From contig JACZTL010000005.1 in the NCBI GenBank assembly GCA_022573715.1, positions 7,265 through 71,264 on the forward strand: DNA of 64,000 nt, in the 5' to 3' direction. The notes under the pieces were generated by a model. It worked only from the letters and a program-made list of their open reading frames with translations, had not been told where the DNA came from and did no database searches. Source of the stretch: Bacteroidota bacterium (GTDB lineage: Bacteria; Bacteroidota; Ignavibacteria; Ignavibacteriales; Ignavibacteriaceae). This document shows positions 1 to 64,000 of the stretch, one piece after another. Numbering within the stretch: the first letter of the stretch is position 1; every line of letters starts with the position of its first letter. The position numbers and the translations under genes were made by a program.

Positions 1-1276
1 GATCTACTTTTTTAATATTGTTATTTTCTTTGAGAAAATCTAAGAGTTTTTCATCTTTTAATTTTTCAGAATAGTTAGAAGATTTATAATAATTAAGTAA
101 TTTTTCAACAGTTATCCCGGTTTTTTCAGCATCTTTTTCAGCCATTTTTTTTAAGTCTTCTTCATTAACAACAATATTTTCTTTTTTCTCTATTTCAGAT
201 TTAATCATATGCCATTTAACTTGGTACTCTGCAGATTTTTTGTTTCTTTTAGAAGCTTCTTCTTTGTTAAAGTTTTTTAGCCCTTCTTTTTTTGCATGTT
301 CTTCTTCATGTTTTATTAGATTTTCCAAATAGTTGTTAACTATTGTAGAAGGAGGAACAAACTCGTTTTTTTTAACTATAGTAGAAATTAATTTATTTTG
401 GATAAATTCATTTTCTTGTTGTTCAAAATACGTAGAAATATCTTTCCTAATTTCTTCTCTTAATTCTTGTTCATTCGATACTTTTCCTTTTGTTAATTTT
501 TTCACAAGTTCTTCATCCAAATCCGGTAATATTGATTTATTTATTTCTTTTATTTCTGCTTCATAAATAAAATTTTCAGTTATTTTTTCTTCTTTGCCTT
601 TACTATTTTTTATGTTTCTATCATCTTTGAATGAAAAATTAAATTTCTCACCTACTTTTTTGTTCTTTGAATTTTCAATTATTTCTTTTTGAACATTTTC
701 ATTGGAAAGGTCTATCTGGATTTTTTCACTTTTAGCATTTTTGTAAGGTGTGCCGTCATTGTTTATTCTTAACAATTCCACATCAATAATATAATCTAAC
801 CCACCAACTTTATTGGCTTTTTCTTTTTTAGCATTTGCTTTTTTAATTTGCTTGATTTCTTTTTCAACATCTTCATCTTTCACTTTGAAGTCTGGTATAT
901 CAATATTTAATCCTTTGTAATCTTTTATTTCAATTGTAGGATATACTTCAAACTTTACTTTAAAATATAAATCTTCACCCGGTTTAAATTTGATGTCTGA
1001 TAAAACAGGTTGACCTATAGGATTTAATTCTTTCTTTTTTGATATTTCCCAGAATTGTTTATTGGCAACTTTTTCAGATGCTTCATAATCTAGTGAATCA
1101 CCGTACATTTTTTTTATCATTGAAATAGGAACTTTACCTTTCCTAAATCCAGGTAGCTGAATTTTTTTTGCTTGTTTTATTACTTCGCTTTCTAATTGAT
1201 CTTTGAATTCATCATATTTAAGAGTTGCTTCAAGTTCTTTTTCAGTTGTGGTGATATCGTTTATCTTAACGTCCAA
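1..1276 (-). CDS. tig: trigger factor, C-terminal end runs off the window
   Basis: Not in the ORF track because there is no stop in the window. Minus-strand translation from TTG at 1276 gives LDVKINDITTTEKELEATLKYDEFKDQLESEVIKQAKKIQLPGFRKGKVPISMIKKMYG..., which contains the trigger-factor signature GFRKGKVP. The frame stays open to position 1 (...KDEKLLDFLKENNNIKKVD). A GAGGA sits 4 nt upstream of the TTG. Confidence 0.85.
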   Translation of the reverse strand, partial: MDVKINDITTTEKELEATLKYDEFKDQLESEVIKQAKKIQLPGFRKGKVPISMIKKMYGDSLDYEASEKVANKQFWEISKKKELNPIGQPVLSDIKFKPGEDLYFKVKFEVYPTIEIKDYKGLNIDIPDFKVKDEDVEKEIKQIKKANAKKEKANKVGGLDYIIDVELLRINNDGTPYKNAKSEKIQIDLSNENVQKEIIENSKNKKVGEKFNFSFKDDRNIKNSKGKEEKITENFIYEAEIKEINKSILPDLDEELVKKLTKGKVSNEQELREEIRKDISTYFEQQENEFIQNKLISTIVKKNEFVPPSTIVNNYLENLIKHEEEHAKKEGLKNFNKEEASKRNKKSAEYQVKWHMIKSEIEKKENIVVNEEDLKKMAEKDAEKTGITVEKLLNYYKSSNYSEKLKDEKLLDFLKENNNIKKVD

Positions 1277-1311
1277 TGTATCCTCGTTAATATTATTTTA
1301 TTAAAAGTTTG

Positions 1312-1394
1312 TGCGAGAACGGGGACTCGAACCCCGATACCTTTCGGTACTAGATCCTAAATCTAGCGCGTCTGCCAAATTTCGCCATTCTCGC
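1312..1394 (-). tRNA. tRNA-Leu (anticodon UAG), long variable arm
   Basis: The reverse complement gcgagaatggcgaaatttggcagacgcgctagatttaggatctagtaccgaaaggtatcggggttcgagtccccgttctcgca folds as a cloverleaf. Acceptor stem is gcgagaa/ttctcgc. Anticodon stem is ctaga/tctag with loop tTTAGga. T-arm is ggggttcgagtcccc. Confidence 0.85.
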
Positions 1395-1652
1395 AAAATT
1401 TAATTTTAGTGAAATTTAGGTTATATTTAGTTGTCAATAGTTAAAATTTTATATATAATAACTTTAATATTTTCAATTTTATTAAAGTAATAAGCGCACA
1501 AAAACTCTTTTACTTTTTTAAAAATAAAATACAAATATAAACCCAAGTACTCAGTTTAGCAAATTATTAAAGTTCATAAATTTCTCTTAAAATAAATAAT
1601 TTTAGGGGTAATGTTACATTAAAAATTATAGTTTTCAATAATTACTTTTTTT

Positions 1653-2381
1653 ATGATATTTAACTACATTACAGCTTCCAGAACAGGACTAAAAAGAGAA
1701 CATAACGAAGATCACATTGGTATTTTTGAAATTGACGGCGGACTTTTAATTATTGTATGTGATGGATTAGGCGGAAATCGTGGCGGAGAAGTTGCATCAA
1801 AATTAGCAGTTAACACAATTAGTTCTGAATTCAAGAATATGAATAAATTAGGTACTATTGCAAGGATTCATCGTTCCATTACAAAGGCAAACGAATCCAT
1901 TATAAAACTAAGTTCTAAAGATGAAAATATAACCGGTATGGCAACTACTTCAGAAGTTCTTTTCTTAAAAAAAGATTTTGCTTATTGGGGACACGTAGGT
2001 GATTCAAGAATTTATTCTTCTAAAAATGGAAAATTACAACTATTATCTAAGGATCATTCTCTTGTTCAGAGATTAGTGGACGAAGGTCATATAACTTTAA
2101 AAGAAGCAGAGAACCATCCAAATAAAAATATTATAACCCGTGCTCTTGGGGATGGAATTGAAATTGAAGTTGATCTAAGTAAAATAAAGTTAAAGAAAAA
2201 AGAATATAATAGATTTTTTGTGTGTACTGATGGAGTATCTGGTGTTCTTAATGACATCGAGATAGAAAAACTTATTAATGGTAATAATTTAAGTAACATT
2301 GCAGATAAAATGAGCCAGATGATTGAAAATAGAGGGGCACCGGATAATTATTCTTTTGTTTTATTAGCTGAGATAAAATAA
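1653..2381 (+). CDS. PP2C-family Ser/Thr protein phosphatase
   Basis: Motifs REHNEDH, VCDGLGG, GHVGDSR and FVCTDGV are typical of bacterial PP2C (Stp/PrpC-like). The stop overlaps the kinase start (TAATG). Confidence 0.85.
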   Translation: MIFNYITASRTGLKREHNEDHIGIFEIDGGLLIIVCDGLGGNRGGEVASKLAVNTISSEFKNMNKLGTIARIHRSITKANESIIKLSSKDENITGMATTSEVLFLKKDFAYWGHVGDSRIYSSKNGKLQLLSKDHSLVQRLVDEGHITLKEAENHPNKNIITRALGDGIEIEVDLSKIKLKKKEYNRFFVCTDGVSGVLNDIEIEKLINGNNLSNIADKMSQMIENRGAPDNYSFVLLAEIK

Positions 2382-4330
2382 TGATCGGTAGTAATATTGA
2401 ACATTATAAGATAGTTGAAGTTCTTGGTAAAGGTGGAATGGGTATTGTTTACAAAGCATTTGATCTTAAACTTGAAAGGTTTGTTGCACTTAAAATCCTA
2501 AACTCCGATTTCCTTTCCAATCCTCATTTTATAGAGAGATTCAAGAGAGAAGCTAAACACCAAGCAAAAATAAATCATCCTAATATTGTACCTGTTTACG
2601 GTTTCACTGAAGAAAACGGAATATTAGGTATAATAATGGAATATGTTGCAGGGGAAACTGTAGAAAGCTTAATAAAGAGGCTCGGTAGATTAGAATTGCA
2701 GTATGCATTATCAATTTTTAAGCAGATATTAGCCGGTATCGGTTATGCACACTTAAAAGGCTTTATTCATAGAGATATTAAACCTTCGAATATTATTTTA
2801 AATAATGAAGGCGTAGTTAAAATTATGGATTTTGGAATTTCAAAATCTATTACAGAAGGTAGAGCTTTAACAAAGACCGGAACAAAAATTGGTACATTAC
2901 TTTATATGAGTCCAGAACAAGTTAAAGCCAAGGAGCTTTCTAATCAAAGTGATATATATTCCTTGGGGATAACTTTTTTTGAAATGCTTGTTGGTAGAGC
3001 ACCGTTTGATACCGGAACCGATTATGAAATTATGGAGGCTCATCTTAAAAAGAATCCTGCAAAAGTATCATCCTTAATAGCATCAGTTCCTCCAGCAGTC
3101 GATACTATTATTGCAAAAGCTGTACAAAAATCTCTATCAAAAAGATATGCTACTTGTGAAGATTTTTTAAATGAAGTAAATCTTCTATCAAATGAATTAA
3201 TGTATGTAAAACCTGAAAAAGAAAAAAAGAAAACTAAAGTTAAACAAAAGAAATTTTTAACCGGAGATCAACGAATAACAACAACTAAACAAAAGTCGAA
3301 ATATTATTTGTGGTTTTCGTTAACAATTTTACTGTTTGCTGGATTAATTTATTTTGTTTACAGTACCGTTTCAACATTTTGGGAAAATGATGATTATATT
3401 CCTAAAGTAAGGGATACTGGTAGAAACACGTATGTCTCTAATCCTGCGTATATTTTAAAATCAAATTGGACAAAGATTGAATCACCTACAGATGAAAATC
3501 TGAATTCTGTTACTTTTGTAAATTCAACATTAGGTTTTTCTTGTGGTAATAATGGTGTTATACTTAAAACTACAGACTCAGGGAATACTTGGTCTATATC
3601 TGATTCTTCAATTACTAATATATTATACAAAATTAATTTTTCTGATAATTTTAATGGTATTGCTGTTGGTGAAAAAGGCACAATACTTTTAACTAATAAT
3701 GGTGGTCAAAGCTGGGAAAAAATTACAACCAGGACTTTTTCAAGTTTGTTTGATTTTCAATTTATAAAAGGTACTTTAATTGTAATAGCTGTAGGAGCTA
3801 ATGGTACAATCATTAGGTCAGAAGACGGAGGCTATACTTGGAATCGTGTTTCCTCTCATGTTAATAAATTATTATACAGCGTTAAATTTATAAATAATAA
3901 TATAGGTATAATTGTTGGGTGGGATGGGGAAGTATTGCAATCAAATGATATGGGCAAGACTTGGCGCCAAATCACTAAGTTTACAACTAATTATTTACGT
4001 TCAGTTGATTTTGTCAGTGAGGATACCGGGTTTATAGTTGGCGGCGGCGGAGAAATTTATAAAACTACAAATGGTGCTTCATCTTGGAAACAAATACCTT
4101 CTAACACAATATCAGGCTTATTGTATATAAAGTTTATTGATGACAAAAATGGTTTCATATTAGGTAATAAGGGCGAACTACTAACAACATCTGATGCCGG
4201 CGAGCATTGGGCAGATATATCAAGCGGTACTTTTTCAACATTAAAAAGCATTGCAACCAATGATAACAAAACTATTATTGTTACCGGTAATAATGGTTTA
4301 ATACTTAAGAACACTCTGAACTCAAATTGA
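2381..4330 (+). CDS. Ser/Thr protein kinase with one TM helix and a C-terminal six-repeat BNR/Ycf48-like beta-propeller
   Basis: Hanks kinase motifs are present: GKGGMGIVYKA, VALK, HRDIKPSNIIL, DFGISK, YMSPEQ. A Lys-rich linker leads to the TM helix YYLWFSLTILLFAGLIYFVY. Six Asp-box-like repeats follow (DSGNTWS, NGGQSWEK, DGGYTWNR, DMGKTWRQ, NGASSWKQ, DAGEHWAD). Confidence 0.9.
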   Translation: MIGSNIEHYKIVEVLGKGGMGIVYKAFDLKLERFVALKILNSDFLSNPHFIERFKREAKHQAKINHPNIVPVYGFTEENGILGIIMEYVAGETVESLIKRLGRLELQYALSIFKQILAGIGYAHLKGFIHRDIKPSNIILNNEGVVKIMDFGISKSITEGRALTKTGTKIGTLLYMSPEQVKAKELSNQSDIYSLGITFFEMLVGRAPFDTGTDYEIMEAHLKKNPAKVSSLIASVPPAVDTIIAKAVQKSLSKRYATCEDFLNEVNLLSNELMYVKPEKEKKKTKVKQKKFLTGDQRITTTKQKSKYYLWFSLTILLFAGLIYFVYSTVSTFWENDDYIPKVRDTGRNTYVSNPAYILKSNWTKIESPTDENLNSVTFVNSTLGFSCGNNGVILKTTDSGNTWSISDSSITNILYKINFSDNFNGIAVGEKGTILLTNNGGQSWEKITTRTFSSLFDFQFIKGTLIVIAVGANGTIIRSEDGGYTWNRVSSHVNKLLYSVKFINNNIGIIVGWDGEVLQSNDMGKTWRQITKFTTNYLRSVDFVSEDTGFIVGGGGEIYKTTNGASSWKQIPSNTISGLLYIKFIDDKNGFILGNKGELLTTSDAGEHWADISSGTFSTLKSIATNDNKTIIVTGNNGLILKNTLNSN

Positions 4331-4421
4331 TTTTACATACCTTAATCTTTAATTTTCAGACAAACATATAAACTAATTTAATTGTTTAGTAAAATTACTC
4401 TTCCCTTATTTTGAGAGAACT

Positions 4422-5687
4422 TTGGATAAATTTATTATTAATGGTGGCACTAAACTGTCAGGTAAAGTAAAAATTGACGGAGCAAAAAACGCCTCACTTG
4501 CTCTTATGCCTGCTACATTACTCACCAACGGAAAATCGATACTTAGAAACACACCAAGACTAAGAGATGTTTACACAATGATAAGTCTTTTAGAGTTTCT
4601 TGGGGTTGAAACAACATTTACAGAGCATACACTTACTTTAGATACCAGCAAAATTAAAAGCCAAAATGCTCCTTATGAACACGTTAAAAAAATGCGGGCA
4701 TCAGTTTATGTGCTGGGTCCTTTATTAGCAAAGTACGGCAGAGCTAAAGTATCATTACCGGGTGGATGTGCCTGGGGTCCAAGACCAATAAATTTGCACA
4801 TAAATGGATTAAAGAAACTTGGTGCTAAAATAGAACTTCAGGAAGGTTATATAATAGCAAAAGCTAAAAAGTTAGTTGGAGCAGAAATAAACTTTGAAAA
4901 ATCTTCCGTAGGTGCAACTGGAAATATACTTATGGCAGCATCTTTGGCAAAAGGAACTACAATTATCAATAATGCTGCAAAAGAACCGGAAATAACCAAT
5001 TTAGCTGAATTTTTGAATAAGATGGGAGCAAAAATTTCCGGAATAAGCACTTCAAAATTAATTATTAAAGGGGTTGATGAACTTTCACCAACGACAATTG
5101 ATACTATTCCCGATAGAATAGAAGCAGGTACATTATTGATAGCCGGAGCAATTACAAAAGGAAAAATTGAATTACAAAATTGTAACCCTGAGCATATAAA
5201 CATACTTATCAATAAACTAAAAGAAAGTGGATGTAAAATATTTGTAGATAATGACTTAATTGCATTAGATGCAAGTAATTCCGATATAAAATCCATAAAC
5301 GTTAGTACAGCAGTTTATCCAGGATTTCCAACGGATATGCAAGCGCAATGGATTACATTAATGTCGGTTGCTAATGGTGTAGCTAATGTATCAGATAATA
5401 TTTATTTAGATAGATTTAATCACGTTCCCGAACTTTTAAGATTGGGAGCATCTATTAAAATGATTGAAAATACGGCTATAATTACCGGTATTAAAAAATT
5501 AAAGGGTGCAAAAGTAATGTCAACCGATCTCCGTGCCAGTGCAAGTTTAGTTTTAGCAGGGTTGGTTGCTGAAGGAATTACAGAAGTTTTAAGAGTTTAC
5601 CATTTAGATAGGGGCTATCAATTAATTGATGAGAAATTAAAGATGCTTGGTGCAGATATCAAAAGAGTTGTAGGCTCGGAATATTAA
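4422..5687 (+). CDS. murA: UDP-N-acetylglucosamine 1-carboxyvinyltransferase
   Basis: Full-length MurA-like sequence (MDKFIINGG...KVSLPGGCAWGPRPINLH...FPTDMQAQ...LDRGY). TTG start. Confidence 0.95.
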   Translation: MDKFIINGGTKLSGKVKIDGAKNASLALMPATLLTNGKSILRNTPRLRDVYTMISLLEFLGVETTFTEHTLTLDTSKIKSQNAPYEHVKKMRASVYVLGPLLAKYGRAKVSLPGGCAWGPRPINLHINGLKKLGAKIELQEGYIIAKAKKLVGAEINFEKSSVGATGNILMAASLAKGTTIINNAAKEPEITNLAEFLNKMGAKISGISTSKLIIKGVDELSPTTIDTIPDRIEAGTLLIAGAITKGKIELQNCNPEHINILINKLKESGCKIFVDNDLIALDASNSDIKSINVSTAVYPGFPTDMQAQWITLMSVANGVANVSDNIYLDRFNHVPELLRLGASIKMIENTAIITGIKKLKGAKVMSTDLRASASLVLAGLVAEGITEVLRVYHLDRGYQLIDEKLKMLGADIKRVVGSEY

Positions 5688-7921
5688 TGCGTAATGATCT
5701 GAAAAAAATATTTTCCAGAAAATTAATTACTCTTTTTAGTATAGTCTTAATCATAAATTTTATCCTACTTTTTTTCCCATTAACAAATGTTTTTGGATTC
5801 GAATTTTCTTTTGTTAATGCTATTCTAATAACTTTTTTGTCAGGTTTTATCTCAATCTCATATTTTAAAAAATTTAGTGCTAATTCTGAAATAAATAAAG
5901 AATTGTTTCAAACTTTAGCACAAATTGGAGTCATATTGCTTACAATTCCACTTGTTATTTCTCTTACACATTCACTTCTGGGATTCTCATGTTCATTTAA
6001 AGACGGAGTTCTTTTTTATTTGGTTTTAACTATTCCGTCGTATATTATTGGCTTAACATTAGGATTGATCGCATTTTCTATCAGTAGAAAATTTTCAGTT
6101 TTAGTATATCTTATTTTATTTTTTTTAATTCTTTCAATTCCTTTTTTTGAATTTTACCTCAACCCTCAAATATATTTTTTTAATCCCATATTTGGTTTTT
6201 TCCCGGGTACTATTTATGATGAAGGATTAAGCGTAAGTCTAATATTAATTTTATACAGATTTATAAATGTAATATTCTTTTTTACTGTTTTTTTATTGCT
6301 GATTAAATTCTTTTTCAGAAATAAAGACAATCAAAAAAAAAATATTGTAATAGCTTTCGCTCTAATTTCAGCTCTGATATTTATTTTTATTTCACCCTCC
6401 ATTAGCTTTTCTACTACTAAAAACAGTTTGGTAAAATACTTAAATAAAAAAGTTATTACTGAACACTTTGTTATACATTATCCGAATGATATTGAAGAGG
6501 ATGAAATTAAAATTATAACACTTCATCACGAGTATTATTTTTCAAGACTTAGTAAATTTTTTAATGTAGAAGTAAATAAAAAAATAGAGTCATTTATTTT
6601 TAATAGTAACAATGAAAAAGGAAGACTATTTGGATCTGCAAATGCCGATGTTGCTAAACCCTGGCTTCATCAAATTTATACTACTAAAGACAGTTATAAT
6701 AAAACCTTGGAACATGAAATCGCTCATATATTTTCAGCATCTTTCGGTGGTGGTATATTTAAAGTTGCAGATGGGTTAAATCCAACTTTGATTGAAGGGG
6801 CTGCGGTTGCCGGCTCTCCTTACTACGATGGATATTCCATTGATTATATGGCATCACTTGCATGGAAAAACGGTTACAGGATTAATATTAATAATCTCTT
6901 TAACGGAGTAAGTTTTTTCGGACAAACTTCATCGCTTTCATACATTTATGCCGGTTCATTTTCGAAATATTTAATTGATAATTACGGAATATCCAAGTTT
7001 AAATTGTTCTATAGTGACATTGATTTTACTAAAATTTACCATTCAGCGTTAAAAGATATGACAAACAAATATCATAATTATTTGGCAAATATTGATGTTA
7101 AAGAAGATAGCTCAAAAGCTAATTATTATTTTGGAAGAAAAACAATATTTCAAAAGGTTTGCCCAAGATATGTTTCAGATAGATTAAAGGATGCAGTAAC
7201 AGAATTTACACATCACAATTATAAAAATTCATCTAAAATTTATTCGGAGATTCTAAGTAAAACAAACAACTATTATGCACTTATTGGGTATGCTGAAGTA
7301 TCAAAAAAATTAAATAATACTCTTAAAGGATTATATAAAATTGAGAACAAGTTAAGAGATTTTATTAATACATCTTACTATTATAATCTACAATTTAAGT
7401 TAGCCGATCTATATTCACTAAGTAAAAAAACACTGCAAGCAAAATCTCTTTATAAAGAAATAGTTAAGGAGAAACCAAATATTTGGCTGCAGCACCTATC
7501 ATCGCTTAGACTGATTTTATTGAATTTTTCCGAACAATTGAATCTTTATCTTAATGGTACTCCAACTGACAAATTAGTATTATTGTTAGAGTTGATTAAT
7601 AAAAATAATGCTGATGTAATTTTACCTGTGGCAGTCAGACTTTCAAAAATTATTAATCTTGAATACAGCCTATTTATTAAAAACTTCATAAGTGATGAGA
7701 TTGTAGTGAATTTAAAAGATATTTATACCCTGAATGTTTTATCAATGTATATGTTAGATAATTTTGACTTTATAAATGCAAAAATTATGATTGAGAAAGC
7801 AGCAAGGAAAAGTAATGATCAATTTAATAACGAAATTATAAACTATAACAACAATAAAATAAATTGGATGTCTGATCATTATAGTTCAATTATAAGCAAA
7901 TTAAAAATCTACAACGATTAA
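5687..7921 (+). CDS. polytopic membrane protein with a peptidase-MA-like HExxH domain and a helical (TPR-like) C-terminal region
   Basis: About 240 N-terminal residues form multiple hydrophobic helices. The motif LEHEIAHIF (HExxH) follows, then an alpha-helical repeat-like tail. The start overlaps the murA stop (TAATG). Confidence 0.6.
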   Translation: MRNDLKKIFSRKLITLFSIVLIINFILLFFPLTNVFGFEFSFVNAILITFLSGFISISYFKKFSANSEINKELFQTLAQIGVILLTIPLVISLTHSLLGFSCSFKDGVLFYLVLTIPSYIIGLTLGLIAFSISRKFSVLVYLILFFLILSIPFFEFYLNPQIYFFNPIFGFFPGTIYDEGLSVSLILILYRFINVIFFFTVFLLLIKFFFRNKDNQKKNIVIAFALISALIFIFISPSISFSTTKNSLVKYLNKKVITEHFVIHYPNDIEEDEIKIITLHHEYYFSRLSKFFNVEVNKKIESFIFNSNNEKGRLFGSANADVAKPWLHQIYTTKDSYNKTLEHEIAHIFSASFGGGIFKVADGLNPTLIEGAAVAGSPYYDGYSIDYMASLAWKNGYRININNLFNGVSFFGQTSSLSYIYAGSFSKYLIDNYGISKFKLFYSDIDFTKIYHSALKDMTNKYHNYLANIDVKEDSSKANYYFGRKTIFQKVCPRYVSDRLKDAVTEFTHHNYKNSSKIYSEILSKTNNYYALIGYAEVSKKLNNTLKGLYKIENKLRDFINTSYYYNLQFKLADLYSLSKKTLQAKSLYKEIVKEKPNIWLQHLSSLRLILLNFSEQLNLYLNGTPTDKLVLLLELINKNNADVILPVAVRLSKIINLEYSLFIKNFISDEIVVNLKDIYTLNVLSMYMLDNFDFINAKIMIEKAARKSNDQFNNEIINYNNNKINWMSDHYSSIISKLKIYND

Positions 7922-8067
7922 ATATCATTTGTAGATAGTTGTTAATTTGTTCCCTTAGCTGTTTTAACTTAAATTTGTTTTATAGTATTAAATCAAATCA
8001 ATTTATTCTTATTGGTTGTGTTTAAGAACATTGTAATAAGTTAGGTATAAAATCTGAATTAGAATAA

Positions 8068-8191
8068 CCCCCACGTTTTAACGTGGGGTTAAAATAAAAC
8101 GACAATTCCCCCGCCTGCCCGATTCGCCAAAAGCGAATCGGGCAGGCGGGGATGAATGGCTATTGCACTGTCCCCAGTCTAAAGACTGGAG
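8068..8191. repeat. GC-rich palindromic intergenic element (REP/MITE-like), three adjacent hairpins
   Basis: Three hairpins: ccccacgt-ttta-acgtgggg (8069-8088); a perfect 19-bp stem ccccgcctgcccgattcgc / gcgaatcgggcaggcgggg (8109-8151); and ccagt..actgg (8174-8189). It shares the CCGCCTGCC / GGCAGGCGG and ATTCCC motifs with the elements at ~28.0 kb and ~40.8 kb. Confidence 0.5.
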
Positions 8192-8271
8192 TTATTCAAA
8201 TAAATATTTAGGAATTAGATGTTCCAAATTATTCTTAAATAAAACCTTCTTATTTAATCCCAAAATATTTA

Positions 8272-9681
8272 GTGAACTTAATAAAAAACATAGAGCATTA
8301 CGATTTTTTAAGCACAGCTTCTAATATTGCTGACGAAGTTGGTGTAGAGTTATATATTGTTGGAGGATTTGTAAGAGATATTTTTCTTAAAAGGACAAGT
8401 GATGAAATTGATTTCCTGATAGTTGGAAAAGAAAACAATTTTGTCAAGAAATTTGCTAAAAAACTAAATGTAAAAAAAATAAATATTTATAAAAATTATG
8501 GCACAGCTCAATTTAAATTCAATAGTTTAAAACTTGAATTTGTTAATTCGAGGAAGGAATCTTATAATATAGAGAGCAGAAATCCTAAAGTAATCAACGG
8601 TACATTTGAAGATGATATTGCAAGGAGAGATTTCACTATAAATACACTTGCAGTTTCCTTAAACCAAAATAATTTCGGCGAATTGGTTGATACGTATAAC
8701 GGTTTTCAAGACATAGAAGACAAGATCATCAAAACTCCTCTAGACCCAAATAAAACATTTGGTGATGATCCTTTAAGAATAATGAGAGCATTCAGATTTG
8801 CATCTACCCTTGGTTTTGATGTTGATGAAAAAATCATAGAAGCTGCAAAACTAAACAAAGAAAGGCTAAAAATTGTTTCTCAGGAAAGAATAAAAGATGA
8901 ATTTTTGAAAATTTTATCTTCACCAAAACCTTCAATTGGTCTCAAATTACTTCAAAGATCTGAGGTAATGTCTATAATTTTTCCGCAAATATCAAAATTA
9001 GAAGGTGTTGATCAAAGAAAAGATTTTCATCACAAGGAAGTATTTTTACATACCTGTACCGTAGTAGATAATATTTCGGGAAACACTGATGATGTTTGGT
9101 TGAGATTTGCGGCTTTAGTACATGATATTGCAAAACCACAAACAAAGAAATTTGTGGATGGAACAGGGTGGACTTTCCACGGACACGAAGATATTGGTGC
9201 AAGGATGATGAATAAAATTTTTCACGATCTCAAACTTCCTCTATCAAAATTAAATTATGTAAAAAAATTAGTACGGCTGCATTTAAGACCAATAGCTTTG
9301 GCTAAAGATGAAGTTACGGATTCAGCGATAAGAAGATTTATTGTTGAAGCAGATGAAGACCTTAATGATTTGATAACTCTCTGCCGTGCTGATATCACGA
9401 GTAAAAATCCTCAAAAGGTTTCAAAATATCTTGGCAATTATGACCGAGTAATGAAGAAAGTTCTTGAAGTTCAGGAGAAAGATAAATTGCGTGCTTTTCA
9501 ATCGCCAGTACGGGGAGAAGAAATTATGAAAGTGTGTAATCTTAAACCATCAAAAAAAGTAGGTAAAATTAAAAAAGCAATTGAAGAAGCTATTTTAGAC
9601 GGTATAATTGCAAATAATTATGATGAAGCTTATAATTACCTTCTTAAAATAAAGGATAAGTATATATTAAATAAATCCTAA
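8272..9681 (+). CDS. cca: CCA-adding tRNA nucleotidyltransferase / poly(A) polymerase family protein with HD domain
   Basis: GGFVRD, RRDFTINTLA and DPLRIMRAFRF motifs mark the nucleotidyltransferase head. An HD region follows (HDIAKP...HGHEDIG). GTG start. Confidence 0.85.
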   Translation: MNLIKNIEHYDFLSTASNIADEVGVELYIVGGFVRDIFLKRTSDEIDFLIVGKENNFVKKFAKKLNVKKINIYKNYGTAQFKFNSLKLEFVNSRKESYNIESRNPKVINGTFEDDIARRDFTINTLAVSLNQNNFGELVDTYNGFQDIEDKIIKTPLDPNKTFGDDPLRIMRAFRFASTLGFDVDEKIIEAAKLNKERLKIVSQERIKDEFLKILSSPKPSIGLKLLQRSEVMSIIFPQISKLEGVDQRKDFHHKEVFLHTCTVVDNISGNTDDVWLRFAALVHDIAKPQTKKFVDGTGWTFHGHEDIGARMMNKIFHDLKLPLSKLNYVKKLVRLHLRPIALAKDEVTDSAIRRFIVEADEDLNDLITLCRADITSKNPQKVSKYLGNYDRVMKKVLEVQEKDKLRAFQSPVRGEEIMKVCNLKPSKKVGKIKKAIEEAILDGIIANNYDEAYNYLLKIKDKYILNKS

Positions 9682-9901
9682 TTTTTGTTTTCCTTAACGA
9701 TAATTAACCGCACAAATAAGGATTAAACCGTTTGTAAATAAGATATGTCTTAATTATTAAATTGTAATACATTTATTATGGTTAAAAAAAATATTTAAGT
9801 AAAATAAAATATATTCGTGGGTAAGTAACATTATTGAATAAAGCCACGTCTAATGTGTAATCTAATTAGTAGATTTTTCAAACCAAATTTCGGAGAAAAT
9901 A

Positions 9902-11254
9902 ATGAGAACCATTCTCAGCATGCTTTGTGTAGTAACATTTATATCTGCAAGTTATGCACAACAATTTTTAAGTTTAGATAAAGCAATAACAATTGCTTTA
10001 CATAAAAATACAATTTTACAAAAATCAAAGAACAATTTAGAAGTTACAAAATCGGGTGTGAGAGCAGCAGTCGGTAATTTTCTGCCCACACTTTCAGCAA
10101 GTAGTAATTGGAATTGGAACAGGTCTGAAGATGCAGGAGGAACAATAAACATCAGTGGAACTGTAATACCTGTACCAGCATCAACAACCGAATCCAGAAA
10201 CTTTAACGGTAATCTAACAGCTAGATTAATGTTGTTTGATGGGCTATCTAATTTTGCTACTCTCTCTAAAAGTAAAAATGATTTATCCGCCGCAAGATTA
10301 GATCTCCAAAGATTAAAGCAAGATATTGTATTTCAGACTATCACACTATATTACAATGTTATAATTGGCAAACAGTTACTTCAAGTTAGAGAAGATGACT
10401 TAAAATGGAATAAAAGAAACCTGGAAACAGTTACCGAAAGCAACAAACTTGGTGCTGTAACTCTTGCAGATGTTTATGCTCAACAAGTCAAGACAGGTAA
10501 TTCAGAATTAGCATTAATTCAAGCTCAAAACAATTTTGAAACTGGTAAAAGTAATCTCTTAAATTATTTAGCATTAGATGTGCTTGGAGATTACAAATTT
10601 TCAAAAGAACTAACTCCCGAGGAAAAGTCTACTCTTAATGAAAAGATAAATATAGATTATAAAAATATATCGCAGTTAGTCTCTCAAGCATTAAATGTAA
10701 GAACAGATTACCAAAGTGCACAATTAAAATTGGAAAGTGCAAATAACGGAATTACAATTGCAAAGTCAGGGCATTTTCCAACTTTAAGTAATTCATTTTC
10801 TTACAATTTAAGAGCAAATAGATTTGAAAACTTCTTTGATTCAAGGACATACTTCGTAGGATTATCATTAAATATTCCAATTTTTTCAGGATTTAGAGTT
10901 TCTAATAATGTCCAATTTGCAGAAGTAACTGCACAAAATAAAGAAATTGATTTAAGCGATTTGGAAAGAGTAATTAAATTGAATCTTCAAAAAACCTATC
11001 TCGATTTGAAAGCAGCAGATAAAAGTTTAGAGGTAAATAAAAGAAATGTAAAAGCTGCAGAAGAAACTAGAAAAATAGAACAAGAAAGATACACCCTTGG
11101 TTCCGGCACTTTGCTGAATGTACTTATTGCAAGTTCAGATTATACAAATGCACGGACAAATTATATAACTGCTCAGTTTGAATATATCAGGCTAAGTAAA
11201 CAATTAAAGTATTATTTGGGTGATCTAAATTATAAAAAGTATGAAAAAGATTAA
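9902..11254 (+). CDS. TolC-family outer membrane efflux protein
   Basis: Signal peptide ending SASYAQ. Two-repeat TolC-like organisation with typical coiled-coil segments. First gene of an efflux operon. Confidence 0.85.
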   Translation: MRTILSMLCVVTFISASYAQQFLSLDKAITIALHKNTILQKSKNNLEVTKSGVRAAVGNFLPTLSASSNWNWNRSEDAGGTINISGTVIPVPASTTESRNFNGNLTARLMLFDGLSNFATLSKSKNDLSAARLDLQRLKQDIVFQTITLYYNVIIGKQLLQVREDDLKWNKRNLETVTESNKLGAVTLADVYAQQVKTGNSELALIQAQNNFETGKSNLLNYLALDVLGDYKFSKELTPEEKSTLNEKINIDYKNISQLVSQALNVRTDYQSAQLKLESANNGITIAKSGHFPTLSNSFSYNLRANRFENFFDSRTYFVGLSLNIPIFSGFRVSNNVQFAEVTAQNKEIDLSDLERVIKLNLQKTYLDLKAADKSLEVNKRNVKAAEETRKIEQERYTLGSGTLLNVLIASSDYTNARTNYITAQFEYIRLSKQLKYYLGDLNYKKYEKD

Positions 11255-11271
11255 TTTAAGGAGAATAACTA

Positions 11272-12570
11272 ATGGCTAACGGGAAACAAAAAAAATCAAA
11301 GAAAAAATTATTTATTTTCGGTGGACTAGGCATATTAGTAATTGCTTTAGTCTTAATTGCACTTTTAGGTGGAAGCAAAGAAGATATAATTGCCGTACAA
11401 ACTGAAAAAGTTGATAAGAGAGATATTACACAAACTGTAACAGCTACAGGTACTATAAACCCTGAATTTAAAGTAAAGATTACTCCTGAAGTTACAGGGG
11501 AAATTATGAAACTTCCTGTAGATGAAGGTGATAAAGTTAAGAAAGGAACTTTATTAATTCGAATTCAAGGGAAAACATATACTGCGCAAAAAGAAAGAGC
11601 AGATGCTGTTTTACTATCTTCAAAAGCAACATTATCAATGCGAAGAGCCGAACTTGATAAAGTTAAAGCTGCTTATAATAGAGTTAAAGAATTGCAGGCA
11701 AAAGGGTTGGCAAGTAATTCTGAACTGGAAACAGCGGAAAGCAATTATTTATCATCGAAAGCATTATATGAAGCTCAACAATCAGCAGTATTACAAAGTA
11801 AAGCATCTGTAAAAGAAGCAGATGATAGACTTTCTAAAACATCAATTTATGCGCCTATGGATGGTACAATTAGTCAATTAAATGTACAACTTGGTGAAAG
11901 AGTACTCGGAAGTGGGTTCAGTCAAGGTACAAATATTATGACTGTTTCTAACCTTAATAATATGGAAGCTACAGTAGAGGTAGATGAAAATGACGTAGTT
12001 CTAATATCAGTAGGTGATACCACAAGGATTGAAATTGATGCATTTGGAGACAGAATCTTCAAAGGAATTGTAACTAAAATTGGTAATACTGCGAAAACAG
12101 GTGGTTTAGGTACACAAGACCAGGTTGTTAATTTTGAAGTAAGAATTAAATTAATTGATACTGATAAAAACCTTCGACCGGGAATGTCTTGCACTGCAAA
12201 AATTGAGACTGAAACTATTAAGAATGTTTTAAGTGTTCCATTGCAAAGTGTAACAGCAAGAAATGCATCGGAATTAGCTAATGGAAAAAAGGACAAAAAA
12301 ACAAATGATAATAAACCACTTAATGTTAAAAAAAGAACTAAATCAAAACAGAAACTTCAGGAAATAGTTTTTGTAATTAAAAACGGAAAGGCTGATTTTG
12401 CCAAAGTTAAAACAGGAATAAGCGATGATAATTACATACAAATAAAATCAGGTTTAAAGGAAAATCAAGAAGTTGTTACCGGAAGTTATCGTGCAATTTC
12501 TCGTGAATTAAAAAAAGGCTCAACTGTAAGAGTTGAGAAAAAACGTAAAAGTGGTATTCGAGAAAAATAA
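11272..12570 (+). CDS. efflux periplasmic adaptor (HlyD/MacA family)
   Basis: N-terminal TM anchor, a lipoyl-like segment ([20 protein letters not shown]), a coiled-coil hairpin and a beta-barrel region ([16 protein letters not shown]). Confidence 0.85.
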
Positions 12571-12587
12571 AAATAACGGAACAACAA

Positions 12588-13310
12588 ATGAACATAATTA
12601 AAATTGAACATATTGCAAAAATATATCATTTAGGTTCGGAAGAAGTTCATGCTTTGGCTGATATCTCTTTAAATATTGATAAAAACGAGTACGTAGCTAT
12701 AATGGGACCCTCAGGATCAGGAAAATCTACTTTGATGAATATGATTGGTTGTCTCGATACACCGACTTCTGGTATTTACGAATTTACAGGCAAAAATGTA
12801 AGTGATATGTCAGACAATGAACTTGCAAAAATTAGGAACAAGGAAATTGGATTTGTTTTTCAAACATTTAATCTTTTAGCAAGATCGGATGCGCTGCATA
12901 ATGTTGAACTGCCTCTGATTTATGCCGGCATTTCGTCACATGAAAGAAAAGAAAGAGCAGAAAAAGTACTTGTTGATGTTGGTTTAGGTGATAGGATTCA
13001 TCATAAACCTAATGAACTTTCAGGTGGACAGAGGCAAAGAGTAGCAATTGCCAGAGCGTTGGTTTCTCATCCTTCTATTATGTTGGCTGATGAACCAACA
13101 GGTAATCTTGATTCTAAAACAGGCGAAGGAATTATGACTTTGTTTAATGAACTACACGAGAAGGGCAATACAATTATTTTAGTAACTCACGAAGGATATA
13201 TTGCTGATCACGCTGTAAGAATTATAAGATTAAAAGATGGATTAATTGAATCTGATGAAATAGTTGAAAAAAGATTTATCCCAAATAATAAAAAAGTTTT
13301 AGAGAGTTAA
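12588..13310 (+). CDS. ABC transporter ATP-binding protein (MacB/LolD type)
   Basis: Walker [10 protein letters not shown], signature LSGGQRQR, Walker [13 protein letters not shown]-loop VTHE. Confidence 0.9.
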
Positions 13311-13350
13311 ATATTTAGTATTTTAAAAAAATTAATATCATAGGTTTATA

Positions 13351-14586
13351 ATGAGGGATTTTTGGTTTGAAATGAAAGAGGGATTATTTATTGCGCTTCG
13401 TGCACTTAGATCAAATAAGGTACGTGCAACACTTACAATGCTTGGTATTATTATTGGTATTACATCAGTAGTTTTAATGACAACAGCAATTAAAGGTATA
13501 GATGGAGCATTTCAGAAAGGTATAAGTGCTTTAGGCTCTGATGTTTTATATATTGATAAATTTGCCTGGTTTGGTAATAGAGATTATTGGAAGATGCGAA
13601 ACAGAAGAAATCTTACTATGGATGATTATACTAGATTTAAAGGATTAGCAAAATTACCTAAAGCTTTTGCACCTGTCCTTAGATCAAGAAAAACTATCAA
13701 ATTTGGTGACAAAAATGTAGAAGGAGTAATTCTTATAGGTTCAACTTCAGATTATGTAGCTACAACTAATTTTACTTTTAACCTTGGTAGATTTTTTTCT
13801 CAAACTGAAAGTAAATCTGCGAGAGATGTTGTAGTACTCGGTAGTGAGGTTGCAAAAAAAATATTTCCTCGAGGTAATGCATTAGATAAAAAAATAAAAA
13901 TTGGGAATCACAACTTTAAAGTAATTGGCGTATTAGCCGAGCAGGGAAGTTTTATTTTAGGAAGTTTTAATCCTGATAATCAGGTGTTTTTACCAATAGG
14001 ATCAATATTTAAATATTACCTTAATAGATCAAGGGGTTCAATTACAATAAATATTCGAGCCCAAAATCCGGCAATGGTTGACGATACAAAAGCAGAAGCA
14101 ATTGGTGTTATGCGAAAAGTAAGAGGACTTAAATACGACGAAGAAGATGATTTTGCAGTTAATCAACAAGAAGGTTTAATGAATAACTTTAACAGTATAG
14201 TTGGTGTAATACAAATTGCTGGATTATTTATTACAGGTTTAGCTTTATTTGTAGGTGCAATAGGTATTATGAATATTATGTTTGTTTCAGTTAAAGAAAG
14301 AACAAAAGAAATCGGTTTAAGGAAGGCAATTGGTGCTAAAAAAAGGACAATTTTGGGACAATTTATCTTAGAATCTTCTGTAATTTGTTTATTTGGAGGT
14401 TTAATAGGATTACTTTTAGCTGTCATTTTAAGCATGGTTATTGATCAATTTCTACCTACTTCAGTTCAATACAGTGCTGTGATAATAGCAATTGTAATTT
14501 CTTTAATTACAGGGGTTGTAGCAGGATTTGCTCCAGCTTACACTGCTGCTAAGATGGATCCAGTAACAGCTTTGAGGTATGAATAA
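13351..14586 (+). CDS. ABC transporter permease, FtsX/MacB family
   Basis: N-terminal TM, a large periplasmic domain and a C-terminal FtsX 3-TM bundle (KERTKEIGLRKAIGAKK). Ends ...DPVTALRYE. Confidence 0.85.
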   Translation: MRDFWFEMKEGLFIALRALRSNKVRATLTMLGIIIGITSVVLMTTAIKGIDGAFQKGISALGSDVLYIDKFAWFGNRDYWKMRNRRNLTMDDYTRFKGLAKLPKAFAPVLRSRKTIKFGDKNVEGVILIGSTSDYVATTNFTFNLGRFFSQTESKSARDVVVLGSEVAKKIFPRGNALDKKIKIGNHNFKVIGVLAEQGSFILGSFNPDNQVFLPIGSIFKYYLNRSRGSITINIRAQNPAMVDDTKAEAIGVMRKVRGLKYDEEDDFAVNQQEGLMNNFNSIVGVIQIAGLFITGLALFVGAIGIMNIMFVSVKERTKEIGLRKAIGAKKRTILGQFILESSVICLFGGLIGLLLAVILSMVIDQFLPTSVQYSAVIIAIVISLITGVVAGFAPAYTAAKMDPVTALRYE

Positions 14587-15818
14587 TGAATTTATTACAA
14601 ATTTTATCAGTTTCTTTAAACTCACTAAAAAATAATAAACTTAGAGCAGGTTTAACAATTTTGGGTGTAGTTGTAGGTATTTTTTCTATAATTGTAATAA
14701 TGACTATTATTACAATGCTCCAATCCAGTATAGAAAACGGTATGTCTCAATTAAGTCAGAATACATTCCAAATACAAAAAATGCCTTTTTTAAGAACCGG
14801 TGGACATGCAGAAAGAAGAAAATTTAGAAACCGTAAAGACATTACACTTGAAGATTTTTATAGATTTAAAAAATTGTTAAAAGGTGCACAATATGTAGGC
14901 GCCGAGCAATGGCAATTCGGTAAAATTATAAAATATAAGAACCTATCAACAAATCCTAATATTCAAATTGCAGGAGAAACAGTTGACGGACTTAAAACTA
15001 ATGATTGGCATGTTGCATACGGCAGAACTATTAATCAACAGGATGTTGACCATTCAAAAAATGTTTGCTTAATAGGTAATGATGTTGTTGAAAAATTATT
15101 TCCCAATATAAATGCAGTGGGGCAGGTTATACGTGTTCAAAATTATCCGTTACAGGTAATTGGAGTTTTGGAAAAGAACCCTCAAATGTTTGGTAACAGC
15201 AGGGATAATAGAGTTGTAATGCCACTTTCTACATTTCAGAACCTCTACGGAAAAAGAAGCCGAAGTGTAAATATCATGGTTATGGCTGAAAATAAAGAAA
15301 ATTATGATCAAGTGATTCAAGATGCTATTGGTTACATGCGTACAATTAGAAAGGTGAAACCCGGTGAAGAAAATGATTTTGAAATTTTTAGTAATGAGTC
15401 ATTAATTCAACAAGTAAATGTAATGACATCAGGAATTAAAATTGGTGCTTTGGTTATATCTATTATTGCACTGCTTGCTGCAGGTATTGGTATTATGAAT
15501 ATTATGCTAGTTTCGGTAACAGAAAGGACAAGAGAAATAGGTATAAGGAAAGCAGTTGGTGCCAAAAAATCTAATATCTTAATACAATTTTTATTAGAAG
15601 CAATAGTACTATGTCTTATAGGAGGATTTATAGGTATTTTGTTAGGGGTTGGAATAGGTAACTTTGCGGGTAGTTTCATAAATGCACAGGCTGCAATACC
15701 ATATGATTGGGTAGCAATTGGTTTGTCTTTATGTGTTATGGTTGGAATTATATTTGGTACATATCCTGCTTATAAAGCATCTAATTTAGATCCTATTGAA
15801 GCATTGCGACACGAATAA
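14586..15818 (+). CDS. ABC transporter permease, FtsX/MacB family (paralog)
   Basis: Same architecture as the preceding gene (TERTREIGIRKAVGAKK; ends DPIEALRHE). ATGA overlap with the upstream gene. Confidence 0.85.
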   Translation: MNLLQILSVSLNSLKNNKLRAGLTILGVVVGIFSIIVIMTIITMLQSSIENGMSQLSQNTFQIQKMPFLRTGGHAERRKFRNRKDITLEDFYRFKKLLKGAQYVGAEQWQFGKIIKYKNLSTNPNIQIAGETVDGLKTNDWHVAYGRTINQQDVDHSKNVCLIGNDVVEKLFPNINAVGQVIRVQNYPLQVIGVLEKNPQMFGNSRDNRVVMPLSTFQNLYGKRSRSVNIMVMAENKENYDQVIQDAIGYMRTIRKVKPGEENDFEIFSNESLIQQVNVMTSGIKIGALVISIIALLAAGIGIMNIMLVSVTERTREIGIRKAVGAKKSNILIQFLLEAIVLCLIGGFIGILLGVGIGNFAGSFINAQAAIPYDWVAIGLSLCVMVGIIFGTYPAYKASNLDPIEALRHE

Positions 15819-15931
15819 TTCTGTTATTAAAATCTCTTATATAAAAAGTATAAAATTTAATTTAGGTTTTGTTATATTAATTGTATTATTAAATTAATAT
15901 TTAAATTGATATAATTATCTGGGGAATTGAA

Positions 15932-16072
15932 TTGTTAATTTCAGAATCCTTTTCAGTATCACTCCATCCTATTAAAAGCTATAAATTAAGAGCAGGATTA
16001 ACTATTTTTGGTACATATCCTGCTTACAAAGCTTCCAACCTTGATCTAATTAAAGCACATCGATATGAATAG
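15932..16072 (+). pseudogene. internally deleted relic of a third FtsX-type permease gene
   Basis: My translation is LLISESFSVSLHPIKSYKLRAGLTIFG|TYPAYKASNLDLIKAHRYE*. The left part matches the N-terminus of 14586..15818 (LLQILSVSLNSLKNNKLRAGLTILG). The right part matches its last residues (FGTYPAYKASNLDPIEALRHE*). Confidence 0.6.
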
Positions 16073-16238
16073 AAGTTTTTAATAAATTAAAAAAAAATTA
16101 AGAATTCTCTTTACTTATTATTAACAATTATTTATATTCTTATTCCCTTCCAAATTTTGATGAAGGCAATACTAAGGGAGTAGATATTAAATATTTGTAT
16201 TTGCTAACCTTGCTATTAACATATTAAACCTGAGGAAT

Positions 16239-17066
16239 TTGCTTATGACAAAAGTTATATCCGTAGCTATTCCAAAGGGGGGTGTTGGCAAATCTACTAC
16301 TGCAGTTAATTTAGCTGCCAGCTTTGCAATAGCAGAAAAGAAAACATTATTAATTGATTTTGATGCAACCGGCTCAAGTACAATTTGTTTTGGTTTTGAC
16401 AAGAAAGATATTATTGGAAATATCTTTGATGTATTGAGTTTTAAAATAGCAATTGGTGAAGTAATTTGTAAAACTGACCTTTCCAATTTAGATTTAATAC
16501 CATCTAAGATTCAATCTACCGATGAAGAAAGACTGCACAAAATCACTAATAACTTCCTTCTCTTTAGTCACATTTTACACGAAGAACAATTTACCATATA
16601 TGATTATATCATAATTGATTGTCCCCCATATTTACAAGGACTTACAACTATTTCTTTAATTAGTTCTGATTCGGTTATTCTGCCTGTAAAAGCAGGCAAA
16701 TTTTCTTTAACTTCTATCAGCAAAATGATTGAATATATCGGATGGATAAAATCCAGGTATAATTCTCGTTTAACAATAGAAGGCATTCTCTTAACAATGT
16801 ACGAGCCAAATACTACTGTCTGGAAAAAGACTTCTAATAAGATAAATGAGAATTATAGTGATTTAGTTTTTGATACAGTCATCCCCCGAAACACAACTCT
16901 TTGTGAAAGTGAGTTTTTTGGTAAACCAGCTGTTTTAATCAATTGTAATTCATCGGGAGCAAAAGCTTATTTGAAATTTGCACGAGAGATACTGTCAAAG
17001 GAAAAAATCAACAAACATGAACCAATAGTATTGAATGTAGCTTATAGTATAGGTTTGAGTCATTAG
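16239..17066 (+). CDS. ParA/Soj-family P-loop ATPase, no ParB partner in the window
   Basis: Deviant Walker A KGGVGKSTTAVNLAA and a Soj-like C-terminal region (VIPRNTTLCESEFFGKPAVL...GAKAYLKFAREIL). ATG at 16245 is the more likely start: GAGGA lies 8 nt upstream of it. Confidence 0.8.
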   Translation: MLMTKVISVAIPKGGVGKSTTAVNLAASFAIAEKKTLLIDFDATGSSTICFGFDKKDIIGNIFDVLSFKIAIGEVICKTDLSNLDLIPSKIQSTDEERLHKITNNFLLFSHILHEEQFTIYDYIIIDCPPYLQGLTTISLISSDSVILPVKAGKFSLTSISKMIEYIGWIKSRYNSRLTIEGILLTMYEPNTTVWKKTSNKINENYSDLVFDTVIPRNTTLCESEFFGKPAVLINCNSSGAKAYLKFAREILSKEKINKHEPIVLNVAYSIGLSH

Positions 17067-17107
17067 TCGATCTTTAATAATAATTTGTGGATGAGCAGGT
17101 TATTACT

Positions 17108-17320
17108 TCAATTTTTTAGTTTCAATTTCTCTATTTTTTGATCTAATTCTTCAATTGTTTCAAAAATTTTTTCCATCTCTTCTTCCTCAATGTATGTCTC
17201 TTTACATTCAGAGCAAACAAAAGCCGGAAGTTTTTTTATATCTAAATTATAATCGGCTCGTTGAATATTAAATACAACATAATCAATAAACATATCATTG
17301 TAACATTTCAAACATTCCAT
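17108..17320 (-). CDS. YgiT/MqsA-type zinc-ribbon protein, putative antitoxin
   Basis: 70 aa with CxxC...CxxC (CLKC...CSEC) followed by an acidic tail. It overlaps the upstream DUF4258-like gene by 13 nt. Confidence 0.6.
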   Translation of the reverse strand: MECLKCYNDMFIDYVVFNIQRADYNLDIKKLPAFVCSECKETYIEEEEMEKIFETIEELDQKIEKLKLKN

Positions 17321-17637
17321 ATATCTTCTCTGTTTTTAGAATTATCATCCCATTTTTTTTCTTCAGGCAAATAAGCAGTAATTATCTGAAGGAAGTTTTC
17401 AGTGGGATAACAGACTAAATGTATATATCTTTTTTCATTACCTCTTCCGCTTATCAAACAAGTGTGTCCACGTGTATCAAAAGGATAATCTTCAATTATC
17501 TCACAACTATTTATCACTTTATGGATCTCATTAGGAGATATCATTCTGTATTGTTTAACACACTGTTTGGCAGAATGCATAGTAAATAAAATATTTTTAT
17601 CTGCTGATTGTTGTATTTTTAAAATTAAATCATTCAT
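17308..17637 (-). CDS. DUF4258-like protein, putative toxin
   Basis: The pattern H...R.IS..EI..VI...EIIEDYP.D.RG..CLI.G......YIHLVC.....L.IITAY.P....W matches my recollection of the DUF4258 family, which is typically paired with YgiT-type zinc-ribbon genes. Confidence 0.6.
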   Translation of the reverse strand: MNDLILKIQQSADKNILFTMHSAKQCVKQYRMISPNEIHKVINSCEIIEDYPFDTRGHTCLISGRGNEKRYIHLVCYPTENFLQIITAYLPEEKKWDDNSKNREDIWNV

Positions 17638-17790
17638 ATTTTTAAAGTAAATTTTTGTAAGTAGAGTAAATATAAATATTAAGCAGAATAAATTAAATTA
17701 TTATTTGATGTATTTATTTACTTTAATTATTTCCTTGCAAGATTAAAACTCTAATTTTAGATTAAAGTTAAATTTTAAAATAATCTACTT

Positions 17791-20700
17791 TTGAAATTCT
17801 TAAAACAACTTAAGATATTTTGTGCATTTATTTTTCTATTTCAATTAAATAGCTACGCGCAAAATAACTTCAAATACATAACACACACCGATACATTATT
17901 AATCAATTATGAAAATTTATATAAAGTATCTGGCCTTACGGTTATACCATCAACTGAAACTATTTACTTAAATAATAAAATACTAAATAGAAATGAATAT
18001 AGTTTTACTTATTCAAAAGGTATATTTACCCTGTCGGATTCACTGTATTACTCAAATTATGATACTCTAATTGTTGTATATAAATCTTTGAGATTAGCAT
18101 TAAACAAAGAATATAAAAAAAGAACGTTAATAAGAAAGTTAGATAAAACAAAAAGTGACAGTATAAGTTATGTGGTTAGAGAAACAACATCTTTAACTGA
18201 AGAATCTATTTTTGGAAGAAATATGCAAAGAAGCGGAACTATTGTAAGAGGATTTACTTTTGGCACAACAAAAGATTTTTCTTTAAACAGTGGTTTGAGA
18301 TTACAACTTTCCGGGTGGTTATCTGATGATATAGAAGTTGTTGCAGCTTTGACTGATGAAAACACACCAATTCAGCCGGAAGGCAACACAGAAAGGTTGG
18401 AAGAGCTTGATAAAGTTTTTATTCAGCTAAAACATCCAAATGCTCAGGGTACTTTCGGTGACTATTTTGTAAAAAAGCAAACTGGTGAATTCGGTGTAAT
18501 CGATAGAAAATTGCAAGGATTAAAAGGTGAATTCAATTATAAATCTTCAGCTGGTTTTATATCTTTTGCATCCTCAAAAGGAAAATTTAATACAAATTCT
18601 TTTAACGGACAGGACGGAGTTCAGGGACCATACAGATTAACTGGGATTAATAATGAACCTGATATTATAGTTATTGCAGGGACAGAAAAAGTTTATATAG
18701 ACGGTATTCTGCAAAAGAGAGGTGAGCATAATGATTATGTAATTGAATACGGTAATGCCCAAATAACATTTACTCCGAATAAATTAATTACAGTAGACAG
18801 TAGAATAAATGTGGACTTTGAGTATACAGATAGACGATATTCGAGAAATTTTTTTGGTGCAGGAAGTGTCACAAAATTTTATAACAATAAACTAAAACTT
18901 AGTTTTCAATATATAAGAGAAGGCGATAATCAAAATGCACCAATTGATATATTACTGACAGACACAGATAAAGATATACTGCGAAACGCCGGAGATGATA
19001 TCAATAAAGCAACAAGAACCGGTATTTCACTTGCACCAAAAGATTCCAACGGTATAAGACAGGGTAGGTATGAAAAAATTGATACACTTATAAACAACAA
19101 ATCTTTTTCTTTTTACAGATATAATCCGGGTAACCCAAATTCAATTTACAACGTTGCATTTAGTTTTATTGGTTCTGCTAAAGCTGATTATTTACGTGAA
19201 AGTTTAGGCGTGTTTAAGTTTGTAGGTATTGGAATGGGTACATATTTACCGGTAATATTTTTACCCATGCCCCAATTAAATCAAGTGGGGAATTTTATAA
19301 TTAACTATAAGCCTAAAGATGGAATTGATCTTAGCTTTGAGTACTCGGGTAGCATTTTTGATAGGAACAGATTCTCTGATTTGGATGACAACAATAATTT
19401 TGGTTCGGCAAGAAATATTCATCTAAATATTTCTCCGCAAAAAATAGTTATAGGTAATTTTAAACTCGGGAAAATAGGTTTAACATATAAAGACAGATTC
19501 ATTAGCAATAAATACAGTCCGATTGACAGAATTAATACTATTGAATTTAACAGAGATTATAACCTAAATTCTTCTTTGGCTAATTTAGATCAAAATTTGA
19601 GAGAACTAAATCTTACGTACCTACCTTCAAAAAATTTATCAATTAATTCATTCTTTGGATTTTTAAGACAAGGTTCACTCTTCAAATCTGATAGGTATAA
19701 AAATACTATCCAGTATAATAAGGGTAATGATATAAATGCTTTTTATAATATTGATTTTGTTAAAACTGAAAATACAAATTTTACATCTAAATGGACCAGG
19801 CAGATAGGGGAAAGCAAATTTAATGTTTTCGGACTAACATCCGGTCTTAATTATTTAGCTGAAAATAAAGAAGAGATTAATTTAAATTCAGATTCATTAT
19901 TGGGCGGTAGTCTCAAGTATTATGATTATACTCCTTATTTATCTTACGAAAAGATAAATGGGTTAAAATTATCCTTCAAATATTCTTTCAGGAAAGATTA
20001 TGCTGCAATATCCGGGGATCTGTTAGAACAGGCAAATTCACAGGGTCAATTTTATGAAATTAATTATAGCGGTACTAGAACAATAAATACACACTTAACT
20101 GTTGTTTTAAGAAATAAAATTTTCGAAAAAGAATTTAAGGACAGAGGATTTAAAGACAGTAAAACAGTTTTAATTCGGTCTATCTCAAATATAAGATTAC
20201 TGCATAATGCTTTAACAGGGAATATTTTTTACGAAGTATCTACGCAAAAAACTGCAAAACTTCAGCAGATATTTGTTAAAGTTGAAAAGGGAAAAGGGAA
20301 TTTTATTTTTCTAGGAGATTTGAACAAAAATGGGATTCAAGATGAAAATGAATTTGAGCCTGCTTTATTTGACGGTGATTATATTAAAATTACTATTCCG
20401 ACAGATGAATTATTCCCTGTTATTAATTTAAAAACAAGTACTAATTGGAGAATAAGGTTTTCTGAATTTGTGAATAAAAATTCAACCTTAGGTAGGATTT
20501 TAAAACCGTTATCTATAGAAACTTTTTGGAGAGTTGAAGAAAACAGTCGCGAGGAAGATCTAAAGAAAATATATCTTTTAAATTTTTCATCGTTTCAAAA
20601 TATTATAAACACAATACGTGGTTCAAACTTTATTCAGCAAGATGTATTTATAAATGAAAATTCTTATGAATTCTCTCTCCGCTTCCGATTTACTCAATCA

Positions 20701-21270
20701 AAAAATCTAAATCAATTCAGCGACGGTCCTATTAGGTCATACATCAGAGAGAGAAGTATTCGCTTAAGAATGAAACTGGTAAAAGAAATTAGCAACCAAA
20801 CAGAATTCATAAATAAACAGGATAATGCATTTTTAGATTCCAATATCACATCAACAAGAAGAAGGCAGATTACAAGTAACAGTATTTCATCGGATTTTGT
20901 CTACAGGCCTGAAAATAATATCGAAGTAGGATTTACTTTGAAAGCAGGCAGAAGTACAGACGTATTTCCTGCTGTACCGACTGTTATAGATTTCAATTCA
21001 CAATCAATAAGGATGGTTTTATCGTTTTCGGGTAGAGGAAGATTTAGGGTTGATATTAGAAGAGATGAATTGCTTGGGAATACTGCAGGCAATATTTTAC
21101 CTTTTGAAATTACCGAAGGAAAACTGCTCGGCAAAAATTATTTTTGGAATGTAAGTTTTGAATATAAAATTGCCGCTAACCTTCAAACAAGTTTAAGTTA
21201 TGACGGTAGATTACGAGCAGGTGATAGAGCAGTTCACACTGCCCGTGCTGAATTTAGAGCATTTTTTTAA
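17791..21270 (+). CDS. large (1159 aa) outer-membrane beta-barrel protein of unknown function
   Basis: Signal peptide (FIFLFQLNSYAQ), alternating beta-strand-like sequence rich in aromatic residues and Asn/Gly turns, and a C-terminal beta-signal ending ...AEFRAFF. TTG start. Confidence 0.6.
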   Translation: MKFLKQLKIFCAFIFLFQLNSYAQNNFKYITHTDTLLINYENLYKVSGLTVIPSTETIYLNNKILNRNEYSFTYSKGIFTLSDSLYYSNYDTLIVVYKSLRLALNKEYKKRTLIRKLDKTKSDSISYVVRETTSLTEESIFGRNMQRSGTIVRGFTFGTTKDFSLNSGLRLQLSGWLSDDIEVVAALTDENTPIQPEGNTERLEELDKVFIQLKHPNAQGTFGDYFVKKQTGEFGVIDRKLQGLKGEFNYKSSAGFISFASSKGKFNTNSFNGQDGVQGPYRLTGINNEPDIIVIAGTEKVYIDGILQKRGEHNDYVIEYGNAQITFTPNKLITVDSRINVDFEYTDRRYSRNFFGAGSVTKFYNNKLKLSFQYIREGDNQNAPIDILLTDTDKDILRNAGDDINKATRTGISLAPKDSNGIRQGRYEKIDTLINNKSFSFYRYNPGNPNSIYNVAFSFIGSAKADYLRESLGVFKFVGIGMGTYLPVIFLPMPQLNQVGNFIINYKPKDGIDLSFEYSGSIFDRNRFSDLDDNNNFGSARNIHLNISPQKIVIGNFKLGKIGLTYKDRFISNKYSPIDRINTIEFNRDYNLNSSLANLDQNLRELNLTYLPSKNLSINSFFGFLRQGSLFKSDRYKNTIQYNKGNDINAFYNIDFVKTENTNFTSKWTRQIGESKFNVFGLTSGLNYLAENKEEINLNSDSLLGGSLKYYDYTPYLSYEKINGLKLSFKYSFRKDYAAISGDLLEQANSQGQFYEINYSGTRTINTHLTVVLRNKIFEKEFKDRGFKDSKTVLIRSISNIRLLHNALTGNIFYEVSTQKTAKLQQIFVKVEKGKGNFIFLGDLNKNGIQDENEFEPALFDGDYIKITIPTDELFPVINLKTSTNWRIRFSEFVNKNSTLGRILKPLSIETFWRVEENSREEDLKKIYLLNFSSFQNIINTIRGSNFIQQDVFINENSYEFSLRFRFTQSKNLNQFSDGPIRSYIRERSIRLRMKLVKEISNQTEFINKQDNAFLDSNITSTRRRQITSNSISSDFVYRPENNIEVGFTLKAGRSTDVFPAVPTVIDFNSQSIRMVLSFSGRGRFRVDIRRDELLGNTAGNILPFEITEGKLLGKNYFWNVSFEYKIAANLQTSLSYDGRLRAGDRAVHTARAEFRAFF

Positions 21271-21297
21271 TTTAATAAATTAAAATATGATAAATCT

Positions 21298-21759
21298 ATG
21301 AATTATAAATCTTCATTAATAGAAGTACACGTATTTAGAATAAGAAATTCTAAAATGGAATTTCTTATTCTAAAACGCGCTGATGGAGAAATATATTCCG
21401 GTATTTGGCAAATGGTAACAGGTAAAATTGAACATGGAGAAAAAGCTTACGAAACTGCATTAAGAGAAGTGGAAGAAGAAACAGAATTAAAAATAGAAAA
21501 GCTTTGGGTTGTTCCAAATGTTAATACTTTTTATTCGTCTGAAGAAGATGCTATTTACAATGTGCCTGTATTTGCAACGCAAGTTAGTAGCAAATCAGAT
21601 GTTAAATTAAGCAGTGAACATAGTGATTATAAATGGGTTGAACCTGACGAAGCCGAAGAATCATTTGCCTGGGAAGGACAAAAAAAATCTTTAAGAGTTT
21701 TAACTGATTATTATTTAAATAAAAAAAATTATTTAAATATTTTAGAAATTACTTTTTAA
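21298..21759 (+). CDS. NUDIX hydrolase
   Basis: Nudix box GKIEHGEKAYETALREVEEETEL (Gx5Ex7REUxEExGU). Confidence 0.85.
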   Translation: MNYKSSLIEVHVFRIRNSKMEFLILKRADGEIYSGIWQMVTGKIEHGEKAYETALREVEEETELKIEKLWVVPNVNTFYSSEEDAIYNVPVFATQVSSKSDVKLSSEHSDYKWVEPDEAEESFAWEGQKKSLRVLTDYYLNKKNYLNILEITF

Positions 21760-21812
21760 CAGCTTATTAATTATTTTATCATTTTAGATTATTAAAAATA
21801 TGGAGAAACTTT

Positions 21813-22727
21813 TTGGGATTACTCGTTGTAGGTTCTCTCGGCTTAGATGATGTCACTACGCCATTTTATAAAACTGAAAATGCTTTAGGTGGTGCTGCAA
21901 CTTATATTTCAATAGCAGCAAGTTATTTTACTTCACCCATTTACTTAGTAGGTGTAGTAGGTGAAGACTTCCCGAAAGAATATATAGATTTACTTGAGAA
22001 GAAAAACATTGATTTGGAAGGGCTTCAAATTATTGAGGGCGGAAAAACATTTCGCTGGGCTGGAAAGTATCATTATGATTTAAATGTAAGAGATACACTT
22101 CTGACCGAACTTAATGTCTTTGAAAATTTTGATCCGGTCGTTCCTGAAAAATATAAGAAATCAAGTTATGTTTGCTTGGGTAATATAGATCCTGTACTAC
22201 AAATGAAAGTACTCGTTCAGATGATTGACCCTAAATGTGTAGTTTGTGATACAATGAATTACTGGATTGAAAGGCAAAAGAATGAATTGTTAGAGCTGCT
22301 TAAAAAAGTAGATATTTTAATAATAAATGATTCGGAAACAAGGCTTTTGGCAAATGAGCCAAATTTGATTAAAGCTGCAAAACATATTTTAGACTTTGGT
22401 CCTGAAATAATCATTATCAAAAAAGGTGAACACGGTGCTTTATTAATTTCAAGAGATACAATATTCTCGGCGCCAGCATATCCGTTGGAATCCATTTATG
22501 ATCCAACAGGAGCCGGTGATACTTTTGCAGGCGGATTTATCGGTTACCTGCACAAGACTCAAGACTTAAACATAGATAATATCAAACGTGCAGTAATTTA
22601 TGGCAGTACAATGGCTTCGTTCTGTGTTGAACAATTCAGCACAAAAGGTTTGGAAGAAATTGATTACTTAAGAGTTAACGACAGGTACAGAGAATTCTTA
22701 AATTTATCAAAATGTAATGAACTCTAA
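21813..22727 (+). CDS. PfkB-family (ribokinase-like) sugar kinase
   Basis: N-terminal VVGSLGLDDV and C-terminal PfkB signature DPTGAGDTFAGGF. TTG start. Overlaps mtnA by 11 nt. Confidence 0.85.
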   Translation: MGLLVVGSLGLDDVTTPFYKTENALGGAATYISIAASYFTSPIYLVGVVGEDFPKEYIDLLEKKNIDLEGLQIIEGGKTFRWAGKYHYDLNVRDTLLTELNVFENFDPVVPEKYKKSSYVCLGNIDPVLQMKVLVQMIDPKCVVCDTMNYWIERQKNELLELLKKVDILIINDSETRLLANEPNLIKAAKHILDFGPEIIIIKKGEHGALLISRDTIFSAPAYPLESIYDPTGAGDTFAGGFIGYLHKTQDLNIDNIKRAVIYGSTMASFCVEQFSTKGLEEIDYLRVNDRYREFLNLSKCNEL

Positions 22728-23736
22728 AGAATATTTTTCGTTAAAATTTGAAAATGATGAGCTAATATTTTTAGACCAGACAAAACTTCCGATCGAAGAA
22801 ATTTACCATAGTACATCAGATTATGAAAGAGTTGCAGAAGCTATTGAAAAACTGGAAATTAGAGGTGCTCCCTTAATTGGAATTGCTGCAGCTTATGCAC
22901 TCGCTCTATCAATGAAAAATGCAAATAAAGAATCAATCAATGATACTTTTAATTCAGCCTTTGAAAGATTAAAAAACACGAGACCTACTGCTGTAAATTT
23001 ATTCTTCGCTCTAAACGAATTAAAAAATGTTTTTCAAAATTCAAATACTTTGAATGATATTTATAATTTACTTTTAAATAAAGCAAAAGACATACACATT
23101 GATGATATTAAGAAATGTGAATTAATTGCGGAAAAGGGCTTAAAAATATTCAATAAAAAATCTATTGTATTAACACATTGCAATACAGGTAAATTAGCTA
23201 CGGGTGGTGAAGGTACTGCTTTCAATGTTATAAAGCAGGCATATAAAAAAGATTTAGTTGAATTTGTTTACGCGGATGAAACCAGGCCTTTGCTTCAAGG
23301 TTCAAGATTGACTTCTTTTGAACTTGAGAAAGAGGGTATACCTTTTGCAGTTCAAACTGATTCATCAGCTGCATCATTGTTTAGCACAGGTAAAATAGAC
23401 CTTGTTGTAGTAGGCGCCGACAGAATTGCTTCTAATGGTGATACTGCTAATAAAATCGGGACATATAACTTAGCAGTCTTATGTTCATTTCATAATGTAC
23501 CGTTTTATATTGCCGCCCCGACAACTACAATTGATAAAAATATAAAAACGGGAAATGAAATAGAGATTGAATACAGAAATAGTGAAGAACTGTTCAATTT
23601 TAAAGGACACAAAATTATTCCAAGCAAATTTAATACGTACACCCCTGCATTTGATGTTACACCTTCAAAATTGATAAAGGGGATTATTACTGAAGAAAAG
23701 ATCTACGAATACCCCTATAATTTTAATAATGTATAG
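22717..23736 (+). CDS. mtnA: S-methyl-5-thioribose-1-phosphate isomerase (eIF-2B alpha/beta/delta family)
   Basis: An MtnA-type N-terminus (LIFLDQTKLP), IRGAPLIGIAAAYA and GADRIASNGDTANKIGTY. Confidence 0.8.
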   Translation: MNSKEYFSLKFENDELIFLDQTKLPIEEIYHSTSDYERVAEAIEKLEIRGAPLIGIAAAYALALSMKNANKESINDTFNSAFERLKNTRPTAVNLFFALNELKNVFQNSNTLNDIYNLLLNKAKDIHIDDIKKCELIAEKGLKIFNKKSIVLTHCNTGKLATGGEGTAFNVIKQAYKKDLVEFVYADETRPLLQGSRLTSFELEKEGIPFAVQTDSSAASLFSTGKIDLVVVGADRIASNGDTANKIGTYNLAVLCSFHNVPFYIAAPTTTIDKNIKTGNEIEIEYRNSEELFNFKGHKIIPSKFNTYTPAFDVTPSKLIKGIITEEKIYEYPYNFNNV

Positions 23737-24469
23737 AATTGTTAAAACAAAAGCTGTTGTTTTAAAAAAAATAAACTATGGTGATACCAGCATTATTGCA
23801 TCACTTTATTCGGAAAATCTCGGAAGAATTTCTGCAATCTTAAAAGGAGCTCGTAAATCAAAAACAAAACAAGGATTTATAATTGATCCAATAAATCTTG
23901 TTGAGATTGTTTTGTATAACAAGATGAATAGAGAGGTGCAACTTATTTCCTCCTCCGATTTGCTTTCTAATTATTCAAATATTAAAGAAGATATTGAAAA
24001 ATTAAAATATGCTTATGCAACAATAGAACTTATTCAGAATTTAACTGTTGAAGGAGAAAAAGATTTAAGACTTTTTAAGGGTCTTGTTAAAATATTTGAA
24101 TTGTTCAATACTTCGAATGAATTTCCCGGGGTAATATTCTGCCGATTTTTTTTCTTCTTTATTAAAGAATTAGGATACCAATTTTCACTTAAGAAATGTA
24201 CTGTTTGCGGAAAAGAGGATATAAGCAATGAAGACTATATCTTTAATTTTGAGACAGGTTTGCTATGTCCGAATTGTAAGAAAGATTATTTATCAACGGT
24301 TGAAATAAACCAGGAACTTTTTAACTTTTTCGCTTGTCTAAGAAGCAACAAAAAAATTATTAATAATGTTGAAAAATTAAGTTCAAAAGCTGTATATTTT
24401 ATGGAAACTTATCTAAAATATCATATAAATACTTTTAAAGGACTTAAATCAATAAAACTTATTAGCTAA
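23729..24469 (+). CDS. recO: DNA repair protein RecO
   Basis: OB-fold N-terminus (KTKAVVLKKINYGDTS) and a zinc finger CTVCG...CPNC. Confidence 0.85.
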   Translation: MYRIVKTKAVVLKKINYGDTSIIASLYSENLGRISAILKGARKSKTKQGFIIDPINLVEIVLYNKMNREVQLISSSDLLSNYSNIKEDIEKLKYAYATIELIQNLTVEGEKDLRLFKGLVKIFELFNTSNEFPGVIFCRFFFFFIKELGYQFSLKKCTVCGKEDISNEDYIFNFETGLLCPNCKKDYLSTVEINQELFNFFACLRSNKKIINNVEKLSSKAVYFMETYLKYHINTFKGLKSIKLIS

Positions 24470-24519
24470 AATATTTAGGTAAGAAATTATAAAAAAAATA
24501 CAAAATAATTGAGGAACAT

Positions 24520-26019
24520 ATGTTAAAGTTAAAAAGCATTATTGGTGCAACAGCGTTAGTTGTATTAGGCATATTTATGGGTGCATTATTGGTGTCAGGT
24601 TTTGGTGTGGTTAGACCAAGTTTCGCCGATGTAAATTTAGGGACTAAAACAGCGCCGGTAACATTGGATGCAAATGCAAGTTCATTTAGTAAAGCATTTA
24701 TTGAAGTAGCAGAAAAAGTTACTCCACAGATTGTACAAATTGTAGTAATATCAAAAAGATCAGATAATCCCCATGGAAATTTAAGAATTCCATTCGATCT
24801 TTTTAATAAATTTCCTAAAGAACAAAAAGGTTCAGGAAGCGGAATTATTATTTCACCTGACGGTTATATCGTAACAAACAATCACGTTGTAAAAAATGCG
24901 ACAAAAGTAACTGTCGGATTATCAGACAAAAGAACATTTACTGCAAAAGTTATCGGTACCGATCCTTTGACTGATCTTGCAGTAATAAAAATAAATGCAA
25001 AAAAATTAACGACTGCTTTTTTGGGTAATTCTGACGAGATAAAAGTAGGGCAATGGGTAATGGCAATAGGAAACCCTTTGTCACTTACTTCAACTGTAAC
25101 AGCAGGTATTATAAGCGCCATTGGGCGAGGACAACTGGGATTGATTAAAGATAGATACGGGATAGAGAATTATATTCAGACTGATGCTGTAATAAATCCC
25201 GGAAACAGCGGCGGTGCTTTAGTAGATTTATCCGGTGCAGTAATTGGTATCAATACTGCAATTGCCGCTTCCGGTGGAGGAACTTATATTGGCTATGGTT
25301 TTGCTATACCGATAAATTTAGTTAAGGCAGTCACAAAAGAATTGATTGCTAAAGGAAAAGTTACCAGGGGTTATATTGGTGTAGAAATAAGTGAAGTAGA
25401 CGACGCGCTAGCTAAGTCTATAGGGTTAAAAAAACCCCAAGGAATTCTTATCCAAAACCTTGTAAAAGGTGGGTCAGCCGCAACTGCTGGGATTAAAGCG
25501 GGTGATGTTATTTTAAAAGTAGATAATAAATTTGTAAACAGACCAAACGAATTGCAGACTTATATTGCCACTAAAACCGCAGGCACAAAAGTTAAATTAA
25601 CTCTTTTCAGAGATGGAAAAACCATAACTAAAACCGTTAAATTAAAGGCAAGAAATGATCAACCCGAAATTAAAACCGTTAAAGATGATAGTAATAGTGA
25701 TGAATCGAGCGACGGTAGTACTACAGAATTATCATTTGATGAGATTGGTTTTACTGTACAGAATTTATCAAGAAAAGATAAAGATACCTTTAATGTAGAT
25801 GCCGGTATTTTAATTACCGATGTAAAACCTTACAGCATTGCCAGCGACCAAAATCTTAGTCGTGGATTAGTAATTATTGAAGCTGATAAAAAGAAAGTTA
25901 AAAATGTAAAACAGTTTCAAAAAATAGTAGAAAGCAAAAAAGGTTCAGCACTTCTATTAAAGGTTGAAGATCAAAAAGGGGGCACCCGTTTCCTTGGTTT
26001 ATTTGTACCTGGGAAATAA
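24520..26019 (+). CDS. htrA: HtrA/DegP-family periplasmic serine protease with two PDZ domains
   Basis: Catalytic motifs TNNHV, DLAV and GNSGGAL, a signal/TM anchor and two PDZ-like regions. Confidence 0.9.
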   Translation: MLKLKSIIGATALVVLGIFMGALLVSGFGVVRPSFADVNLGTKTAPVTLDANASSFSKAFIEVAEKVTPQIVQIVVISKRSDNPHGNLRIPFDLFNKFPKEQKGSGSGIIISPDGYIVTNNHVVKNATKVTVGLSDKRTFTAKVIGTDPLTDLAVIKINAKKLTTAFLGNSDEIKVGQWVMAIGNPLSLTSTVTAGIISAIGRGQLGLIKDRYGIENYIQTDAVINPGNSGGALVDLSGAVIGINTAIAASGGGTYIGYGFAIPINLVKAVTKELIAKGKVTRGYIGVEISEVDDALAKSIGLKKPQGILIQNLVKGGSAATAGIKAGDVILKVDNKFVNRPNELQTYIATKTAGTKVKLTLFRDGKTITKTVKLKARNDQPEIKTVKDDSNSDESSDGSTTELSFDEIGFTVQNLSRKDKDTFNVDAGILITDVKPYSIASDQNLSRGLVIIEADKKKVKNVKQFQKIVESKKGSALLLKVEDQKGGTRFLGLFVPGK

Positions 26020-26046
26020 TTAGTAAACTAAAAATCTATGAATTTT

Positions 26047-26072
26047 ACGCCCGTATTTACGGGCGTTTTTTT
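26047..26072 (+). terminator. Rho-independent terminator downstream of htrA
   Basis: 8-bp GC-rich stem acgcccgt/acgggcgt, 4-nt loop attt, followed by a T7 run. Confidence 0.7.
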
Positions 26073-26102
26073 ATATTTACATTTAAATAAAAAAATAATA
26101 TT

Positions 26103-27314
26103 ATGATAAGATTTTTAACGGCTGGTGAATCACACGGGAAAGCATTAACAACAATTGTTGACGGATTTCCTTCAAATTTGGAAATAGATAAAAAGTATAT
26201 AAATTTTCATCTTAAAAGAAGACAAGCAGGATACGGCAGAGGCAGTAGGATGAAAATTGAATCCGATCACACGTATATTTTATCGGGTATCCGCTTGGGT
26301 AAAACTCTCGGCTCTCCTATTTCCCTTGTTATAAAAAATAAGGATTGGGAAAATTGGACTGATAAAATGTCAATAGAAAAAACAAATTCCAAAATTGAAA
26401 AGATTACTATACCGCGTCCCGGACACGCAGATTTGGTTGGTGTTACAAAATATAATTTTGATGATATTAGAAATTCAATTGAACGTTCAAGTGCGAGAGA
26501 AACCGCTGCAAGGGTCGCGGCTTGCACTGTTGCAAGAAAATATTTAGAAGAATTCGGCATCTCGATAGGTAGTTACGTTGAAAGTATAGGCGGCATCTTT
26601 TCATCAAAGGAAATAACAAAAAAACTTTTTGAGAATAAAATCAGAAAGGATTTTAATGCTTGGGATCTTTCTAAAAGATCAGATAAAAGCCAAGTAAGAG
26701 TTTTAGATAAAGCAGATGAAGAAAAAATTATTAGAAAAATAAAAATTGCAAAAAAGAAAGGCGATACTCTTGGAGGGACATTTGTAGTTGTAGCTACTGG
26801 TGTGCCTGTCGGACTCGGAAGTTTTATGCAATATGACAAAAGACTTGATGCTGAAATTTCTCACTCAATTATGTCAATTCAAGCAGTAAAAGGAGTAGAA
26901 ATTGGTCAAGGATTTAAATCTGCTGAAAGTTACGGATCGGATGTACATGACGAAATAATAATAAAAAACAAACAACTTACAAGAAGAACAAACAGAGCCG
27001 GAGGAATTGAAGGTGGAATATCGACTGGTCTACCAATAATTGTAAGGGGAGCTATGAAACCTATCTCAACATTAATGACACCGATTATGAGCATAAATTT
27101 AAAAACAATGCGTTCTATTGATGCAAGAAGAGAAAGGAGCGATTTTGTTGCTGTTCCTGCTTGTGCTGTAATTGCTGAATCAATGCTTGCATGGAGTTTG
27201 GCAAAACATTTTCTTTTAAAATTCGGCGGTGATTCAATTGAAGAGACGAAAAATAATTTTAATAGTTACACAAAAAGTATTAATAATAGATTAGTCAAAA
27301 ATTTTAGAAGATAG
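26103..27314 (+). CDS. aroC: chorismate synthase
   Basis: MIRFLTAGESHGKAL..., RPGHAD, SARETAARVA and GGISTG motifs. Confidence 0.95.
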   Translation: MIRFLTAGESHGKALTTIVDGFPSNLEIDKKYINFHLKRRQAGYGRGSRMKIESDHTYILSGIRLGKTLGSPISLVIKNKDWENWTDKMSIEKTNSKIEKITIPRPGHADLVGVTKYNFDDIRNSIERSSARETAARVAACTVARKYLEEFGISIGSYVESIGGIFSSKEITKKLFENKIRKDFNAWDLSKRSDKSQVRVLDKADEEKIIRKIKIAKKKGDTLGGTFVVVATGVPVGLGSFMQYDKRLDAEISHSIMSIQAVKGVEIGQGFKSAESYGSDVHDEIIIKNKQLTRRTNRAGGIEGGISTGLPIIVRGAMKPISTLMTPIMSINLKTMRSIDARRERSDFVAVPACAVIAESMLAWSLAKHFLLKFGGDSIEETKNNFNSYTKSINNRLVKNFRR

Positions 27315-27319
27315 AACAA

Positions 27320-27973
27320 ATGATAAAAATTAAATCTTTTACATTTAATCCTTTTGATGAAAACACTTTTCTCCTCTGGTCAGAGTCCAACAGGGAGAGT
27401 ATTGTTATAGACCCCGGCATGTCAAATGAAAATGAAGAAAAAATATTTGATGAGTTTTTGAATAATGAGGGACTTAATCTAACAAGAATACTCAACACAC
27501 ATTGCCATATTGACCATATATTAGGCTGCAAATATGTAAAAGAAAAATATTCTACTGAATACTTAATTCCTGAGGGCGATTTACTTTTGTTGGAACACTA
27601 CGAGAAACAAATGTCAATAGTTGGTGTGGAAATGGAGGAACCTCCTAAACCCGATATACTAATTAAAGAAACGGATACCATCACACTGAATGGATCTATA
27701 ATCAAGCCCTTACTAACACCCGGACATACTCCAGGGGAAATGTGCTATTATCTTGAAGATGAAAATTTCTGCATTACGGGTGATGTACTATTTAAAGGAA
27801 GCATTGGGAGAACTGATTTATGGGGAAGCGATACATCTGCTATATTAAATTCTATAAAAACTAAATTATTAACATTGGATGACAGTGTTACTATCTATCC
27901 AGGTCATGGTGATAAATCTACAATTGGTGAGGAGAAGAAAACAAACCCGTTTGTATTGGAATTATTAAAATAA
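27320..27973 (+). CDS. MBL-fold metallo-hydrolase (glyoxalase II-like)
   Basis: HCHIDH metal-binding motif, TPGHTPG and GDVLF. Confidence 0.85.
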   Translation: MIKIKSFTFNPFDENTFLLWSESNRESIVIDPGMSNENEEKIFDEFLNNEGLNLTRILNTHCHIDHILGCKYVKEKYSTEYLIPEGDLLLLEHYEKQMSIVGVEMEEPPKPDILIKETDTITLNGSIIKPLLTPGHTPGEMCYYLEDENFCITGDVLFKGSIGRTDLWGSDTSAILNSIKTKLLTLDDSVTIYPGHGDKSTIGEEKKTNPFVLELLK

Positions 27974-27993
27974 TTTGTTGAGATGACTTGTTG

Positions 27994-28260
27994 AGTCCTC
28001 CGAAAAAATAAAACAAAACCTTATTTGTCATTCCCTATTGGGAAAAACCTCCGATGTTATCACAAAGCGTAGGCAGCGATCTAATCATAGTTTTTGCGAT
28101 TTAAATGAGGCAACATCGGAGGTTGCTTAAAAAAGATTAAAATTACTGTAGAGAAGACTCCTTGAATCATCTGAAAAATTAATGTAAAACCTTGCTTGTC
28201 ATTCTTAACCCGCCTGTCCTCCTACAGCGAATAAATCGGCGTGGCAGATTCAATAAGGAA
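27994..28260. repeat. two tandem copies of a GC-rich intergenic element (same family as 8.1 kb and 40.8 kb)
   Basis: Both copies begin aaaaccttRYttgtcattcY (28016-28035 and 28187-28205). Copy 1 has a 13-bp inverted repeat aacctccgatgtt / aacatcggaggtt (28046-28058 and 28112-28124). Copy 2 carries cccgcctgtcc. Confidence 0.45.
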
Positions 28261-28403
28261 TCCAATAAATGAATATCGAACAACGAATTTTGAACTACGA
28301 ACTTACAAGAATACATATTTATTTTTGCACTACTAAATTTGAATAACCCCTTTGTAATCAATATATTTAACTAAGTAATTGAAAACTATTTTATCCATTT
28401 TTT

Positions 28404-29168
28404 TTGTATTCAATAATGCCAAATAAGAATATTTATTTTCAAAAACCATTCACTCTTATATTATTATTTCTGCTGATTTGGATTATCTTATTTCAGTTTG
28501 TTCTTAAGCAAAATAGTTTTCTACCTAAACCGTTAATAGTTTATAATTCACTTTCTGATTTGTTTAACATTTACCAATTGCCTTCAAACTTTTTTTTCTC
28601 GGTTGGTGCTATTGTCTTTTCAATACTGATATCTGTAATACTCATATATTTTTTAAGATATTATTTGCTTACTCAAAATTTTATTAGTGATCTTCTTCTT
28701 TCAATTTATAAATTAAAATTTTTTATTCCGATAATTTTAATAGGCATATTTTTAATATTTTGGTTTCCTCTTACAATTTATACAGAGTACATTTTTCTAA
28801 CTATTTCAAGTTTTATTTATTTATCAGGATTAGTGATTAAAGAAAAAGAAAGCTTAGGAAATGAATATGTTTTTGCCGTCAAATCACTTGCAATAAAAGA
28901 CAAAAAAAATTATGCTGTAATAAAATTCAAGCAACTTTTGCCATTATTAGGAAATTCTTTAACCATTCTTCATCTAAAACTTTGGGGAATCTTAATTGCA
29001 TATGAATATATTCAGCATACTTGGGGCTTAGGAACAATTATTAACAATTCGATTCAGTATAGAGATTTATCTACATTGTTCTCAGTTTCTTTGTTGATAT
29101 GCCTTACAATTATAAGTGGTAATTATATATTAAAATTTTTTTTTAACAGATTTGTTCATTGGGAATAG
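28404..29168 (+). CDS. ABC transporter permease-like protein (SsuC/TauC type), divergent
   Basis: Six hydrophobic segments. The N-terminal FLPKPLIVYNSL motif and a region aligned to the EAA loop (FAVKSLAIKDKKNYAVIKFKQLLPLL) resemble nitrate/sulfonate/taurine-type permeases. ATG at 28416 is an alternative start. Confidence 0.55.
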   Translation: MYSIMPNKNIYFQKPFTLILLFLLIWIILFQFVLKQNSFLPKPLIVYNSLSDLFNIYQLPSNFFFSVGAIVFSILISVILIYFLRYYLLTQNFISDLLLSIYKLKFFIPIILIGIFLIFWFPLTIYTEYIFLTISSFIYLSGLVIKEKESLGNEYVFAVKSLAIKDKKNYAVIKFKQLLPLLGNSLTILHLKLWGILIAYEYIQHTWGLGTIINNSIQYRDLSTLFSVSLLICLTIISGNYILKFFFNRFVHWE

Positions 29169-29944
29169 CTTTGAAAGAAGAACTAAAAAAAATACTGAGA
29201 ATAAGTGATTTAAATTTTAGTAATGTTTTTCAAAATTTTAATTTTGAAATTGAAGCGGAACAAAGTTCTATAAACTGCATCCTTTGTTTTGATAATTCTG
29301 CATCTGTTTTACTAAAAATTATTGGCAATGTTGAAGATAACTTCCAAGGTGAAATAAATATAGACAATGAAAAATCAATCGCTGTATACATTCCGGCAGA
29401 AGCATCTTCATTACCTTGGCTTAACGTAGAAGAAAATGTGAAATTTGTTATCAACAATTCTAAATATTCTGTTGACATTTCAAATGAGCAAATTAAAAAT
29501 ATAATTGAATCGGTTGGACTTAAAGGATATGAAAAGCATTTCCCAGATAATCGTAGTCTGGGTTTTAGATTCCGTATTTCGCTTGCAAGAGCTTTGGTGC
29601 TTCGACCTGCCCTAATTCTTATAGATAATTCATTTCATAAAATTGATGACGAAACAAAATTTGAACTTTATGACTTGTTAAAGGAGGTATCTTCAATTTA
29701 TAATGTTTCTGTTTTATTAGCTTCTACTGATATTAACGAAGCAATTTACTTGTCAGAAAATATTTATTTGGTGAAAGGAGAAAAAGCAGAAATAATTGAG
29801 CGAATAAATCTGAAAGAAGAGTGGCAAAAATTATCGGAAGAAAACAGAAATAACAGACAAATAATATTGAAAGAAAAAATATTAAAATCTTTTTTAGTGA
29901 ATGATGTAAACAATATCCTCGAATCTCAAATAAGGGATAAGTGA
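29159..29944 (+). CDS. ABC ATPase-like protein with degenerate catalytic motifs (pseudo-NBD)
   Basis: NBD-like length and order, but every catalytic motif is changed. The Walker A position reads CFDNSASV, the signature reads RSLGFRFR, Walker B reads LILIDNSF and the H-loop reads ASTD. The flanking framework is conserved ([40 protein letters not shown]). Confidence 0.6.
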
Positions 29945-31488
29945 TGGATAAAAAAATTGAAGAACTGAAAAAGAAAAAAGCAAAAACCAAATTAGGCGGT
30001 GGTAAAGAAAGAATAAAAAAACAGCACGATAAAGGCAAACTTACAGCCCGTGAAAGAATAGAATTGCTGGTTGACGAAGGTTCGTTTGATGAAATTGATA
30101 TGTTCGTAAAGCACCGTGCTCGTGCATTCGGACTTAACAAGCAACATTTTCCTGGTGACGGTGTAGTTACCGGGCTTGCTCTAATAGACGGAAGACCTGT
30201 TGTTCTTTACAGCCAAGATTTTACTGTTTTCGGCGGCTCACTATCCGAGACTAACGCAGAAAAAATATTAAAAATAATGGAGATTGCACTAAAAAACGGA
30301 ATGCCTATTATCGGACTAAATGATTCCGGTGGAGCGAGAATTCAGGAAGGCGTTGCTAGTCTTGGAGGATATGCAGAAATATTTTTACAAAATACACTTG
30401 CATCAGGTGTTGTACCGCAGATTTCTGCTATTATGGGACCCTGTGCAGGAGGTGCAGTTTATTCTCCGGCAATAACTGATTTTATTTTTATGGTAAAAAA
30501 TACGAGTCATATGTTTGTTACAGGGCCTAATGTTGTAAAAACAGTAACACATGAAAAAGTTAGCTTTGAAGATTTGGGAGGTGCGGATACTCACGCCACC
30601 AAAAGCGGAGTTGCTCACTTTACTTCTGAAAATGAAATTGAAACTTTATTAAATATTAGAAAGCTGTTAAGTTATTTACCTTCAAATTTTATGGACAGAC
30701 CCAAAGATCTTTCATTTGATTTTTCAAAATTGGAAAGGGACGAAAAATTAAATAAGATCATTCCGGAACAGTCTACCAAACCGTACGATATGAAGGGAGT
30801 AATTTCTTGTTTAGTTGATGATGAAGATTTTTTTGAAGTTCATAGCAGATATGCACAAAATATTATTGTAGGATTTTCAAGAATAGGTGGAATGTCACTT
30901 GGAATTGTAGCAAATCAACCTATGGTTTTAGCCGGTGTTCTTGACATTGATGCATCAATAAAAGGAGCAAGGTTTGTAAGGTTCTGTGATGCATTTAATA
31001 TTCCTTTATTGGTTCTGGAAGATGTCCCGGGATTTTTACCGGGCACTGCCCAGGAATGGGGCGGAATTATTAAACACGGCGCTAAACTGCTTTATGCATT
31101 CTGCGAAGCAACCGTTCCAAAAGTTACAGTTATTATACGTAAAGCATACGGTGGGGCATATGATGTGATGAATTCAAAACATATTCGTAGTGATTTTAAT
31201 TTTGCGTGGCCATCTGCAGAGATTGCAGTAATGGGTCCGAAAGGCGCTGTAGAAATAATATTCAAAAAGGATATTGCTAAAGCAAAAAACCCTAAAGCCG
31301 TACTTGAAAAGAGAACAGAAGAATACAAAGAAAAATTTGCAAACCCATATATTGCAGCAGAAAGAGGTTTTATTGACGACGTAATAGAACCTGCAGAAAC
31401 TAAAATAAAACTAATTAAATCGTTTAAGATGCTTAAAAACAAAGTGGATAAAAATCCAAAGAAAAAACACGGAAATATTCCACTTTAA
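29941..31488 (+). CDS. acyl-CoA carboxylase carboxyltransferase subunit (propionyl-CoA carboxylase beta / methylmalonyl-CoA decarboxylase alpha type)
   Basis: [45 protein letters not shown] and AYGGAYDVM are typical of the family. ATG at 29944 is the likely start. Confidence 0.9.
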
Positions 31489-31600
31489 TAATTTACTTTT
31501 TGTTCATTTGCAAAGATTAAAAACAAATACTTAATTGTATACTTGATATAAACTATTTTAACTTGTATATTTAACAATGAGTTAAATATTTGGAGAACTA

Positions 31601-34384
31601 ATGCTTAAAAAGATACTTATTATTTTACTGCTATTTATTTTTATAATATTTTTAGATTCTTGCGGTACTAATACTGAAATAATTCAAGATCAAAAGATAG
31701 ATACCGCTAAAATAAATACAAATGAAATTATATCTCAATTATTAGAACAGGCAAGACAGGACTATCTGACAGCATTAGAAAAACAGAAGACCGATAGTGA
31801 GGTAAAAGTAATTGATTATTTTGAATCAGCATTGAATACAATTAGTAGTTTAAGTTATTATCCGGGCATTGAAGATAATGAAGCCTATAATGAATTAGAA
31901 AATTCTATAGTAGAAGATTATAAAAGTTTTCTGGATAAACTTGATAAAATACCTACTGATGTTTCAATTTCTGCTTTGGATGAATGGATGAGTAAATCGA
32001 TTCCTGAAATTGAATTTACTGCAAAAAAAACTACAATAAAAAGAAAAAAATTCGAACCTTCCGGTTACAATTCTGAAATTCCCCTTGAAATAAATCCAAT
32101 TGTTCAGCAATGGCTCGATTATTTTCAAAATAAAGGAAGTGGGGTAATAAAAAGATGGTTTGAACGCTCAGGAAGATATTTCCCTATGATGGAAAAGATT
32201 TTCAGAGAAGAAGATGTTCCGAGACAGCTTTTATACCTTAGTATGGTTGAAAGCGGTTTAAACCCAAGAGCGCGTTCTTGGGCAAGAGCCGTTGGAATGT
32301 GGCAGTTTATAAGAGGCACAGGAAAATTGTACGGTTTAAAATCAGATTTTTATGTTGATGACAGAAGAAATCCACAACTTTCTACTAGAGCTGCAGCAAA
32401 ACATTTGAAGGACCTATATAATGAATTAGGTGATTGGTATTTGGCAATAGCAGCATATAATTCAGGAACTGGATGGATAAAGAGAGCAAAAAATAGATCA
32501 GGAGGGGATGAATTTTGGTCCATTAGATGGTTTTTACCAAGAGAAACAAGGAATTATGTTCCTCAATATATTGCCGTATGCATTATTGCTACAAATCCAG
32601 TAAAATACGGTGTTAAGGATTTGGAATATAAAAAGCCATTTGTATATGATAAATTTCTTGTAAAAGGAGCTATTGATATGCATTATTTGGCTTCAATTGC
32701 CGGTACATCTTTAAAAACTCTACGCAATATGAATCCCGAATTAACACAACAAAGTACGCCTACAGCAAAACGAGGTGGATATTATCTGAAAATTCCCAAA
32801 GGTTCTATTAAGAGATTCGCAAAGGGAATGCAAAACATTCCTAAAAGTGCAAGAGTTCATTTCTTATTTCATACTATTAGAAGGGGAGAAACATTATCCG
32901 GAATTGCACATCGTTACAGAATATCTACCAATAAGTTAGCCGATGCAAATAATATATCTAGACGATCAAGGATTTATGTTGGTCGTAAATTAAAAATTCC
33001 TGTTCTTAATGTTTTAAAACAGAATTATGCTTATAACCCGGATTTAACAACAGCAGTTGATAAAAATTCGCAGACTTACAAAGAGTCAATAGTAAATAAC
33101 CAAGATATTGCAGTCGATGATCTGCCAAAGATCAATCAGAATTACATTGTACCTGATGGTTTTGTTTCTGTTGATTACACCGTAAAGAGGAAGGACAGTT
33201 TAATAGGAATCGCGGATCTTTTTGAAGCAAGAGTAATTGACATTAGAAACTGGAATAACATACCTTATACTTCATCGTTTATAATAGGACAAAAATTAAA
33301 AATTTATGTGCCCAAGGAAAAGAAAGACTATTTTGTAAAATTGAACGAAAAGAATAAAGATACACTTTTCACTGTAATTCCTGTCATCAAAAAGAGTAAA
33401 GGCAGATGGCAATACCATAGAATAAGATACGGTGAAAGTCTCTCCACAATCGCAGAGAATTATGGTGTAAATGTTAGAAGGCTTAAAAGTTGGAACGGAC
33501 TGAGAAGCAGCAGAATCTATGTTGGCAAGCGATTAAGAATTTACGGTTTTGAAAGGAATTATGTAAGAAAAAAAGTAGCAGCTAAAAAAAATACACCAAA
33601 AGGAAGGTACACTTTATATAAAGTAAAAAAGGGGGATACCGTTGGTGAACTTTCGGAAAAGTTTAATGTATCTGTACGTGATATAAAAAGTTGGAACAAT
33701 CTAAGAACAAGCAGAATTGTTGCAGGCAAAAATTTAAGGATATACAATATTAAAAAAATTGTAATAACCAAAAAAGCAAAAACAACAAAAACAAGAAAAC
33801 AAGAACCGAATGATAAAAATATAATTTATTATACTGTTCACGAAGGTGACGCAATAAGTATAATTGCAGAAAAATTTGCCGTTTCAATTTCTGATATAAG
33901 AAAGTGGAACGGACTTAGTTCAAATAAAATAAGATACGGTAAAAAATTAAAAATAGTTTTAGAACCTGAGAAAAAAGTTGCTCAAATAAATTCTGAAAAA
34001 ATAAAAAAAGATAAAACAAAAAAAGAAAAACCTGTAAAAGGAATTTATGTTTTGGTAAAATCAGGAGACACAATAAGCCAAATTGCCGAAAAATATAACG
34101 TCTCTTCTAAAGAAATAAGAAACTGGAATAAATTAAAGGGCAATAAAATTATTGCAGGCAAAAAACTTAATATAATTCCAAGACCAAAACCCATTACAAA
34201 AGAATTAAAAAACAGCACTCAAGCCATTGTGAAAAATAACGGAAAAAAAATTCACATTGTTAGTAACGGAGAATCCCTCTGGACAATTGCAAGACAATTT
34301 AACACTTCAATAAAAAAGCTAAAAGAAATAAACTCTTTATACTCAAATAAACTTATTATAGGACAGGAGCTAATTGTTGAGTGA
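31601..34384 (+). CDS. MltD-like lytic transglycosylase lipoprotein with seven LysM domains
   Basis: Lipoprotein signal (LDSCG). SLT catalytic region ([25 protein letters not shown]...AAYNSG). Seven LysM repeats of the form Y.V..GD(T/S)L..IA......(I/L)..WN.L....I..G..L.I. Confidence 0.85.
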
Positions 34385-34465
34385 TTAAATATTTCGTACA
34401 TTAAAAGTAAATTTTAGCGGGGTTTTTATGAAATTATTATTTCCTTTCATTTTCTCATTTCTTTT
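34289..34465 (+). repeat. direct repeat copy 1 (3' end of the mltD-like gene plus downstream sequence)
   Basis: Aligns with 35259-35437 at an offset of 970-971 bp. A 70-bp core is identical (34373-34442 = 35344-35413). The coding-side flank has scattered mismatches and one indel. Confidence 0.85.
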
Positions 34466-34545
34466 TATAGTAAATATTAGTTATTCTGATGTGCCTGTGC
34501 AAGGACAATGAATATATACGGACGTCACCATCCAGCCAAAAATAC

Positions 34546-34581
34546 TTGACAAATACGTATATTATATACATATTAGTACGT
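34546..34581 (+). promoter_or_regulatory. putative promoter/operator of the TA cassette
   Basis: TTGACA at 34546-34551 is followed by an AT-rich -10 region. A 13-bp palindrome gtatat-t-atatac (34557-34569) is nested in acgta...tacgt (34555-34581). The antitoxin ATG lies ~25 nt downstream. Confidence 0.3.
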
Positions 34582-34592
34582 GCAAACTAATT

Positions 34593-34847
34593 TTGAGGAA
34601 GATTATGGATACTAAACTGACATTAAAGTTAGATAAATCAATTATTGATAAGGCTAAAGAATATGCTAAGGGGAAAAACATTAGTCTTTCAAAAATGATC
34701 GAGAATTATTTACAGGTTTTGACTAATAAACGAAATAGAGGAGTTAAAATTTCGCCATTAGTTGATAGTCTGATTGGAGTAATTAAGCTCCAAGAAAAAG
34801 ACTACAAAAAGGACTACACAAATTACTTATCCAAAAAATACAAATAA
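34593..34847 (+). CDS. DUF6364-like antitoxin
   Basis: MDTKLTLKLDKSIIDKAKEYAKGKNISLSKMIENYLQ fits the small DUF6364/RHH-like antitoxin pattern. The likely true start is ATG 34605, preceded by GAGGAAG. The stop overlaps the PIN gene start (ATAATG). Confidence 0.6.
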   Translation: MRKIMDTKLTLKLDKSIIDKAKEYAKGKNISLSKMIENYLQVLTNKRNRGVKISPLVDSLIGVIKLQEKDYKKDYTNYLSKKYK

Positions 34848-35257
34848 TGGATAAAGTATTAGTCGACACAAATATTGTTATTGACCTTTTAACTAAACGT
34901 AAAGAGTTTTATAAGCCTGCAAGTAGATTATTTACTTTATCAGATAACAAAGAAATAAAACTTGCGATATCTTCACTAACTTTTGCAAATACATTTTATT
35001 TGGTTTCGAAAGAATTGAATACAACGAAAGCAAAAGAAATTTTAAGGAAATTTAAACTTCTTGTAAAAGTACTACCGATGGATGATAAAATTATTGATTT
35101 GTCTTTAAATTCTGATTTTAAAGATTTTGAGGATGCAATACAATATTTTACTGCATTAGAGAATAAAATTGGAATTATTATAACTCGGAATTTGAAGGAT
35201 TTTAAGCTATCAAAAATTCCGGTAATGACAGCAGATGATTACTTGACAATGAAATAA
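34847..35257 (+). CDS. PIN-domain (VapC-like) toxin
   Basis: N-terminal VLVDTNIVIDLL with acidic residues placed as in PIN domains (D..E..D). 136 aa, translationally coupled to the upstream small gene. Confidence 0.8.
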   Translation: MDKVLVDTNIVIDLLTKRKEFYKPASRLFTLSDNKEIKLAISSLTFANTFYLVSKELNTTKAKEILRKFKLLVKVLPMDDKIIDLSLNSDFKDFEDAIQYFTALENKIGIIITRNLKDFKLSKIPVMTADDYLTMK

Positions 35258-35258
35258 T

Positions 35259-35437
35259 GCAAGACAGTAACAACACTTCTATAAAAAAGTTGAAAGAAAT
35301 AAACTCTCTATACTCAAACAAACTTATTATCGGTCAGGAACTTATTGTTGAGTGATTAAATATTTCGTACATTAAAAGTAAATTTTAGCGGGGTTTTTAT
35401 GAAATTATTATTTTCTATCTTATTTTCTTTTCTTTAC
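35259..35437 (+). repeat. direct repeat copy 2 (non-functional duplicate of the mltD-like 3' end)
   Basis: Begins 2 nt after the PIN stop. It encodes a remnant of the last LysM (..[27 protein letters not shown]) but with an early stop (gca aga cag taa). Confidence 0.85.
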
Positions 35438-35968
35438 TCGGAAGAGTATTCAGCTAATTTTAACGCAGAAGAATTAACTTCAGTTGTGTGTGTTTTTACA
35501 AGCTTAAAAAAAATAATCTTGCAGTATAGTTTAATAAATGTTTTATACGAATCTGCAAGTTAAGTAATAATTAGGAAACAGGAATTATTGATTACGTAAT
35601 TTAGAACGCTAAGCCCATTACTTAATAAAAGAATAATAAAATGGACACTTTGCAGAAATCAATACAAAATTCAGAACATTTCTTTTCTGAATATCAGATT
35701 ATTTTTTGGTCTCTTTTGGCCATCATATTAATTCCTTTAGCCGTACACTATCTTCAAAATAGGAAAGAAAAAAAAAAGACTCTTACATACATTTCGTGGA
35801 GGTAAATGGTATAAGGCATTAGGTATTACTTATCATCTATTTAAAGAAGCCAGACCTTATAGCAAATATTTTCATCGTGATGAAATCGAAAATATAATCC
35901 TAGAAAAAATCAACAACAAAAAAGATATTGTTCTTCTAGGCGCTCCCCTGCGAGGCAAAACCAGAACA

Positions 35969-37825
35969 ATGGTAGAGTGCATACGACAGCTTAAAAACAC
36001 ATTTGTATTAATCCCTTATCCTTCCGATTATAACACCGAAATTATATTTCCAAGGCAACACCTTCTTAGAAGAAAAAACAGAATTGTTGTTTTCAATGAT
36101 CTACAAAAATTCTTTGAGCCTGGCAAAGACATTTTGAAACTTATTGACAAAATAAAGGAACAAGATTGGCATATACTAGCTAATTGCAGAACAGTAGAAG
36201 AATGGGAAACCGTAAAACGTCTTTGGGGTATTTCATCGAACATATTAGAGCCGATTGAAATTCCAGAAGTAGATGAAAATTTTGCTTTGCAGGTTGCCGC
36301 GCTCAATGGAATTCCTCTTCCATCTTATTTCGATCGCAAAAATATTGGAACCATATTTGTCAATCTTGATGAAATGCGGCTAAGGTATAATTCCAAAATA
36401 TCCAACACTCAAAAACAAATACTTATCGCAATTAAAAAACTTTTATTTGTTGGAGTTAATAATTCAAAAGGAGAAATACTATTGTCATCAATAAAAGAGC
36501 TGACTGGCTTGCTCCCTTTACAGTTAACTGATCCTGAATGGCTAGACAATCTGACGGGTATAATTGAAAAAGGATTTGTTTCCGGATCGCATTTAGCAGT
36601 GGTTCCCGAACAGGTCTATTTCGACCTTATTATTGAGCCTCAACTTTCAATCGGAGATATCATAAATGACATTATAAAAATATCTGGAGAGAACAATCGA
36701 GTTTTAAACAAGCTGATCTACTCAGCTGAAACATCAGAAAAGGCAATCGATATTATTCGGGAATTTCAAAAAGCGAGCATCAAGCTTGATGTCTACCACT
36801 ATAATATAGCAATAGCTAAGCAAAAAAGTGAAAGGGAAGGGAAAAGATTATTGGATGAAATGATAAAAAAGGGAATTCCACCCGATGTAGTTACATACAC
36901 TACTCTCATCCATCTCTGCAAGGATTATAATTTAGCCGTTGCTCTCAAAACTGAAATGATAAAAAAGGAAATTGCGCCCAATGTTATTACATACTCTACG
37001 CTTATCAATCTCTGCAAGGATTATAATTTAGCCGTTTCCCTCAAAAATGAAATGATAAAAAAGGGAATCGCGCCCAATGTAGTTACATACACTACTCTCA
37101 TCCATCTCTGCAAGGATTATAATTTAGCCGTTGCTCTCAAAACTGAAATGATAAAAAAGGGAATCATGCCCGATGTAGTTACATACACTACTCTCATCCA
37201 TCTCTGCAAGGATTATAATTTAGCCGTTGCTCTCAAAACTGAAATGATAAAAAAGGAAATTACGCCCGATGTAGTTACATACAATACTCTCATCCATCTC
37301 TGCAAGGATTATAATTTAGCCGTTGCTCTCAAAACTGAAATGATTAAAAAGGGAATCACGCCCGATGTAGTTACATACAATACTCTCATCCATCTCTGCA
37401 AGGATTATAATTTAGCCGTTGCTCTCAAAACTGAAATGATTAAAAAGGGAATCACGCCCGATGTAGTTACATACAATACATTATTAGAAAAAGCTGAAAA
37501 TGAAGGAGATACAATTAAATGGATTATTGAATTTTGCTCAACAGACCTTATTCCCAATGCAAGAACTGCAGCAAGCCTTGAAAAAGCTATTCCCTTGTTT
37601 GTCGCAAGTTCAAGATTAAATGAAATGTTTGACATGTTGCTTCGTTTCAACCCAATATTGTTTTTCAGTTTGATTAGTAATTTTGATATTGATATAGTAA
37701 GCAAATTCATCTTAGAATTCCCTACCGAAATAAAATCTACAGATTTTAATAAACTTGGATTTGTTAATTATTATCTTCACCAAAAAAGGACTGATTTAGC
37801 GAAGAATTTTCTAGATATATGTTAA
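35969..37825 (+). CDS. largest intact ORF of the disrupted NTPase/PPR-like gene
   Basis: ORF-track entry of 618 aa. Contains a Walker-B-like IVVFNDL, a helical middle domain and the tandem repeats VVTY(T/N)TLIHLCKDYNLAVALKTEMIKKGI.P(D/N). Confidence 0.6.
   Translation: MVECIRQLKNTFVLIPYPSDYNTEIIFPRQHLLRRKNRIVVFNDLQKFFEPGKDILKLIDKIKEQDWHILANCRTVEEWETVKRLWGISSNILEPIEIPEVDENFALQVAALNGIPLPSYFDRKNIGTIFVNLDEMRLRYNSKISNTQKQILIAIKKLLFVGVNNSKGEILLSSIKELTGLLPLQLTDPEWLDNLTGIIEKGFVSGSHLAVVPEQVYFDLIIEPQLSIGDIINDIIKISGENNRVLNKLIYSAETSEKAIDIIREFQKASIKLDVYHYNIAIAKQKSEREGKRLLDEMIKKGIPPDVVTYTTLIHLCKDYNLAVALKTEMIKKEIAPNVITYSTLINLCKDYNLAVSLKNEMIKKGIAPNVVTYTTLIHLCKDYNLAVALKTEMIKKGIMPDVVTYTTLIHLCKDYNLAVALKTEMIKKEITPDVVTYNTLIHLCKDYNLAVALKTEMIKKGITPDVVTYNTLIHLCKDYNLAVALKTEMIKKGITPDVVTYNTLLEKAENEGDTIKWIIEFCSTDLIPNARTAASLEKAIPLFVASSRLNEMFDMLLRFNPILFFSLISNFDIDIVSKFILEFPTEIKSTDFNKLGFVNYYLHQKRTDLAKNFLDIC
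36791..37558 (+). repeat. tandem array of 8 x 96 bp coding repeats (32-aa PPR-like motifs)
   Basis: Unit starts are 36791, 36887, 36983, 37079, 37175, 37271, 37367 and 37463. Units at 37271 and 37367 are identical over 96/96 nt. The six central units are near-identical and the outer two are diverged. Confidence 0.9.
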
Positions 37826-38238
37826 ACGCATAATTATTACTTTTATAAGTATTCTGGAAATTATTGGTACCAGACTGGTGATGGAGCACGAGCGGAAGAA
37901 AATTATAAAAAAGCGGTTACACTTTCAGAAAACGAAATACAACGGGCAAGAATTTATAATAAATTAGCAGAACTTATTAAAGATCTCAACATAAATAATA
38001 AAATTGATGAGGCAATTGAATATTGCAAGCAATCTATTTACATCCAACCGGATAATTCGCCTGAAGCAAAGCAACTATTAACTTTTTTTACTATTGAATT
38101 TAATTCAATAGATGACTTATCAGAAAAAATAAAAGAACTTAAGATTAAATATAAAATTGGTAAAAAGACTATTTCAGTGGCATTAAGTGATATCAATGAT
38201 GAAATAAAAAAAAGTTTAATTAGAGAATATTTTTTATG

Positions 38239-38418
38239 ATAATACCAAGTCATTGTAGATTCAACGGTGGTTTTGTGTTCACCGGGTATTGAGTTAAAGT
38301 ACTGGACAAAGTTATAGTCAACATTTTTAATGTTTTCTTGTTTGACGATTTTCCCGGAAGAACCAACAGTAGTCAAATATGAAGTAAACTTGTGAAGATC
38401 GGTGCCTGTGTAATACAT
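38239..38418 (-). mobile_element. IS110-family transposase gene fragment (N-terminal ~60 codons only)
   Basis: MYYTGTDLHKFTSYLTTVGSSGKIVKQENIKN....GEHKTTVESTMTWYY resembles the IS110 DEDD N-terminus (GxDLHK ... hhhE.T..Y). Similarity stops near 38240. The rest of the track ORF is antisense to the + strand TPR-like segment. Confidence 0.5.
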
Positions 38419-38670
38419 TTGATATCTCCAAAATTTGTTAATGTTATTACTATCATAATTTGTTTTTTACTTATTGGAAATATCAAGTAGATCAAGGTAA
38501 CAGCTTTTTCACTTCCGGCATTTATGGTGTTCTTTAGTTTATTGTAATATTTTTTTAGCCCTTACTAATTCCCCATACCTTTATATTAAGCCTGTATTTC
38601 TTTAATTTTGGAATCAATTAAAACCTAATTATTAAAAACATTTTATTTAAAAATTACTGAAAGGAAATTA

Positions 38671-39120
38671 ATGTTATTAAAATTTCGAATTGCTGTTTTT
38701 ATCATAATTTCGCTGATATTTTCAGCACAATATTCTTTTGCTCAATCGCAAGAAAATAATCCATCAAATATAGAAGTAAACAAAGAACAGTTAATTAAAA
38801 AAAATGCTCAAACAAAGCACGAAATTGACAGTCTTAAAATTGTACTAAAGAATCTTGATGCAAACTTAAAGAAACATTTAAAAGTATTATATACACTCAA
38901 ATACGGTAAGAAAAAAGGAATTAGAATTTCTATTGGAAGCATTTGGAAAGGAATGACTGAGGATATGCTTAATGACAGTTGGGGTAAGCCGGATAGAACT
39001 AATAAAATAAAAAAGAAATGGGGAATTTTTACTCAGTGGTATTACGGAGATATAACATACTTTTTTAAAAACAGTAAATTAATTGAGTGGGAACAAAAAA
39101 AGAAGGATAAAAAAGGTTAA
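38671..39120 (+). CDS. secreted hypothetical protein
   Basis: Signal peptide (FIIISLIFSAQYSFAQ), a coiled-coil-like stretch and a small C-terminal domain (GMTEDMLNDSWGKPD) reminiscent of SmpA/OmlA-like folds. Confidence 0.5.
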   Translation: MLLKFRIAVFIIISLIFSAQYSFAQSQENNPSNIEVNKEQLIKKNAQTKHEIDSLKIVLKNLDANLKKHLKVLYTLKYGKKKGIRISIGSIWKGMTEDMLNDSWGKPDRTNKIKKKWGIFTQWYYGDITYFFKNSKLIEWEQKKKDKKG

Positions 39121-39125
39121 ATCAA

Positions 39126-40112
39126 TTGTTCAAAGTCGGTAAAATAGAAAGAGAAAAAGCCATTTTATTGGCGCCTATGGAAGATGTAACAGACATTTCA
39201 TTTCGATTGATATGTAAAGAACTCGGTGCTGATGTAGTCTATACGGAATTTGTAAATGCAGAAGGATTGATTCGTTCTTCGGAAAGGACGCACCAAAAAC
39301 TTAAAATTATTGAGGAAGAACGTCCGGTTGGAATTCAAATTTACGGAGGAAATACAAAATCAATGGTCGGGGCTGCAAAAATTGCAGAAGAAGAATCACC
39401 CGATTTAATTGATATAAATGCTGGCTGCTGGGTCAAAGGTGTAGTAAAATTAGGTGCCGGAGCCGGTCTGTTAAAAGACCCCGTTTACATGCAGAATTTA
39501 GTGAAAGAAGTTATTGATTCAGTTCAATTACCTGTAACGGTTAAAACACGTTTGGGCATTGACGATAAAAGTATTCAAATATTAGAAGTTGCAAAAAGGC
39601 TTGAAGATGCGGGAGCTTCTGCGCTTACTATCCATTGCAGAACAAGGGTAATGGGGCATAAGGGAGAAGCATACTGGGAGTGGATTCCAAGAATTAAAGA
39701 AGTAGTAGATATTCCAGTCGTACTTAACGGGGATGTATTAACACCACACGATGTAAAGGAAGCGTTTGATAAAACTAATGCAGATGGAGTAATGATTGCG
39801 CGGGGTGCAATCGGGAATCCTTGGATATTTAAAGAAGCCAAAGAACTTATAAATGATGGTTATATAACTACAATAATTGATGAAGAACTTAGAATTAAAA
39901 CATGCTTAAGACATCTTGAACTTGCAATAAAAGTTAAAGGAGAAAGAAGAGCAATATTGGAACACAGAAAATTTTATTCCGGTTATCTCCGTAGTCTTCC
40001 GAATGTATCGCAAATAAGGAAAGCATTAATGGTACCAGTTAGCTATGGTGAGATTGAAGATATTCTTTTAGACTATTCTGAAAAATTGAAAGGTATGAGT
40101 GTAACAGTATAA
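39126..40112 (+). CDS. dus: tRNA-dihydrouridine synthase
   Basis: LAPMEDVTD, IDINAGCW, KTRLG and HCRT motifs. TTG start. Confidence 0.9.
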   Translation: MFKVGKIEREKAILLAPMEDVTDISFRLICKELGADVVYTEFVNAEGLIRSSERTHQKLKIIEEERPVGIQIYGGNTKSMVGAAKIAEEESPDLIDINAGCWVKGVVKLGAGAGLLKDPVYMQNLVKEVIDSVQLPVTVKTRLGIDDKSIQILEVAKRLEDAGASALTIHCRTRVMGHKGEAYWEWIPRIKEVVDIPVVLNGDVLTPHDVKEAFDKTNADGVMIARGAIGNPWIFKEAKELINDGYITTIIDEELRIKTCLRHLELAIKVKGERRAILEHRKFYSGYLRSLPNVSQIRKALMVPVSYGEIEDILLDYSEKLKGMSVTV

Positions 40113-40148
40113 ATTTTAAACTATATTTTTAATCATCTAAATAAATAA

Positions 40149-40739
40149 TTGACAAACCTTACAAAGCATAAAACTGCCAAAATAATTTCAACATTATTTA
40201 TCCCACAATTTTTTACAATTCTGATTTTCCCTTTTCTTGCATTTAATTACGAGTCATTATTATTACAGAAATGGGTGGTTATATTTGCGGCTTTTACATT
40301 CGGATTCAGTGTACAATTATTAACTTATTTTTATATGATAAAGAAAAGAAAAATTAAACCTTTTGACCAAACAGAAAACAATGAACGAACAATTCCTTAT
40401 TTGGTTCAAATCGGTTTTTATTTAATAGGACTTTTTATATTATTATTTTTTAATATTAATCATCTGCTGATAATATTTTGGTCTACTTATATTGTTAATA
40501 ATTCTGTTCTCCTTATTATTAATTATAAGTGGAAAATAAGTTCTCATTCAATAGGAGTTGCACAACATTTTGCGTTGTTTATTTATCTGACGAACCCGGT
40601 TTATGTAGCATTTTTACCTATAGCTTATCTAGTTGGATGGGCGAGAGTGGAATTGAAAGTTCACGATAAATACCAAATTTTAGGTGGATTGCTTTTAGGT
40701 TTTTCTTTAACATATTTACAATTATATGTTCTTTTGTAG
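40149..40739 (+). CDS. PAP2-like membrane phosphatase
   Basis: Five to six TM helices with partial PAP2 motifs: SSHS and WARVELKVHDKYQILGG (compare SRxxxxxHxxxD). Confidence 0.5.
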   Translation: MTNLTKHKTAKIISTLFIPQFFTILIFPFLAFNYESLLLQKWVVIFAAFTFGFSVQLLTYFYMIKKRKIKPFDQTENNERTIPYLVQIGFYLIGLFILLFFNINHLLIIFWSTYIVNNSVLLIINYKWKISSHSIGVAQHFALFIYLTNPVYVAFLPIAYLVGWARVELKVHDKYQILGGLLLGFSLTYLQLYVLL

Positions 40740-40740
40740 A

Positions 40741-40919
40741 GGCTGTCTCAAAAGTTCTAGTTTTTGTGTCATTCCCGTGTAAACCTGTCCGCCGTACTTT
40801 GTATTTTGGAAGGCAGGCGGGAATTTAAAATTCCTAAAATAAAATGGATTCCCACTCCTGTCTGCCAACAGGCATGTCCGTGGGAATGACAATCTCTTAA
40901 AATCTACTGCGAGTCAGCC
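40741..40919. repeat. MITE/REP-like GC-rich element with nested inverted repeats
   Basis: Outer IR ggctgtctc / gagtcagcc (40741-40749 and 40911-40919, one mismatch). Inner perfect IR tgtcattccc / gggaatgaca (40767-40776 and 40882-40891). Internal motifs are ggcaggcgggaat and a hairpin cctgt-ctgcca-acagg. It starts 2 nt after the PAP2-like stop. Confidence 0.55.
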
Positions 40920-40983
40920 ATTACAAAGTTTTTTTGAACATTTAAAATTATAAATTTATATTTAATTAAATTATATACTGATT

Positions 40984-41733
40984 ATGATTTTATACGACAA
41001 ACAAGATTCTTACTCTATTCTTAAGCTTAATAATCCCGAAAAAAGAAATGCATTAAGTCCCGAACTTATTTTGCAGTTTAAAATAAAGTTAAAAGAAATT
41101 AAAAACGATGAAAGTGTTAAAGCACTTATTATTACAGGAGAAGGCAAAAGTTTTTGTGCAGGGGCTGATTTAAAATATTTAAATCAATTAAAAGATTATT
41201 CTACTATTAGAAATCAGAAAGACTCACAAAATCTTGCCGAATTTTTTTTAATGCTTTATAATATGCCTATACCTACAATTGCCGCGGTAAACGGAGCTGC
41301 AATTGCCGGAGGTTGCGGTTTGGCAAGTGTCTGTGATTTTATAGTTGCAGATAAATCAAATTCAAAGTTCGGTTATTCTGAAGTAAAAATTGGTTTCATA
41401 CCTGCTATCGTTTCGATCTTTTTGATTAGAAGAATTGGAGAGGGAAGAGCGAAACAATTTTTATTAACAGGTGATTTAATTAATTCCGAAGAAGCCAAAT
41501 ATTTGGGATTTGTAAATTATTTATCAGACGATGTTTTACAAACATCAATTGATTTAGCTGAAAGATTGTTAAAAAACTCGGCTTCAAGCATGAAAGAAAC
41601 AAAAATGATGATAAATAAAATATCAGGTATGAAAGTTAAAGAAGCAGTTGATTATTGCGTGCAGTTAAATGCAATAAGCAGAACAACAGAAGATTTTAGA
41701 AAGGGGTTAGATAAGTTTTTAAACAAAGAATAA
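40984..41733 (+). CDS. enoyl-CoA hydratase/isomerase (crotonase) family protein
   Basis: FCAGADL oxyanion-hole motif and AAVNGAAIAGGCGLA. Confidence 0.85.
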   Translation: MILYDKQDSYSILKLNNPEKRNALSPELILQFKIKLKEIKNDESVKALIITGEGKSFCAGADLKYLNQLKDYSTIRNQKDSQNLAEFFLMLYNMPIPTIAAVNGAAIAGGCGLASVCDFIVADKSNSKFGYSEVKIGFIPAIVSIFLIRRIGEGRAKQFLLTGDLINSEEAKYLGFVNYLSDDVLQTSIDLAERLLKNSASSMKETKMMINKISGMKVKEAVDYCVQLNAISRTTEDFRKGLDKFLNKE

Positions 41734-41797
41734 CTTTGTAAAACAAAGATGACATCTTTTTAAAAAGATATCATCTTTGCAATTCGAAGTGAAATAA

Positions 41798-42325
41798 ATG
41801 AGCGAAGAATTAAAAAAATACATACGATCTGTAAAAGATTTTCCAATTGAGGGGATAATGTTCAGGGACATAACAACACTTCTAATAGATCCAGTTGCGT
41901 CAAAAAAGACAATTGATGAATTGTATAACCAGGCCAAAGATTTGAATATCACAAAGGTTGTCGGAATTGAATCACGCGGGTTTCTCTTTGGAATGTTGCT
42001 TGCAGAAAAACTTGGAGTCGGCTTTGTCCCGATAAGAAAGCCCGGGAAACTGCCTGCAGAAACAGAATCAGTAGAATATGAATTGGAATACGGAACCGAT
42101 AAAATAGAAATTCACAAAGATGCGATAAATCAAGGGGATAAAATTCTACTGCACGATGACCTGCTTGCTACGGGTGGTACAGCGGAAGCAGCTTGCAAAT
42201 TAATTGAAAAGTTAGGCGGAGAAGTAGTGCAGGTTTCTTTTATTGTAGAACTATCTTTTTTAAATGGGAGAGAGCACATAAAAAAATATGATGTAAGAAC
42301 TTTGGTTTATTATGAAAGCGAGTAA
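41798..42325 (+). CDS. apt: adenine phosphoribosyltransferase
   Basis: FRDITTLL, GIESRGF and the PRPP loop LLHDDLLATGGTA. Confidence 0.9.
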   Translation: MSEELKKYIRSVKDFPIEGIMFRDITTLLIDPVASKKTIDELYNQAKDLNITKVVGIESRGFLFGMLLAEKLGVGFVPIRKPGKLPAETESVEYELEYGTDKIEIHKDAINQGDKILLHDDLLATGGTAEAACKLIEKLGGEVVQVSFIVELSFLNGREHIKKYDVRTLVYYESE

Positions 42326-42341
42326 AAAATAAAAATTCGTT

Positions 42342-43022
42342 TTAAAGCAACTTTCCGTCTTTCATCTCAAAAACATTATCGGCAAAATTTACCAATCCCC
42401 TGTTGTGAGTAACTATTACTAAAGTTTTTTTATACTTATCTCTCAATTCTAATATTATTTTATGTATTGCTTCACTGTTAACAGTATCTAAATTTCCGGT
42501 AGGTTCATCGGCAAAAATTATTTGCGGATCATTAGCCAAAGCACGTGCAACGGCAACACGTTGCTGCTCTCCTCCCGAAAGTTCCGAAGGTTTATGCGTT
42601 GCTCTATTGCTTAAACCAACTAACTCAAGTAATTCACTTGCTCTTTCTTTTGCCTTATCTAGTGATGTGTCTTTTATTAATTGAGGTATAAAAACATTTT
42701 CTTCTGCCGTAAATTCCGGGAGCAAATGATGGAACTGAAAAACAAGTCCTATATTTTTATTTCTAAAAATTGAAAGTTCATTTTCATTAAATTCAAAAAT
42801 GTTTTTGTTGTTATAAAAAACAGCACCTTCGTCAGGAGTATCTAAACCTGCCAGTATGTGCAGCAAAGTACTTTTACCTGCACCTGAAGCACCAACTATT
42901 ACTGTGATTTTGCTTTTTTCAATCTCTAATGAAATTGATTTAAGAACCTCTAATTTTACTTTCTTATCATTTTGATAAGATTTTGAGATATTAACGGCTT
43001 TTATTTCTGTTGTGTTTTCCAT
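42342..43022 (-). CDS. lolD: lipoprotein-releasing ABC transporter ATP-binding protein
   Basis: Walker [18 protein letters not shown] and [10 protein letters not shown]. Last gene of an operon with two LolC/E-type permeases. Confidence 0.8.
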
Positions 43023-43052
43023 ACTAAATAATCAAATTAATAAAATTCTCTT

Positions 43053-44288
43053 TTATTCCCATTTTATTGCTTTAATTGGATTTACTTTTGCTGCTCTTTT
43101 TGCCGGGAAATATGATGCAAAATAAGAAAGAAGCAGTGAAATAAATGTAATTATAATAAAATCAGAAACTATTAACTGCACAGGTAATGCATCAATTTTA
43201 TACCGAGTAGGATCAAGTGAATAAATTTTGTAATTGATTTGTAAAAAACAGATAAAATATCCAAGTAATAATCCTGCTACTGTACCAATAATTCCGATTA
43301 ACAATCCCTCATACATAAAAATTCGTTTTATAGATTTTTCCGTTACACCCATAGAACGTAATATTCCGATATCTCTTTTCTTTTGCATTACGGACATTGT
43401 AAGCGAACCAAGTATATTAAATGTAGCTACGGCAATTATTAAAGATAGAATTAAGTAGGCAACAAGTTTTTCAATTTGCATTACTGTGTACAAATCTTTG
43501 TGAAAATCATACCAGGTGTTTATACTGAAATTCTTCTTTCCAAGTCTTGCAATTAAAAGATCTTTTATGTCAAACGCTTCTGATATATTTGTAAGTTTGA
43601 TATCATAACCCCCGTAAGTATTTTTAAAGTCAAGCAGTTTTTGTGCAGTTTTTATATTTGTAAAAATATATTCTGTGTCGTATTTATTATTCTTCGAATT
43701 GTAAATTCCACTTAGAATAAATTTTTGAGTTTTAGGCATTGAGTATTGTGTTATCGATTTTTCAATCCCCGATGCCGAAATAATTGATATCGTATCACCT
43801 ACTATTGATTGTAGTCTGTCCGCAAGTTGTAATCCGAGCATTGCTGAAGGGAGCGAGTTTTCGTTTCCAATTTTATATTCACCAAAGATAATCTTTGATT
43901 TTATATCATAAATATTTTGTTCATTTGAAATTTGAATTCCTTTTAAGTTTACCACTTGTGTAAGCCCGTCACGATAAGCCATTACTTTCCCGCTTACGAA
44001 GGGTGAGTACCCTTTTACATCGGTTAATTTTTTAATCTCCTTTTCAATATCAATTAGCTTAATAGGGCTTTCTTCGGAAATAATTCTAATTTGAACGTGA
44101 GGATCAAAACTAATTAAGTATGATGTTACAAGAGAGCTAAAGCCGTTAAAAACTGAGATTACAACGATAAGTGCTGCAACGCCTATCATTATTCCCAAGG
44201 TTGAAAGAATTGAAATTATTGAAATAAAATTCAACTTATTTTTCGAGATAACATATCTCTTTGATATAAATCTTTCGAATCTCATCAA
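43053..44288 (-). CDS. LolC/LolE-family lipoprotein-releasing permease
   Basis: FtsX-type architecture with N-terminal FISKRY...KNKLNFISIIS typical of LolC/E. Ends ...NPIKAIKWE. Confidence 0.8.
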   Translation of the reverse strand: MMRFERFISKRYVISKNKLNFISIISILSTLGIMIGVAALIVVISVFNGFSSLVTSYLISFDPHVQIRIISEESPIKLIDIEKEIKKLTDVKGYSPFVSGKVMAYRDGLTQVVNLKGIQISNEQNIYDIKSKIIFGEYKIGNENSLPSAMLGLQLADRLQSIVGDTISIISASGIEKSITQYSMPKTQKFILSGIYNSKNNKYDTEYIFTNIKTAQKLLDFKNTYGGYDIKLTNISEAFDIKDLLIARLGKKNFSINTWYDFHKDLYTVMQIEKLVAYLILSLIIAVATFNILGSLTMSVMQKKRDIGILRSMGVTEKSIKRIFMYEGLLIGIIGTVAGLLLGYFICFLQINYKIYSLDPTRYKIDALPVQLIVSDFIIITFISLLLSYFASYFPAKRAAKVNPIKAIKWE

Positions 44289-45502
44289 TTAAATCTCAAA
44301 GTTTTTATAGGATCAATTTTGGAAGCTATATAGCTTGGAATTACTGAAGAAACTAAACAAAGAAGTAAAGTTGTAAAAGAAACTCCGAGAAAAATCAAAG
44401 GTGATAATTGAATAGGTACTGATGACATTAAATAGACAGATGAAGGAATTGAAATTAAATCATAATGGAGTTGAAGATATCCTAGCACAAAAGCCAAAAG
44501 ATTGCCCAAAAGAATACCGACAACCGATAAAATAGATCCGTTGTATAAAAATATTTTTATTATCTGTTTTCTGTTTGCACCAATTGAACGCAAGACACCA
44601 AGTGACGATGTTTTTTCCAAAACCATAATTAGTAATGTACCGACTATATTAAAAACTGCAACAAGAATAATCAGCGTCAAAATAATGGGAATGGGTTTCT
44701 TTTGTAAATCGATCCAAGTAAAGATATTCCTATGCGTCTGATAAATAGTACGTACTCTATTCGGATACCGCAGTACTTTTTCAAGTATATTTTTTGTTGA
44801 ATCAATTTGACTGGCATTATTTAGTCTTATATCTATTCCGGAGATTTGGTTATTTAAATTAAACAAATCCTGTGCATCATTTAAAGAAACATACACATTG
44901 AGATCATCATATGCGGACATCCCGCTTTCATAAATACCTACTATTTGAAATCTTTCTATATTTGGAGGATTATCCGGTGAGGGAAGTTTGTCATTACTGA
45001 GAGCAAATATAATTACGTAGTCTTCCAATTTAGCCAATAATTTCTCTGCTAATTTCTTACCGATAATAAGATGATTTTTATTTCCCTCTTTTATAAATTC
45101 ACCTTCAATAATATCACTTTTTATTCCGTTCCAATTGTCCTGCAGTCTTATTCCCTTAATGCTTACACCTTCTTTTCTTTTCTTTTTGCTGATTATTGCT
45201 AATTGGGATAAGTAAGGCTGCATTGAGTTGATCTTTGTATTTAGTAAATTTTGAATTTTGTTAAATTCATTTTTGTATTCAGGGATAGTTCCGCTATAAG
45301 ATGTTATTTGAATATGGGAATCAAAATCCATTACTTTGTATGTAATTGTATTTTCAAAACCTTTTAATATGCTTAAAGCAATAATTAATGTAGCCACGCC
45401 TAAAGCAATTCCCGAAATAGTTATTCCGGAGATAAAAGAAATAAATTTAGATTCTTTACGGGAGAAGATATATTTTTTAGCAATAAAAAAGGAAAATGAC
45501 AT
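44285..45502 (-). CDS. LolC/LolE-family lipoprotein-releasing permease (paralog)
   Basis: FIAKKYIFSRKESKFISFISGI..., an FtsX C-terminal bundle, and a 4-nt overlap with the downstream paralog. Confidence 0.8.
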   Translation of the reverse strand: MSFSFFIAKKYIFSRKESKFISFISGITISGIALGVATLIIALSILKGFENTITYKVMDFDSHIQITSYSGTIPEYKNEFNKIQNLLNTKINSMQPYLSQLAIISKKKRKEGVSIKGIRLQDNWNGIKSDIIEGEFIKEGNKNHLIIGKKLAEKLLAKLEDYVIIFALSNDKLPSPDNPPNIERFQIVGIYESGMSAYDDLNVYVSLNDAQDLFNLNNQISGIDIRLNNASQIDSTKNILEKVLRYPNRVRTIYQTHRNIFTWIDLQKKPIPIILTLIILVAVFNIVGTLLIMVLEKTSSLGVLRSIGANRKQIIKIFLYNGSILSVVGILLGNLLAFVLGYLQLHYDLISIPSSVYLMSSVPIQLSPLIFLGVSFTTLLLCLVSSVIPSYIASKIDPIKTLRFN

Positions 45503-45708
45503 TTTGGTAATTAATTATTTTATTATTCCGAATAATTTAATAAAAGAATATCATAAACACTTTGGATTTTTTTAAACTTTTATATTGAATTATAGCTGCT
45601 TTATAAATAGTTTTGACAGAAAAAATTGTTTTAAAAGTAATTAAACTTTATATTTGTTATTCTTATTTTTCAAGAAAGTTCCTATAATTCTGCAGAAAAT
45701 ATAACAAA

Positions 45709-45783
45709 CGGGGCGTAGCGTAGTCCGGTTATCGCGCCTGCTTTGGGAGCAGGAGGTCGCAAGTTCGAATCTTGCCGCCCCGA
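45709..45783 (+). tRNA. tRNA-Pro (anticodon UGG)
   Basis: Acceptor cggggcg/cgccccg. Anticodon stem cctgc/gcagg with loop tTTGGga. T-arm gcaagttcgaatcttgc. Confidence 0.9.
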
Positions 45784-45807
45784 CAAAGTTTTTTTGAAAT
45801 GTTGGAT

Positions 45808-45877
45808 GTTATCGCGTCCCGATGGTATCGGGAAGGTCACAAGTTTCCGTCAAAAGCCAGACTGCCCCGACAAAGTT
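45808..45877 (+). pseudogene. decayed partial duplicate of tRNA-Pro
   Basis: gttatcgcg...aggtcacaagttt...gccccgacaaagtt aligns with the D-loop, T-arm and 3' end of the upstream tRNA-Pro. It lacks the 5' acceptor strand, and its anticodon arm is replaced by tcccgat-ggt-atcggga (3-nt loop). Confidence 0.55.
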
Positions 45878-45916
45878 CTTATATATTTTTTAATGTTAGA
45901 TGATTTTTGCTAACCT

Positions 45917-45990
45917 GCGCCCGTAGCTCAATCGGATAGAGCAACAGCCTTCTAAGCTGTAGGTTAGTGGTTCGAGTCCACTCGGGCGTA
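45917..45990 (+). tRNA. tRNA-Arg (anticodon UCU)
   Basis: Acceptor gcgcccg/cgggcgt. Anticodon stem acagc/gctgt with loop cTTCTaa. T-arm gtggttcgagtccac. Confidence 0.9.
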
Positions 45991-46050
45991 CAAAGCATAT
46001 TTTTTGGATATACTTTTTTATATATTTATAAAAGAATCAATATTTAATAT

Positions 46051-46124
46051 GGTGGGCGTAGCTCAGTCGGTAGAGCATCAGGTTGTGGCCCTGAGGGTCG
46101 TGGGTTCAATCCCCATCGCTCACC
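46051..46124 (+). tRNA. tRNA-His (anticodon GUG) with encoded G-1
   Basis: An extra 5' G pairs with C73. Anticodon stem tcagg/cctga with loop tTGTGgc. T-arm gtgggttcaatcccc. Confidence 0.9.
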
Positions 46125-46147
46125 CTCCAATTATATATTTTTAATTA

Positions 46148-46219
46148 GGCCCCATCGTCTAATGGTTAGGACCTCGCCCTTTCACGGCGGTAATAGGGGT
46201 TCAAATCCCCTTGGGGTCA
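46148..46219 (+). tRNA. tRNA-Glu (anticodon UUC)
   Basis: Acceptor ggcccca/tggggtc. Anticodon loop cTTTCac. T-arm ggggttcaaatcccc. Confidence 0.9.
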
Positions 46220-46222
46220 CAT

Positions 46223-46261
46223 AGCCCTTTTGATTATTCTTTAATCTTGAGGGCTTTTTTT
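46223..46261 (+). terminator. putative terminator of the tRNA cluster
   Basis: agccct...agggct stem with an inner gatt/aatc pairing, followed by a T7 run. Confidence 0.45.
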
Positions 46262-46543
46262 ATGACTTCCCGTTATCATTATAAAAAATGGATTTGCTTA
46301 TTAGTTTGCACATGATATCTTTTCAAACGCCAATTATGCTTTCGGCAACTTTATAAGTAATACTAAGTATTTTGAGATTTATTTGTACAAATTATAAGGG
46401 GTTAATTAAATAATCATTTTCGTTGCCCATAGTTTCAAACCACCTTTGGGGGATTGTAATATCTATTACACTTTTTATCTCAATTTGATATTAAATTCAA
46501 AATAGAATTATCTTATATTATTAATAAATTCTATTTAGGTCTT

Positions 46544-47836
46544 ATGAATAATAGTAATCTACCTGATGTTAATCTAAACCTTAATGTAAGGGGTTTACCT
46601 CAATCTGCAACTTTGGTTATAAATGAAAAAAGTGATGAACTACGAAGACAGGGAAGGATGGTTTGCAAACTCGGTTTGGGTCAATCACCTTTTCCCGTTC
46701 CAAACTCAGTTGTTGAAGAATTAAAAATAAACGCACATCAAAAAAATTACCTGCCTGTAAAAGGATTGAGAAAACTACAAGATGTAGTGGCAGAATATCA
46801 CTGTCGAAAAGATGGAATTTGTTATTCTCCCGATGATGTTCTCGTTGGTCCCGGTTCAAAAGAATTAATGTTTTTGTTACAATATGTTTATTATGGAGAT
46901 CTTGTTATACAAACACCAAGCTGGGTTTCTTATTCACCGCAGGCGCAGATAATCGGTAGACAAGTCCGCTGGTTGTGCACTTCAAAAAATAATAACTGGC
47001 TTTTAACATCAGAAGAATTAGAAGCACATTGTAAAATTGATTATCTAAAACCAAGAATTGTTATTCTTAATTATCCATCAAACCCTGTTGGGGTTACTTA
47101 TACAGAAGATCAATTAAAAAAGATTGCCGAAGTTGCACGAAGACATAAGTTAATAATACTTTCAGATGAGATATACGGAGAACTTCATCATAAAGGTAAA
47201 CATATTTCAATAGCAAAGTATTATAACGAAGGAACAATAATTAGCAGCGGATTGAGTAAGTGGTGCGGAGCAGGCGGCTGGCGTTTAGGTACCTTTACAT
47301 TTCCGGAATCTTTAAGGTGGTTATTGGATGCCATTGCTGTTATGGCAAGTGAAACTTTTACTTCCACAAGTGCTCCCATTCAATATGCTGCTGTACGTGC
47401 ATTTCAAGGTGGGGATGATATTGAGAATTATTTATGGAGATCGAGATGGATCCTTGATAAACTTGGTAATAAAATAGCAGAACAACTTCAGGAAGCAGGA
47501 ATTGATACTCCTAAACCGGAGGGAGCATTCTATTTATTCTTAGATTTTTGCAATTTTAAAAAAAAATTAAAGAAAAAAAATATTGTTGATAGTACCACAT
47601 TATGTTCCAGGCTATTTGAAGAAACCGGTGTTGCAATCTTACCAGGTAAAGTTTTTGGAATGAAGCTGGAAGAATTAACGGCAAGACTTGCCTATGTTGA
47701 TTTTGATGGTGTTGCTGCAATGGAAGCCGCTTTAAAAATAAATTCTAAGAATAAAATTGATGATGCTTTTTTGCAAAATTATTGTCCTAATGTACTCACA
47801 GCAATTTCTTTAATTAGAAATTGGGTAAATAACTAG
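46544..47836 (+). CDS. class I/II PLP-dependent aminotransferase (aspartate aminotransferase-like)
   Basis: NYPSNPVG, LSDEIYGEL and the Lys motif SSGLSKWCGAGGWRLG (SxSK....G.R.G). Confidence 0.85.
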   Translation: MNNSNLPDVNLNLNVRGLPQSATLVINEKSDELRRQGRMVCKLGLGQSPFPVPNSVVEELKINAHQKNYLPVKGLRKLQDVVAEYHCRKDGICYSPDDVLVGPGSKELMFLLQYVYYGDLVIQTPSWVSYSPQAQIIGRQVRWLCTSKNNNWLLTSEELEAHCKIDYLKPRIVILNYPSNPVGVTYTEDQLKKIAEVARRHKLIILSDEIYGELHHKGKHISIAKYYNEGTIISSGLSKWCGAGGWRLGTFTFPESLRWLLDAIAVMASETFTSTSAPIQYAAVRAFQGGDDIENYLWRSRWILDKLGNKIAEQLQEAGIDTPKPEGAFYLFLDFCNFKKKLKKKNIVDSTTLCSRLFEETGVAILPGKVFGMKLEELTARLAYVDFDGVAAMEAALKINSKNKIDDAFLQNYCPNVLTAISLIRNWVNN

Positions 47837-48170
47837 ATGATAATTTAAAATTATTTCATAATTTATAAATGCAGAATTATATTTATGTTGGATAAGGTGC
47901 TGCAATCGGAGAAATATTTAGTTTTTGCGGAAAAGAGTAGAATGAATAGAATTTAGACTATTAATTTTGCCATTTCTAAAATACATCACAGTATTAAGTT
48001 TCTTTCAGACATTAATAAAAAAGACTCTAATAGATATTTTGAGATTATAGCAAAAAAGCTTCTTGTAAAAATAATATTAGCAACAATTAAAATACCGTAT
48101 ATTGCCCTTAAGTTCTTCATTCCTTAAATTCTTATTTTAATTTTTATCAAATTACATATATTTAAAAAAT

Positions 48171-49112
48171 ATGAAGATCATCAAACCAAAAAAGCTTAAA
48201 AAAAATGATACCATTGGAATAATTTCGCCAGGGTCATCACCGGATGATCTTTCAAAAATTGAAGAAGGAGTAAAATATCTTGAAAAATTGGGCTATAATG
48301 TAGAGGCCGGCAAAAATGTAGGTAAAACCAATGGATATTTAGCCGGAAACGATAATGAAAGGTTGGATGATTTACACTATATGTTCCGGAAAAAAGAAAT
48401 TAAAGCAATTTTTTGTCTTCGCGGAGGATATGGCTCAGGCCGGCTGCTCGATAAAATTAATTTTAATATTATAAAGAAAAATCCTAAAATATTTGTAGGT
48501 TATAGCGATATTACAGCACTTCATCTATCAATATTTAAGAAAACAAATCTGATTACTTTTGCAGGGCCAATGATAGCAACGGATTTTTTGGAAGGACTAA
48601 ACGAAAAAGCCGAAGAATGTTTTTGGTCAATGCTTACATCAAGTAAGAAGATAGGGAAAATTAAATCAATAGGAGATAGAGAAATTCAATCATTGAGAAA
48701 AGGAAAATCTCAAGGTGCTTTGTTAGGTGGTAATTTATCAGTTTTGACATCACTTTTGGGCAGTAATTTTATCCCTATATTTGAAAAGAGCATTCTTTTA
48801 TTGGAAGAAACTTGTGAACCGCCATATAAAATTGATAGAATGTTTAACCAGCTAAAGCTTGCAGGAGTATTTCAAAAAACTTCAGGTATTATTTTAGGAG
48901 CATTTAATAATTGTCGAGAAGAGAATTCCGAAAAACACACATTAACACTGGGAGAGGTTATTCAAGACTATTTAGGGGACAGCAAAAAACCTGTAATATA
49001 TAATTTTAGTCATGGACATATAAAAGAAATTTTAACTTTACCAATAGGATTGAAAGTTAAATTAAATTCGGACAAAAATTATATCGAATTTACTGAAAGT
49101 GCAGTAGTTTAA
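48171..49112 (+). CDS. ldcA: LD-carboxypeptidase (peptidase S66)
   Basis: GIISPGS, RGGYGS, catalytic Ser context GYSDITAL, E in LLEE and C-terminal FSHGH. Confidence 0.85.
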   Translation: MKIIKPKKLKKNDTIGIISPGSSPDDLSKIEEGVKYLEKLGYNVEAGKNVGKTNGYLAGNDNERLDDLHYMFRKKEIKAIFCLRGGYGSGRLLDKINFNIIKKNPKIFVGYSDITALHLSIFKKTNLITFAGPMIATDFLEGLNEKAEECFWSMLTSSKKIGKIKSIGDREIQSLRKGKSQGALLGGNLSVLTSLLGSNFIPIFEKSILLLEETCEPPYKIDRMFNQLKLAGVFQKTSGIILGAFNNCREENSEKHTLTLGEVIQDYLGDSKKPVIYNFSHGHIKEILTLPIGLKVKLNSDKNYIEFTESAVV

Positions 49113-49175
49113 TATTTATTATTTAATATTTTATAAAAATTATTTAAATAATATTATCTAGTAAAAAACTTAATA

Positions 49176-50006
49176 CTAAAGTTCTTCAATGTATGTAAAA
49201 GATTCTTTAGGGAATTTTTCTTTTGCAATTTCTACCTTGTCTTTATTGTGAAATATACCATAAACAGATGAACCTGTACCAGTCATCAATGTAAAATATG
49301 CTCCCATTTCAATTAATCTTTCTTTTATTTCTTTAATTTGGGGATATTCTGGAAAAACAATTTTTTCAAATTCATTAGTAAGCAAATCTGAAAAATCATC
49401 ACATAGACTCATTTTCTTAATAATTCTCTGTACTTGAATTTTATTGTTTTTTGGTATGCAATTTTCAAAAGCCCACTTTGTGCTAATGTGTACACCGGGG
49501 TAAACTAACAATAAATAACCTTTTAATTTTAAAGAAATTTCTTTTAATATTTCACCTCTTGAAGTTGCAAAAGAAGGAACGGGATTAAGAAAAAATGGAA
49601 TATCGGAGCCGAGTGTTAAAGCTAATTCAAGCAAAGTTTTATTTGATAAATTTAAATTGAACAGTTTATTTAATGCTTTTAATGTAACAGCTGCATTTGA
49701 GCTTCCCCCGCCCAATCCTGCTCCGATGGGAATATTCTTCTCTAAATAAATATTACAATTTATTTTTTCTTTAGTAAAATTTTCAAGTAAATCTTTGACT
49801 TTAATTACAAGGTTTGAAGTTCCTGAAGAAAGTGAACTATTATTTGTTGTAAAAATAAAGTCGTCGGTTTTTGAGATATGTATTTTATCGGCAAGTTTTA
49901 GTGGATAAAATATTGTCTCCAAGTTATGAAATCCATCATTTCTTTTACCAAATAAATTTAAACCAAGATTAATTTTAGCGGGAGAATTTACAACAATTTT
50001 ATCCAT
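49176..50006 (-). CDS. ispE: 4-diphosphocytidyl-2-C-methyl-D-erythritol kinase
   Basis: PAKINLGL and the GHMP kinase motif PIGAGLGGGSSNAA. Confidence 0.9.
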   Translation of the reverse strand: MDKIVVNSPAKINLGLNLFGKRNDGFHNLETIFYPLKLADKIHISKTDDFIFTTNNSSLSSGTSNLVIKVKDLLENFTKEKINCNIYLEKNIPIGAGLGGGSSNAAVTLKALNKLFNLNLSNKTLLELALTLGSDIPFFLNPVPSFATSRGEILKEISLKLKGYLLLVYPGVHISTKWAFENCIPKNNKIQVQRIIKKMSLCDDFSDLLTNEFEKIVFPEYPQIKEIKERLIEMGAYFTLMTGTGSSVYGIFHNKDKVEIAKEKFPKESFTYIEEL

Positions 50007-50880
50007 CTAACATTACTTTTAATTTTTTTATGTGTTCGGGTGAAGAACCGCAGCAAGCACCGACAAATAACGGTGAATTATCTAAAATATTTTTTATTAT
50101 TTGAGCATATTCCGTGGGTGATACTCCGCATTTTATATTTACATTACTAAAGCTGCCGTCACCGCAATTTAAATACATACCCCAACTAAAATCAAGTTCG
50201 ATGTTTCTATAAATATCTAAAAAAGTAGATATTGTTGTGCAATTAAAACCTATTGCCAAAGGTTTATAGTTAAGAATAAAATCAATTACATCTTTTACAT
50301 CTTCACCCGATAAAATTTTTAATTCTTCATTTACATAAAGACTTAGCACATATTGGATTTTATTTGAGTAGCAATATTTACAAATAATTTCAATTTCATC
50401 TAATTGACTCTGTGTTTCATTCAATATAAAATCACTTCCGTATTTTATTAGCAGATCAATATGCGCCTTGTGGTTATTTTCAATCTCATCATTACTTAAT
50501 GTTCTTTTTTTTTGATAGCAATCTTCTGCGGGGGGATTAGAACCGGCAATAATTACTTTTGTGTTTCGTGCAGAATTTTGGGCAATAAATAATGCTTGCT
50601 TTACGAGTTCTTCAGAAATAGAGTCAGACTTCTTAACCGCTGCTGGGTTTGTTCTAAATGTATTAGTAGTAATAATATCTGCACCAGCTTCAATATATTG
50701 ATGATGAATATTTTTGATAATTTCGGGGTAATCAATATTTGCTTTTGACATCCATAGGTGAGAATCAACTGGAACATTGTGCTGCTGAAGTAAACTGCCC
50801 ATTGCACCGTCTAAAATAAGAGGTTTTCCGTTGTTTTTTGCTTCTTCAAAAAGTAGTCTATTTTCTAAGTTTTTTGACAT
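49999..50880 (-). CDS. homocysteine S-methyltransferase domain protein
   Basis: LILDGAMGS, GADIITTNTF, GFNC and GACCGSSPEHI (zinc-binding Cys pattern of the Hcy-binding domain). Confidence 0.8.
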   Translation of the reverse strand: MSKNLENRLLFEEAKNNGKPLILDGAMGSLLQQHNVPVDSHLWMSKANIDYPEIIKNIHHQYIEAGADIITTNTFRTNPAAVKKSDSISEELVKQALFIAQNSARNTKVIIAGSNPPAEDCYQKKRTLSNDEIENNHKAHIDLLIKYGSDFILNETQSQLDEIEIICKYCYSNKIQYVLSLYVNEELKILSGEDVKDVIDFILNYKPLAIGFNCTTISTFLDIYRNIELDFSWGMYLNCGDGSFSNVNIKCGVSPTEYAQIIKNILDNSPLFVGACCGSSPEHIKKLKVMLDG

Positions 50881-52014
50881 TTACATTGTTGGTTTTACAT
50901 CTTCAAAATATTTATCAACTTCGTCAAGCATTATATTTAAATCAATATTCTTTATGCATTCCAAATCATAGGGACATTCCTTTTTCCAGCAGGGAGAGCA
51001 TTCAAGATTTTCATCAAATAATTTAACACCCCTGTTGTAAAGCTCAATCTCTGCCCAGCAACTAACACCAAACCAAACAATTATATATTTTTTTAGGGCA
51101 ATACCAAGATGCATTCCGAATGAATCACCTGTTATAATCACATCTGTTAAGTCTTCAAAACAAGCTCCTCTTCTTACACCTAAATTTGTGGGTGTGTTTA
51201 TAATTTCATCATTAAACTTGGAATAAATCTGCTCATTCCTTTCAGTATCTTCCGGACCCCCTAAAAGTAAAATCTTATATTTCTTATTCTCTAATAATTT
51301 CTCAATTAAATATTGATGTTGTTCGATTGTCATCTTTTTATTCGGATATAAATTTGAACAGCCTGTATTAAATCCAACGACTAGATCATTTTGGGTTATG
51401 CCGATTTCTTTTTTATAATTATCTATAAATTCTTTTTCTTCATTCGTAAATTCAAAAATATAATCGTGTTTTTCAAAATCAAGTTCAAAGGTTTCTGCAA
51501 GATATTCCTGTCCTGTTTTCTTATTTATTCTAAATTTTAAATTGTCATCCATTCCCAGGCTATAATTGTAAAAGGCACCTTTGTTTACCGGAATAATCTT
51601 TCCGTCCTCATTTAATCCAAAACCAAGTTTATTTTCTGCTTTTGCAGAATTTAATATTGAACAAGAAATTAAAGATTTATCTACATTTAATACATAATCA
51701 AATTTTATATTTTGAAGAATCGAAATTGATTCTACTTTGCAGCTAAATACTTTATCTATTAAAGGATTATTAAATAAAAGGGGAGATGCTATCGGTGATG
51801 TTATCCAAAAAATTGTTGATTCCGGAAATTTCTTTTTTAATAGAGGTAATTGAGCAGTAGTCATCAGCACATCGCCCATTGCATCAAGGTTTATAATTAA
51901 TATTTTAGTTCCAATAGGAATGTTGTCTTTACAGCCATCTTCCCAGCAGTTATGATCACTATAGCATGGCTTATAACCTGTAAATTTTTTGCATTTAGGT
52001 ATTTCTTTAGGCAT
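50881..52014 (-). CDS. glycosyltransferase family 9 (heptosyltransferase-like) with Cys-rich N-terminal extension
   Basis: ILIINLDAMGDVLMTT, ITGDSFGMHL and a C-terminal CSPCWKKECPYDLECI motif. Confidence 0.8.
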   Translation of the reverse strand: MPKEIPKCKKFTGYKPCYSDHNCWEDGCKDNIPIGTKILIINLDAMGDVLMTTAQLPLLKKKFPESTIFWITSPIASPLLFNNPLIDKVFSCKVESISILQNIKFDYVLNVDKSLISCSILNSAKAENKLGFGLNEDGKIIPVNKGAFYNYSLGMDDNLKFRINKKTGQEYLAETFELDFEKHDYIFEFTNEEKEFIDNYKKEIGITQNDLVVGFNTGCSNLYPNKKMTIEQHQYLIEKLLENKKYKILLLGGPEDTERNEQIYSKFNDEIINTPTNLGVRRGACFEDLTDVIITGDSFGMHLGIALKKYIIVWFGVSCWAEIELYNRGVKLFDENLECSPCWKKECPYDLECIKNIDLNIMLDEVDKYFEDVKPTM

Positions 52015-53068
52015 TCAAATATCTCTCTAAAAAAGGTATAAATTTTTGTTTTACTTTATCAAAGTTAATATTTTTTAAAGTAGGTTCTTTTGTAATCACA
52101 CAATCAAAAGGTGTATTATACGGACTCCAAATCATATCTTCTGTGTTATATTTTACATATAATCCGAATACCGGAATGTTGTATGCCGATGCAATATGTA
52201 CAGATGATGTATCCGGAGTAAATAACAAATTTAATTTGGAAATCCCAGCAGCAAAAATATTAAAATCATCGCTAACAGAATAGATAAATTTTTTATCGAT
52301 TATTTTAGAAGCAATATTTTGTAATTCCGGAGTTGAAAATATAGTAATAGAAATATTAAATGCTTTTATTATTTCTAATAATTTTTGAAAATTTTCTATT
52401 CCCCAAAATCTTGCCATACTTCCAGCAGAGATATTAATACCAAGCTGGAATTTAGTTTCAGGATTTATCTTCTTAAAAAAAGTATCTGCAAAATCTAAAG
52501 ACGATTTTGTCGGATAAAAGTGAACCCTAACATCTTTAAGTTCATATTCTATTTTTAATAGTTCACACAGTTTAATATTTCTGGCAATAACATGATTCTT
52601 TCCCGGGTTGATTCTATTTACCGTATTTGTATAAAGCTTATGATTTGATCTTTCAAGTCCTAATATTTGATTTACTTTAGCGTACTTTAATAAAAAGCTA
52701 ACCGTTGTTGAAACATCGTCGTGTAGGTCAATTATAGTATCAATATTTTTTTCTTTAATGAGATTATTAATTTTAGAAAATGAATGCAAGGATTTGTCAA
52801 ATATAATCACATCATCAACAGACGGATTATTTTTAAAAATGAAATAATTTTTTTTATCTGCTAGTACATAAACGCTGCATTTCAATTTTGATTTCACAAT
52901 ATGAAGCAAGGTAGTCGTTATTAATGCATCACCAATTCTGTTTAATCTTATGAAAAGTATTTTAGAATGTGAATTAAAATTTAATGAAACTTTTTTCCTA
53001 GATTTGCTAAAAAGAATAAGAAGTTTCAATAAAATATTTTTTATAAAATACTCAATACTTTTCATCAA
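52007..53068 (-). CDS. glycosyltransferase family 9 (heptosyltransferase-like)
   Basis: ILFIRLNRIGDALITT and TPDTSSVHIA motifs. Confidence 0.8.
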   Translation of the reverse strand: MMKSIEYFIKNILLKLLILFSKSRKKVSLNFNSHSKILFIRLNRIGDALITTTLLHIVKSKLKCSVYVLADKKNYFIFKNNPSVDDVIIFDKSLHSFSKINNLIKEKNIDTIIDLHDDVSTTVSFLLKYAKVNQILGLERSNHKLYTNTVNRINPGKNHVIARNIKLCELLKIEYELKDVRVHFYPTKSSLDFADTFFKKINPETKFQLGINISAGSMARFWGIENFQKLLEIIKAFNISITIFSTPELQNIASKIIDKKFIYSVSDDFNIFAAGISKLNLLFTPDTSSVHIASAYNIPVFGLYVKYNTEDMIWSPYNTPFDCVITKEPTLKNINFDKVKQKFIPFLERYLNA

Positions 53069-54086
53069 TTTCAGGAATTATATTTAACATATTTTTTGCT
53101 TTCATTAAAACTTCATCTATTGGAAGTTCTTTCATACATTCGTGATTATAGGGACAAGTTAGTTTATTACAAATAATACAGTGTAAATCAGATTTTATAA
53201 CATAGTTGGAGTTTTCTGAGTAAGGTCCGTGTTTCTTGGGATCCGTTGGACCAAAAAGTCCTAAAGTAGGAATACCCAAAGCCGCTGAAATATGCATAGG
53301 ACCTGAATCATTAGCAATAATTAAAGAGCAGTTATTTATTAATGCAGACATTTCACTTATAGATGTTTTCGGAGATAAGAATGAGGAATCGGGCAGCCCG
53401 TTTGATATTAGTTGAGCATCAAGTTCGTCACCGGGTCCCCAAATAATCATCAACTGAATATCCAACTCTTTTTTTAATAACTTGCAAATTTCTACCCATT
53501 TTTCTGCGTCGCATCTTTTTGATTCCCATCCGCCTGAAGGTATAATTCCTATTACAGGTGTATCATTACTAAAATTATCCGATATAAAATTTTCAGCCCA
53601 TTCATTTTTCTTATTATCCACAAATGCGTAAATATTTTTTGATATTATTTTTACATCAAGAGCTTTTAATAATTCTAAATTATGTTCTGCTGAATGATGT
53701 TCGCCTCTTCCGACATCTACTTTAAAATTGTAGGCAAAACTTCGTCCTCTGTAATTAAAACCCACTCTATACTCTGTAAAAGATAAAAAAGTAATTAGTG
53801 CGCTGCGTGGGTTTGACCAAAAATCAAAAATCAAATCATATTTTTCTTTTCTAATTCTGTTGGCTACTTTTAAAGGGAATTCCGATTTTCTCATTGTCAG
53901 TACTTTGTTAATGAGTGGAATCCCATCAATCGAAGGTTTTACAAAATCTTCTGTTAAAAAATCAATCTTTGCATTTGTAAAATGTGCTCGTAGATTTTCC
54001 AAAACAATTGTTGATAAAACTACATCACCGATACCACGAGGTTTTATGCACAATATTTTTTTTATTTCTGAATTTATTATTTGCAT
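53052..54086 (-). CDS. glycosyltransferase family 9 (heptosyltransferase-like)
   Basis: ILCIKPRGIGDVVLST, ANDSGPMHISAALGIPT and CIICNKLTCPYNHECM. Confidence 0.85.
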   Translation of the reverse strand: MQIINSEIKKILCIKPRGIGDVVLSTIVLENLRAHFTNAKIDFLTEDFVKPSIDGIPLINKVLTMRKSEFPLKVANRIRKEKYDLIFDFWSNPRSALITFLSFTEYRVGFNYRGRSFAYNFKVDVGRGEHHSAEHNLELLKALDVKIISKNIYAFVDNKKNEWAENFISDNFSNDTPVIGIIPSGGWESKRCDAEKWVEICKLLKKELDIQLMIIWGPGDELDAQLISNGLPDSSFLSPKTSISEMSALINNCSLIIANDSGPMHISAALGIPTLGLFGPTDPKKHGPYSENSNYVIKSDLHCIICNKLTCPYNHECMKELPIDEVLMKAKNMLNIIPEIDEKY

Positions 54087-54189
54087 TAATTGTTACTGAT
54101 CTTTTTGTGAAAAAGATTCTTCGTTATTTAATTCCTCAGAATTACTACTTTCTTAATTAAGAATTCAACATTCAAAATTCAAAATTTCA

Positions 54190-56949
54190 CTAATGTGCAG
54201 CAAGCCAATTATCACCAGTACCTGTATCAACTAAAATCGGAACGTCCATTGGCATTGCGTTTTCCATTAATTTTTTTATCAAAGGCAAAAGTTCATCTAC
54301 TTCATCTTTGTGTGCATCAAATAACAACTCATCGTGTACTTGTAAAATCATTTTTGTTTTTGTTTTCCGTTTATTTAATTCATTGTGAATTTTAATCATT
54401 GCAAGTTTTATCATATCGGCAGCCGTACCTTGAATGGGCATATTTATGGCAACCCTTTCTTCAAACTGTCTTACAACCCTATTACTGCTGTTAATATTTT
54501 TTAGATATCGTCTTCGTCCAAGTATGGTTTCCGCATAACCTTTTTCTTTTGCTTGTGCAACTGTATCTTGCATATAATTCTTAACTTTCTTAAAAGTGTT
54601 GAAGTAAGTCTCTATAATTTCTTTTGCATGCTTTTGTGTAATACCTAATCTTGTACTTAAACCAAATGGACCAATGCCGTATAAAATTCCAAAGTTCACT
54701 TCTTTTGCTTTTCTTCTCATATCGTCTGTTACATCTTCGGGTTCAATCATAAATACAAGAGAAGCAGTGCTTTTATGAATATCTTCTCCGTTCCTGAATG
54801 CCCTAAGCAAACCTTCGTCACCACAAATACTTGCCATTATTCTAAGCTCAATTTGACTATAGTCAGCACTTAAAATTACGTGATTTTTATCCCGTGCGAC
54901 AAATGCTTTTCTTATTTCTTTACCTCGTTCAGTTCTAATAGGAATGTTTTGAAGGTTCGGATTATTGCTTGCTAATCTTCCCGTAGAAGCGGCAACTTGA
55001 TTTAGAGTAGTATGTATTCTTCCTGTTTTCGGATTTATCATTGTGGGCAGTGCGTCAGTATATGTTGATTTTAATTTTGATGTTTGCCTGTAATCTATTA
55101 ACAACTCAATAATGTCATGTTGTCCCTTTAAATTTTCCAATGAACGAGCGTCTGTTGAATACCCTGTCTTTGTTTTTTTTGTAGGCGGAAGACCTAATTT
55201 ATCAAAAAGAATTTCCTGTAGTTGCTTCGGGGAATTAATATTAAACTCTATGCCTGTAAATTTATAGATATCTTTTGTCAAGATTTTTAATAATTTTTGC
55301 AGTTCAATACTTAAATCACTTAAAGTTTTTTTGTTAACATTTATTCCTTCTCTTTCAATATCTTCCAGAACAGGAACAAGGGGGAAGTCCACTTTATAAG
55401 CTATATCTTTTAAGCCTTCTTTTTTCAATTCCTTTTTAAGAACTTCGTACAATTTATAAGTAACATCTGCATCTTCGCTCGCATAATTTTTTAGTTCTTC
55501 CAATTCTACATCAAAAATTTTTGTTGGGTCTTTTTTATCGCCGATAATTTCTGATATAGATATAGTCTTGTAATTAAGATATTTCTCTGCCAAAGCGTCC
55601 ATTCCGTGTTTTTGATCCGGGTCTAAAATGTAGCTTGCAACCATCGTATCAAAATAGAAATTGGTTGTATTTATGCCAATACTTCTCAATACTCCAATGT
55701 CATACTTACCGTTTTGGCAGACTTTTTTTATCTTTTCATCTTCAAAAATAGATTTGAAAATATTTACAAAATTTTCAACAGCAATTCTGTCATCTAATTT
55801 TCTTGAGAAAAGATTAACTTTGTTTTTAAGAGGATTTAGTGGAATAAAAAAGCCTTCACCTGCTTTTGTTGAAAAAGAAACTCCTGCGATATTCAGATCT
55901 AAATAATTTAGTCCGTCGGTTTCAGTATCAAACACAAAAAGAGAAGATTTCTTTAATTTATCAGCAAGTTTTTGAGCTTCTTTCAGTTCGGTTATTAATT
56001 GATAATTAGCCTTTTTTTTATCAAACTCAACTTTTGATTTTTCGCTACTAACTTCTTCATTTTGTTCTTGTCCATAAACACTGAGAAGTCTATTATATAA
56101 TTTTGAAAATTCTAGTTCCAGAAAAATAGGACGGAGCAAATCAAAATTAGGTGTTGTAAATTTAGTTTTATCAAAATCAAATTTAATTGGGACATCACAA
56201 TGAATTGTTGCTAATTCTTTTGAAAGAATAGCATTATTTTTATTTGTTTCTAACTTATTTTTTATCCCTGCTTTTTCAATTTTTTTAATATTTTTGTAAA
56301 TATTTTCTATTGTTCCAAATTTTTTAATCAATTCTGTTGCACCTTTAGGCCCAATACCTGCAACTCCTGGAATATCATCTGAACTATCGCCTACTAATGC
56401 TAAATAATCTATCATCTGTTTCGGTGAAAAGCCGAACTCTTCAAGCATTTTTTTCTCATCATAAATTGTTATGTCATTTGATGATTTATTACTTCTGACA
56501 ATAAATGTATTTTTTGTAATCATTTGATTATAATCTTTATCAGGGGTTATGACGTATGATTTAAGTCCCTTTTTTTCTGCTAATTTTACTGCGGTACCAA
56601 TTATATCATCAGCTTCATATTTAGGTAAAATGTAAAGAGGAATATTTAGAGCTTCAATAATATTTTTTATTCTATCAATTTGCGGGATCATATCATCAGG
56701 CATTTTCTCTCTTGATGCTTTATAGTTCTCATATATATCGTGTCTAAAAGTTTTTTCTTTTGAATCAAATGCAACAGCAATATAATCCGGTTTTTGTTCT
56801 TCAATTACTTTTAATAACTGTGTAATAAAACCATATACGGCTGAAGTTGGTTCACCTTTTGTAGTGATAAGGGGTCGTGAAATAAAAGCAAAGTAAGCTT
56901 TGTAAGCCAAAGCCATTGCGTCAATAATTACAAATTTTTTATTTTTCAT
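54190..56949 (-). CDS. polA: DNA polymerase I
   Basis: 5'-nuclease (IIDAMALAYKAYFA), 3'-5' exonuclease (FDTETDGL) and polymerase motifs (DYSQIELR, RRKAKEVNFGILYG, QVHDELLF). Confidence 0.95.
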   Translation of the reverse strand: MKNKKFVIIDAMALAYKAYFAFISRPLITTKGEPTSAVYGFITQLLKVIEEQKPDYIAVAFDSKEKTFRHDIYENYKASREKMPDDMIPQIDRIKNIIEALNIPLYILPKYEADDIIGTAVKLAEKKGLKSYVITPDKDYNQMITKNTFIVRSNKSSNDITIYDEKKMLEEFGFSPKQMIDYLALVGDSSDDIPGVAGIGPKGATELIKKFGTIENIYKNIKKIEKAGIKNKLETNKNNAILSKELATIHCDVPIKFDFDKTKFTTPNFDLLRPIFLELEFSKLYNRLLSVYGQEQNEEVSSEKSKVEFDKKKANYQLITELKEAQKLADKLKKSSLFVFDTETDGLNYLDLNIAGVSFSTKAGEGFFIPLNPLKNKVNLFSRKLDDRIAVENFVNIFKSIFEDEKIKKVCQNGKYDIGVLRSIGINTTNFYFDTMVASYILDPDQKHGMDALAEKYLNYKTISISEIIGDKKDPTKIFDVELEELKNYASEDADVTYKLYEVLKKELKKEGLKDIAYKVDFPLVPVLEDIEREGINVNKKTLSDLSIELQKLLKILTKDIYKFTGIEFNINSPKQLQEILFDKLGLPPTKKTKTGYSTDARSLENLKGQHDIIELLIDYRQTSKLKSTYTDALPTMINPKTGRIHTTLNQVAASTGRLASNNPNLQNIPIRTERGKEIRKAFVARDKNHVILSADYSQIELRIMASICGDEGLLRAFRNGEDIHKSTASLVFMIEPEDVTDDMRRKAKEVNFGILYGIGPFGLSTRLGITQKHAKEIIETYFNTFKKVKNYMQDTVAQAKEKGYAETILGRRRYLKNINSSNRVVRQFEERVAINMPIQGTAADMIKLAMIKIHNELNKRKTKTKMILQVHDELLFDAHKDEVDELLPLIKKLMENAMPMDVPILVDTGTGDNWLAAH

Positions 56950-57153
56950 TTATTACGTTGATACTAAGAAAATTTAATCTTCAATATAATAGAATCATAT
57001 GAATGATGAATTAGAAAAATAATTGTTTATTTTATTTATTATAAATTAATTGATATTTTATCTTTTAGCTTTAATCTTAAATATTCAGTCTTAATTATTC
57101 CAATAAAATTAGAAATATATAATAAAATTTAATATTTATAATAGATACAAAAT

Positions 57154-58977
57154 ATGCATAAACCTGAAAAAAAGTTCTCTTCATTTAAAGATATAACAAA
57201 AGCCACTGGTTTAGTTTTTGGAGATATAGGCACTAGCCCAATTTATACATTAACAATTATTTTTGCCATTACAGCACCAACACTTCCTAATTTAATGGGA
57301 ATACTTTCTCTTATTTTTTGGACACTTATTATTTTAGTTTCAGTAAAATACTGTTGGCTTGCTATGAGTCTAAGTATTAAAGGTGAAGGCGGGATCATAG
57401 TGTTAAAAGAAATATTGTTGAGTTCTTTAAAATCAGGTAGGAAAATTGCTTTTGCAACATTCATAGGTGTTATCGGTGTTTCATTATTGATGGGTGACGG
57501 TGTAATTACTCCTGCTATAAGTATTTTATCCGCAGTTGAAGGATTAGAACTCATCCCTTGGATTGGGCATATTGATACTAATACAATCATATTAATTACG
57601 TGTGTAATAACTGTTATACTATTTTCATTACAGTATCTTGGTACTGACAAAGTTGCGTCTTCTTTCGGACCGATTATGTTGCTTTGGTTTGCTTCACTTT
57701 TTATTTCAGGATTAATTTATATAATTCAAGTGCCCGAAGTATTAAGTGCAGTAAGTCCTTATTATGCTATAGAATTTATGACAAAAAATGGATTTGCTGG
57801 ATTTTTTATCTTAAGTGAAGTTATACTTTGCGCCACCGGTGGTGAAGCACTCTATGCGGATATGGGACATTTAGGTGCAAAACCCATTAGAGATGCTTGG
57901 TATTTTGTCTTTTTTGCTCTGCTTATAAATTATTTTGGACAAGGAGCATATGTAATATCCACAGGAAATTCTAACTTAATCCTTTTTGCTATGATAAAAT
58001 CTATTTCCGAAATTCTTTATGTCCCTTTTTTAATTTTAACTTTATTTGCTGCAATAATAGCATCGCAAGCAATGATTACTGCTATTATGTCTTTAGTATA
58101 TCAGGGTATTTCAACAAAAATATTTCCTTTAATGAAAATAAAATTTACATCAACTCAAATAAAATCACAGATTTATATTAGTGCAGTTAATTGGAGTTTA
58201 CTGATTGCAGTATTGTTTATGATATTCGCATTTAAGAAATCAGGAAACCTTGCCGCCGCATACGGGTTAGCTGTAACTGCTTCTATGGTTATAAGTAGTA
58301 TTTTTATGATATGGATTTTCAAATTTCAAAAGAAATATATAAAAATGTCAGTTTCGTTTTTAGTACTTATAATAGCTTCAATATTTCTAATTGCTCTGTT
58401 CGATAAAATACCACACGGAGGTTACTGGTCAATAATAATAGCATTAATCCCGTTTTTTATTATTGAGCTTTGGGCAAGGGGTAATAAATCAATGTATAAG
58501 TCTTTTCGCGCCTTACCGTTCGATACTTTTTTAATAAGCTATAACCAAATATATAGCCGGGGAAATAATATTGAAGGGACAGCACTTTTCTTTACAAAAA
58601 ACTTTGAAGAAATTCCCCCATATATTGTACACACTGTGATAAGAAGTAACATTGTTTATGAAAATAATATTCTTGTATCTATTGCAACAACCGAAAAACC
58701 ATACGGAATGCTTTATGAAAAAATAGAAAATCTTGCTCACGGACTTTCAGGAATCAGAATTGAACACGGCTATATGGAAATAATAGATTTGCAATCAATG
58801 CTTAAAAAAAATAATATTAAAGAAAAAGTCATATTTTACGGTGTTGATGACATTTATACTAAAAAACCATTACTTAAAATATTTGCATTCTTAAAGAAAA
58901 TGACACCATCGTTTGTAAGATTTTATACATTACCGTATAATAAACTACACGGTGTTTTAACAAGATTAGAAATTTAA
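57154..58977 (+). CDS. kup: KUP-family potassium transporter
   Basis: GDIGTSPIYT, GGEALYADMGH and 12 TM helices plus a cytoplasmic C-domain. Confidence 0.9.
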   Translation: MHKPEKKFSSFKDITKATGLVFGDIGTSPIYTLTIIFAITAPTLPNLMGILSLIFWTLIILVSVKYCWLAMSLSIKGEGGIIVLKEILLSSLKSGRKIAFATFIGVIGVSLLMGDGVITPAISILSAVEGLELIPWIGHIDTNTIILITCVITVILFSLQYLGTDKVASSFGPIMLLWFASLFISGLIYIIQVPEVLSAVSPYYAIEFMTKNGFAGFFILSEVILCATGGEALYADMGHLGAKPIRDAWYFVFFALLINYFGQGAYVISTGNSNLILFAMIKSISEILYVPFLILTLFAAIIASQAMITAIMSLVYQGISTKIFPLMKIKFTSTQIKSQIYISAVNWSLLIAVLFMIFAFKKSGNLAAAYGLAVTASMVISSIFMIWIFKFQKKYIKMSVSFLVLIIASIFLIALFDKIPHGGYWSIIIALIPFFIIELWARGNKSMYKSFRALPFDTFLISYNQIYSRGNNIEGTALFFTKNFEEIPPYIVHTVIRSNIVYENNILVSIATTEKPYGMLYEKIENLAHGLSGIRIEHGYMEIIDLQSMLKKNNIKEKVIFYGVDDIYTKKPLLKIFAFLKKMTPSFVRFYTLPYNKLHGVLTRLEI

Positions 58978-59109
58978 TTAGCAAAAATTACAAATTGCAA
59001 AATTTGAAACACAAATAAATCCCAAATTCCAATTACAATAAATAAATGATAACAAAATAATTGATTATTCACTTTTTTTGAGATTTGAAATTTAACTATC
59101 GGAATCTGG

Positions 59110-60159
59110 ATGAAAATTAAAATTACTATTGTACTAATTCTTATTACATTTTTTAATACAGGTAATATTAAAGCTCAGGAAGTAAGGAAAGACACACTAA
59201 CTTTTGCATTTTGGAATATGGAAAATTTATTTGACACAATAGATGATCCGGGCAAAAACGATGGTGAGTTCACTCCAATAGGAAGAAAAAAATGGACGAA
59301 AGAAAGACTTCGACATAAACTTAGCAATATGTCAAAAGCAATTAAAATGATGGGCAATAGTGGAGGACCTGACTTATTGGGAATGTGCGAAGTTGAACAT
59401 CAAACTCTAGTTAATGAACTTATAACAAATTATATAAAAAATAAAAATTATGGTATAGCTTATAAAGAATCACCTGACAAGCGAGGAATAGATAACGGGT
59501 TAATTTACGACAAAGATAAATTCATTTTGTTATCAGTAGAAGCTCTTCATGTTGAACTGCCTGCTCACTATCCCACAAGAGATATATTAAAAGTTGTTTT
59601 AAAAACAAATAAGGATGATACACTTTACGTTTTTGTAAATCATTGGCCATCAAGGAGAGGGGGACAAGAGAAATCAGAAAAGAACAGATCACAAGCTGCT
59701 ACAACATTAAAAAGAAATATAGAAAAAATAAATTCGGAAAAACAAAACCCTAATATTTTGATAATAGGTGATTTTAATGACACTCCAACTAATAAATCCT
59801 TCACAGATGTTTTAAAGGCAAAACCATTGGTGAATTTTTTAATGAAGATAAAAAAACGTACCGAACAAATTAAAAACATCTATAATTTAGCATATGAAAC
59901 TGCTGTTAATAGAAAAGGTACGATGAAATATAGAAAAGTTTGGTATATGCTTGATCAAATTATTGTTTCAACAGCGATGCTTAGAGAAAAAGGATTTACA
60001 TATTTATTAGGTTCATTTAAAATATTTAAACCGAATTTTATAATTGAAAAAACCGGAAGATATAAAGGTTCTCCTTTACCCACATACGGAGGGAACAAAT
60101 ACTTAGGTGGTTACAGTGATCACTTTCCGGTACTTGCCAAGTTTATTATTAATTATTAA
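59110..60159 (+). CDS. secreted endonuclease/exonuclease/phosphatase (EEP) family protein
   Basis: Signal peptide, WNMENLFD, CEVE, GDFND and SDHFPV motifs. Confidence 0.8.
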   Translation: MKIKITIVLILITFFNTGNIKAQEVRKDTLTFAFWNMENLFDTIDDPGKNDGEFTPIGRKKWTKERLRHKLSNMSKAIKMMGNSGGPDLLGMCEVEHQTLVNELITNYIKNKNYGIAYKESPDKRGIDNGLIYDKDKFILLSVEALHVELPAHYPTRDILKVVLKTNKDDTLYVFVNHWPSRRGGQEKSEKNRSQAATTLKRNIEKINSEKQNPNILIIGDFNDTPTNKSFTDVLKAKPLVNFLMKIKKRTEQIKNIYNLAYETAVNRKGTMKYRKVWYMLDQIIVSTAMLREKGFTYLLGSFKIFKPNFIIEKTGRYKGSPLPTYGGNKYLGGYSDHFPVLAKFIINY

Positions 60160-60365
60160 GTAAGAATGATTAACCTTAAATAATGAAAGTTTGATTCTAA
60201 AAAGATAACTTTTCACAAACCTTACCGGATACATACGCAAAGTTAAATTAACAAAATCATCTTGTGTTTTTGTAAAGAATTCGTGAAATTAAAATGCTTT
60301 AGCTCAAAAATATTAATTATTTAAGTATTATTATTTATAAAAATTAATAAAAAAGATGAGATAAA

Positions 60366-61085
60366 ATGAATAATATAAAATATTTTCTTTTAATTTTTAT
60401 AGTTTTACTTTTAGTAAAGAACCAAGCACAGGATTTAAAGAAATCAGAAATAAAATTTTATCCGATTAATCATGCATCGTTTATAATAATATCACCTATT
60501 ATTACTATCTATGTAGATCCTGTTCAAAATTTTATAACATATTCTAAATATCCATCACCAGACATAATTTTAATTACCGATTTACACAGAGACCACTTAA
60601 AAAAGGAAGTTGTAGCATTGATCAAAAAAGAAAAGACAAAAATTATTGCACCAGTAGCAGTTATATCTAAATTAGGATTTGGAGAGATGTTGAATAATGG
60701 TGACGAGATAAAAGTAGCTGGTGTAATAATAAAAGCAATACCAATGTATAACATTACAAAAGATAGGCTAAAGTTTCATTCCAAGGGAAGAGGGAATGGG
60801 TATATATTAACAATAAATGGAAAGAGGATATACATATCCGGTGATACTGAAGATATAAAAGAAATGAGAGAACTTAAGAATATTGATTATGCTTTTGTTT
60901 GTATGAATTTACCTTATACAATGTCAGTAGCAAAAGCAGCCTCAGCAGTTTTGGAATTTAAACCTAAAGTAGTTTATCCGTATCATTATCGGGGACCAAA
61001 AGGGTATAGCGATATTGAAAAATTTAAGTATTTAGTCAGCAAAAATAAGTTTATAGAAATAAGATTACTAAATTGGTACAAGTAA
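60366..61085 (+). CDS. secreted MBL-fold metal-dependent hydrolase
   Basis: Signal peptide, ITDLHRDH and ISGDT motifs. Confidence 0.7.
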   Translation: MNNIKYFLLIFIVLLLVKNQAQDLKKSEIKFYPINHASFIIISPIITIYVDPVQNFITYSKYPSPDIILITDLHRDHLKKEVVALIKKEKTKIIAPVAVISKLGFGEMLNNGDEIKVAGVIIKAIPMYNITKDRLKFHSKGRGNGYILTINGKRIYISGDTEDIKEMRELKNIDYAFVCMNLPYTMSVAKAASAVLEFKPKVVYPYHYRGPKGYSDIEKFKYLVSKNKFIEIRLLNWYK

Positions 61086-61255
61086 ATAACAAATTTTTAC
61101 AAAATTTATTTAAAAATATTTGTCATTATTATTGAAATATATTTATTATTGACATTGTTTTTATAATTCTTTATTCTAACTACATTATTTTTTAAAGTTA
61201 TGGAATTATTCACTCCTTAACCATAATTTATTTAATTTTTTGGAGGTTATTCTCA

Positions 61256-61945
61256 ATGGACATATTAGGATTGATAACATCAATAACACACGTAATAGCG
61301 CAAGCTACAAATGATTCAGGTGTTTTAAATTGGTTAGCGGCTAAGTACGAAGCTGGTGGAATTTTTATGCATCCAATCTTAGGAAGTTTAATTTTAGGAC
61401 TTGCTTTTTCCTTTGAAAGATTTTGGACCCTTTCAAGAGCGAGAGTTAATACTAAAGATTTTCTCATCAAAGTTACAACAGCACTTAAAGAAGGGGGTGT
61501 TGATGAAGCTAGAGATTTATGTGCAAGTACAAGAGGACCTGTAGCATCAGTATTTCACGCTGGCTTGTTAAGAGCAGATGAAGGCTTAGATGCTGCTGAA
61601 AAAGCTATTATGGCTTACGGTGGTATTGAAATGGGATTCTTAGAAAGAGGGATGATCTGGATATCTACTTTTGTTACAATTGCTCCTATGCTTGGTTTTA
61701 CCGGTACTGTAAAAGGTATGATTGGAGCATTTGACTCCATTAAAGAAGCAGCTCAAATTTCCCCAGCTATTGTTGCTGATGGCATTTCAGTTGCCCTTTT
61801 AACAACACTTTTTGGGCTCGTAGTTGCTATGACTCTTCAAGTGATGTACAATTTCTTAATTTCTAAAATTGATAAATTAGTTGGCGAGATGGAAGAAAGT
61901 TCAGTTCAATTAATCGATGCTTTATACGAATTAAAGGGAAAATAA
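61256..61945 (+). CDS. exbB: MotA/TolQ/ExbB proton-channel protein
   Basis: Three TM helices and the conserved C-terminal APMLGFTGTV...ISVALLTTLFGL. GGAGG SD upstream. Confidence 0.85.
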   Translation: MDILGLITSITHVIAQATNDSGVLNWLAAKYEAGGIFMHPILGSLILGLAFSFERFWTLSRARVNTKDFLIKVTTALKEGGVDEARDLCASTRGPVASVFHAGLLRADEGLDAAEKAIMAYGGIEMGFLERGMIWISTFVTIAPMLGFTGTVKGMIGAFDSIKEAAQISPAIVADGISVALLTTLFGLVVAMTLQVMYNFLISKIDKLVGEMEESSVQLIDALYELKGK

Positions 61946-61998
61946 TTTTAAACTTTTAAATATAATCTCAATAATTTATTTTTAGGCGAATATTAGCA

Positions 61999-62526
61999 AT
62001 GATTAAAAAGAAAAAAATACCTGAAGCATCCATACCTACAAGTTCAATGGCTGATATTGCGTTTCTACTTTTATTGTTTTTCTTAGTTGCTACAGTTATA
62101 GATGTAGATACAGGTATTGGTTTAACATTACCGGAATATGTTGAAGATGTTAATACTGTTAAAGTACCAAAAAGCAGAATGGCTGCAATACTTATTAATG
62201 CAAATGGTGATGTACTGCTTGATAATAAACCAATATCAGTAGTTCAAATAAAAGATAACCTTAAAAGACGTATAATATCAAAAATAGATTTGCCGTCTAA
62301 TAAAAAACTTATCGTTTCTGTAAAAACTGATAGAAAAACACGATATAATATTTATATTCAAGCTTTAGATCAAATTAAACAAGCTTATTTTGAAGTAAGA
62401 GATGAATATTCAAATCAAAATTTCGGATCTAACTATAACAAACTTGTAGGGACACAACAAAAAGATGTACAAAAGGTAGTGCCAATTATTATTTCTCTGG
62501 CTGAACCTGAAACAGTGAAAAAATAA
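61999..62526 (+). CDS. exbD: ExbD/TolR biopolymer transport protein
   Basis: N-terminal [17 protein letters not shown] motif and a periplasmic ExbD fold-length domain. Confidence 0.8.
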
Positions 62527-62545
62527 GAATAAAGGATAACCAAAA

Positions 62546-62959
62546 ATGGCTTTTGAAAAACGAAGAGCAAATAGTAAACAAGAAATTCCAACAGCATCTA
62601 TGCCTGACATTGTCTTTATGCTTCTTCTATTTTTTATGGTTACAACAACTCTTAGAGAAGTTGATGTTTTGGTAAAGTTCAAACTACCTGAAGCAAAAGC
62701 TATTGAGAAAATAGAAAACAAAAGATTGATTTCATATATTTGGGTAGGAAATAACGGTAAAATCCAAATTAACGATAGTCTTGTAAAATTAGATGATGTT
62801 GAACCAATAATGTATGCAAAAAGACAATCTCTAGCTAATGTAATTGTTTCTTTGCGTGTTGATAGAGGTGCTGATATGGGCTTAATTACTGACATTCAAC
62901 AGGAACTACGTAAGGCATATTGTTTAAGATTAAATTATTCGACAAATTTGAAAATTTAA
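62546..62959 (+). CDS. exbD: ExbD/TolR biopolymer transport protein (paralog)
   Basis: SMPDIVFMLLLFFMV TM motif. 137 aa. Confidence 0.8.
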   Translation: MAFEKRRANSKQEIPTASMPDIVFMLLLFFMVTTTLREVDVLVKFKLPEAKAIEKIENKRLISYIWVGNNGKIQINDSLVKLDDVEPIMYAKRQSLANVIVSLRVDRGADMGLITDIQQELRKAYCLRLNYSTNLKI

Positions 62960-62984
62960 CTTAGTAGAAGCATATTTTTTTTAA

Positions 62985-63021
62985 AGGCAGGTTTGTATTT
63001 TATACTTTCCTGCCTTTTTTT
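62985..63021 (+). terminator. Rho-independent terminator after the exbBDD operon
   Basis: Stem aggcagg / cctgcct with a 17-nt loop, followed by a T7 run. Confidence 0.65.
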
Positions 63022-63037
63022 AATTTAAGGAAGAAAA

Positions 63038-63490
63038 ATGAAACTGAATGATAAAATATATACGGATTTGAAATCCGCTATGAAAGAAGGAAATAAATTA
63101 AAACTTCAAACTATTCGCTCAATAAGAGCTTTGTTAATTGAATTTGAGAAAAGCGGTTCCGGGAAAGAACTGAATACAGATGAAGAAATAAAATTACTGT
63201 CCTCCTCAGCAAAGCAAAGAAAAGATTCCATTGAACAATTTAGAAATGCCGGCAGGGAAGATTTAGCTGAAAAAGAAGAACAAGAGTTACATATAATTCA
63301 ATCTTATTTACCAAAGCAACTATCTGATGATGAATTAAAAATTAGAATCAATGAAGTAGCCAATAAAATTGGTGCAAATAATAAAGAAGATTTCCCTAAA
63401 TTAATGCCTGCCGTTATGAAAGAATTAAAAGGGATGGCTGAGGGTAAATTAGTTAGAGAAATAATTACCGAAATATTGGAGAAAGGGTGA
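63038..63490 (+). CDS. yqeY: GatB/YqeY domain protein
   Basis: MKLNDKIYTDLKSAMKEGNKLKLQTIRSIRA... is the typical YqeY N-terminus. 150 aa. Confidence 0.85.
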   Translation: MKLNDKIYTDLKSAMKEGNKLKLQTIRSIRALLIEFEKSGSGKELNTDEEIKLLSSSAKQRKDSIEQFRNAGREDLAEKEEQELHIIQSYLPKQLSDDELKIRINEVANKIGANNKEDFPKLMPAVMKELKGMAEGKLVREIITEILEKG

Positions 63491-64000
63491 ATTTTTTAGA
63501 TATTATAATATTCGCTGTATTTCTTATTGGTTTTGCTTTGGGTTATAAGGATGGATTAATAAGAAAACTTATTGGGTTAGTTGGTTTAGCTCTCGCAATT
63601 TATTTAGCTGCTAAATATGTAGAACCATTCGGCACAACTTTGGCAAGTTTGTTAGGGCTTGAAATATATTTTTCAAAAATTATTGCTGGAATTTTCCTTT
63701 TTTTTGTTATTGTTTCCATATTCTCTTTAATAAAAAGAGTTATTCATCCCTTTGACAAAGTAAATAATTTTATAAACCAATTTTTAGGAGCAATTGTAGG
63801 TTCTGCACAGTTATTATTTTTTTTAAGCGCAGTATTTTTTATTTTAAGTATGTTTGGTCTTCCGGAAGAATCATCGACTAAGGGCTCTTTATTTTATAAA
63901 TCAGTTTATAACATCCTACCTGAAACAGTAAATTTGCTTAACGATTATACGCCTGCACCAAAAAAATTTTTTGAAACTTATTCAAAAGGAAATAACCCCT
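63487..64000 (+). CDS. cvpA: CvpA-family membrane protein, 3' end runs off the window
   Basis: Not in the ORF track because there is no stop in the window. GTG start overlaps the yqeY stop (GTGA). My translation is VNFLDIIIFAVFLIGFALGYKDGLIRKLIGLVGLALAIYLAAKY..., open to position 64000, with the typical CvpA N-terminus and four hydrophobic helices. Confidence 0.7.
   Translation, partial: MNFLDIIIFAVFLIGFALGYKDGLIRKLIGLVGLALAIYLAAKYVEPFGTTLASLLGLEIYFSKIIAGIFLFFVIVSIFSLIKRVIHPFDKVNNFINQFLGAIVGSAQLLFFLSAVFFILSMFGLPEESSTKGSLFYKSVYNILPETVNLLNDYTPAPKKFFETYSKGNNP

Follow-up and report, generated by a model that had tools for sequence, protein, structure and literature searches.

Diverged copies of a conserved gene end bracket a toxin–antitoxin cassette in an Ignavibacteriaceae genome and suggest the joining of two haplotypes

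The movement of chromosomal toxin–antitoxin (TA) genes that have no recombinase of their own is poorly understood. Lambda dgal-type insertion by homology is the classical counterpart of Campbell-type integration. In the icd gene of E. coli, phage 21 and e14 bring a replacement 3' end that differs from the resident one mainly at synonymous sites; the target gene stays intact, and the displaced 3' end is kept as a fragment on the far side of the element. Each has a site-specific integrase of its own and inserts at a single fixed target. DNA with homology on one side can also enter a chromosome. In lacZ experiments in E. coli, 56 of 60 integrants of this kind were single crossovers of recircularised molecules and carried duplications of 109-950 bp (PMC3240628). 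Homology-facilitated illegitimate recombination (HFIR) during natural transformation is known from Acinetobacter, Streptococcus and Pseudomonas stutzeri and usually deletes recipient DNA (PMC3240628). The minimal mobile elements of Neisseria are slots between conserved genes whose contents are exchanged by recombination (PMC3787668).

The locus described here lies in a 64,000-nt stretch (the window) of contig JACZTL010000005.1 in assembly GCA_022573715.1, from a member of the Ignavibacteriaceae. An mltD-like gene with orthologues in all six other species of the genus is followed by a TA gene pair and then by a displaced piece of the mltD end (Table 1). From its sequence, the cassette appears to be a compact DUF6364/PIN_3 type II TA unit formed by a promoter with a palindromic operator, an antitoxin gene, a toxin gene and a tail of about 16 nt. 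It has the PIN-domain toxin of such systems and, upstream, a small overlapping antitoxin gene with its own predicted promoter/operator. The toxin has 6473 homologues at E<=1e-20, and TACGTA inverted repeats are kept upstream of 25 homologous cassettes. Homology to the cassette at the unrelated locus G165 begins at about 34538.

Table 1. Features of the locus, with positions in the window.
Feature	Positions	Strand	Description
mltD-like lytic transglycosylase gene	31601-34384	+	Intact; SLT and 7 LysM domains (ORF, Pfam); last 27 codons (34301-34381) inside copy 1
Repeat copy 1	34289-34466	+	mltD tail, stop, 43-nt intergenic region, 5' end of T9SS-gene remnant; sequence identical in L020, L021
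70-nt gene conversion tract	34373-34442		Identical to 35344-35413; copy 1 type copied into copy 2
MKLLF' remnant	34428-34511	+	Codons 1-18 of the T9SS gene, joined in frame to ~9 codons from its end
Predicted TA promoter/operator	34541-34604	+	TTGACA at 34546, 10/12 match (promoter scan); TACGTA-type palindromes
Antitoxin gene, DUF6364, 80 aa	34605-34847	+	Pfam E=1e-27; stop overlaps toxin start
Toxin gene, PIN_3/PIN domain, 136 aa, VapC-like	34847-35257	+	PF13470 PIN_3 E=6.7e-19; PF01850 E=2.8e-8
Junction patch, TGCAAGACAGTAACAA	35258-35273	+	Common to distant cassette copies; also resembles mltD at -97 to -82
Repeat copy 2	35259-35437	+	Displaced mltD tail fragment, intergenic region, first 13 codons of T9SS gene
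MKLLF'' remnant	35399-35575	+	Codons 1-13 joined to degenerate C-terminal ~45 codons of T9SS gene, plus downstream sequence
Strain-variable filling	35576-38550		Broken membrane-anchored P-loop/PPR gene, IS110-like fragment
Conserved right flank	38551-40112	+	149-aa secreted protein gene (38671-39120), dusB (39126-40112); genus synteny resumes

The original prediction, made from the letters of the window, was that direct repeats of about 175 bp at an offset of about 971 bp bracket the TA genes around a perfectly identical 70-bp core. This was confirmed. A repeat search of the window found 164 ungapped nucleotides at 91% identity (34301-34464 and 35272-35435, offset 971), the gapped alignment of the two copies extends to 178 nt at 89.3% identity, and the 70-nt core is perfect. 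Each unit takes in the last 27 codons of mltD and the intergenic region and reaches 13-18 codons into a T9SS-sorted gene. When we counted flanking direct repeats at E<1e-3 around random 670-nt positions of the window genome, 13 of 300 had one, and all were far weaker. The early stop reported in copy 2 exists as a TAA (1-nt indel near the copy start), and the next 27 codons are intact, end in their own stop (35274-35355) and specify the same protein sequence as copy 1; the 32-aa ORF has a Pfam LysM match. The original prediction excluded a target duplication made by a transposase, and this is supported: the repeats measure 178 nt at 89% identity, they differ only synonymously in the mltD part, and the insert encodes no transposase.

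A collapsed or chimeric repeat in a metagenome-assembled genome could produce such a picture, and the window genome is one in 47 contigs, with an identical core longer than common k-mer sizes and a Logan unitig that breaks exactly at the core. The same order occurs, however, in seven other assemblies from seven different samples, three with the window haplotype (L020, L021, L022) and four with sister haplotypes (L072, L073, L074, L076). In all four sister contigs the copies differ throughout, including the core, and the assembly there is unambiguous. The assembly-artefact reading is thus effectively refuted. A 961-nt Logan contig was considered as a possible circle and rejected, because the 30 nt at either end of it match precisely the last and the first 30 nt of the cores, which is what a unitig with k=31 would give.

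The differences between the copies bear on their origin. In the mltD part, all nine nucleotide differences over 27 codons are synonymous and the peptides are identical (P ~1e-6 to 2e-5). Since every one of these differences is synonymous, the copies are two functional alleles from different lineages and not a gene and its decayed local duplicate. This agrees with the proposal that a homologous mltD 3' segment came from a related strain, in that another lineage supplied the functional mltD allele from which one copy derives. The pattern is unlikely to reflect selection on the ORF of the 32-aa fragment, for which sister strains have no start codon. A synonymous-only pattern could also result if a local duplicate were later overwritten by foreign alleles; the locus does show patchy conversion. 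Comparison with relatives did not identify the newcomer copy, as the relatives are too distant and the distances too similar; at locus L131 the nearest orthologue is only 78% identical.

The sequences downstream of the two mltD ends also differ. Two ORFs beginning MKLLF (34428-34511 and 35399-35563) had been taken for small genes. Compared with the intact T9SS genes of G002 (247 aa) and L075 (241 aa), they proved instead to be internally deleted remnants of a gene for a T9SS-sorted protein of about 245 aa. The deletion covers codons 19 to ~238 beside copy 1 and codons 14 to ~200 beside copy 2, and homology with the sister strains stops at 35575, the end of the second remnant. Together with the synonymous-only differences, the differing deletions indicate that the repeats come from two different molecules. 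The comparison supports the view that the locus joins two haplotypes whose downstream genes carry separate deletions.

The identical core has a later origin. The copies differ at 0 of 70 core positions in the window and at 7 of 70-71 in L072, L073 and L076, the window core equals the copy 1 core of L076, and an identical core occurs only in the window lineage. These sequences show the core to be a recent gene conversion of copy 2 by copy 1, confined to the lineage of the window. We considered the core as the founding crossover, a recombinase site or an attachment site and rejected all three, because sister strains differ there. A perfect core within diverged repeats can thus be a conversion tract and should be treated with caution as a candidate attachment site. 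Compared with L072 and L073, which are of the same species, the window is 99-100% identical in the left flank, 84% in copy 2 and 95-97% over ~2.8 kb rightward, which marks a recombined block. The copies exchange sequence by gene conversion, the core being one such tract, and the whole block moves among strains via homologous recombination.

Related genomes provide both the empty site and a candidate donor arrangement. In other species of the genus the TA genes are absent: G002 and L023 have mltD followed by the T9SS gene, as the proposed empty-site comparison anticipated, and in G005 and G006 mltD is followed directly by the 149-aa gene and dusB. The metagenome contig L075 has the mltD tail, an intact T9SS gene, 63 nt and then the TA genes; it is a donor-like haplotype without the displaced fragment. 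The repeat stretch is single-copy in G002, L023 and L075, so that the copies bracketing the cassette correspond to the bracketing repeats of a Campbell-type insertion. The region between mltD and the 149-aa gene/dusB is a slot with conserved flanks and alternative cargo among strains and species. It holds the TA genes with the PPR gene and IS fragment in the window, the TA genes with a gene for a 536-aa T9SS protein in place of that filling in the sister strains (L072-L074), the T9SS gene in G003, and nothing in G005 and G006. Exact look-ups of the 54-aa remnant, the antitoxin, the 536-aa neighbour, the 149-aa protein and the L075 T9SS protein returned only TA-bearing contigs or nothing; they yielded no TA-less strain of the window species and no excision product or circle. 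A single metagenome scan for such a strain returned only a G002-like relative.

Copy 2 had been said to start 2 nt past the PIN stop. The alignment does begin there, and in sister strains mltD-like sequence extends up to the stop, but the first 14-16 nt after it (the junction patch) also accompany the cassette in the unrelated loci G165 and L085, and the clear mltD part starts at about 35272-35274. The junction consists of a strict overlap of 2-5 nt (AA or AACAC) inside a 9-10 nt patch of imperfect homology. We infer from these comparisons that the patch is the site of a single illegitimate join.

The ends of the cassette raised the possibility that an integron integrase moved the TA genes as an integron-type cassette, by recombination at a secondary GTT site in mltD. 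An integrase of the integron type is encoded in the genome (TIGR02249 at 409 bits, cut-off 265, contig C1:74584-75522), the bottom strand of mltD at the junction reads GTTAAAT, related cassettes at G165 and L085 have the inverted ends GTT(T/A)CCGCC ... GGCGGTAAC, and some homologues, as at L037, belong to arrays in which repeats lie between them and other TA pairs. Against this, that integrase is the only one in the genome and lies on contig C1, and the window is on C29. There is no attC after the ORF in the window, only the 16-nt tail, and no array beside intI/attI. The fold of 35255-35330 is insignificant (-0.9 kcal/mol, z=+1.1), and shuffled sequences fold as well as the putative sites of G165, L083 and L085. 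The junction is 3 nt off the G/TT crossover, and the other five gene-tail junctions have no GTT/AAC motif. We consider this explanation very improbable and reject it for the window on the missing attC, the fold and the misfit of the junction.

The reading we favour, at a probability of roughly 0.6, is that a single illegitimate junction at the PIN stop, combined with homologous recombination, brought two haplotypes together, as a Campbell-type insertion of a recircularised fragment or through HFIR. One haplotype (A') would have carried mltD, the intergenic region, an internally deleted T9SS gene and then the TA genes, and the other (B) the mltD tail, the intergenic region, a differently deleted T9SS gene and then the native downstream genes. 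The illegitimate junction would have joined the PIN stop to mltD at -97/-81, within short imperfect homology, and one homologous exchange would have taken place within the shared stretch. By the first route, a fragment with the TA genes and the adjoining mltD end would have recircularised and inserted by a single crossover (Campbell-type); by the second, a linear fragment would have entered through HFIR. On either route the incoming piece would bring or retain a complete 3' end, so that mltD stays intact, and the displaced end would be left after the toxin gene. The anatomy of the locus, the homeology of its two copies, the conversion, the TA-less sites and the recurrence at other loci are seen in the sequences themselves; the order of events, the form of the incoming molecule and the identity of the newcomer copy are inferred. 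The proposed Campbell-type integration of a circular DNA is supported as far as the two-haplotype join, the foreign mltD allele and the TA-less sites are concerned; circular entry, linear entry by HFIR and tandem duplication followed by allelic replacement are not told apart by these data. Beside the possible overwriting of a local duplicate and the similar distances that left the newcomer copy unassigned, three points weigh against the favoured reading. The fragment starts 0-22 nt from the toxin stop in eight loci, which is more regular than random ends predict. The look-ups gave neither a circle nor an excision product, and every strain of this species that they returned carries the TA genes. 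HFIR in its classical form usually deletes recipient DNA.

The single novel junction in a short-homology patch would also fit an origin in place. Unequal sister-chromosome exchange at short homology between the cassette tail and mltD -97 would duplicate the stretch from the mltD tail to the TA genes, after which the second TA pair would be lost and one copy replaced by a foreign allele via homologous recombination. GCCAGGC.GT is common to cassette tails and some mltD alleles, and allelic replacement and conversion are clearly active at the locus. This history needs extra steps, however, namely the precise loss of the second TA pair, two independent deletions and a swap of one copy for another allele. 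The whole sequence of steps would have to happen again at six loci and leave the same bias towards synonymous changes each time, and none of the eight assemblies has an array with two TA copies. We regard it as unlikely.

Homologous cassettes at five other loci show the same layout of gene, TA pair and gene fragment. Cassette edges are regular, with ~100-120 nt ahead of the antitoxin gene and 0-22 nt beyond the toxin stop, and 26 of the 65 homologous loci are flanked by direct repeats, compared with 4/191 and 13/300 in controls (2-4%). This enrichment, the regular edges and the near identity of some repeats (98% at L141) would be expected if the cassette moved as a discrete unit with an insertion mechanism of its own that copies between tens of nucleotides and ~190 nt of the target, by widely staggered cuts or replicative template switching, with divergence coming later. 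Neutral decay of such duplicates predicts ~60% non-synonymous events; the repeats pooled over six loci show 24 in 98 (74 synonymous nucleotide differences against 24 non-synonymous codons), and those of the window 0 in 9. No recombinase or transposase is linked to the cassette, and many of the short flanking repeats are either hairpin elements found again elsewhere in the genome or parts of tandem cassette arrays. Insertion of this kind therefore seems quite improbable. Short hairpin repeats were also rejected as local duplications and were not counted as gene-tail duplications; the hairpin at G074, for example, is present in four genomic copies.

The recurrence of this scar at five further loci, together with the strong enrichment of flanking repeats around the cassette family, suggests that homology borrowed from a neighbouring gene is a regular route of spread. 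More tentatively, DUF6364/PIN cassettes may be discrete selfish elements that need no recombinase and travel between related genomes with a piece of an adjoining conserved gene as homology arm, via aberrant excision or recircularisation and a single crossover. If so, a gene, a TA pair and a displaced gene end within homeologous repeats would be a general mark of TA movement that has so far gone undescribed, and the repeats could also serve excision and re-export. The locus offers a dated, multi-strain natural example with a donor-like haplotype, a joined product, later conversion and whole-block exchange. For annotation, it explains short LysM and gene-tail pseudo-ORFs beside TA genes.

The cassette resembles VapBC-type modules in having a PIN toxin after a small overlapping antitoxin gene with a palindromic operator, and both these modules and the TA cassettes of chromosomal integrons in being compact, with its own promoter and in many genomic contexts. 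It differs from the former in its antitoxin, which is DUF6364 and not a characterised VapB fold, and from the latter in that the window copy has no attC and lies outside an integron. As in the Neisseria minimal mobile elements (PMC3787668), strain-differing cargo lies between conserved genes and is exchanged by homologous recombination of the flanks; the classical exchange there uses two flanking crossovers and leaves no duplication. HFIR (PMC3240628) shares one homologous anchor in a conserved gene, one illegitimate join (at a microhomology of 3-10 bp in HFIR, within the imperfect homology of the junction patch here) and ~1 kb of foreign DNA, but it normally deletes a similar length of recipient DNA, and here recipient sequence was duplicated instead. 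Recircularised integration with one-sided homology (PMC3240628) likewise gives an insert bracketed by direct repeats of the target, with one illegitimate junction between insert and repeat and no need for a dedicated recombinase. Its repeat lengths are alike (109-950 bp in the experiments, 57-190 nt here); the present case differs in being natural, between diverged lineages, with homeologous repeats and TA cargo, and no circular intermediate was seen.

Phage 21 and e14 in icd share with this locus a replacement gene end with mainly synonymous differences, an intact gene and a displaced fragment beyond the insert. The insert described here is ~0.8 kb long and has no integrase, and at least six different genes, mltD included, have served as targets.

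A predicted toxin-antitoxin pair (TA), with toxin and antitoxin roles assigned by membership of the PIN_3 and DUF6364 families, lies between two direct repeats downstream of an mltD-like gene. The original prediction of a direct repeat around this cassette, with a perfectly conserved 70-nt core, was borne out by a repeat search of the window and by alignment. The two copies match without gaps over 164 nt (34301-34464 and 35272-35435; 91% identity, spacing 971) and, with one indel, over 178 nt at 89.3% identity. Each copy comprises the last 27 mltD codons and the stop codon, a 43-nt intergenic region, and the first codons of a gene starting MKLLF that encodes a T9SS-sorted protein of approximately 245 aa in relatives (the T9SS gene). 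The T9SS gene is internally deleted in both copies and the deletion points differ. In the copy 1 unit, an in-frame fusion links codons 1-18 with the final ~9 codons, and a short spacer, the same as in the related Logan contig L075, leads into the TA. In the copy 2 unit, codons 1-13 run into a degenerate stretch of the last ~45 codons and then into the sequence that natively lies downstream of the gene. The cassette carries a promoter-like TTGACA at 34546 (10/12 match) and TACGTA-type palindromes that are conserved 5' of 25 homologous cassettes.

Features of the TA locus and its flanks (window coordinates)
Feature	Position	Strand	Remarks
mltD-like gene, intact	31601-34384		SLT and seven LysM domains; upstream of TA
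Repeat copy 1, with indel	34288-34464
Core in copy 1	34373-34442		70 nt, no mismatch to copy 2
Antitoxin gene, DUF6364	34605-34847		between repeat copies; E=1e-27
Toxin gene, PIN_3	34847-35257		between repeat copies; E=7e-19
Repeat copy 2, with indel	35258-35435
Core in copy 2	35344-35413		70 nt, no mismatch to copy 1
Membrane-anchored P-loop NTPase gene, 32-residue PPR repeats	35641-37825		frame change at A10 run 35768-35777; absent in sister strains
IS110-like transposase fragment	38038-38418	-	just left of 38551, where sister and genus synteny resumes
149-aa secreted protein gene	38671-39120		conserved right flank
dusB	39126-40112		conserved right flank

The window is C29:7265-71264 of a 47-contig genome, an Ignavibacteria MAG judging from its closest named relative. 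Seven further assemblies, each from a different sample, have the same order of parts. The window haplotype is carried by L020 (99.7% identical), L021 (99%) and Logan unitig L022, and sister haplotypes are carried by contigs L072, L073, L074 and L076. The sister haplotypes leave no ambiguity in assembly, since their two repeat copies differ throughout, and the duplication in the window is not the assembly artefact that had been considered possible. Unitig L022 (961 nt) covers exactly 34413-35373, so that it begins with the final 30 nt of one core and finishes with the opening 30 nt of the other; we rejected it as a circle because its ends match the expected k=31 graph break at the cores.

Comparison within the genus provided sites lacking the cassette, for which the original prediction had called: the TA is absent from the mltD site in the other species of the genus described here (G002, G003, G005 and G006). 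In G002 and a marine-sediment contig, the gene next to the mltD end encodes a 247-aa protein that starts with MKLLFPFFF and ends with a T9SS sorting domain, and it is on this arrangement that each repeat copy is read as mltD tail, intergenic region and T9SS gene start. In G005 and G006, a gene for a 149-150-aa secreted protein and dusB lie directly 3' of mltD, and in G003 a T9SS gene tail lies between mltD and these genes. Conserved genus genes resume in the window at 38551. The slot after mltD has been rearranged within the genus: fni and other genes come next after the T9SS gene in G002 and the sediment contig (L023), and in the window genome they sit on a separate contig (C32, ~14350-20464). 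The G003 junction (L015, G003:C38, ~7290-7390) is unreadable, with a run of Ns exactly between the mltD and T9SS gene tails. Exact sequence look-ups of the locus proteins found no TA-less strain of the window species, and no excision product or circle. Contig L075, with a PIN protein 96% identical, contains the mltD tail, the intergenic region, an intact 241-aa T9SS gene, 63 nt and the TA, with no mltD fragment after the TA up to the contig end; it holds the TA in a simple position and is a donor-like haplotype.

The 27-codon mltD part shows 9 nucleotide differences between the copies, in 8 codons. Each of the nine is synonymous, leaving the same peptide in both copies, an outcome with a probability of ~1e-6 to 2e-5 under random substitution. 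A local duplicate with one decaying copy is expected to show mostly non-synonymous changes; in the rival account, a tandem duplication in situ, the second TA would later have been lost and allelic replacement would have taken place. The synonymous differences and the two different T9SS gene deletions show that the locus joins two haplotypes of separate history. These are haplotype A', with mltD, a deleted T9SS gene and the TA, and haplotype B, with an mltD tail, a differently deleted T9SS gene and the native downstream region. The original interpretation was supported in part: a foreign mltD allele and homology-based insertion are supported by the synonymous-only differences, the differing deletions and the sites without TA, and the circular DNA it proposed becomes one of two routes considered below.

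The perfect core reflects a later gene conversion. Copies 1 and 2 differ there at 7 of 70-71 positions in L072, L073 and L076 and at none in the window, L020 and L021. The window core equals the copy 1 type of L076 and is 7-9 positions off the copy 2 types, so copy 1 overwrote copy 2 over ~70 nt in the window lineage. We rejected the core as an attachment site or founding crossover because the sister strains' copies differ there. In three haplotypes the copy 2 alleles are mosaics with copy 1-type sequence, and their mltD-tail peptide is intact (0-3 conservative changes) with many synonymous differences, indicating repeated conversion or replacement by functional alleles.

The TA block also moves among strains. 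Identity of L073 to the window is 99.5-100% in the left flank, 97% in the toxin gene, 84% in copy 2, 82% in the 149-aa gene, 95-97% in the next ~2.4 kb, and 99% and above from 41351 onward. Against L072 and L073, 38551-41350 shows 82-97% identity compared with 99.5-100% for the left flank of the same strains, which marks these ~2.8 kb to the right of the variable slot as an imported recombination tract. The content downstream of copy 2 differs as well: a broken P-loop/PPR gene with an IS110-like fragment in the window (35576-38550), and a gene for a 536-aa T9SS protein in L072-74. Weak copies of the IS110-like fragment occur in G002 and G006.

A single junction is novel, and it lies at the toxin stop. 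The next 16 nt (TGCAAGACAGTAACAA) align with mltD positions -97 to -82, where some mltD alleles have GCCAGGCTGT, and the same 16 nt, as TGCCAGGCGGTAACAA, follow the toxin stop of close cassettes at unrelated loci in G165 (84% DNA identity over 34538-35273) and L085. This tail common to cassettes and mltD alleles places the join in a patch of short imperfect homology, with a strict overlap of only 2-5 nt. In sister strain L072, mltD-like sequence reaches right up to the toxin stop. An integron-integrase event could be considered, since an integron integrase gene occurs on another contig of the genome (409 bits, cut-off 265), related cassettes have inverted ends and some homologues are arrayed together with further TA pairs. 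However, the window contains no attC, candidate sites fold no better than shuffles and the junctions share no consistent GTT/AAC motif, and this explanation does not hold for the window. The integrase gene (TIGR02249; C1:74584-75522, minus strand, outside the window) lies 945 nt from a contig end, and after it come a lipoprotein gene and an attC-like stretch; its cassette array is probably unassembled. The inverted ends (L050, G165:C16, 4697-4735/5452-5519; L085, 1600-1650/2300-2330) read GTT(T/A)CCGCC upstream and end in GGCGGTAAC after the toxin stop. These cassettes and neighbouring units have a common flanking motif, ACCGGGCATAA / AACCG|TTAACC. The inverted ends may mark boundaries within cassette arrays, although they gave no significant hairpin fold.

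In the simplest account two events suffice: an illegitimate join and a homologous exchange within the shared ~180 nt. A fragment from a TA-bearing relative (mltD end and TA) could have recircularised and inserted by single crossover, or it could have come in as a linear molecule, joined by homology at one end and illegitimately at the other; under both routes either copy could be the newcomer. When E. coli received DNA with one-sided homology, 56 of 60 integrants were single crossovers of recircularised, truncated molecules with target duplications of 109-950 bp; true homology-facilitated illegitimate recombination usually deletes ~1 kb of recipient DNA and uses microhomologies of 3-10 bp (PMC3240628).

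We surveyed 65 loci of the order with a toxin homologue for same-strand repeats between the 900 nt on each side of the cassette. Flanking direct repeats were found at 26 of 65 loci, compared with 4/191 mismatched flanks and 13/300 random positions in the window genome. Besides the window, five loci have a clear gene–TA–gene-fragment layout: L048 (HAD hydrolase; 176 nt, 92%), L049 (acyl-CoA dehydrogenase; 57 nt), L131 (190 nt), L139 (101 nt) and L036 (83 nt). At the L049 site, sister species have a fragment in a more advanced state of decay, and the TA is missing from two further species. Taken together, the repeats of the six loci show 74 synonymous nucleotide differences against 24 non-synonymous codons, so their homeologous character is general. 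The fragment starts 0-22 nt after the toxin stop in eight loci, and four or five of the six gene-tail cases have a repeat that reaches just to the stop codon of the neighbouring gene. The other repeat cases, short hairpin elements with extra genomic copies or tandem cassette arrays, were left out of the gene-tail count. At L037 (G281:C1), L107 and L109, a homologous PIN cassette lies in tandem arrays with other small cassettes (a ParE/Phd-like pair, a GNAT gene), separated by 100-300-nt repeats. At L141, a 29-nt perfect hairpin (GTAGTGAACGCAAA.TTTGCGTTCACTAC) on both sides of the TA (G074:C1:785771-785799 and 786544-786572), with two more copies elsewhere in the complete G074 genome, resembles a repeated hairpin element, low in copy number, that occurs at insertion sites.

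A further rival explanation is that the cassette inserts by an intrinsic mechanism that is duplicative. Under the account by illegitimate join and homologous exchange, the part that may be new is the recurrence of the layout around one TA family; the mechanism itself belongs with known homology-dependent insertion, as a variant occurring in nature.

Follow-up and report, generated by a model that had tools for sequence, protein, structure and literature searches.

A disrupted gene was found on the forward strand, at positions 35641..38239, of a contig from an Ignavibacteriaceae bacterium; positions refer to the window, i.e., the whole stretch of 64,000 nucleotides that was analyzed. Its product was reconstructed as a protein of 865 aa by removing one A from a run of ten and by reading through a premature in-frame TAA. 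The reconstructed product was colinear over its full length with the intact homologues P0002, P0003, P0004, P0005 and P0007. From the N-terminus, its domain order is a transmembrane (TM) helix, a STAND-type NTPase/helical/winged-helix module, an array of 32-aa pentatricopeptide repeats (PPRs), a helical cap and a TPR-like tail. The array, which had been described preliminarily as a sequence-specific reader of RNA or ssDNA, is not free-standing; it serves as the sensor of a STAND NTPase that is anchored by the TM helix.

The first ORF fragment (35641..35805, + strand; 54 aa) holds the N-terminus of the gene and ends at a stop created by the frameshift. It resembles the N-termini of P0002, P0007 and P0009 (MDT(L/I)Q..., a hydrophobic helix and RERKK). 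A single TM helix (IIFWSLLAIILIPLAVHYLQN) was predicted at 35698..35760 (+; Kyte-Doolittle mean of 2.33 over 19 aa), followed by the K/R-rich stretch RKEKKR, and AlphaFold2 (AF2) modelled the N-terminal region as a long helix (residues 17-49). The NTPase, helical and winged-helix module lies approximately at 35890..36712 (+; AF2 model mc02d5679b2d0, pLDDT of 78.5). Its translation contains the Walker A motif GAPLRGKT (35939..35962, +), in which G105 and K106 do not vary across alignment A1, and G107 and K108 are nearly invariant in 97 family members. Walker A lies upstream of the ATG of the 618-aa ORF obtained by mechanical ORF calling (35969..37825, +), which begins just past the motif and stops at the premature TAA. 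The same truncated ORF, with fewer repeats, was called in the related assembly L001 (P0001). In the Walker B motif IVVFND (36083..36100, +), N replaces the first D; this first acidic residue is N in the window, P0007 and P0009, while at least 90% of the family has DD. A degenerate leading helical hairpin (LIYSAETSEKAIDIIREFQKASIKLD; 36713..36790, +; AF2 helices at array-model residues 2-9 and 14-26) precedes the first repeat. The array is followed by an all-helical cap (37559..37822, +), which is conserved and aligned with all orthologues; AF2 modelled it as helical with a pLDDT above 90. The TPR-like C-terminal tail (37826..38239, +; 137 open codons and TGA) has no in-frame ATG and is severed from the remainder by the TAA. 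When translated, it runs colinear with the ends of P0002, P0005 and P0007 at the C-terminus, and TPR_8, TPR_2 and TPR_1 matched it with E-values of 3.5e-5 to 1.2e-4, under their gathering cut-offs.

The array comprises eight PPR units of 32 aa each (36791..37558, +), in register with the ORF. Unit 1 (36791-36886), whose translation begins VYHYN..., is followed by units 2 (36887-36982), 3 (36983-37078), 4 (37079-37174), 5 (37175-37270), 6 (37271-37366) and 7 (37367-37462), and by unit 8 (37463-37558), whose translation ends ...LIPN; all are on the + strand. A single tandem array at 36856-37479 was reported by TRF (period 96, 6.5 copies, 93% matches, score 1066). The six central units (36887..37462, +) are near-identical, with pairwise identities of 83-96/96 nt, and the units starting at 37271 and 37367 are identical in 96/96 positions. 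Units 1 and 8 match the remaining units in 40-46/96 positions only; they are caps conserved in every orthologue compared, while the copy number of the central units varies among orthologues from 1 to about 10. Since units 1 and 8 are conserved caps, at most the six central units, with the code string AAGGUU, would form a variable reader. From unit 1 to unit 8, N,T,S,T,T,N,N,N occupy residue 5 and D,N,N,D,D,D,D,N the last position. Direct comparison reproduced the translated ends of the array, the identical pair and both residue strings of the preliminary description exactly. It was also right in cautioning that the variation extends beyond the code positions: the central units contain 16 variable nucleotide sites, of which 5 are synonymous, and the non-synonymous sites alter residues 2, 9, 19, 22, 28 and 30 in addition to 5 and 32. 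Most of these residue differences stem from one diverged unit (36983). The near-identity of the DNA units indicates a recent expansion of the array, in line with what had been proposed.

The window gene carries two lesions. The first is a +1 frameshift at an A10 homopolymer (35768..35777, +), as read from the sequence; A9 restores the frame. Walker A is thereby cut off from the start codon. A10 is present in L001 as well, while L007, a strain with 99.7% identity, has A9 and is in frame. The second is the premature in-frame TAA (37823..37825, +), at a position occupied by S, A, T, E or V in homologues; it is common to the three assemblies (window, L001 and L007). The gene was recently inactivated, and the copy in the present genome is decaying. 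Two other explanations of the lesions were considered. Phase variation at the A-run would fit the A9/A10 polymorphism between strains, yet no comparable run is present there in five homologous genes, and ordinary slippage in the homopolymer explains the data more simply. Reassignment of TAA was rejected, the other ORFs of the window being normal under table 11. Since the gene is broken by frameshift and nonsense codon, the string UAAGGUUC (variable part AAGGUU), which had been derived with the plant code, belongs to a dead or dying allele that is probably non-functional.

The count of eight units rests on the present assembly, as L001 and L007 give no independent confirmation of it. L001 (a MEGAHIT contig, k=141, 99% identical) has 3 units and keeps a single central one; the L007 scaffold has a gap of 100 N within the array, with about 3.7 units before and 1.85 after it. 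Short reads are unable to fix the unit count where two units are identical in 96/96 positions. It is nevertheless highly improbable that the array, or at least its count of eight units, was created by the assembly from a shorter one. The substitutions that distinguish the units come in consistent order, and L007 independently repeats the stretch from unit 1 to about unit 3.7, as well as the final 1.85 units, at 99.7% identity. In addition, intact orthologues hold 1 to about 10 central units, and repeats are collapsed, not expanded, by short-read assemblers.

By profile threshold, the repeats are assigned to the PPR family ahead of TPR and Sel1. On the array, Pfam PPR_2 scored 203.3 bits (cut-off 30; E=4e-61), PPR_3 159.5 bits (cut-off 25; E=2e-47), PPR_1 130.3 bits (cut-off 23.8; E=2e-38), PPR_long 54.1 bits (cut-off 27) and PPR 26.3 bits (cut-off 25), and TIGR00756 scored 66.9 bits (cut-off 20; E=6e-19). 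No TPR or Sel1 family was among the 19 Pfam families listed at E<=10. In a phmmer search, the designer PPR 5i9h (dPPR-U8G2) was matched with E=2e-145. In the alignment to dPPR, residue 5 of the repeat falls on residue 5 of the 35-aa motif, and residue 32 on residue 35; the 32-aa repeat is short by one residue after position 9, at the end of helix A, and by two in helix B. The array was modelled by AF2 with a pLDDT of 94.7 as regular pairs of helices of about 10 and 13 residues, so that the repeats are predicted to form antiparallel two-helix hairpins stacked as a solenoid like those of solved PPRs. The top 50 Foldseek matches of the model in the PDB were all PPR-containing structures (5orm, E=1e-16). 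Local fold matches reached a TMt of 0.77 (4pjr; rmsd of 2.7 A) and 0.81 (4ozs; rmsd of 2.4 A), while the global TM to dPPR was 0.54-0.60 only. Identity to designer PPRs was 34-46% over the columns aligned by Foldseek. The closest solved sequences and folds were designer and natural PPRs.

The array shares with plant P-class PPRs and the designer proteins dPPR and cPPR (5i9h, 5i9f, 5orm, 4m59) the helix-turn-helix repeat with a predicted solenoid, and, with very high similarity, the consensus VVTYNTLI..LCK....A..L..EM..KGI.PD; residue 5 is N/S/T and the final one D/N. It differs from them in its period of 32 instead of 35 residues (96 nt), its location on a bacterial chromosome and its fusion to a TM helix and a STAND NTPase. 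Moreover, its units are near-identical in DNA and variable in copy number, and it has no organellar context. The shortening by three residues may alter the superhelix. In length, the repeats resemble the short S motifs (31-32 aa) of plant PLS-class PPRs; unlike these, they are closest to the P-type consensus with a deletion of 1+2 residues, and they form a uniform array without P-L-S triplets and without E or DYW domains.

The N-terminal module of the window protein matched no Pfam NTPase family, nSTAND3 (PF20720) included, and scans with Pfam, NCBIfam and PADLOC gave no usable family name for it. PADLOC v2 offered no model, the sole match being a weak one to PDC-S01 (E=2.6e-4). The translation contains Walker A and Walker B; among 97 relatives, G, K and DD show almost no variation. 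A C-terminal repeat sensor and a variable N-terminal module across the relatives give the STAND layout. The top PDB matches of the module in Foldseek were Avs4 (8dgf; 8e-7), ORC/Cdc6 and EfAvs5 (9jap), followed by CED-4, MalT (8bob) and Apaf-1, over a range of E=8e-7 to 3e-4; these matches have a TM of only 0.3-0.37, and AAA+ proteins such as ClpB/Hsp104 score similarly. Among 60 relatives scanned, 10 matched Pfam nSTAND3 at E<=1e-3 (best 1.4e-6); P0206 scored 25.4 bits against a cut-off of 27.2, and P0010 had an E-value of 0.12.

Exact-sequence look-ups of the 618-aa ORF and of a neighbouring 149-aa ORF gave no match, while that of a PIN protein led to L007. Scans with a single narrow peptide pattern gave 2 relatives among 185,579 species genomes, 2 in metagenomes and 0 in the viral contigs of IMG/VR; these counts are no measure of abundance. 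A better measure is the NTPase profile search of 1.84 billion representatives, which returned 713 metagenomic clusters, 385 of them at E<=1e-10. The sensors in the 60 relatives scanned matched TPR_12 (39), PPR_2/PPR_3 (19) and TPR-S (13). As judged from these profile matches, most clusters of the NTPase family carry TPR sensors and about a third 32-aa PPR arrays.

A TM helix is located about 85 aa before Walker A in 68/89 family members, and the 12 residues after it contain a median of 4 K/R. Other members have a different N-terminal module and no TM helix, namely P0200 and P0240 (TIR(ThsB-like; TIR_2)-NTPase-PPR32), P0201 (CHAT-NTPase-PPR32) and P0262 (Schlafen (AlbA_2)-NTPase-TPR). SIR2 was absent from the window protein and from every relative scanned. 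Defence-type genes (restriction, Abi, GmrSD, TIR or toxin-antitoxin) are neighbours at 4/6 loci: an MvaI/BcnI restriction enzyme, a methyltransferase and DUF559 at L005, AIPR and GmrSD at L006, AbiGi and a lone TIR gene at L009, and a DUF6364-PIN toxin-antitoxin pair in the window. The other two loci (L004 and L011) have no defence-like neighbours and lie amid ordinary metabolic genes. A minus-strand ORF at 38038-38418, taken by eye for a remnant of an IS110-type transposase, gave no match in Pfam.

Taken as a whole, the protein resembles known STAND receptors of bacterial defence. With Avs5 (AVAST type 5) it shares the combination of a STAND-type NTPase and, at the C-terminus, a sensor of alpha-helical repeats; the NTPase had EfAvs5 among its top fold matches, and some relatives match nSTAND3. 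The sensor of the SIR2-nSTAND3 protein PaAvs5-3 was predicted to contain PPR (PMC12931631). Unlike Avs5, the proteins scanned have no SIR2, and their N-terminus is a TM helix or, in paralogous architectures, TIR, CHAT or Schlafen; the window protein stays below the nSTAND3 model, and a regular 32-aa array with variation at code positions is not described for Avs5. The tripartite arrangement of effector, NTPase and repeat sensor is that of Avs1-4 and other NLR-like STAND receptors, with Avs4 8dgf as the best fold match and several loci in defence-type neighbourhoods. However, the sensors of Avs1-4 are TPR-like and bind phage proteins, while here a PPR array with residues of the base-recognition type is joined to a bare TM helix. 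A role in conflict or immunity appears probable.

The array might also belong to a housekeeping protein, i.e., a membrane-tethered RNA-binding regulator that would stabilize, process or localize a specific cellular transcript in the manner of organellar PPRs and would take no part in conflict. True PPR repeats with residues of the code type, and the metabolic surroundings of L004 and L011, would suit such a function. However, the gene is broken in each of the three assemblies of the species and hence dispensable, and its distribution is patchy with the pattern used. Neither repeat number nor code strings are conserved among orthologues. Together with the paralogous TIR, CHAT and Schlafen architectures and several loci adjoining restriction, Abi and toxin-antitoxin genes, this makes a housekeeping role very improbable.

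Prokaryotes have been considered to lack PPRs almost entirely, and in the 2013 literature they were stated not typically to possess them (PMC4029402). The phrase 'rare in bacteria' in the preliminary description understates their occurrence, since the searches revealed 32-aa PPR arrays as a class of considerable size in prokaryotes. All 44 clearly periodic non-plant (prokaryotic or metagenomic) matches had a period of about 32, and the 64 plant matches a period of 35. Separately, this class is also joined to a cyclase-like domain. The few PPR proteins of Legionella or Ralstonia are proposed effectors on the RNA metabolism of eukaryotic hosts. A eukaryote-like effector of this kind, acquired horizontally from a plant or protist and manipulating host RNA metabolism, would agree with the presumed absence of PPRs from prokaryotes and with repeats that are near the plant P-class consensus and share the above identity with designer PPRs. 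This origin is nonetheless extremely improbable: the 32-aa period occurred in none of the 64 plant matches, the array is fused to a prokaryotic TM helix and to a STAND NTPase whose relatives mostly carry TPR, and the host is of the free-living Ignavibacteria/Bacteroidota type with ordinary chromosomal neighbours.

In plant PPRs, position 5 and the last position of each repeat read the RNA bases, and position 2 is a third residue in contact with the base. Over a set of 363 unique units of 32 aa, position 5 was N, S, T or G in 54, 19, 12 and 9%, respectively, and position 32 was N, D, S or T in 47, 41, 6 and 3%. The commonest 5/32 pairs were ND, NN, SN, SD, TN, GN, NS and TD; G was frequent at position 5 in the P0010/P0013 subfamily. 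When near-identical repeats within a protein were compared, positions 32 and 5 were the most changed, with 34 and 33 of 359 minimal changes. Relative to background, changes were enriched 3.0-fold at position 32, 2.7-fold at position 5 and 1.7-fold at position 2. The enrichment at the code positions was above expectation in 26/28 prokaryotic proteins (p=1.5e-6), and it was present separately in the NTPase-linked and in the other proteins. The claim that the code positions are those varied thus holds across the 28 prokaryotic proteins, and it is weak within the window alone. At the DNA level, 28 synonymous and 35 non-synonymous changes were counted over six loci, which is too sparse to show selection.

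These data bear on the ligand of the array. The same NLR-like STAND sensor might recognize a phage protein with its PPR solenoid, residues 5 and 32 varying as the lining of the concave binding surface and not as readers of bases. TPR_12 sensors, used by 39/60 members of the NTPase family, would be compatible with this, and positions 26, 18 and 22 were also among those more often changed in young repeats. The characterized Avs sensors bind proteins via shape complementarity, and the STAND sensors characterized so far all bind proteins or small molecules (PMC13581612). Moreover, TPR, Sel1 and PPR repeats were grouped alike as protein-binding in the paper on Avs5 (PMC12931631). However, a broad alphabet would be expected for a protein ligand, and the 363 units are restricted to N/S/T/G at position 5 and to N/D/S/T at position 32. 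This is the alphabet with which plant PPRs read bases, and the restriction spans proteins with identities as low as about 25%. The positions most variable in the long term (15, 16, 19 and 30) are not those that change first between young repeats, and the enrichment extends to the base-contacting position 2. A protein ligand is regarded as rather unlikely. A nucleic-acid ligand of the PPR array, suggested by the residue alphabet and its pattern of change, is a plausible alternative, although at somewhat less than even odds. Since the characterized sensors bind proteins or small molecules, sensing of nucleic acid would be unprecedented for the STAND class.

The account favoured by a modest margin over its negation is that of a recently inactivated gene for a STAND sensor of the NLR/Avs-like kind with a P-loop NTPase, anchored in the membrane by a single pass, whose PPR array would read a ligand of an invader. 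The architecture, the PPR identity and the pseudogene status, taken together, are very likely correct. In intact members, the PPR solenoid would bind an invader-derived ligand on its inner groove; the N/S/T and D/N alphabet at the base-reading positions points to single-stranded RNA or DNA. Ligand binding would free the NTPase module for oligomerization, and the N-terminal module would then act: clustered TM helices might damage the membrane or signal there, a part that TIR, CHAT or Schlafen would take in the paralogous architectures. The response would end in abortive infection or in arrest of growth. New specificities may arise from duplication and deletion of the 96-bp unit, together with substitutions at residues 5 and 32. 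Only tentatively can this be extended to prokaryotic NLR-like immune receptors and cyclase-like signalling proteins with a programmable 32-aa PPR sensor that would read a short stretch of invader RNA or ssDNA by the two-residue code of plant organelles.

Since the window copy is a decayed allele, the value of the finding lies in the family and not in the window gene. PPRs are regarded as programmable RNA readers of eukaryotes, centred on organelles, and the locus leads to a sizeable prokaryotic class whose own repeat has 32 residues. Modules of the immune type accompany this class, namely a STAND NTPase together with a TM helix, TIR or CHAT, and its quickest changes fall on precisely the two residues that read bases. 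Should the arrays read nucleic acid, they would represent the first STAND/NLR-type receptor that senses sequence and not protein shape. Their targets would then be computable from sequence and could be matched to co-occurring phages like CRISPR spacers, and the arrays would provide compact natural scaffolds for RNA-targeting tools. The prokaryotic 32-aa class also bears on the origin of eukaryotic PPRs; an innate immune sensor of this kind, made of protein and reading sequence, might also be the root in prokaryotes from which the eukaryotic PPR family grew.

Only one tandem array was detected in the window by Tandem Repeats Finder (36856-37479; period 96, 6.5 copies, 93% matches, score 1066). 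Translation in frame with ORF 35969-37825 gave eight units of 32 amino acids (36791-37558), and their sequences were exactly those given in the preliminary description. The central six units share 83-96 of 96 nucleotides, those at 37271 and 37367 being identical, whereas the first and last units share just 40-46 of 96 nucleotides with the others. Among the central six units, 16 nucleotide sites vary; five are synonymous, and the non-synonymous ones change residues 2, 5, 9, 19, 22, 28, 30 and 32. Most differences stem from a single older unit (36983). The recent repeat expansion proposed previously is supported, and the accompanying caveat, that variation is not limited to the code positions 5 and 32 (counterparts of the base-reading residues 5 and 35 of plant PPRs), was correct, as residues 2, 9, 19, 22, 28 and 30 vary too.

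The array was matched by the Pfam profiles PPR_2 (E = 4e-61), PPR_3 (2e-47) and PPR_1 (2e-38) and by NCBIfam TIGR00756 (6e-19), and no TPR or Sel1 family was found among its Pfam matches. Its top PDB sequence match was the designer protein dPPR-U8G2 (5i9h; E = 2e-145). In the alignment to this protein, residue 5 corresponds to residue 5 and residue 32 to residue 35; helix A is one residue shorter at its end, and helix B lacks two internal residues. AlphaFold2 predicted regular helix pairs for the array plus cap (pLDDT 94.7), and the best 50 Foldseek matches of the array model in the PDB all contained PPRs (cPPR-Telo1, dPPR-U10, PPR10 and mitoribosomal PPRs). Profiles, designer-PPR alignment and predicted fold thus bear out the claim that the repeats are PPRs. 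Among the homologues recovered, the period was about 32 in 44 metagenomic or prokaryotic proteins and 35 in 64 plant proteins. The array thus departs from canonical PPRs in repeat length, but agrees with them in every other sequence and fold feature.

Full-length homologues (P0002-P0007, P0009-P0011 and P0013; 700-1070 aa) share a single architecture: a short N-terminus, a single hydrophobic helix with RERKK after it, the Walker A motif G.PLRGKT and the Walker B motif hhhh[DN]D, a helical and winged-helix region, an array whose conserved first and last PPR units enclose between 1 and about 10 variable ones, then a helical cap and finally a TPR-like tail. Two repairs are needed to make the window gene (35641-38239, forward strand) colinear with them. 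First, one A has to be removed from a frameshifting A10 run (35768-35777, forward strand), by which the 54-aa ORF 35641-35805 joins the frame of Walker A (35939-35962) and of the 618-aa ORF. Second, an in-frame TAA (37823-37825, forward strand) has to be read through, beyond which another 137 codons run without a stop as far as the TGA at 38237-38239. That this long tail has stayed open shows recent inactivation. Both lesions are real: a MEGAHIT contig of the same species from ENA (L001, 99% identical) carries both, while a 116-kb sister-strain scaffold (L007, 99.7% identical) carries the TAA, but has A9 and is in frame. An assembly artefact is a less likely explanation of the repeat array or of its count of eight units. 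No long A run was found at the A10 site in the homologues, and the run is therefore read as a homopolymer slip and not as a conserved phase switch.

Several features of these assemblies and relatives were noted alongside. L007 has a second 100-N gap at 10442-10541 (window 39422-39719) in the DusB gene region, so this assembly is also broken outside the repeats. In another lineage (locus L006), P0005 and P0006 (839 and 743 aa) are identical except for exactly three 32-aa repeats; the same variation in copy number (or the same collapse during assembly) is thus seen outside the window species as well. Walker B (36083-36100) reads hhhhND in the window gene and in P0007 and P0009, the two proteins closest to it, unlike the nearly invariant DD of the wider NTPase family, and hydrolysis may be altered in this subclade.

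Pfam gave no family name for the NTPase module of the window protein. Its AlphaFold2 model (pLDDT 78.5) was, with modest TM scores, most like Avs4 (8dgf), ORC/Cdc6 and EfAvs5 (9jap); CED-4, MalT and Apaf-1 ranked lower, also with modest scores. A profile of the module retrieved 713 clusters from 1.84 billion representative proteins (385 at E<=1e-10). The 60 relatives scanned carried TPR_12 (39), PPR_2/PPR_3 (19), TPR-S (13) and nSTAND3 (10) matches; since relatives carry TPR or PPR, the PPR array occupies the position of the TPR sensor. N-terminal extensions were ThsB-like TIR_2 (P0200, P0240), CHAT (P0201) and Schlafen AlbA_2 (P0262). A hydrophobic helix lies about 85 residues before Walker A in 68 of 89 members and is absent from those with TIR_2, CHAT or Schlafen extensions, so the TM helix occupies the immune-effector position. 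TIR_2 is also among the precomputed domains of P0106.

The code positions, named earlier among the varied sites, show turnover family-wide. Across 44 proteins with 363 unique 32-aa units, position 5 was N/S/T/G in 54/19/12/9% and position 32 was N/D in 47/41%; the most frequent 5/32 pairs (ND, NN, SN, SD, TN, GN, NS, TD) are the plant alphabet. Repeats at least 26/32 identical were grouped per protein, and minimal changes were counted by position. Position 32 changed most (34 of 359 changes), followed by position 5 (33 of 359), i.e., 3.0-fold and 2.7-fold over the between-protein background, with position 2 at 1.7-fold. No enrichment among near-identical repeats was found at positions 15, 16, 19 and 30, the most variable in the long term. 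Changes at code positions exceeded expectation in 26 of 28 proteins (sign test p = 1.5e-6); the pooled binomial of 8e-15 overstates significance, as changes are not independent. The code-position share of changes was 17.3% in the NTPase-linked subset, against 6.5% expected, and 19.2% outside it. At the DNA level, the six loci counted gave too few synonymous and non-synonymous changes to add anything. All four bases occur in the derived code strings, which are not conserved between orthologues. A role as a housekeeping RNA regulator is a less likely reading. Because the 5/32 alphabet is restricted and fast-toggling, single-stranded nucleic acid is favoured as the putative ligand. The main rival is a protein ligand, as in every Avs sensor characterised so far (PMC13581612).

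Much of the code-position signal is supplied by a second prokaryotic architecture, in which 8-13 uniform 32-aa PPR units lie C-terminal to a conserved domain some 170 aa long (motifs KFTGDGWLL, LRLAICSG and DWVGDSARRA; metagenomic proteins P0021, P0027, P0028, P0030, P0040, P0042, P0053, P0091 and P0111). P0027 bears the name 'class 3 adenylate cyclase' in one source. Pfam found nothing in P0028, the sole N-terminus scanned. PDB sequence matches were only four nucleotide cyclases with weak E-values (0.04-0.7).

The window is ordinary bacterial chromosome, with chorismate synthase, methylmalonyl-CoA decarboxylase alpha subunit, MltD/LysM protein, DusB and several tRNAs, including tRNA-Leu(TAG) (1311-1394, reverse strand) and a Pro-TGG, Arg-TCT, His-GTG, Glu-TTC cluster (45709-46220, forward strand). 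Its chorismate synthase matches that of 'MAG Bacteroidetes bacterium' at 100% identity and those of Ignavibacteria/Ignavibacteriales at 79-88%, so the lineage is Ignavibacteria-like Bacteroidota. ORF 17791-21270 (1159 aa) had no NCBIfam match at E<=1e-5. A DUF6364-PIN toxin-antitoxin pair lies just upstream of the PPR-NTPase gene. Other family members adjoin an MvaI/BcnI restriction enzyme with methyltransferase and DUF559 (L005) or AIPR and GmrSD (L006), or lie near AbiGi and a lone TIR gene (L009); at two loci, defence-type neighbours were not seen, and no relative was found on viral contigs. A eukaryote-directed effector is likewise considered less likely. The DUF6364-PIN cassette is flanked by a direct repeat (34301-34464 and 35272-35435; 164-178 nt, about 90% identical, 971 nt apart), the first copy overlapping the 3' end of the MltD/LysM gene; the arrangement, also present in L001 and L007, suggests insertion or duplication of the cassette at this site. 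ORF 38038-38418 (reverse strand, 126 aa), annotated as a gene in L001 and L007, overlaps the PPR gene tail on the opposite strand with its 3' part. Its N-terminus (MYYTGTDLHKFTSY...) resembles IS110-type transposases by eye, and Pfam gave no match.

The best-supported interpretation places the window gene, as a decayed member, in an undescribed branch (TM-STAND-PPR32) of the NLR/Avs-like conflict NTPases. In intact members, the PPR groove would bind the ligand, the NTPase would drive oligomerisation and the N-terminal module would act. Of the sequence-specific reader proposed earlier, the PPR identity, recent expansion and family-wide code-position turnover stand; the array is, however, part of a broken STAND-type receptor gene and no stand-alone reader. 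In the literature searched, no link between PPRs and bacterial STAND proteins was found besides the Avs5 study (PMC12931631), where a predicted PPR sensor of PaAvs5-3 (SIR2-nSTAND3) was noted without further analysis. Neither a 32-residue PPR period, nor TM, TIR or CHAT architectures with PPR sensors, nor the cyclase-like-PPR architecture, nor the code-position turnover was found described in that literature. The receptor logic and the repeat are known, while the form, the combination and the evolutionary pattern are new. The significance rests on the family, not on the pseudogenised window copy, and the existing TIR(ThsB-like)-NTPase-PPR32 (P0200, P0240) and CHAT-NTPase-PPR32 (P0201) proteins offer the clearest starting point for asking whether PPR sensors act in immunity.
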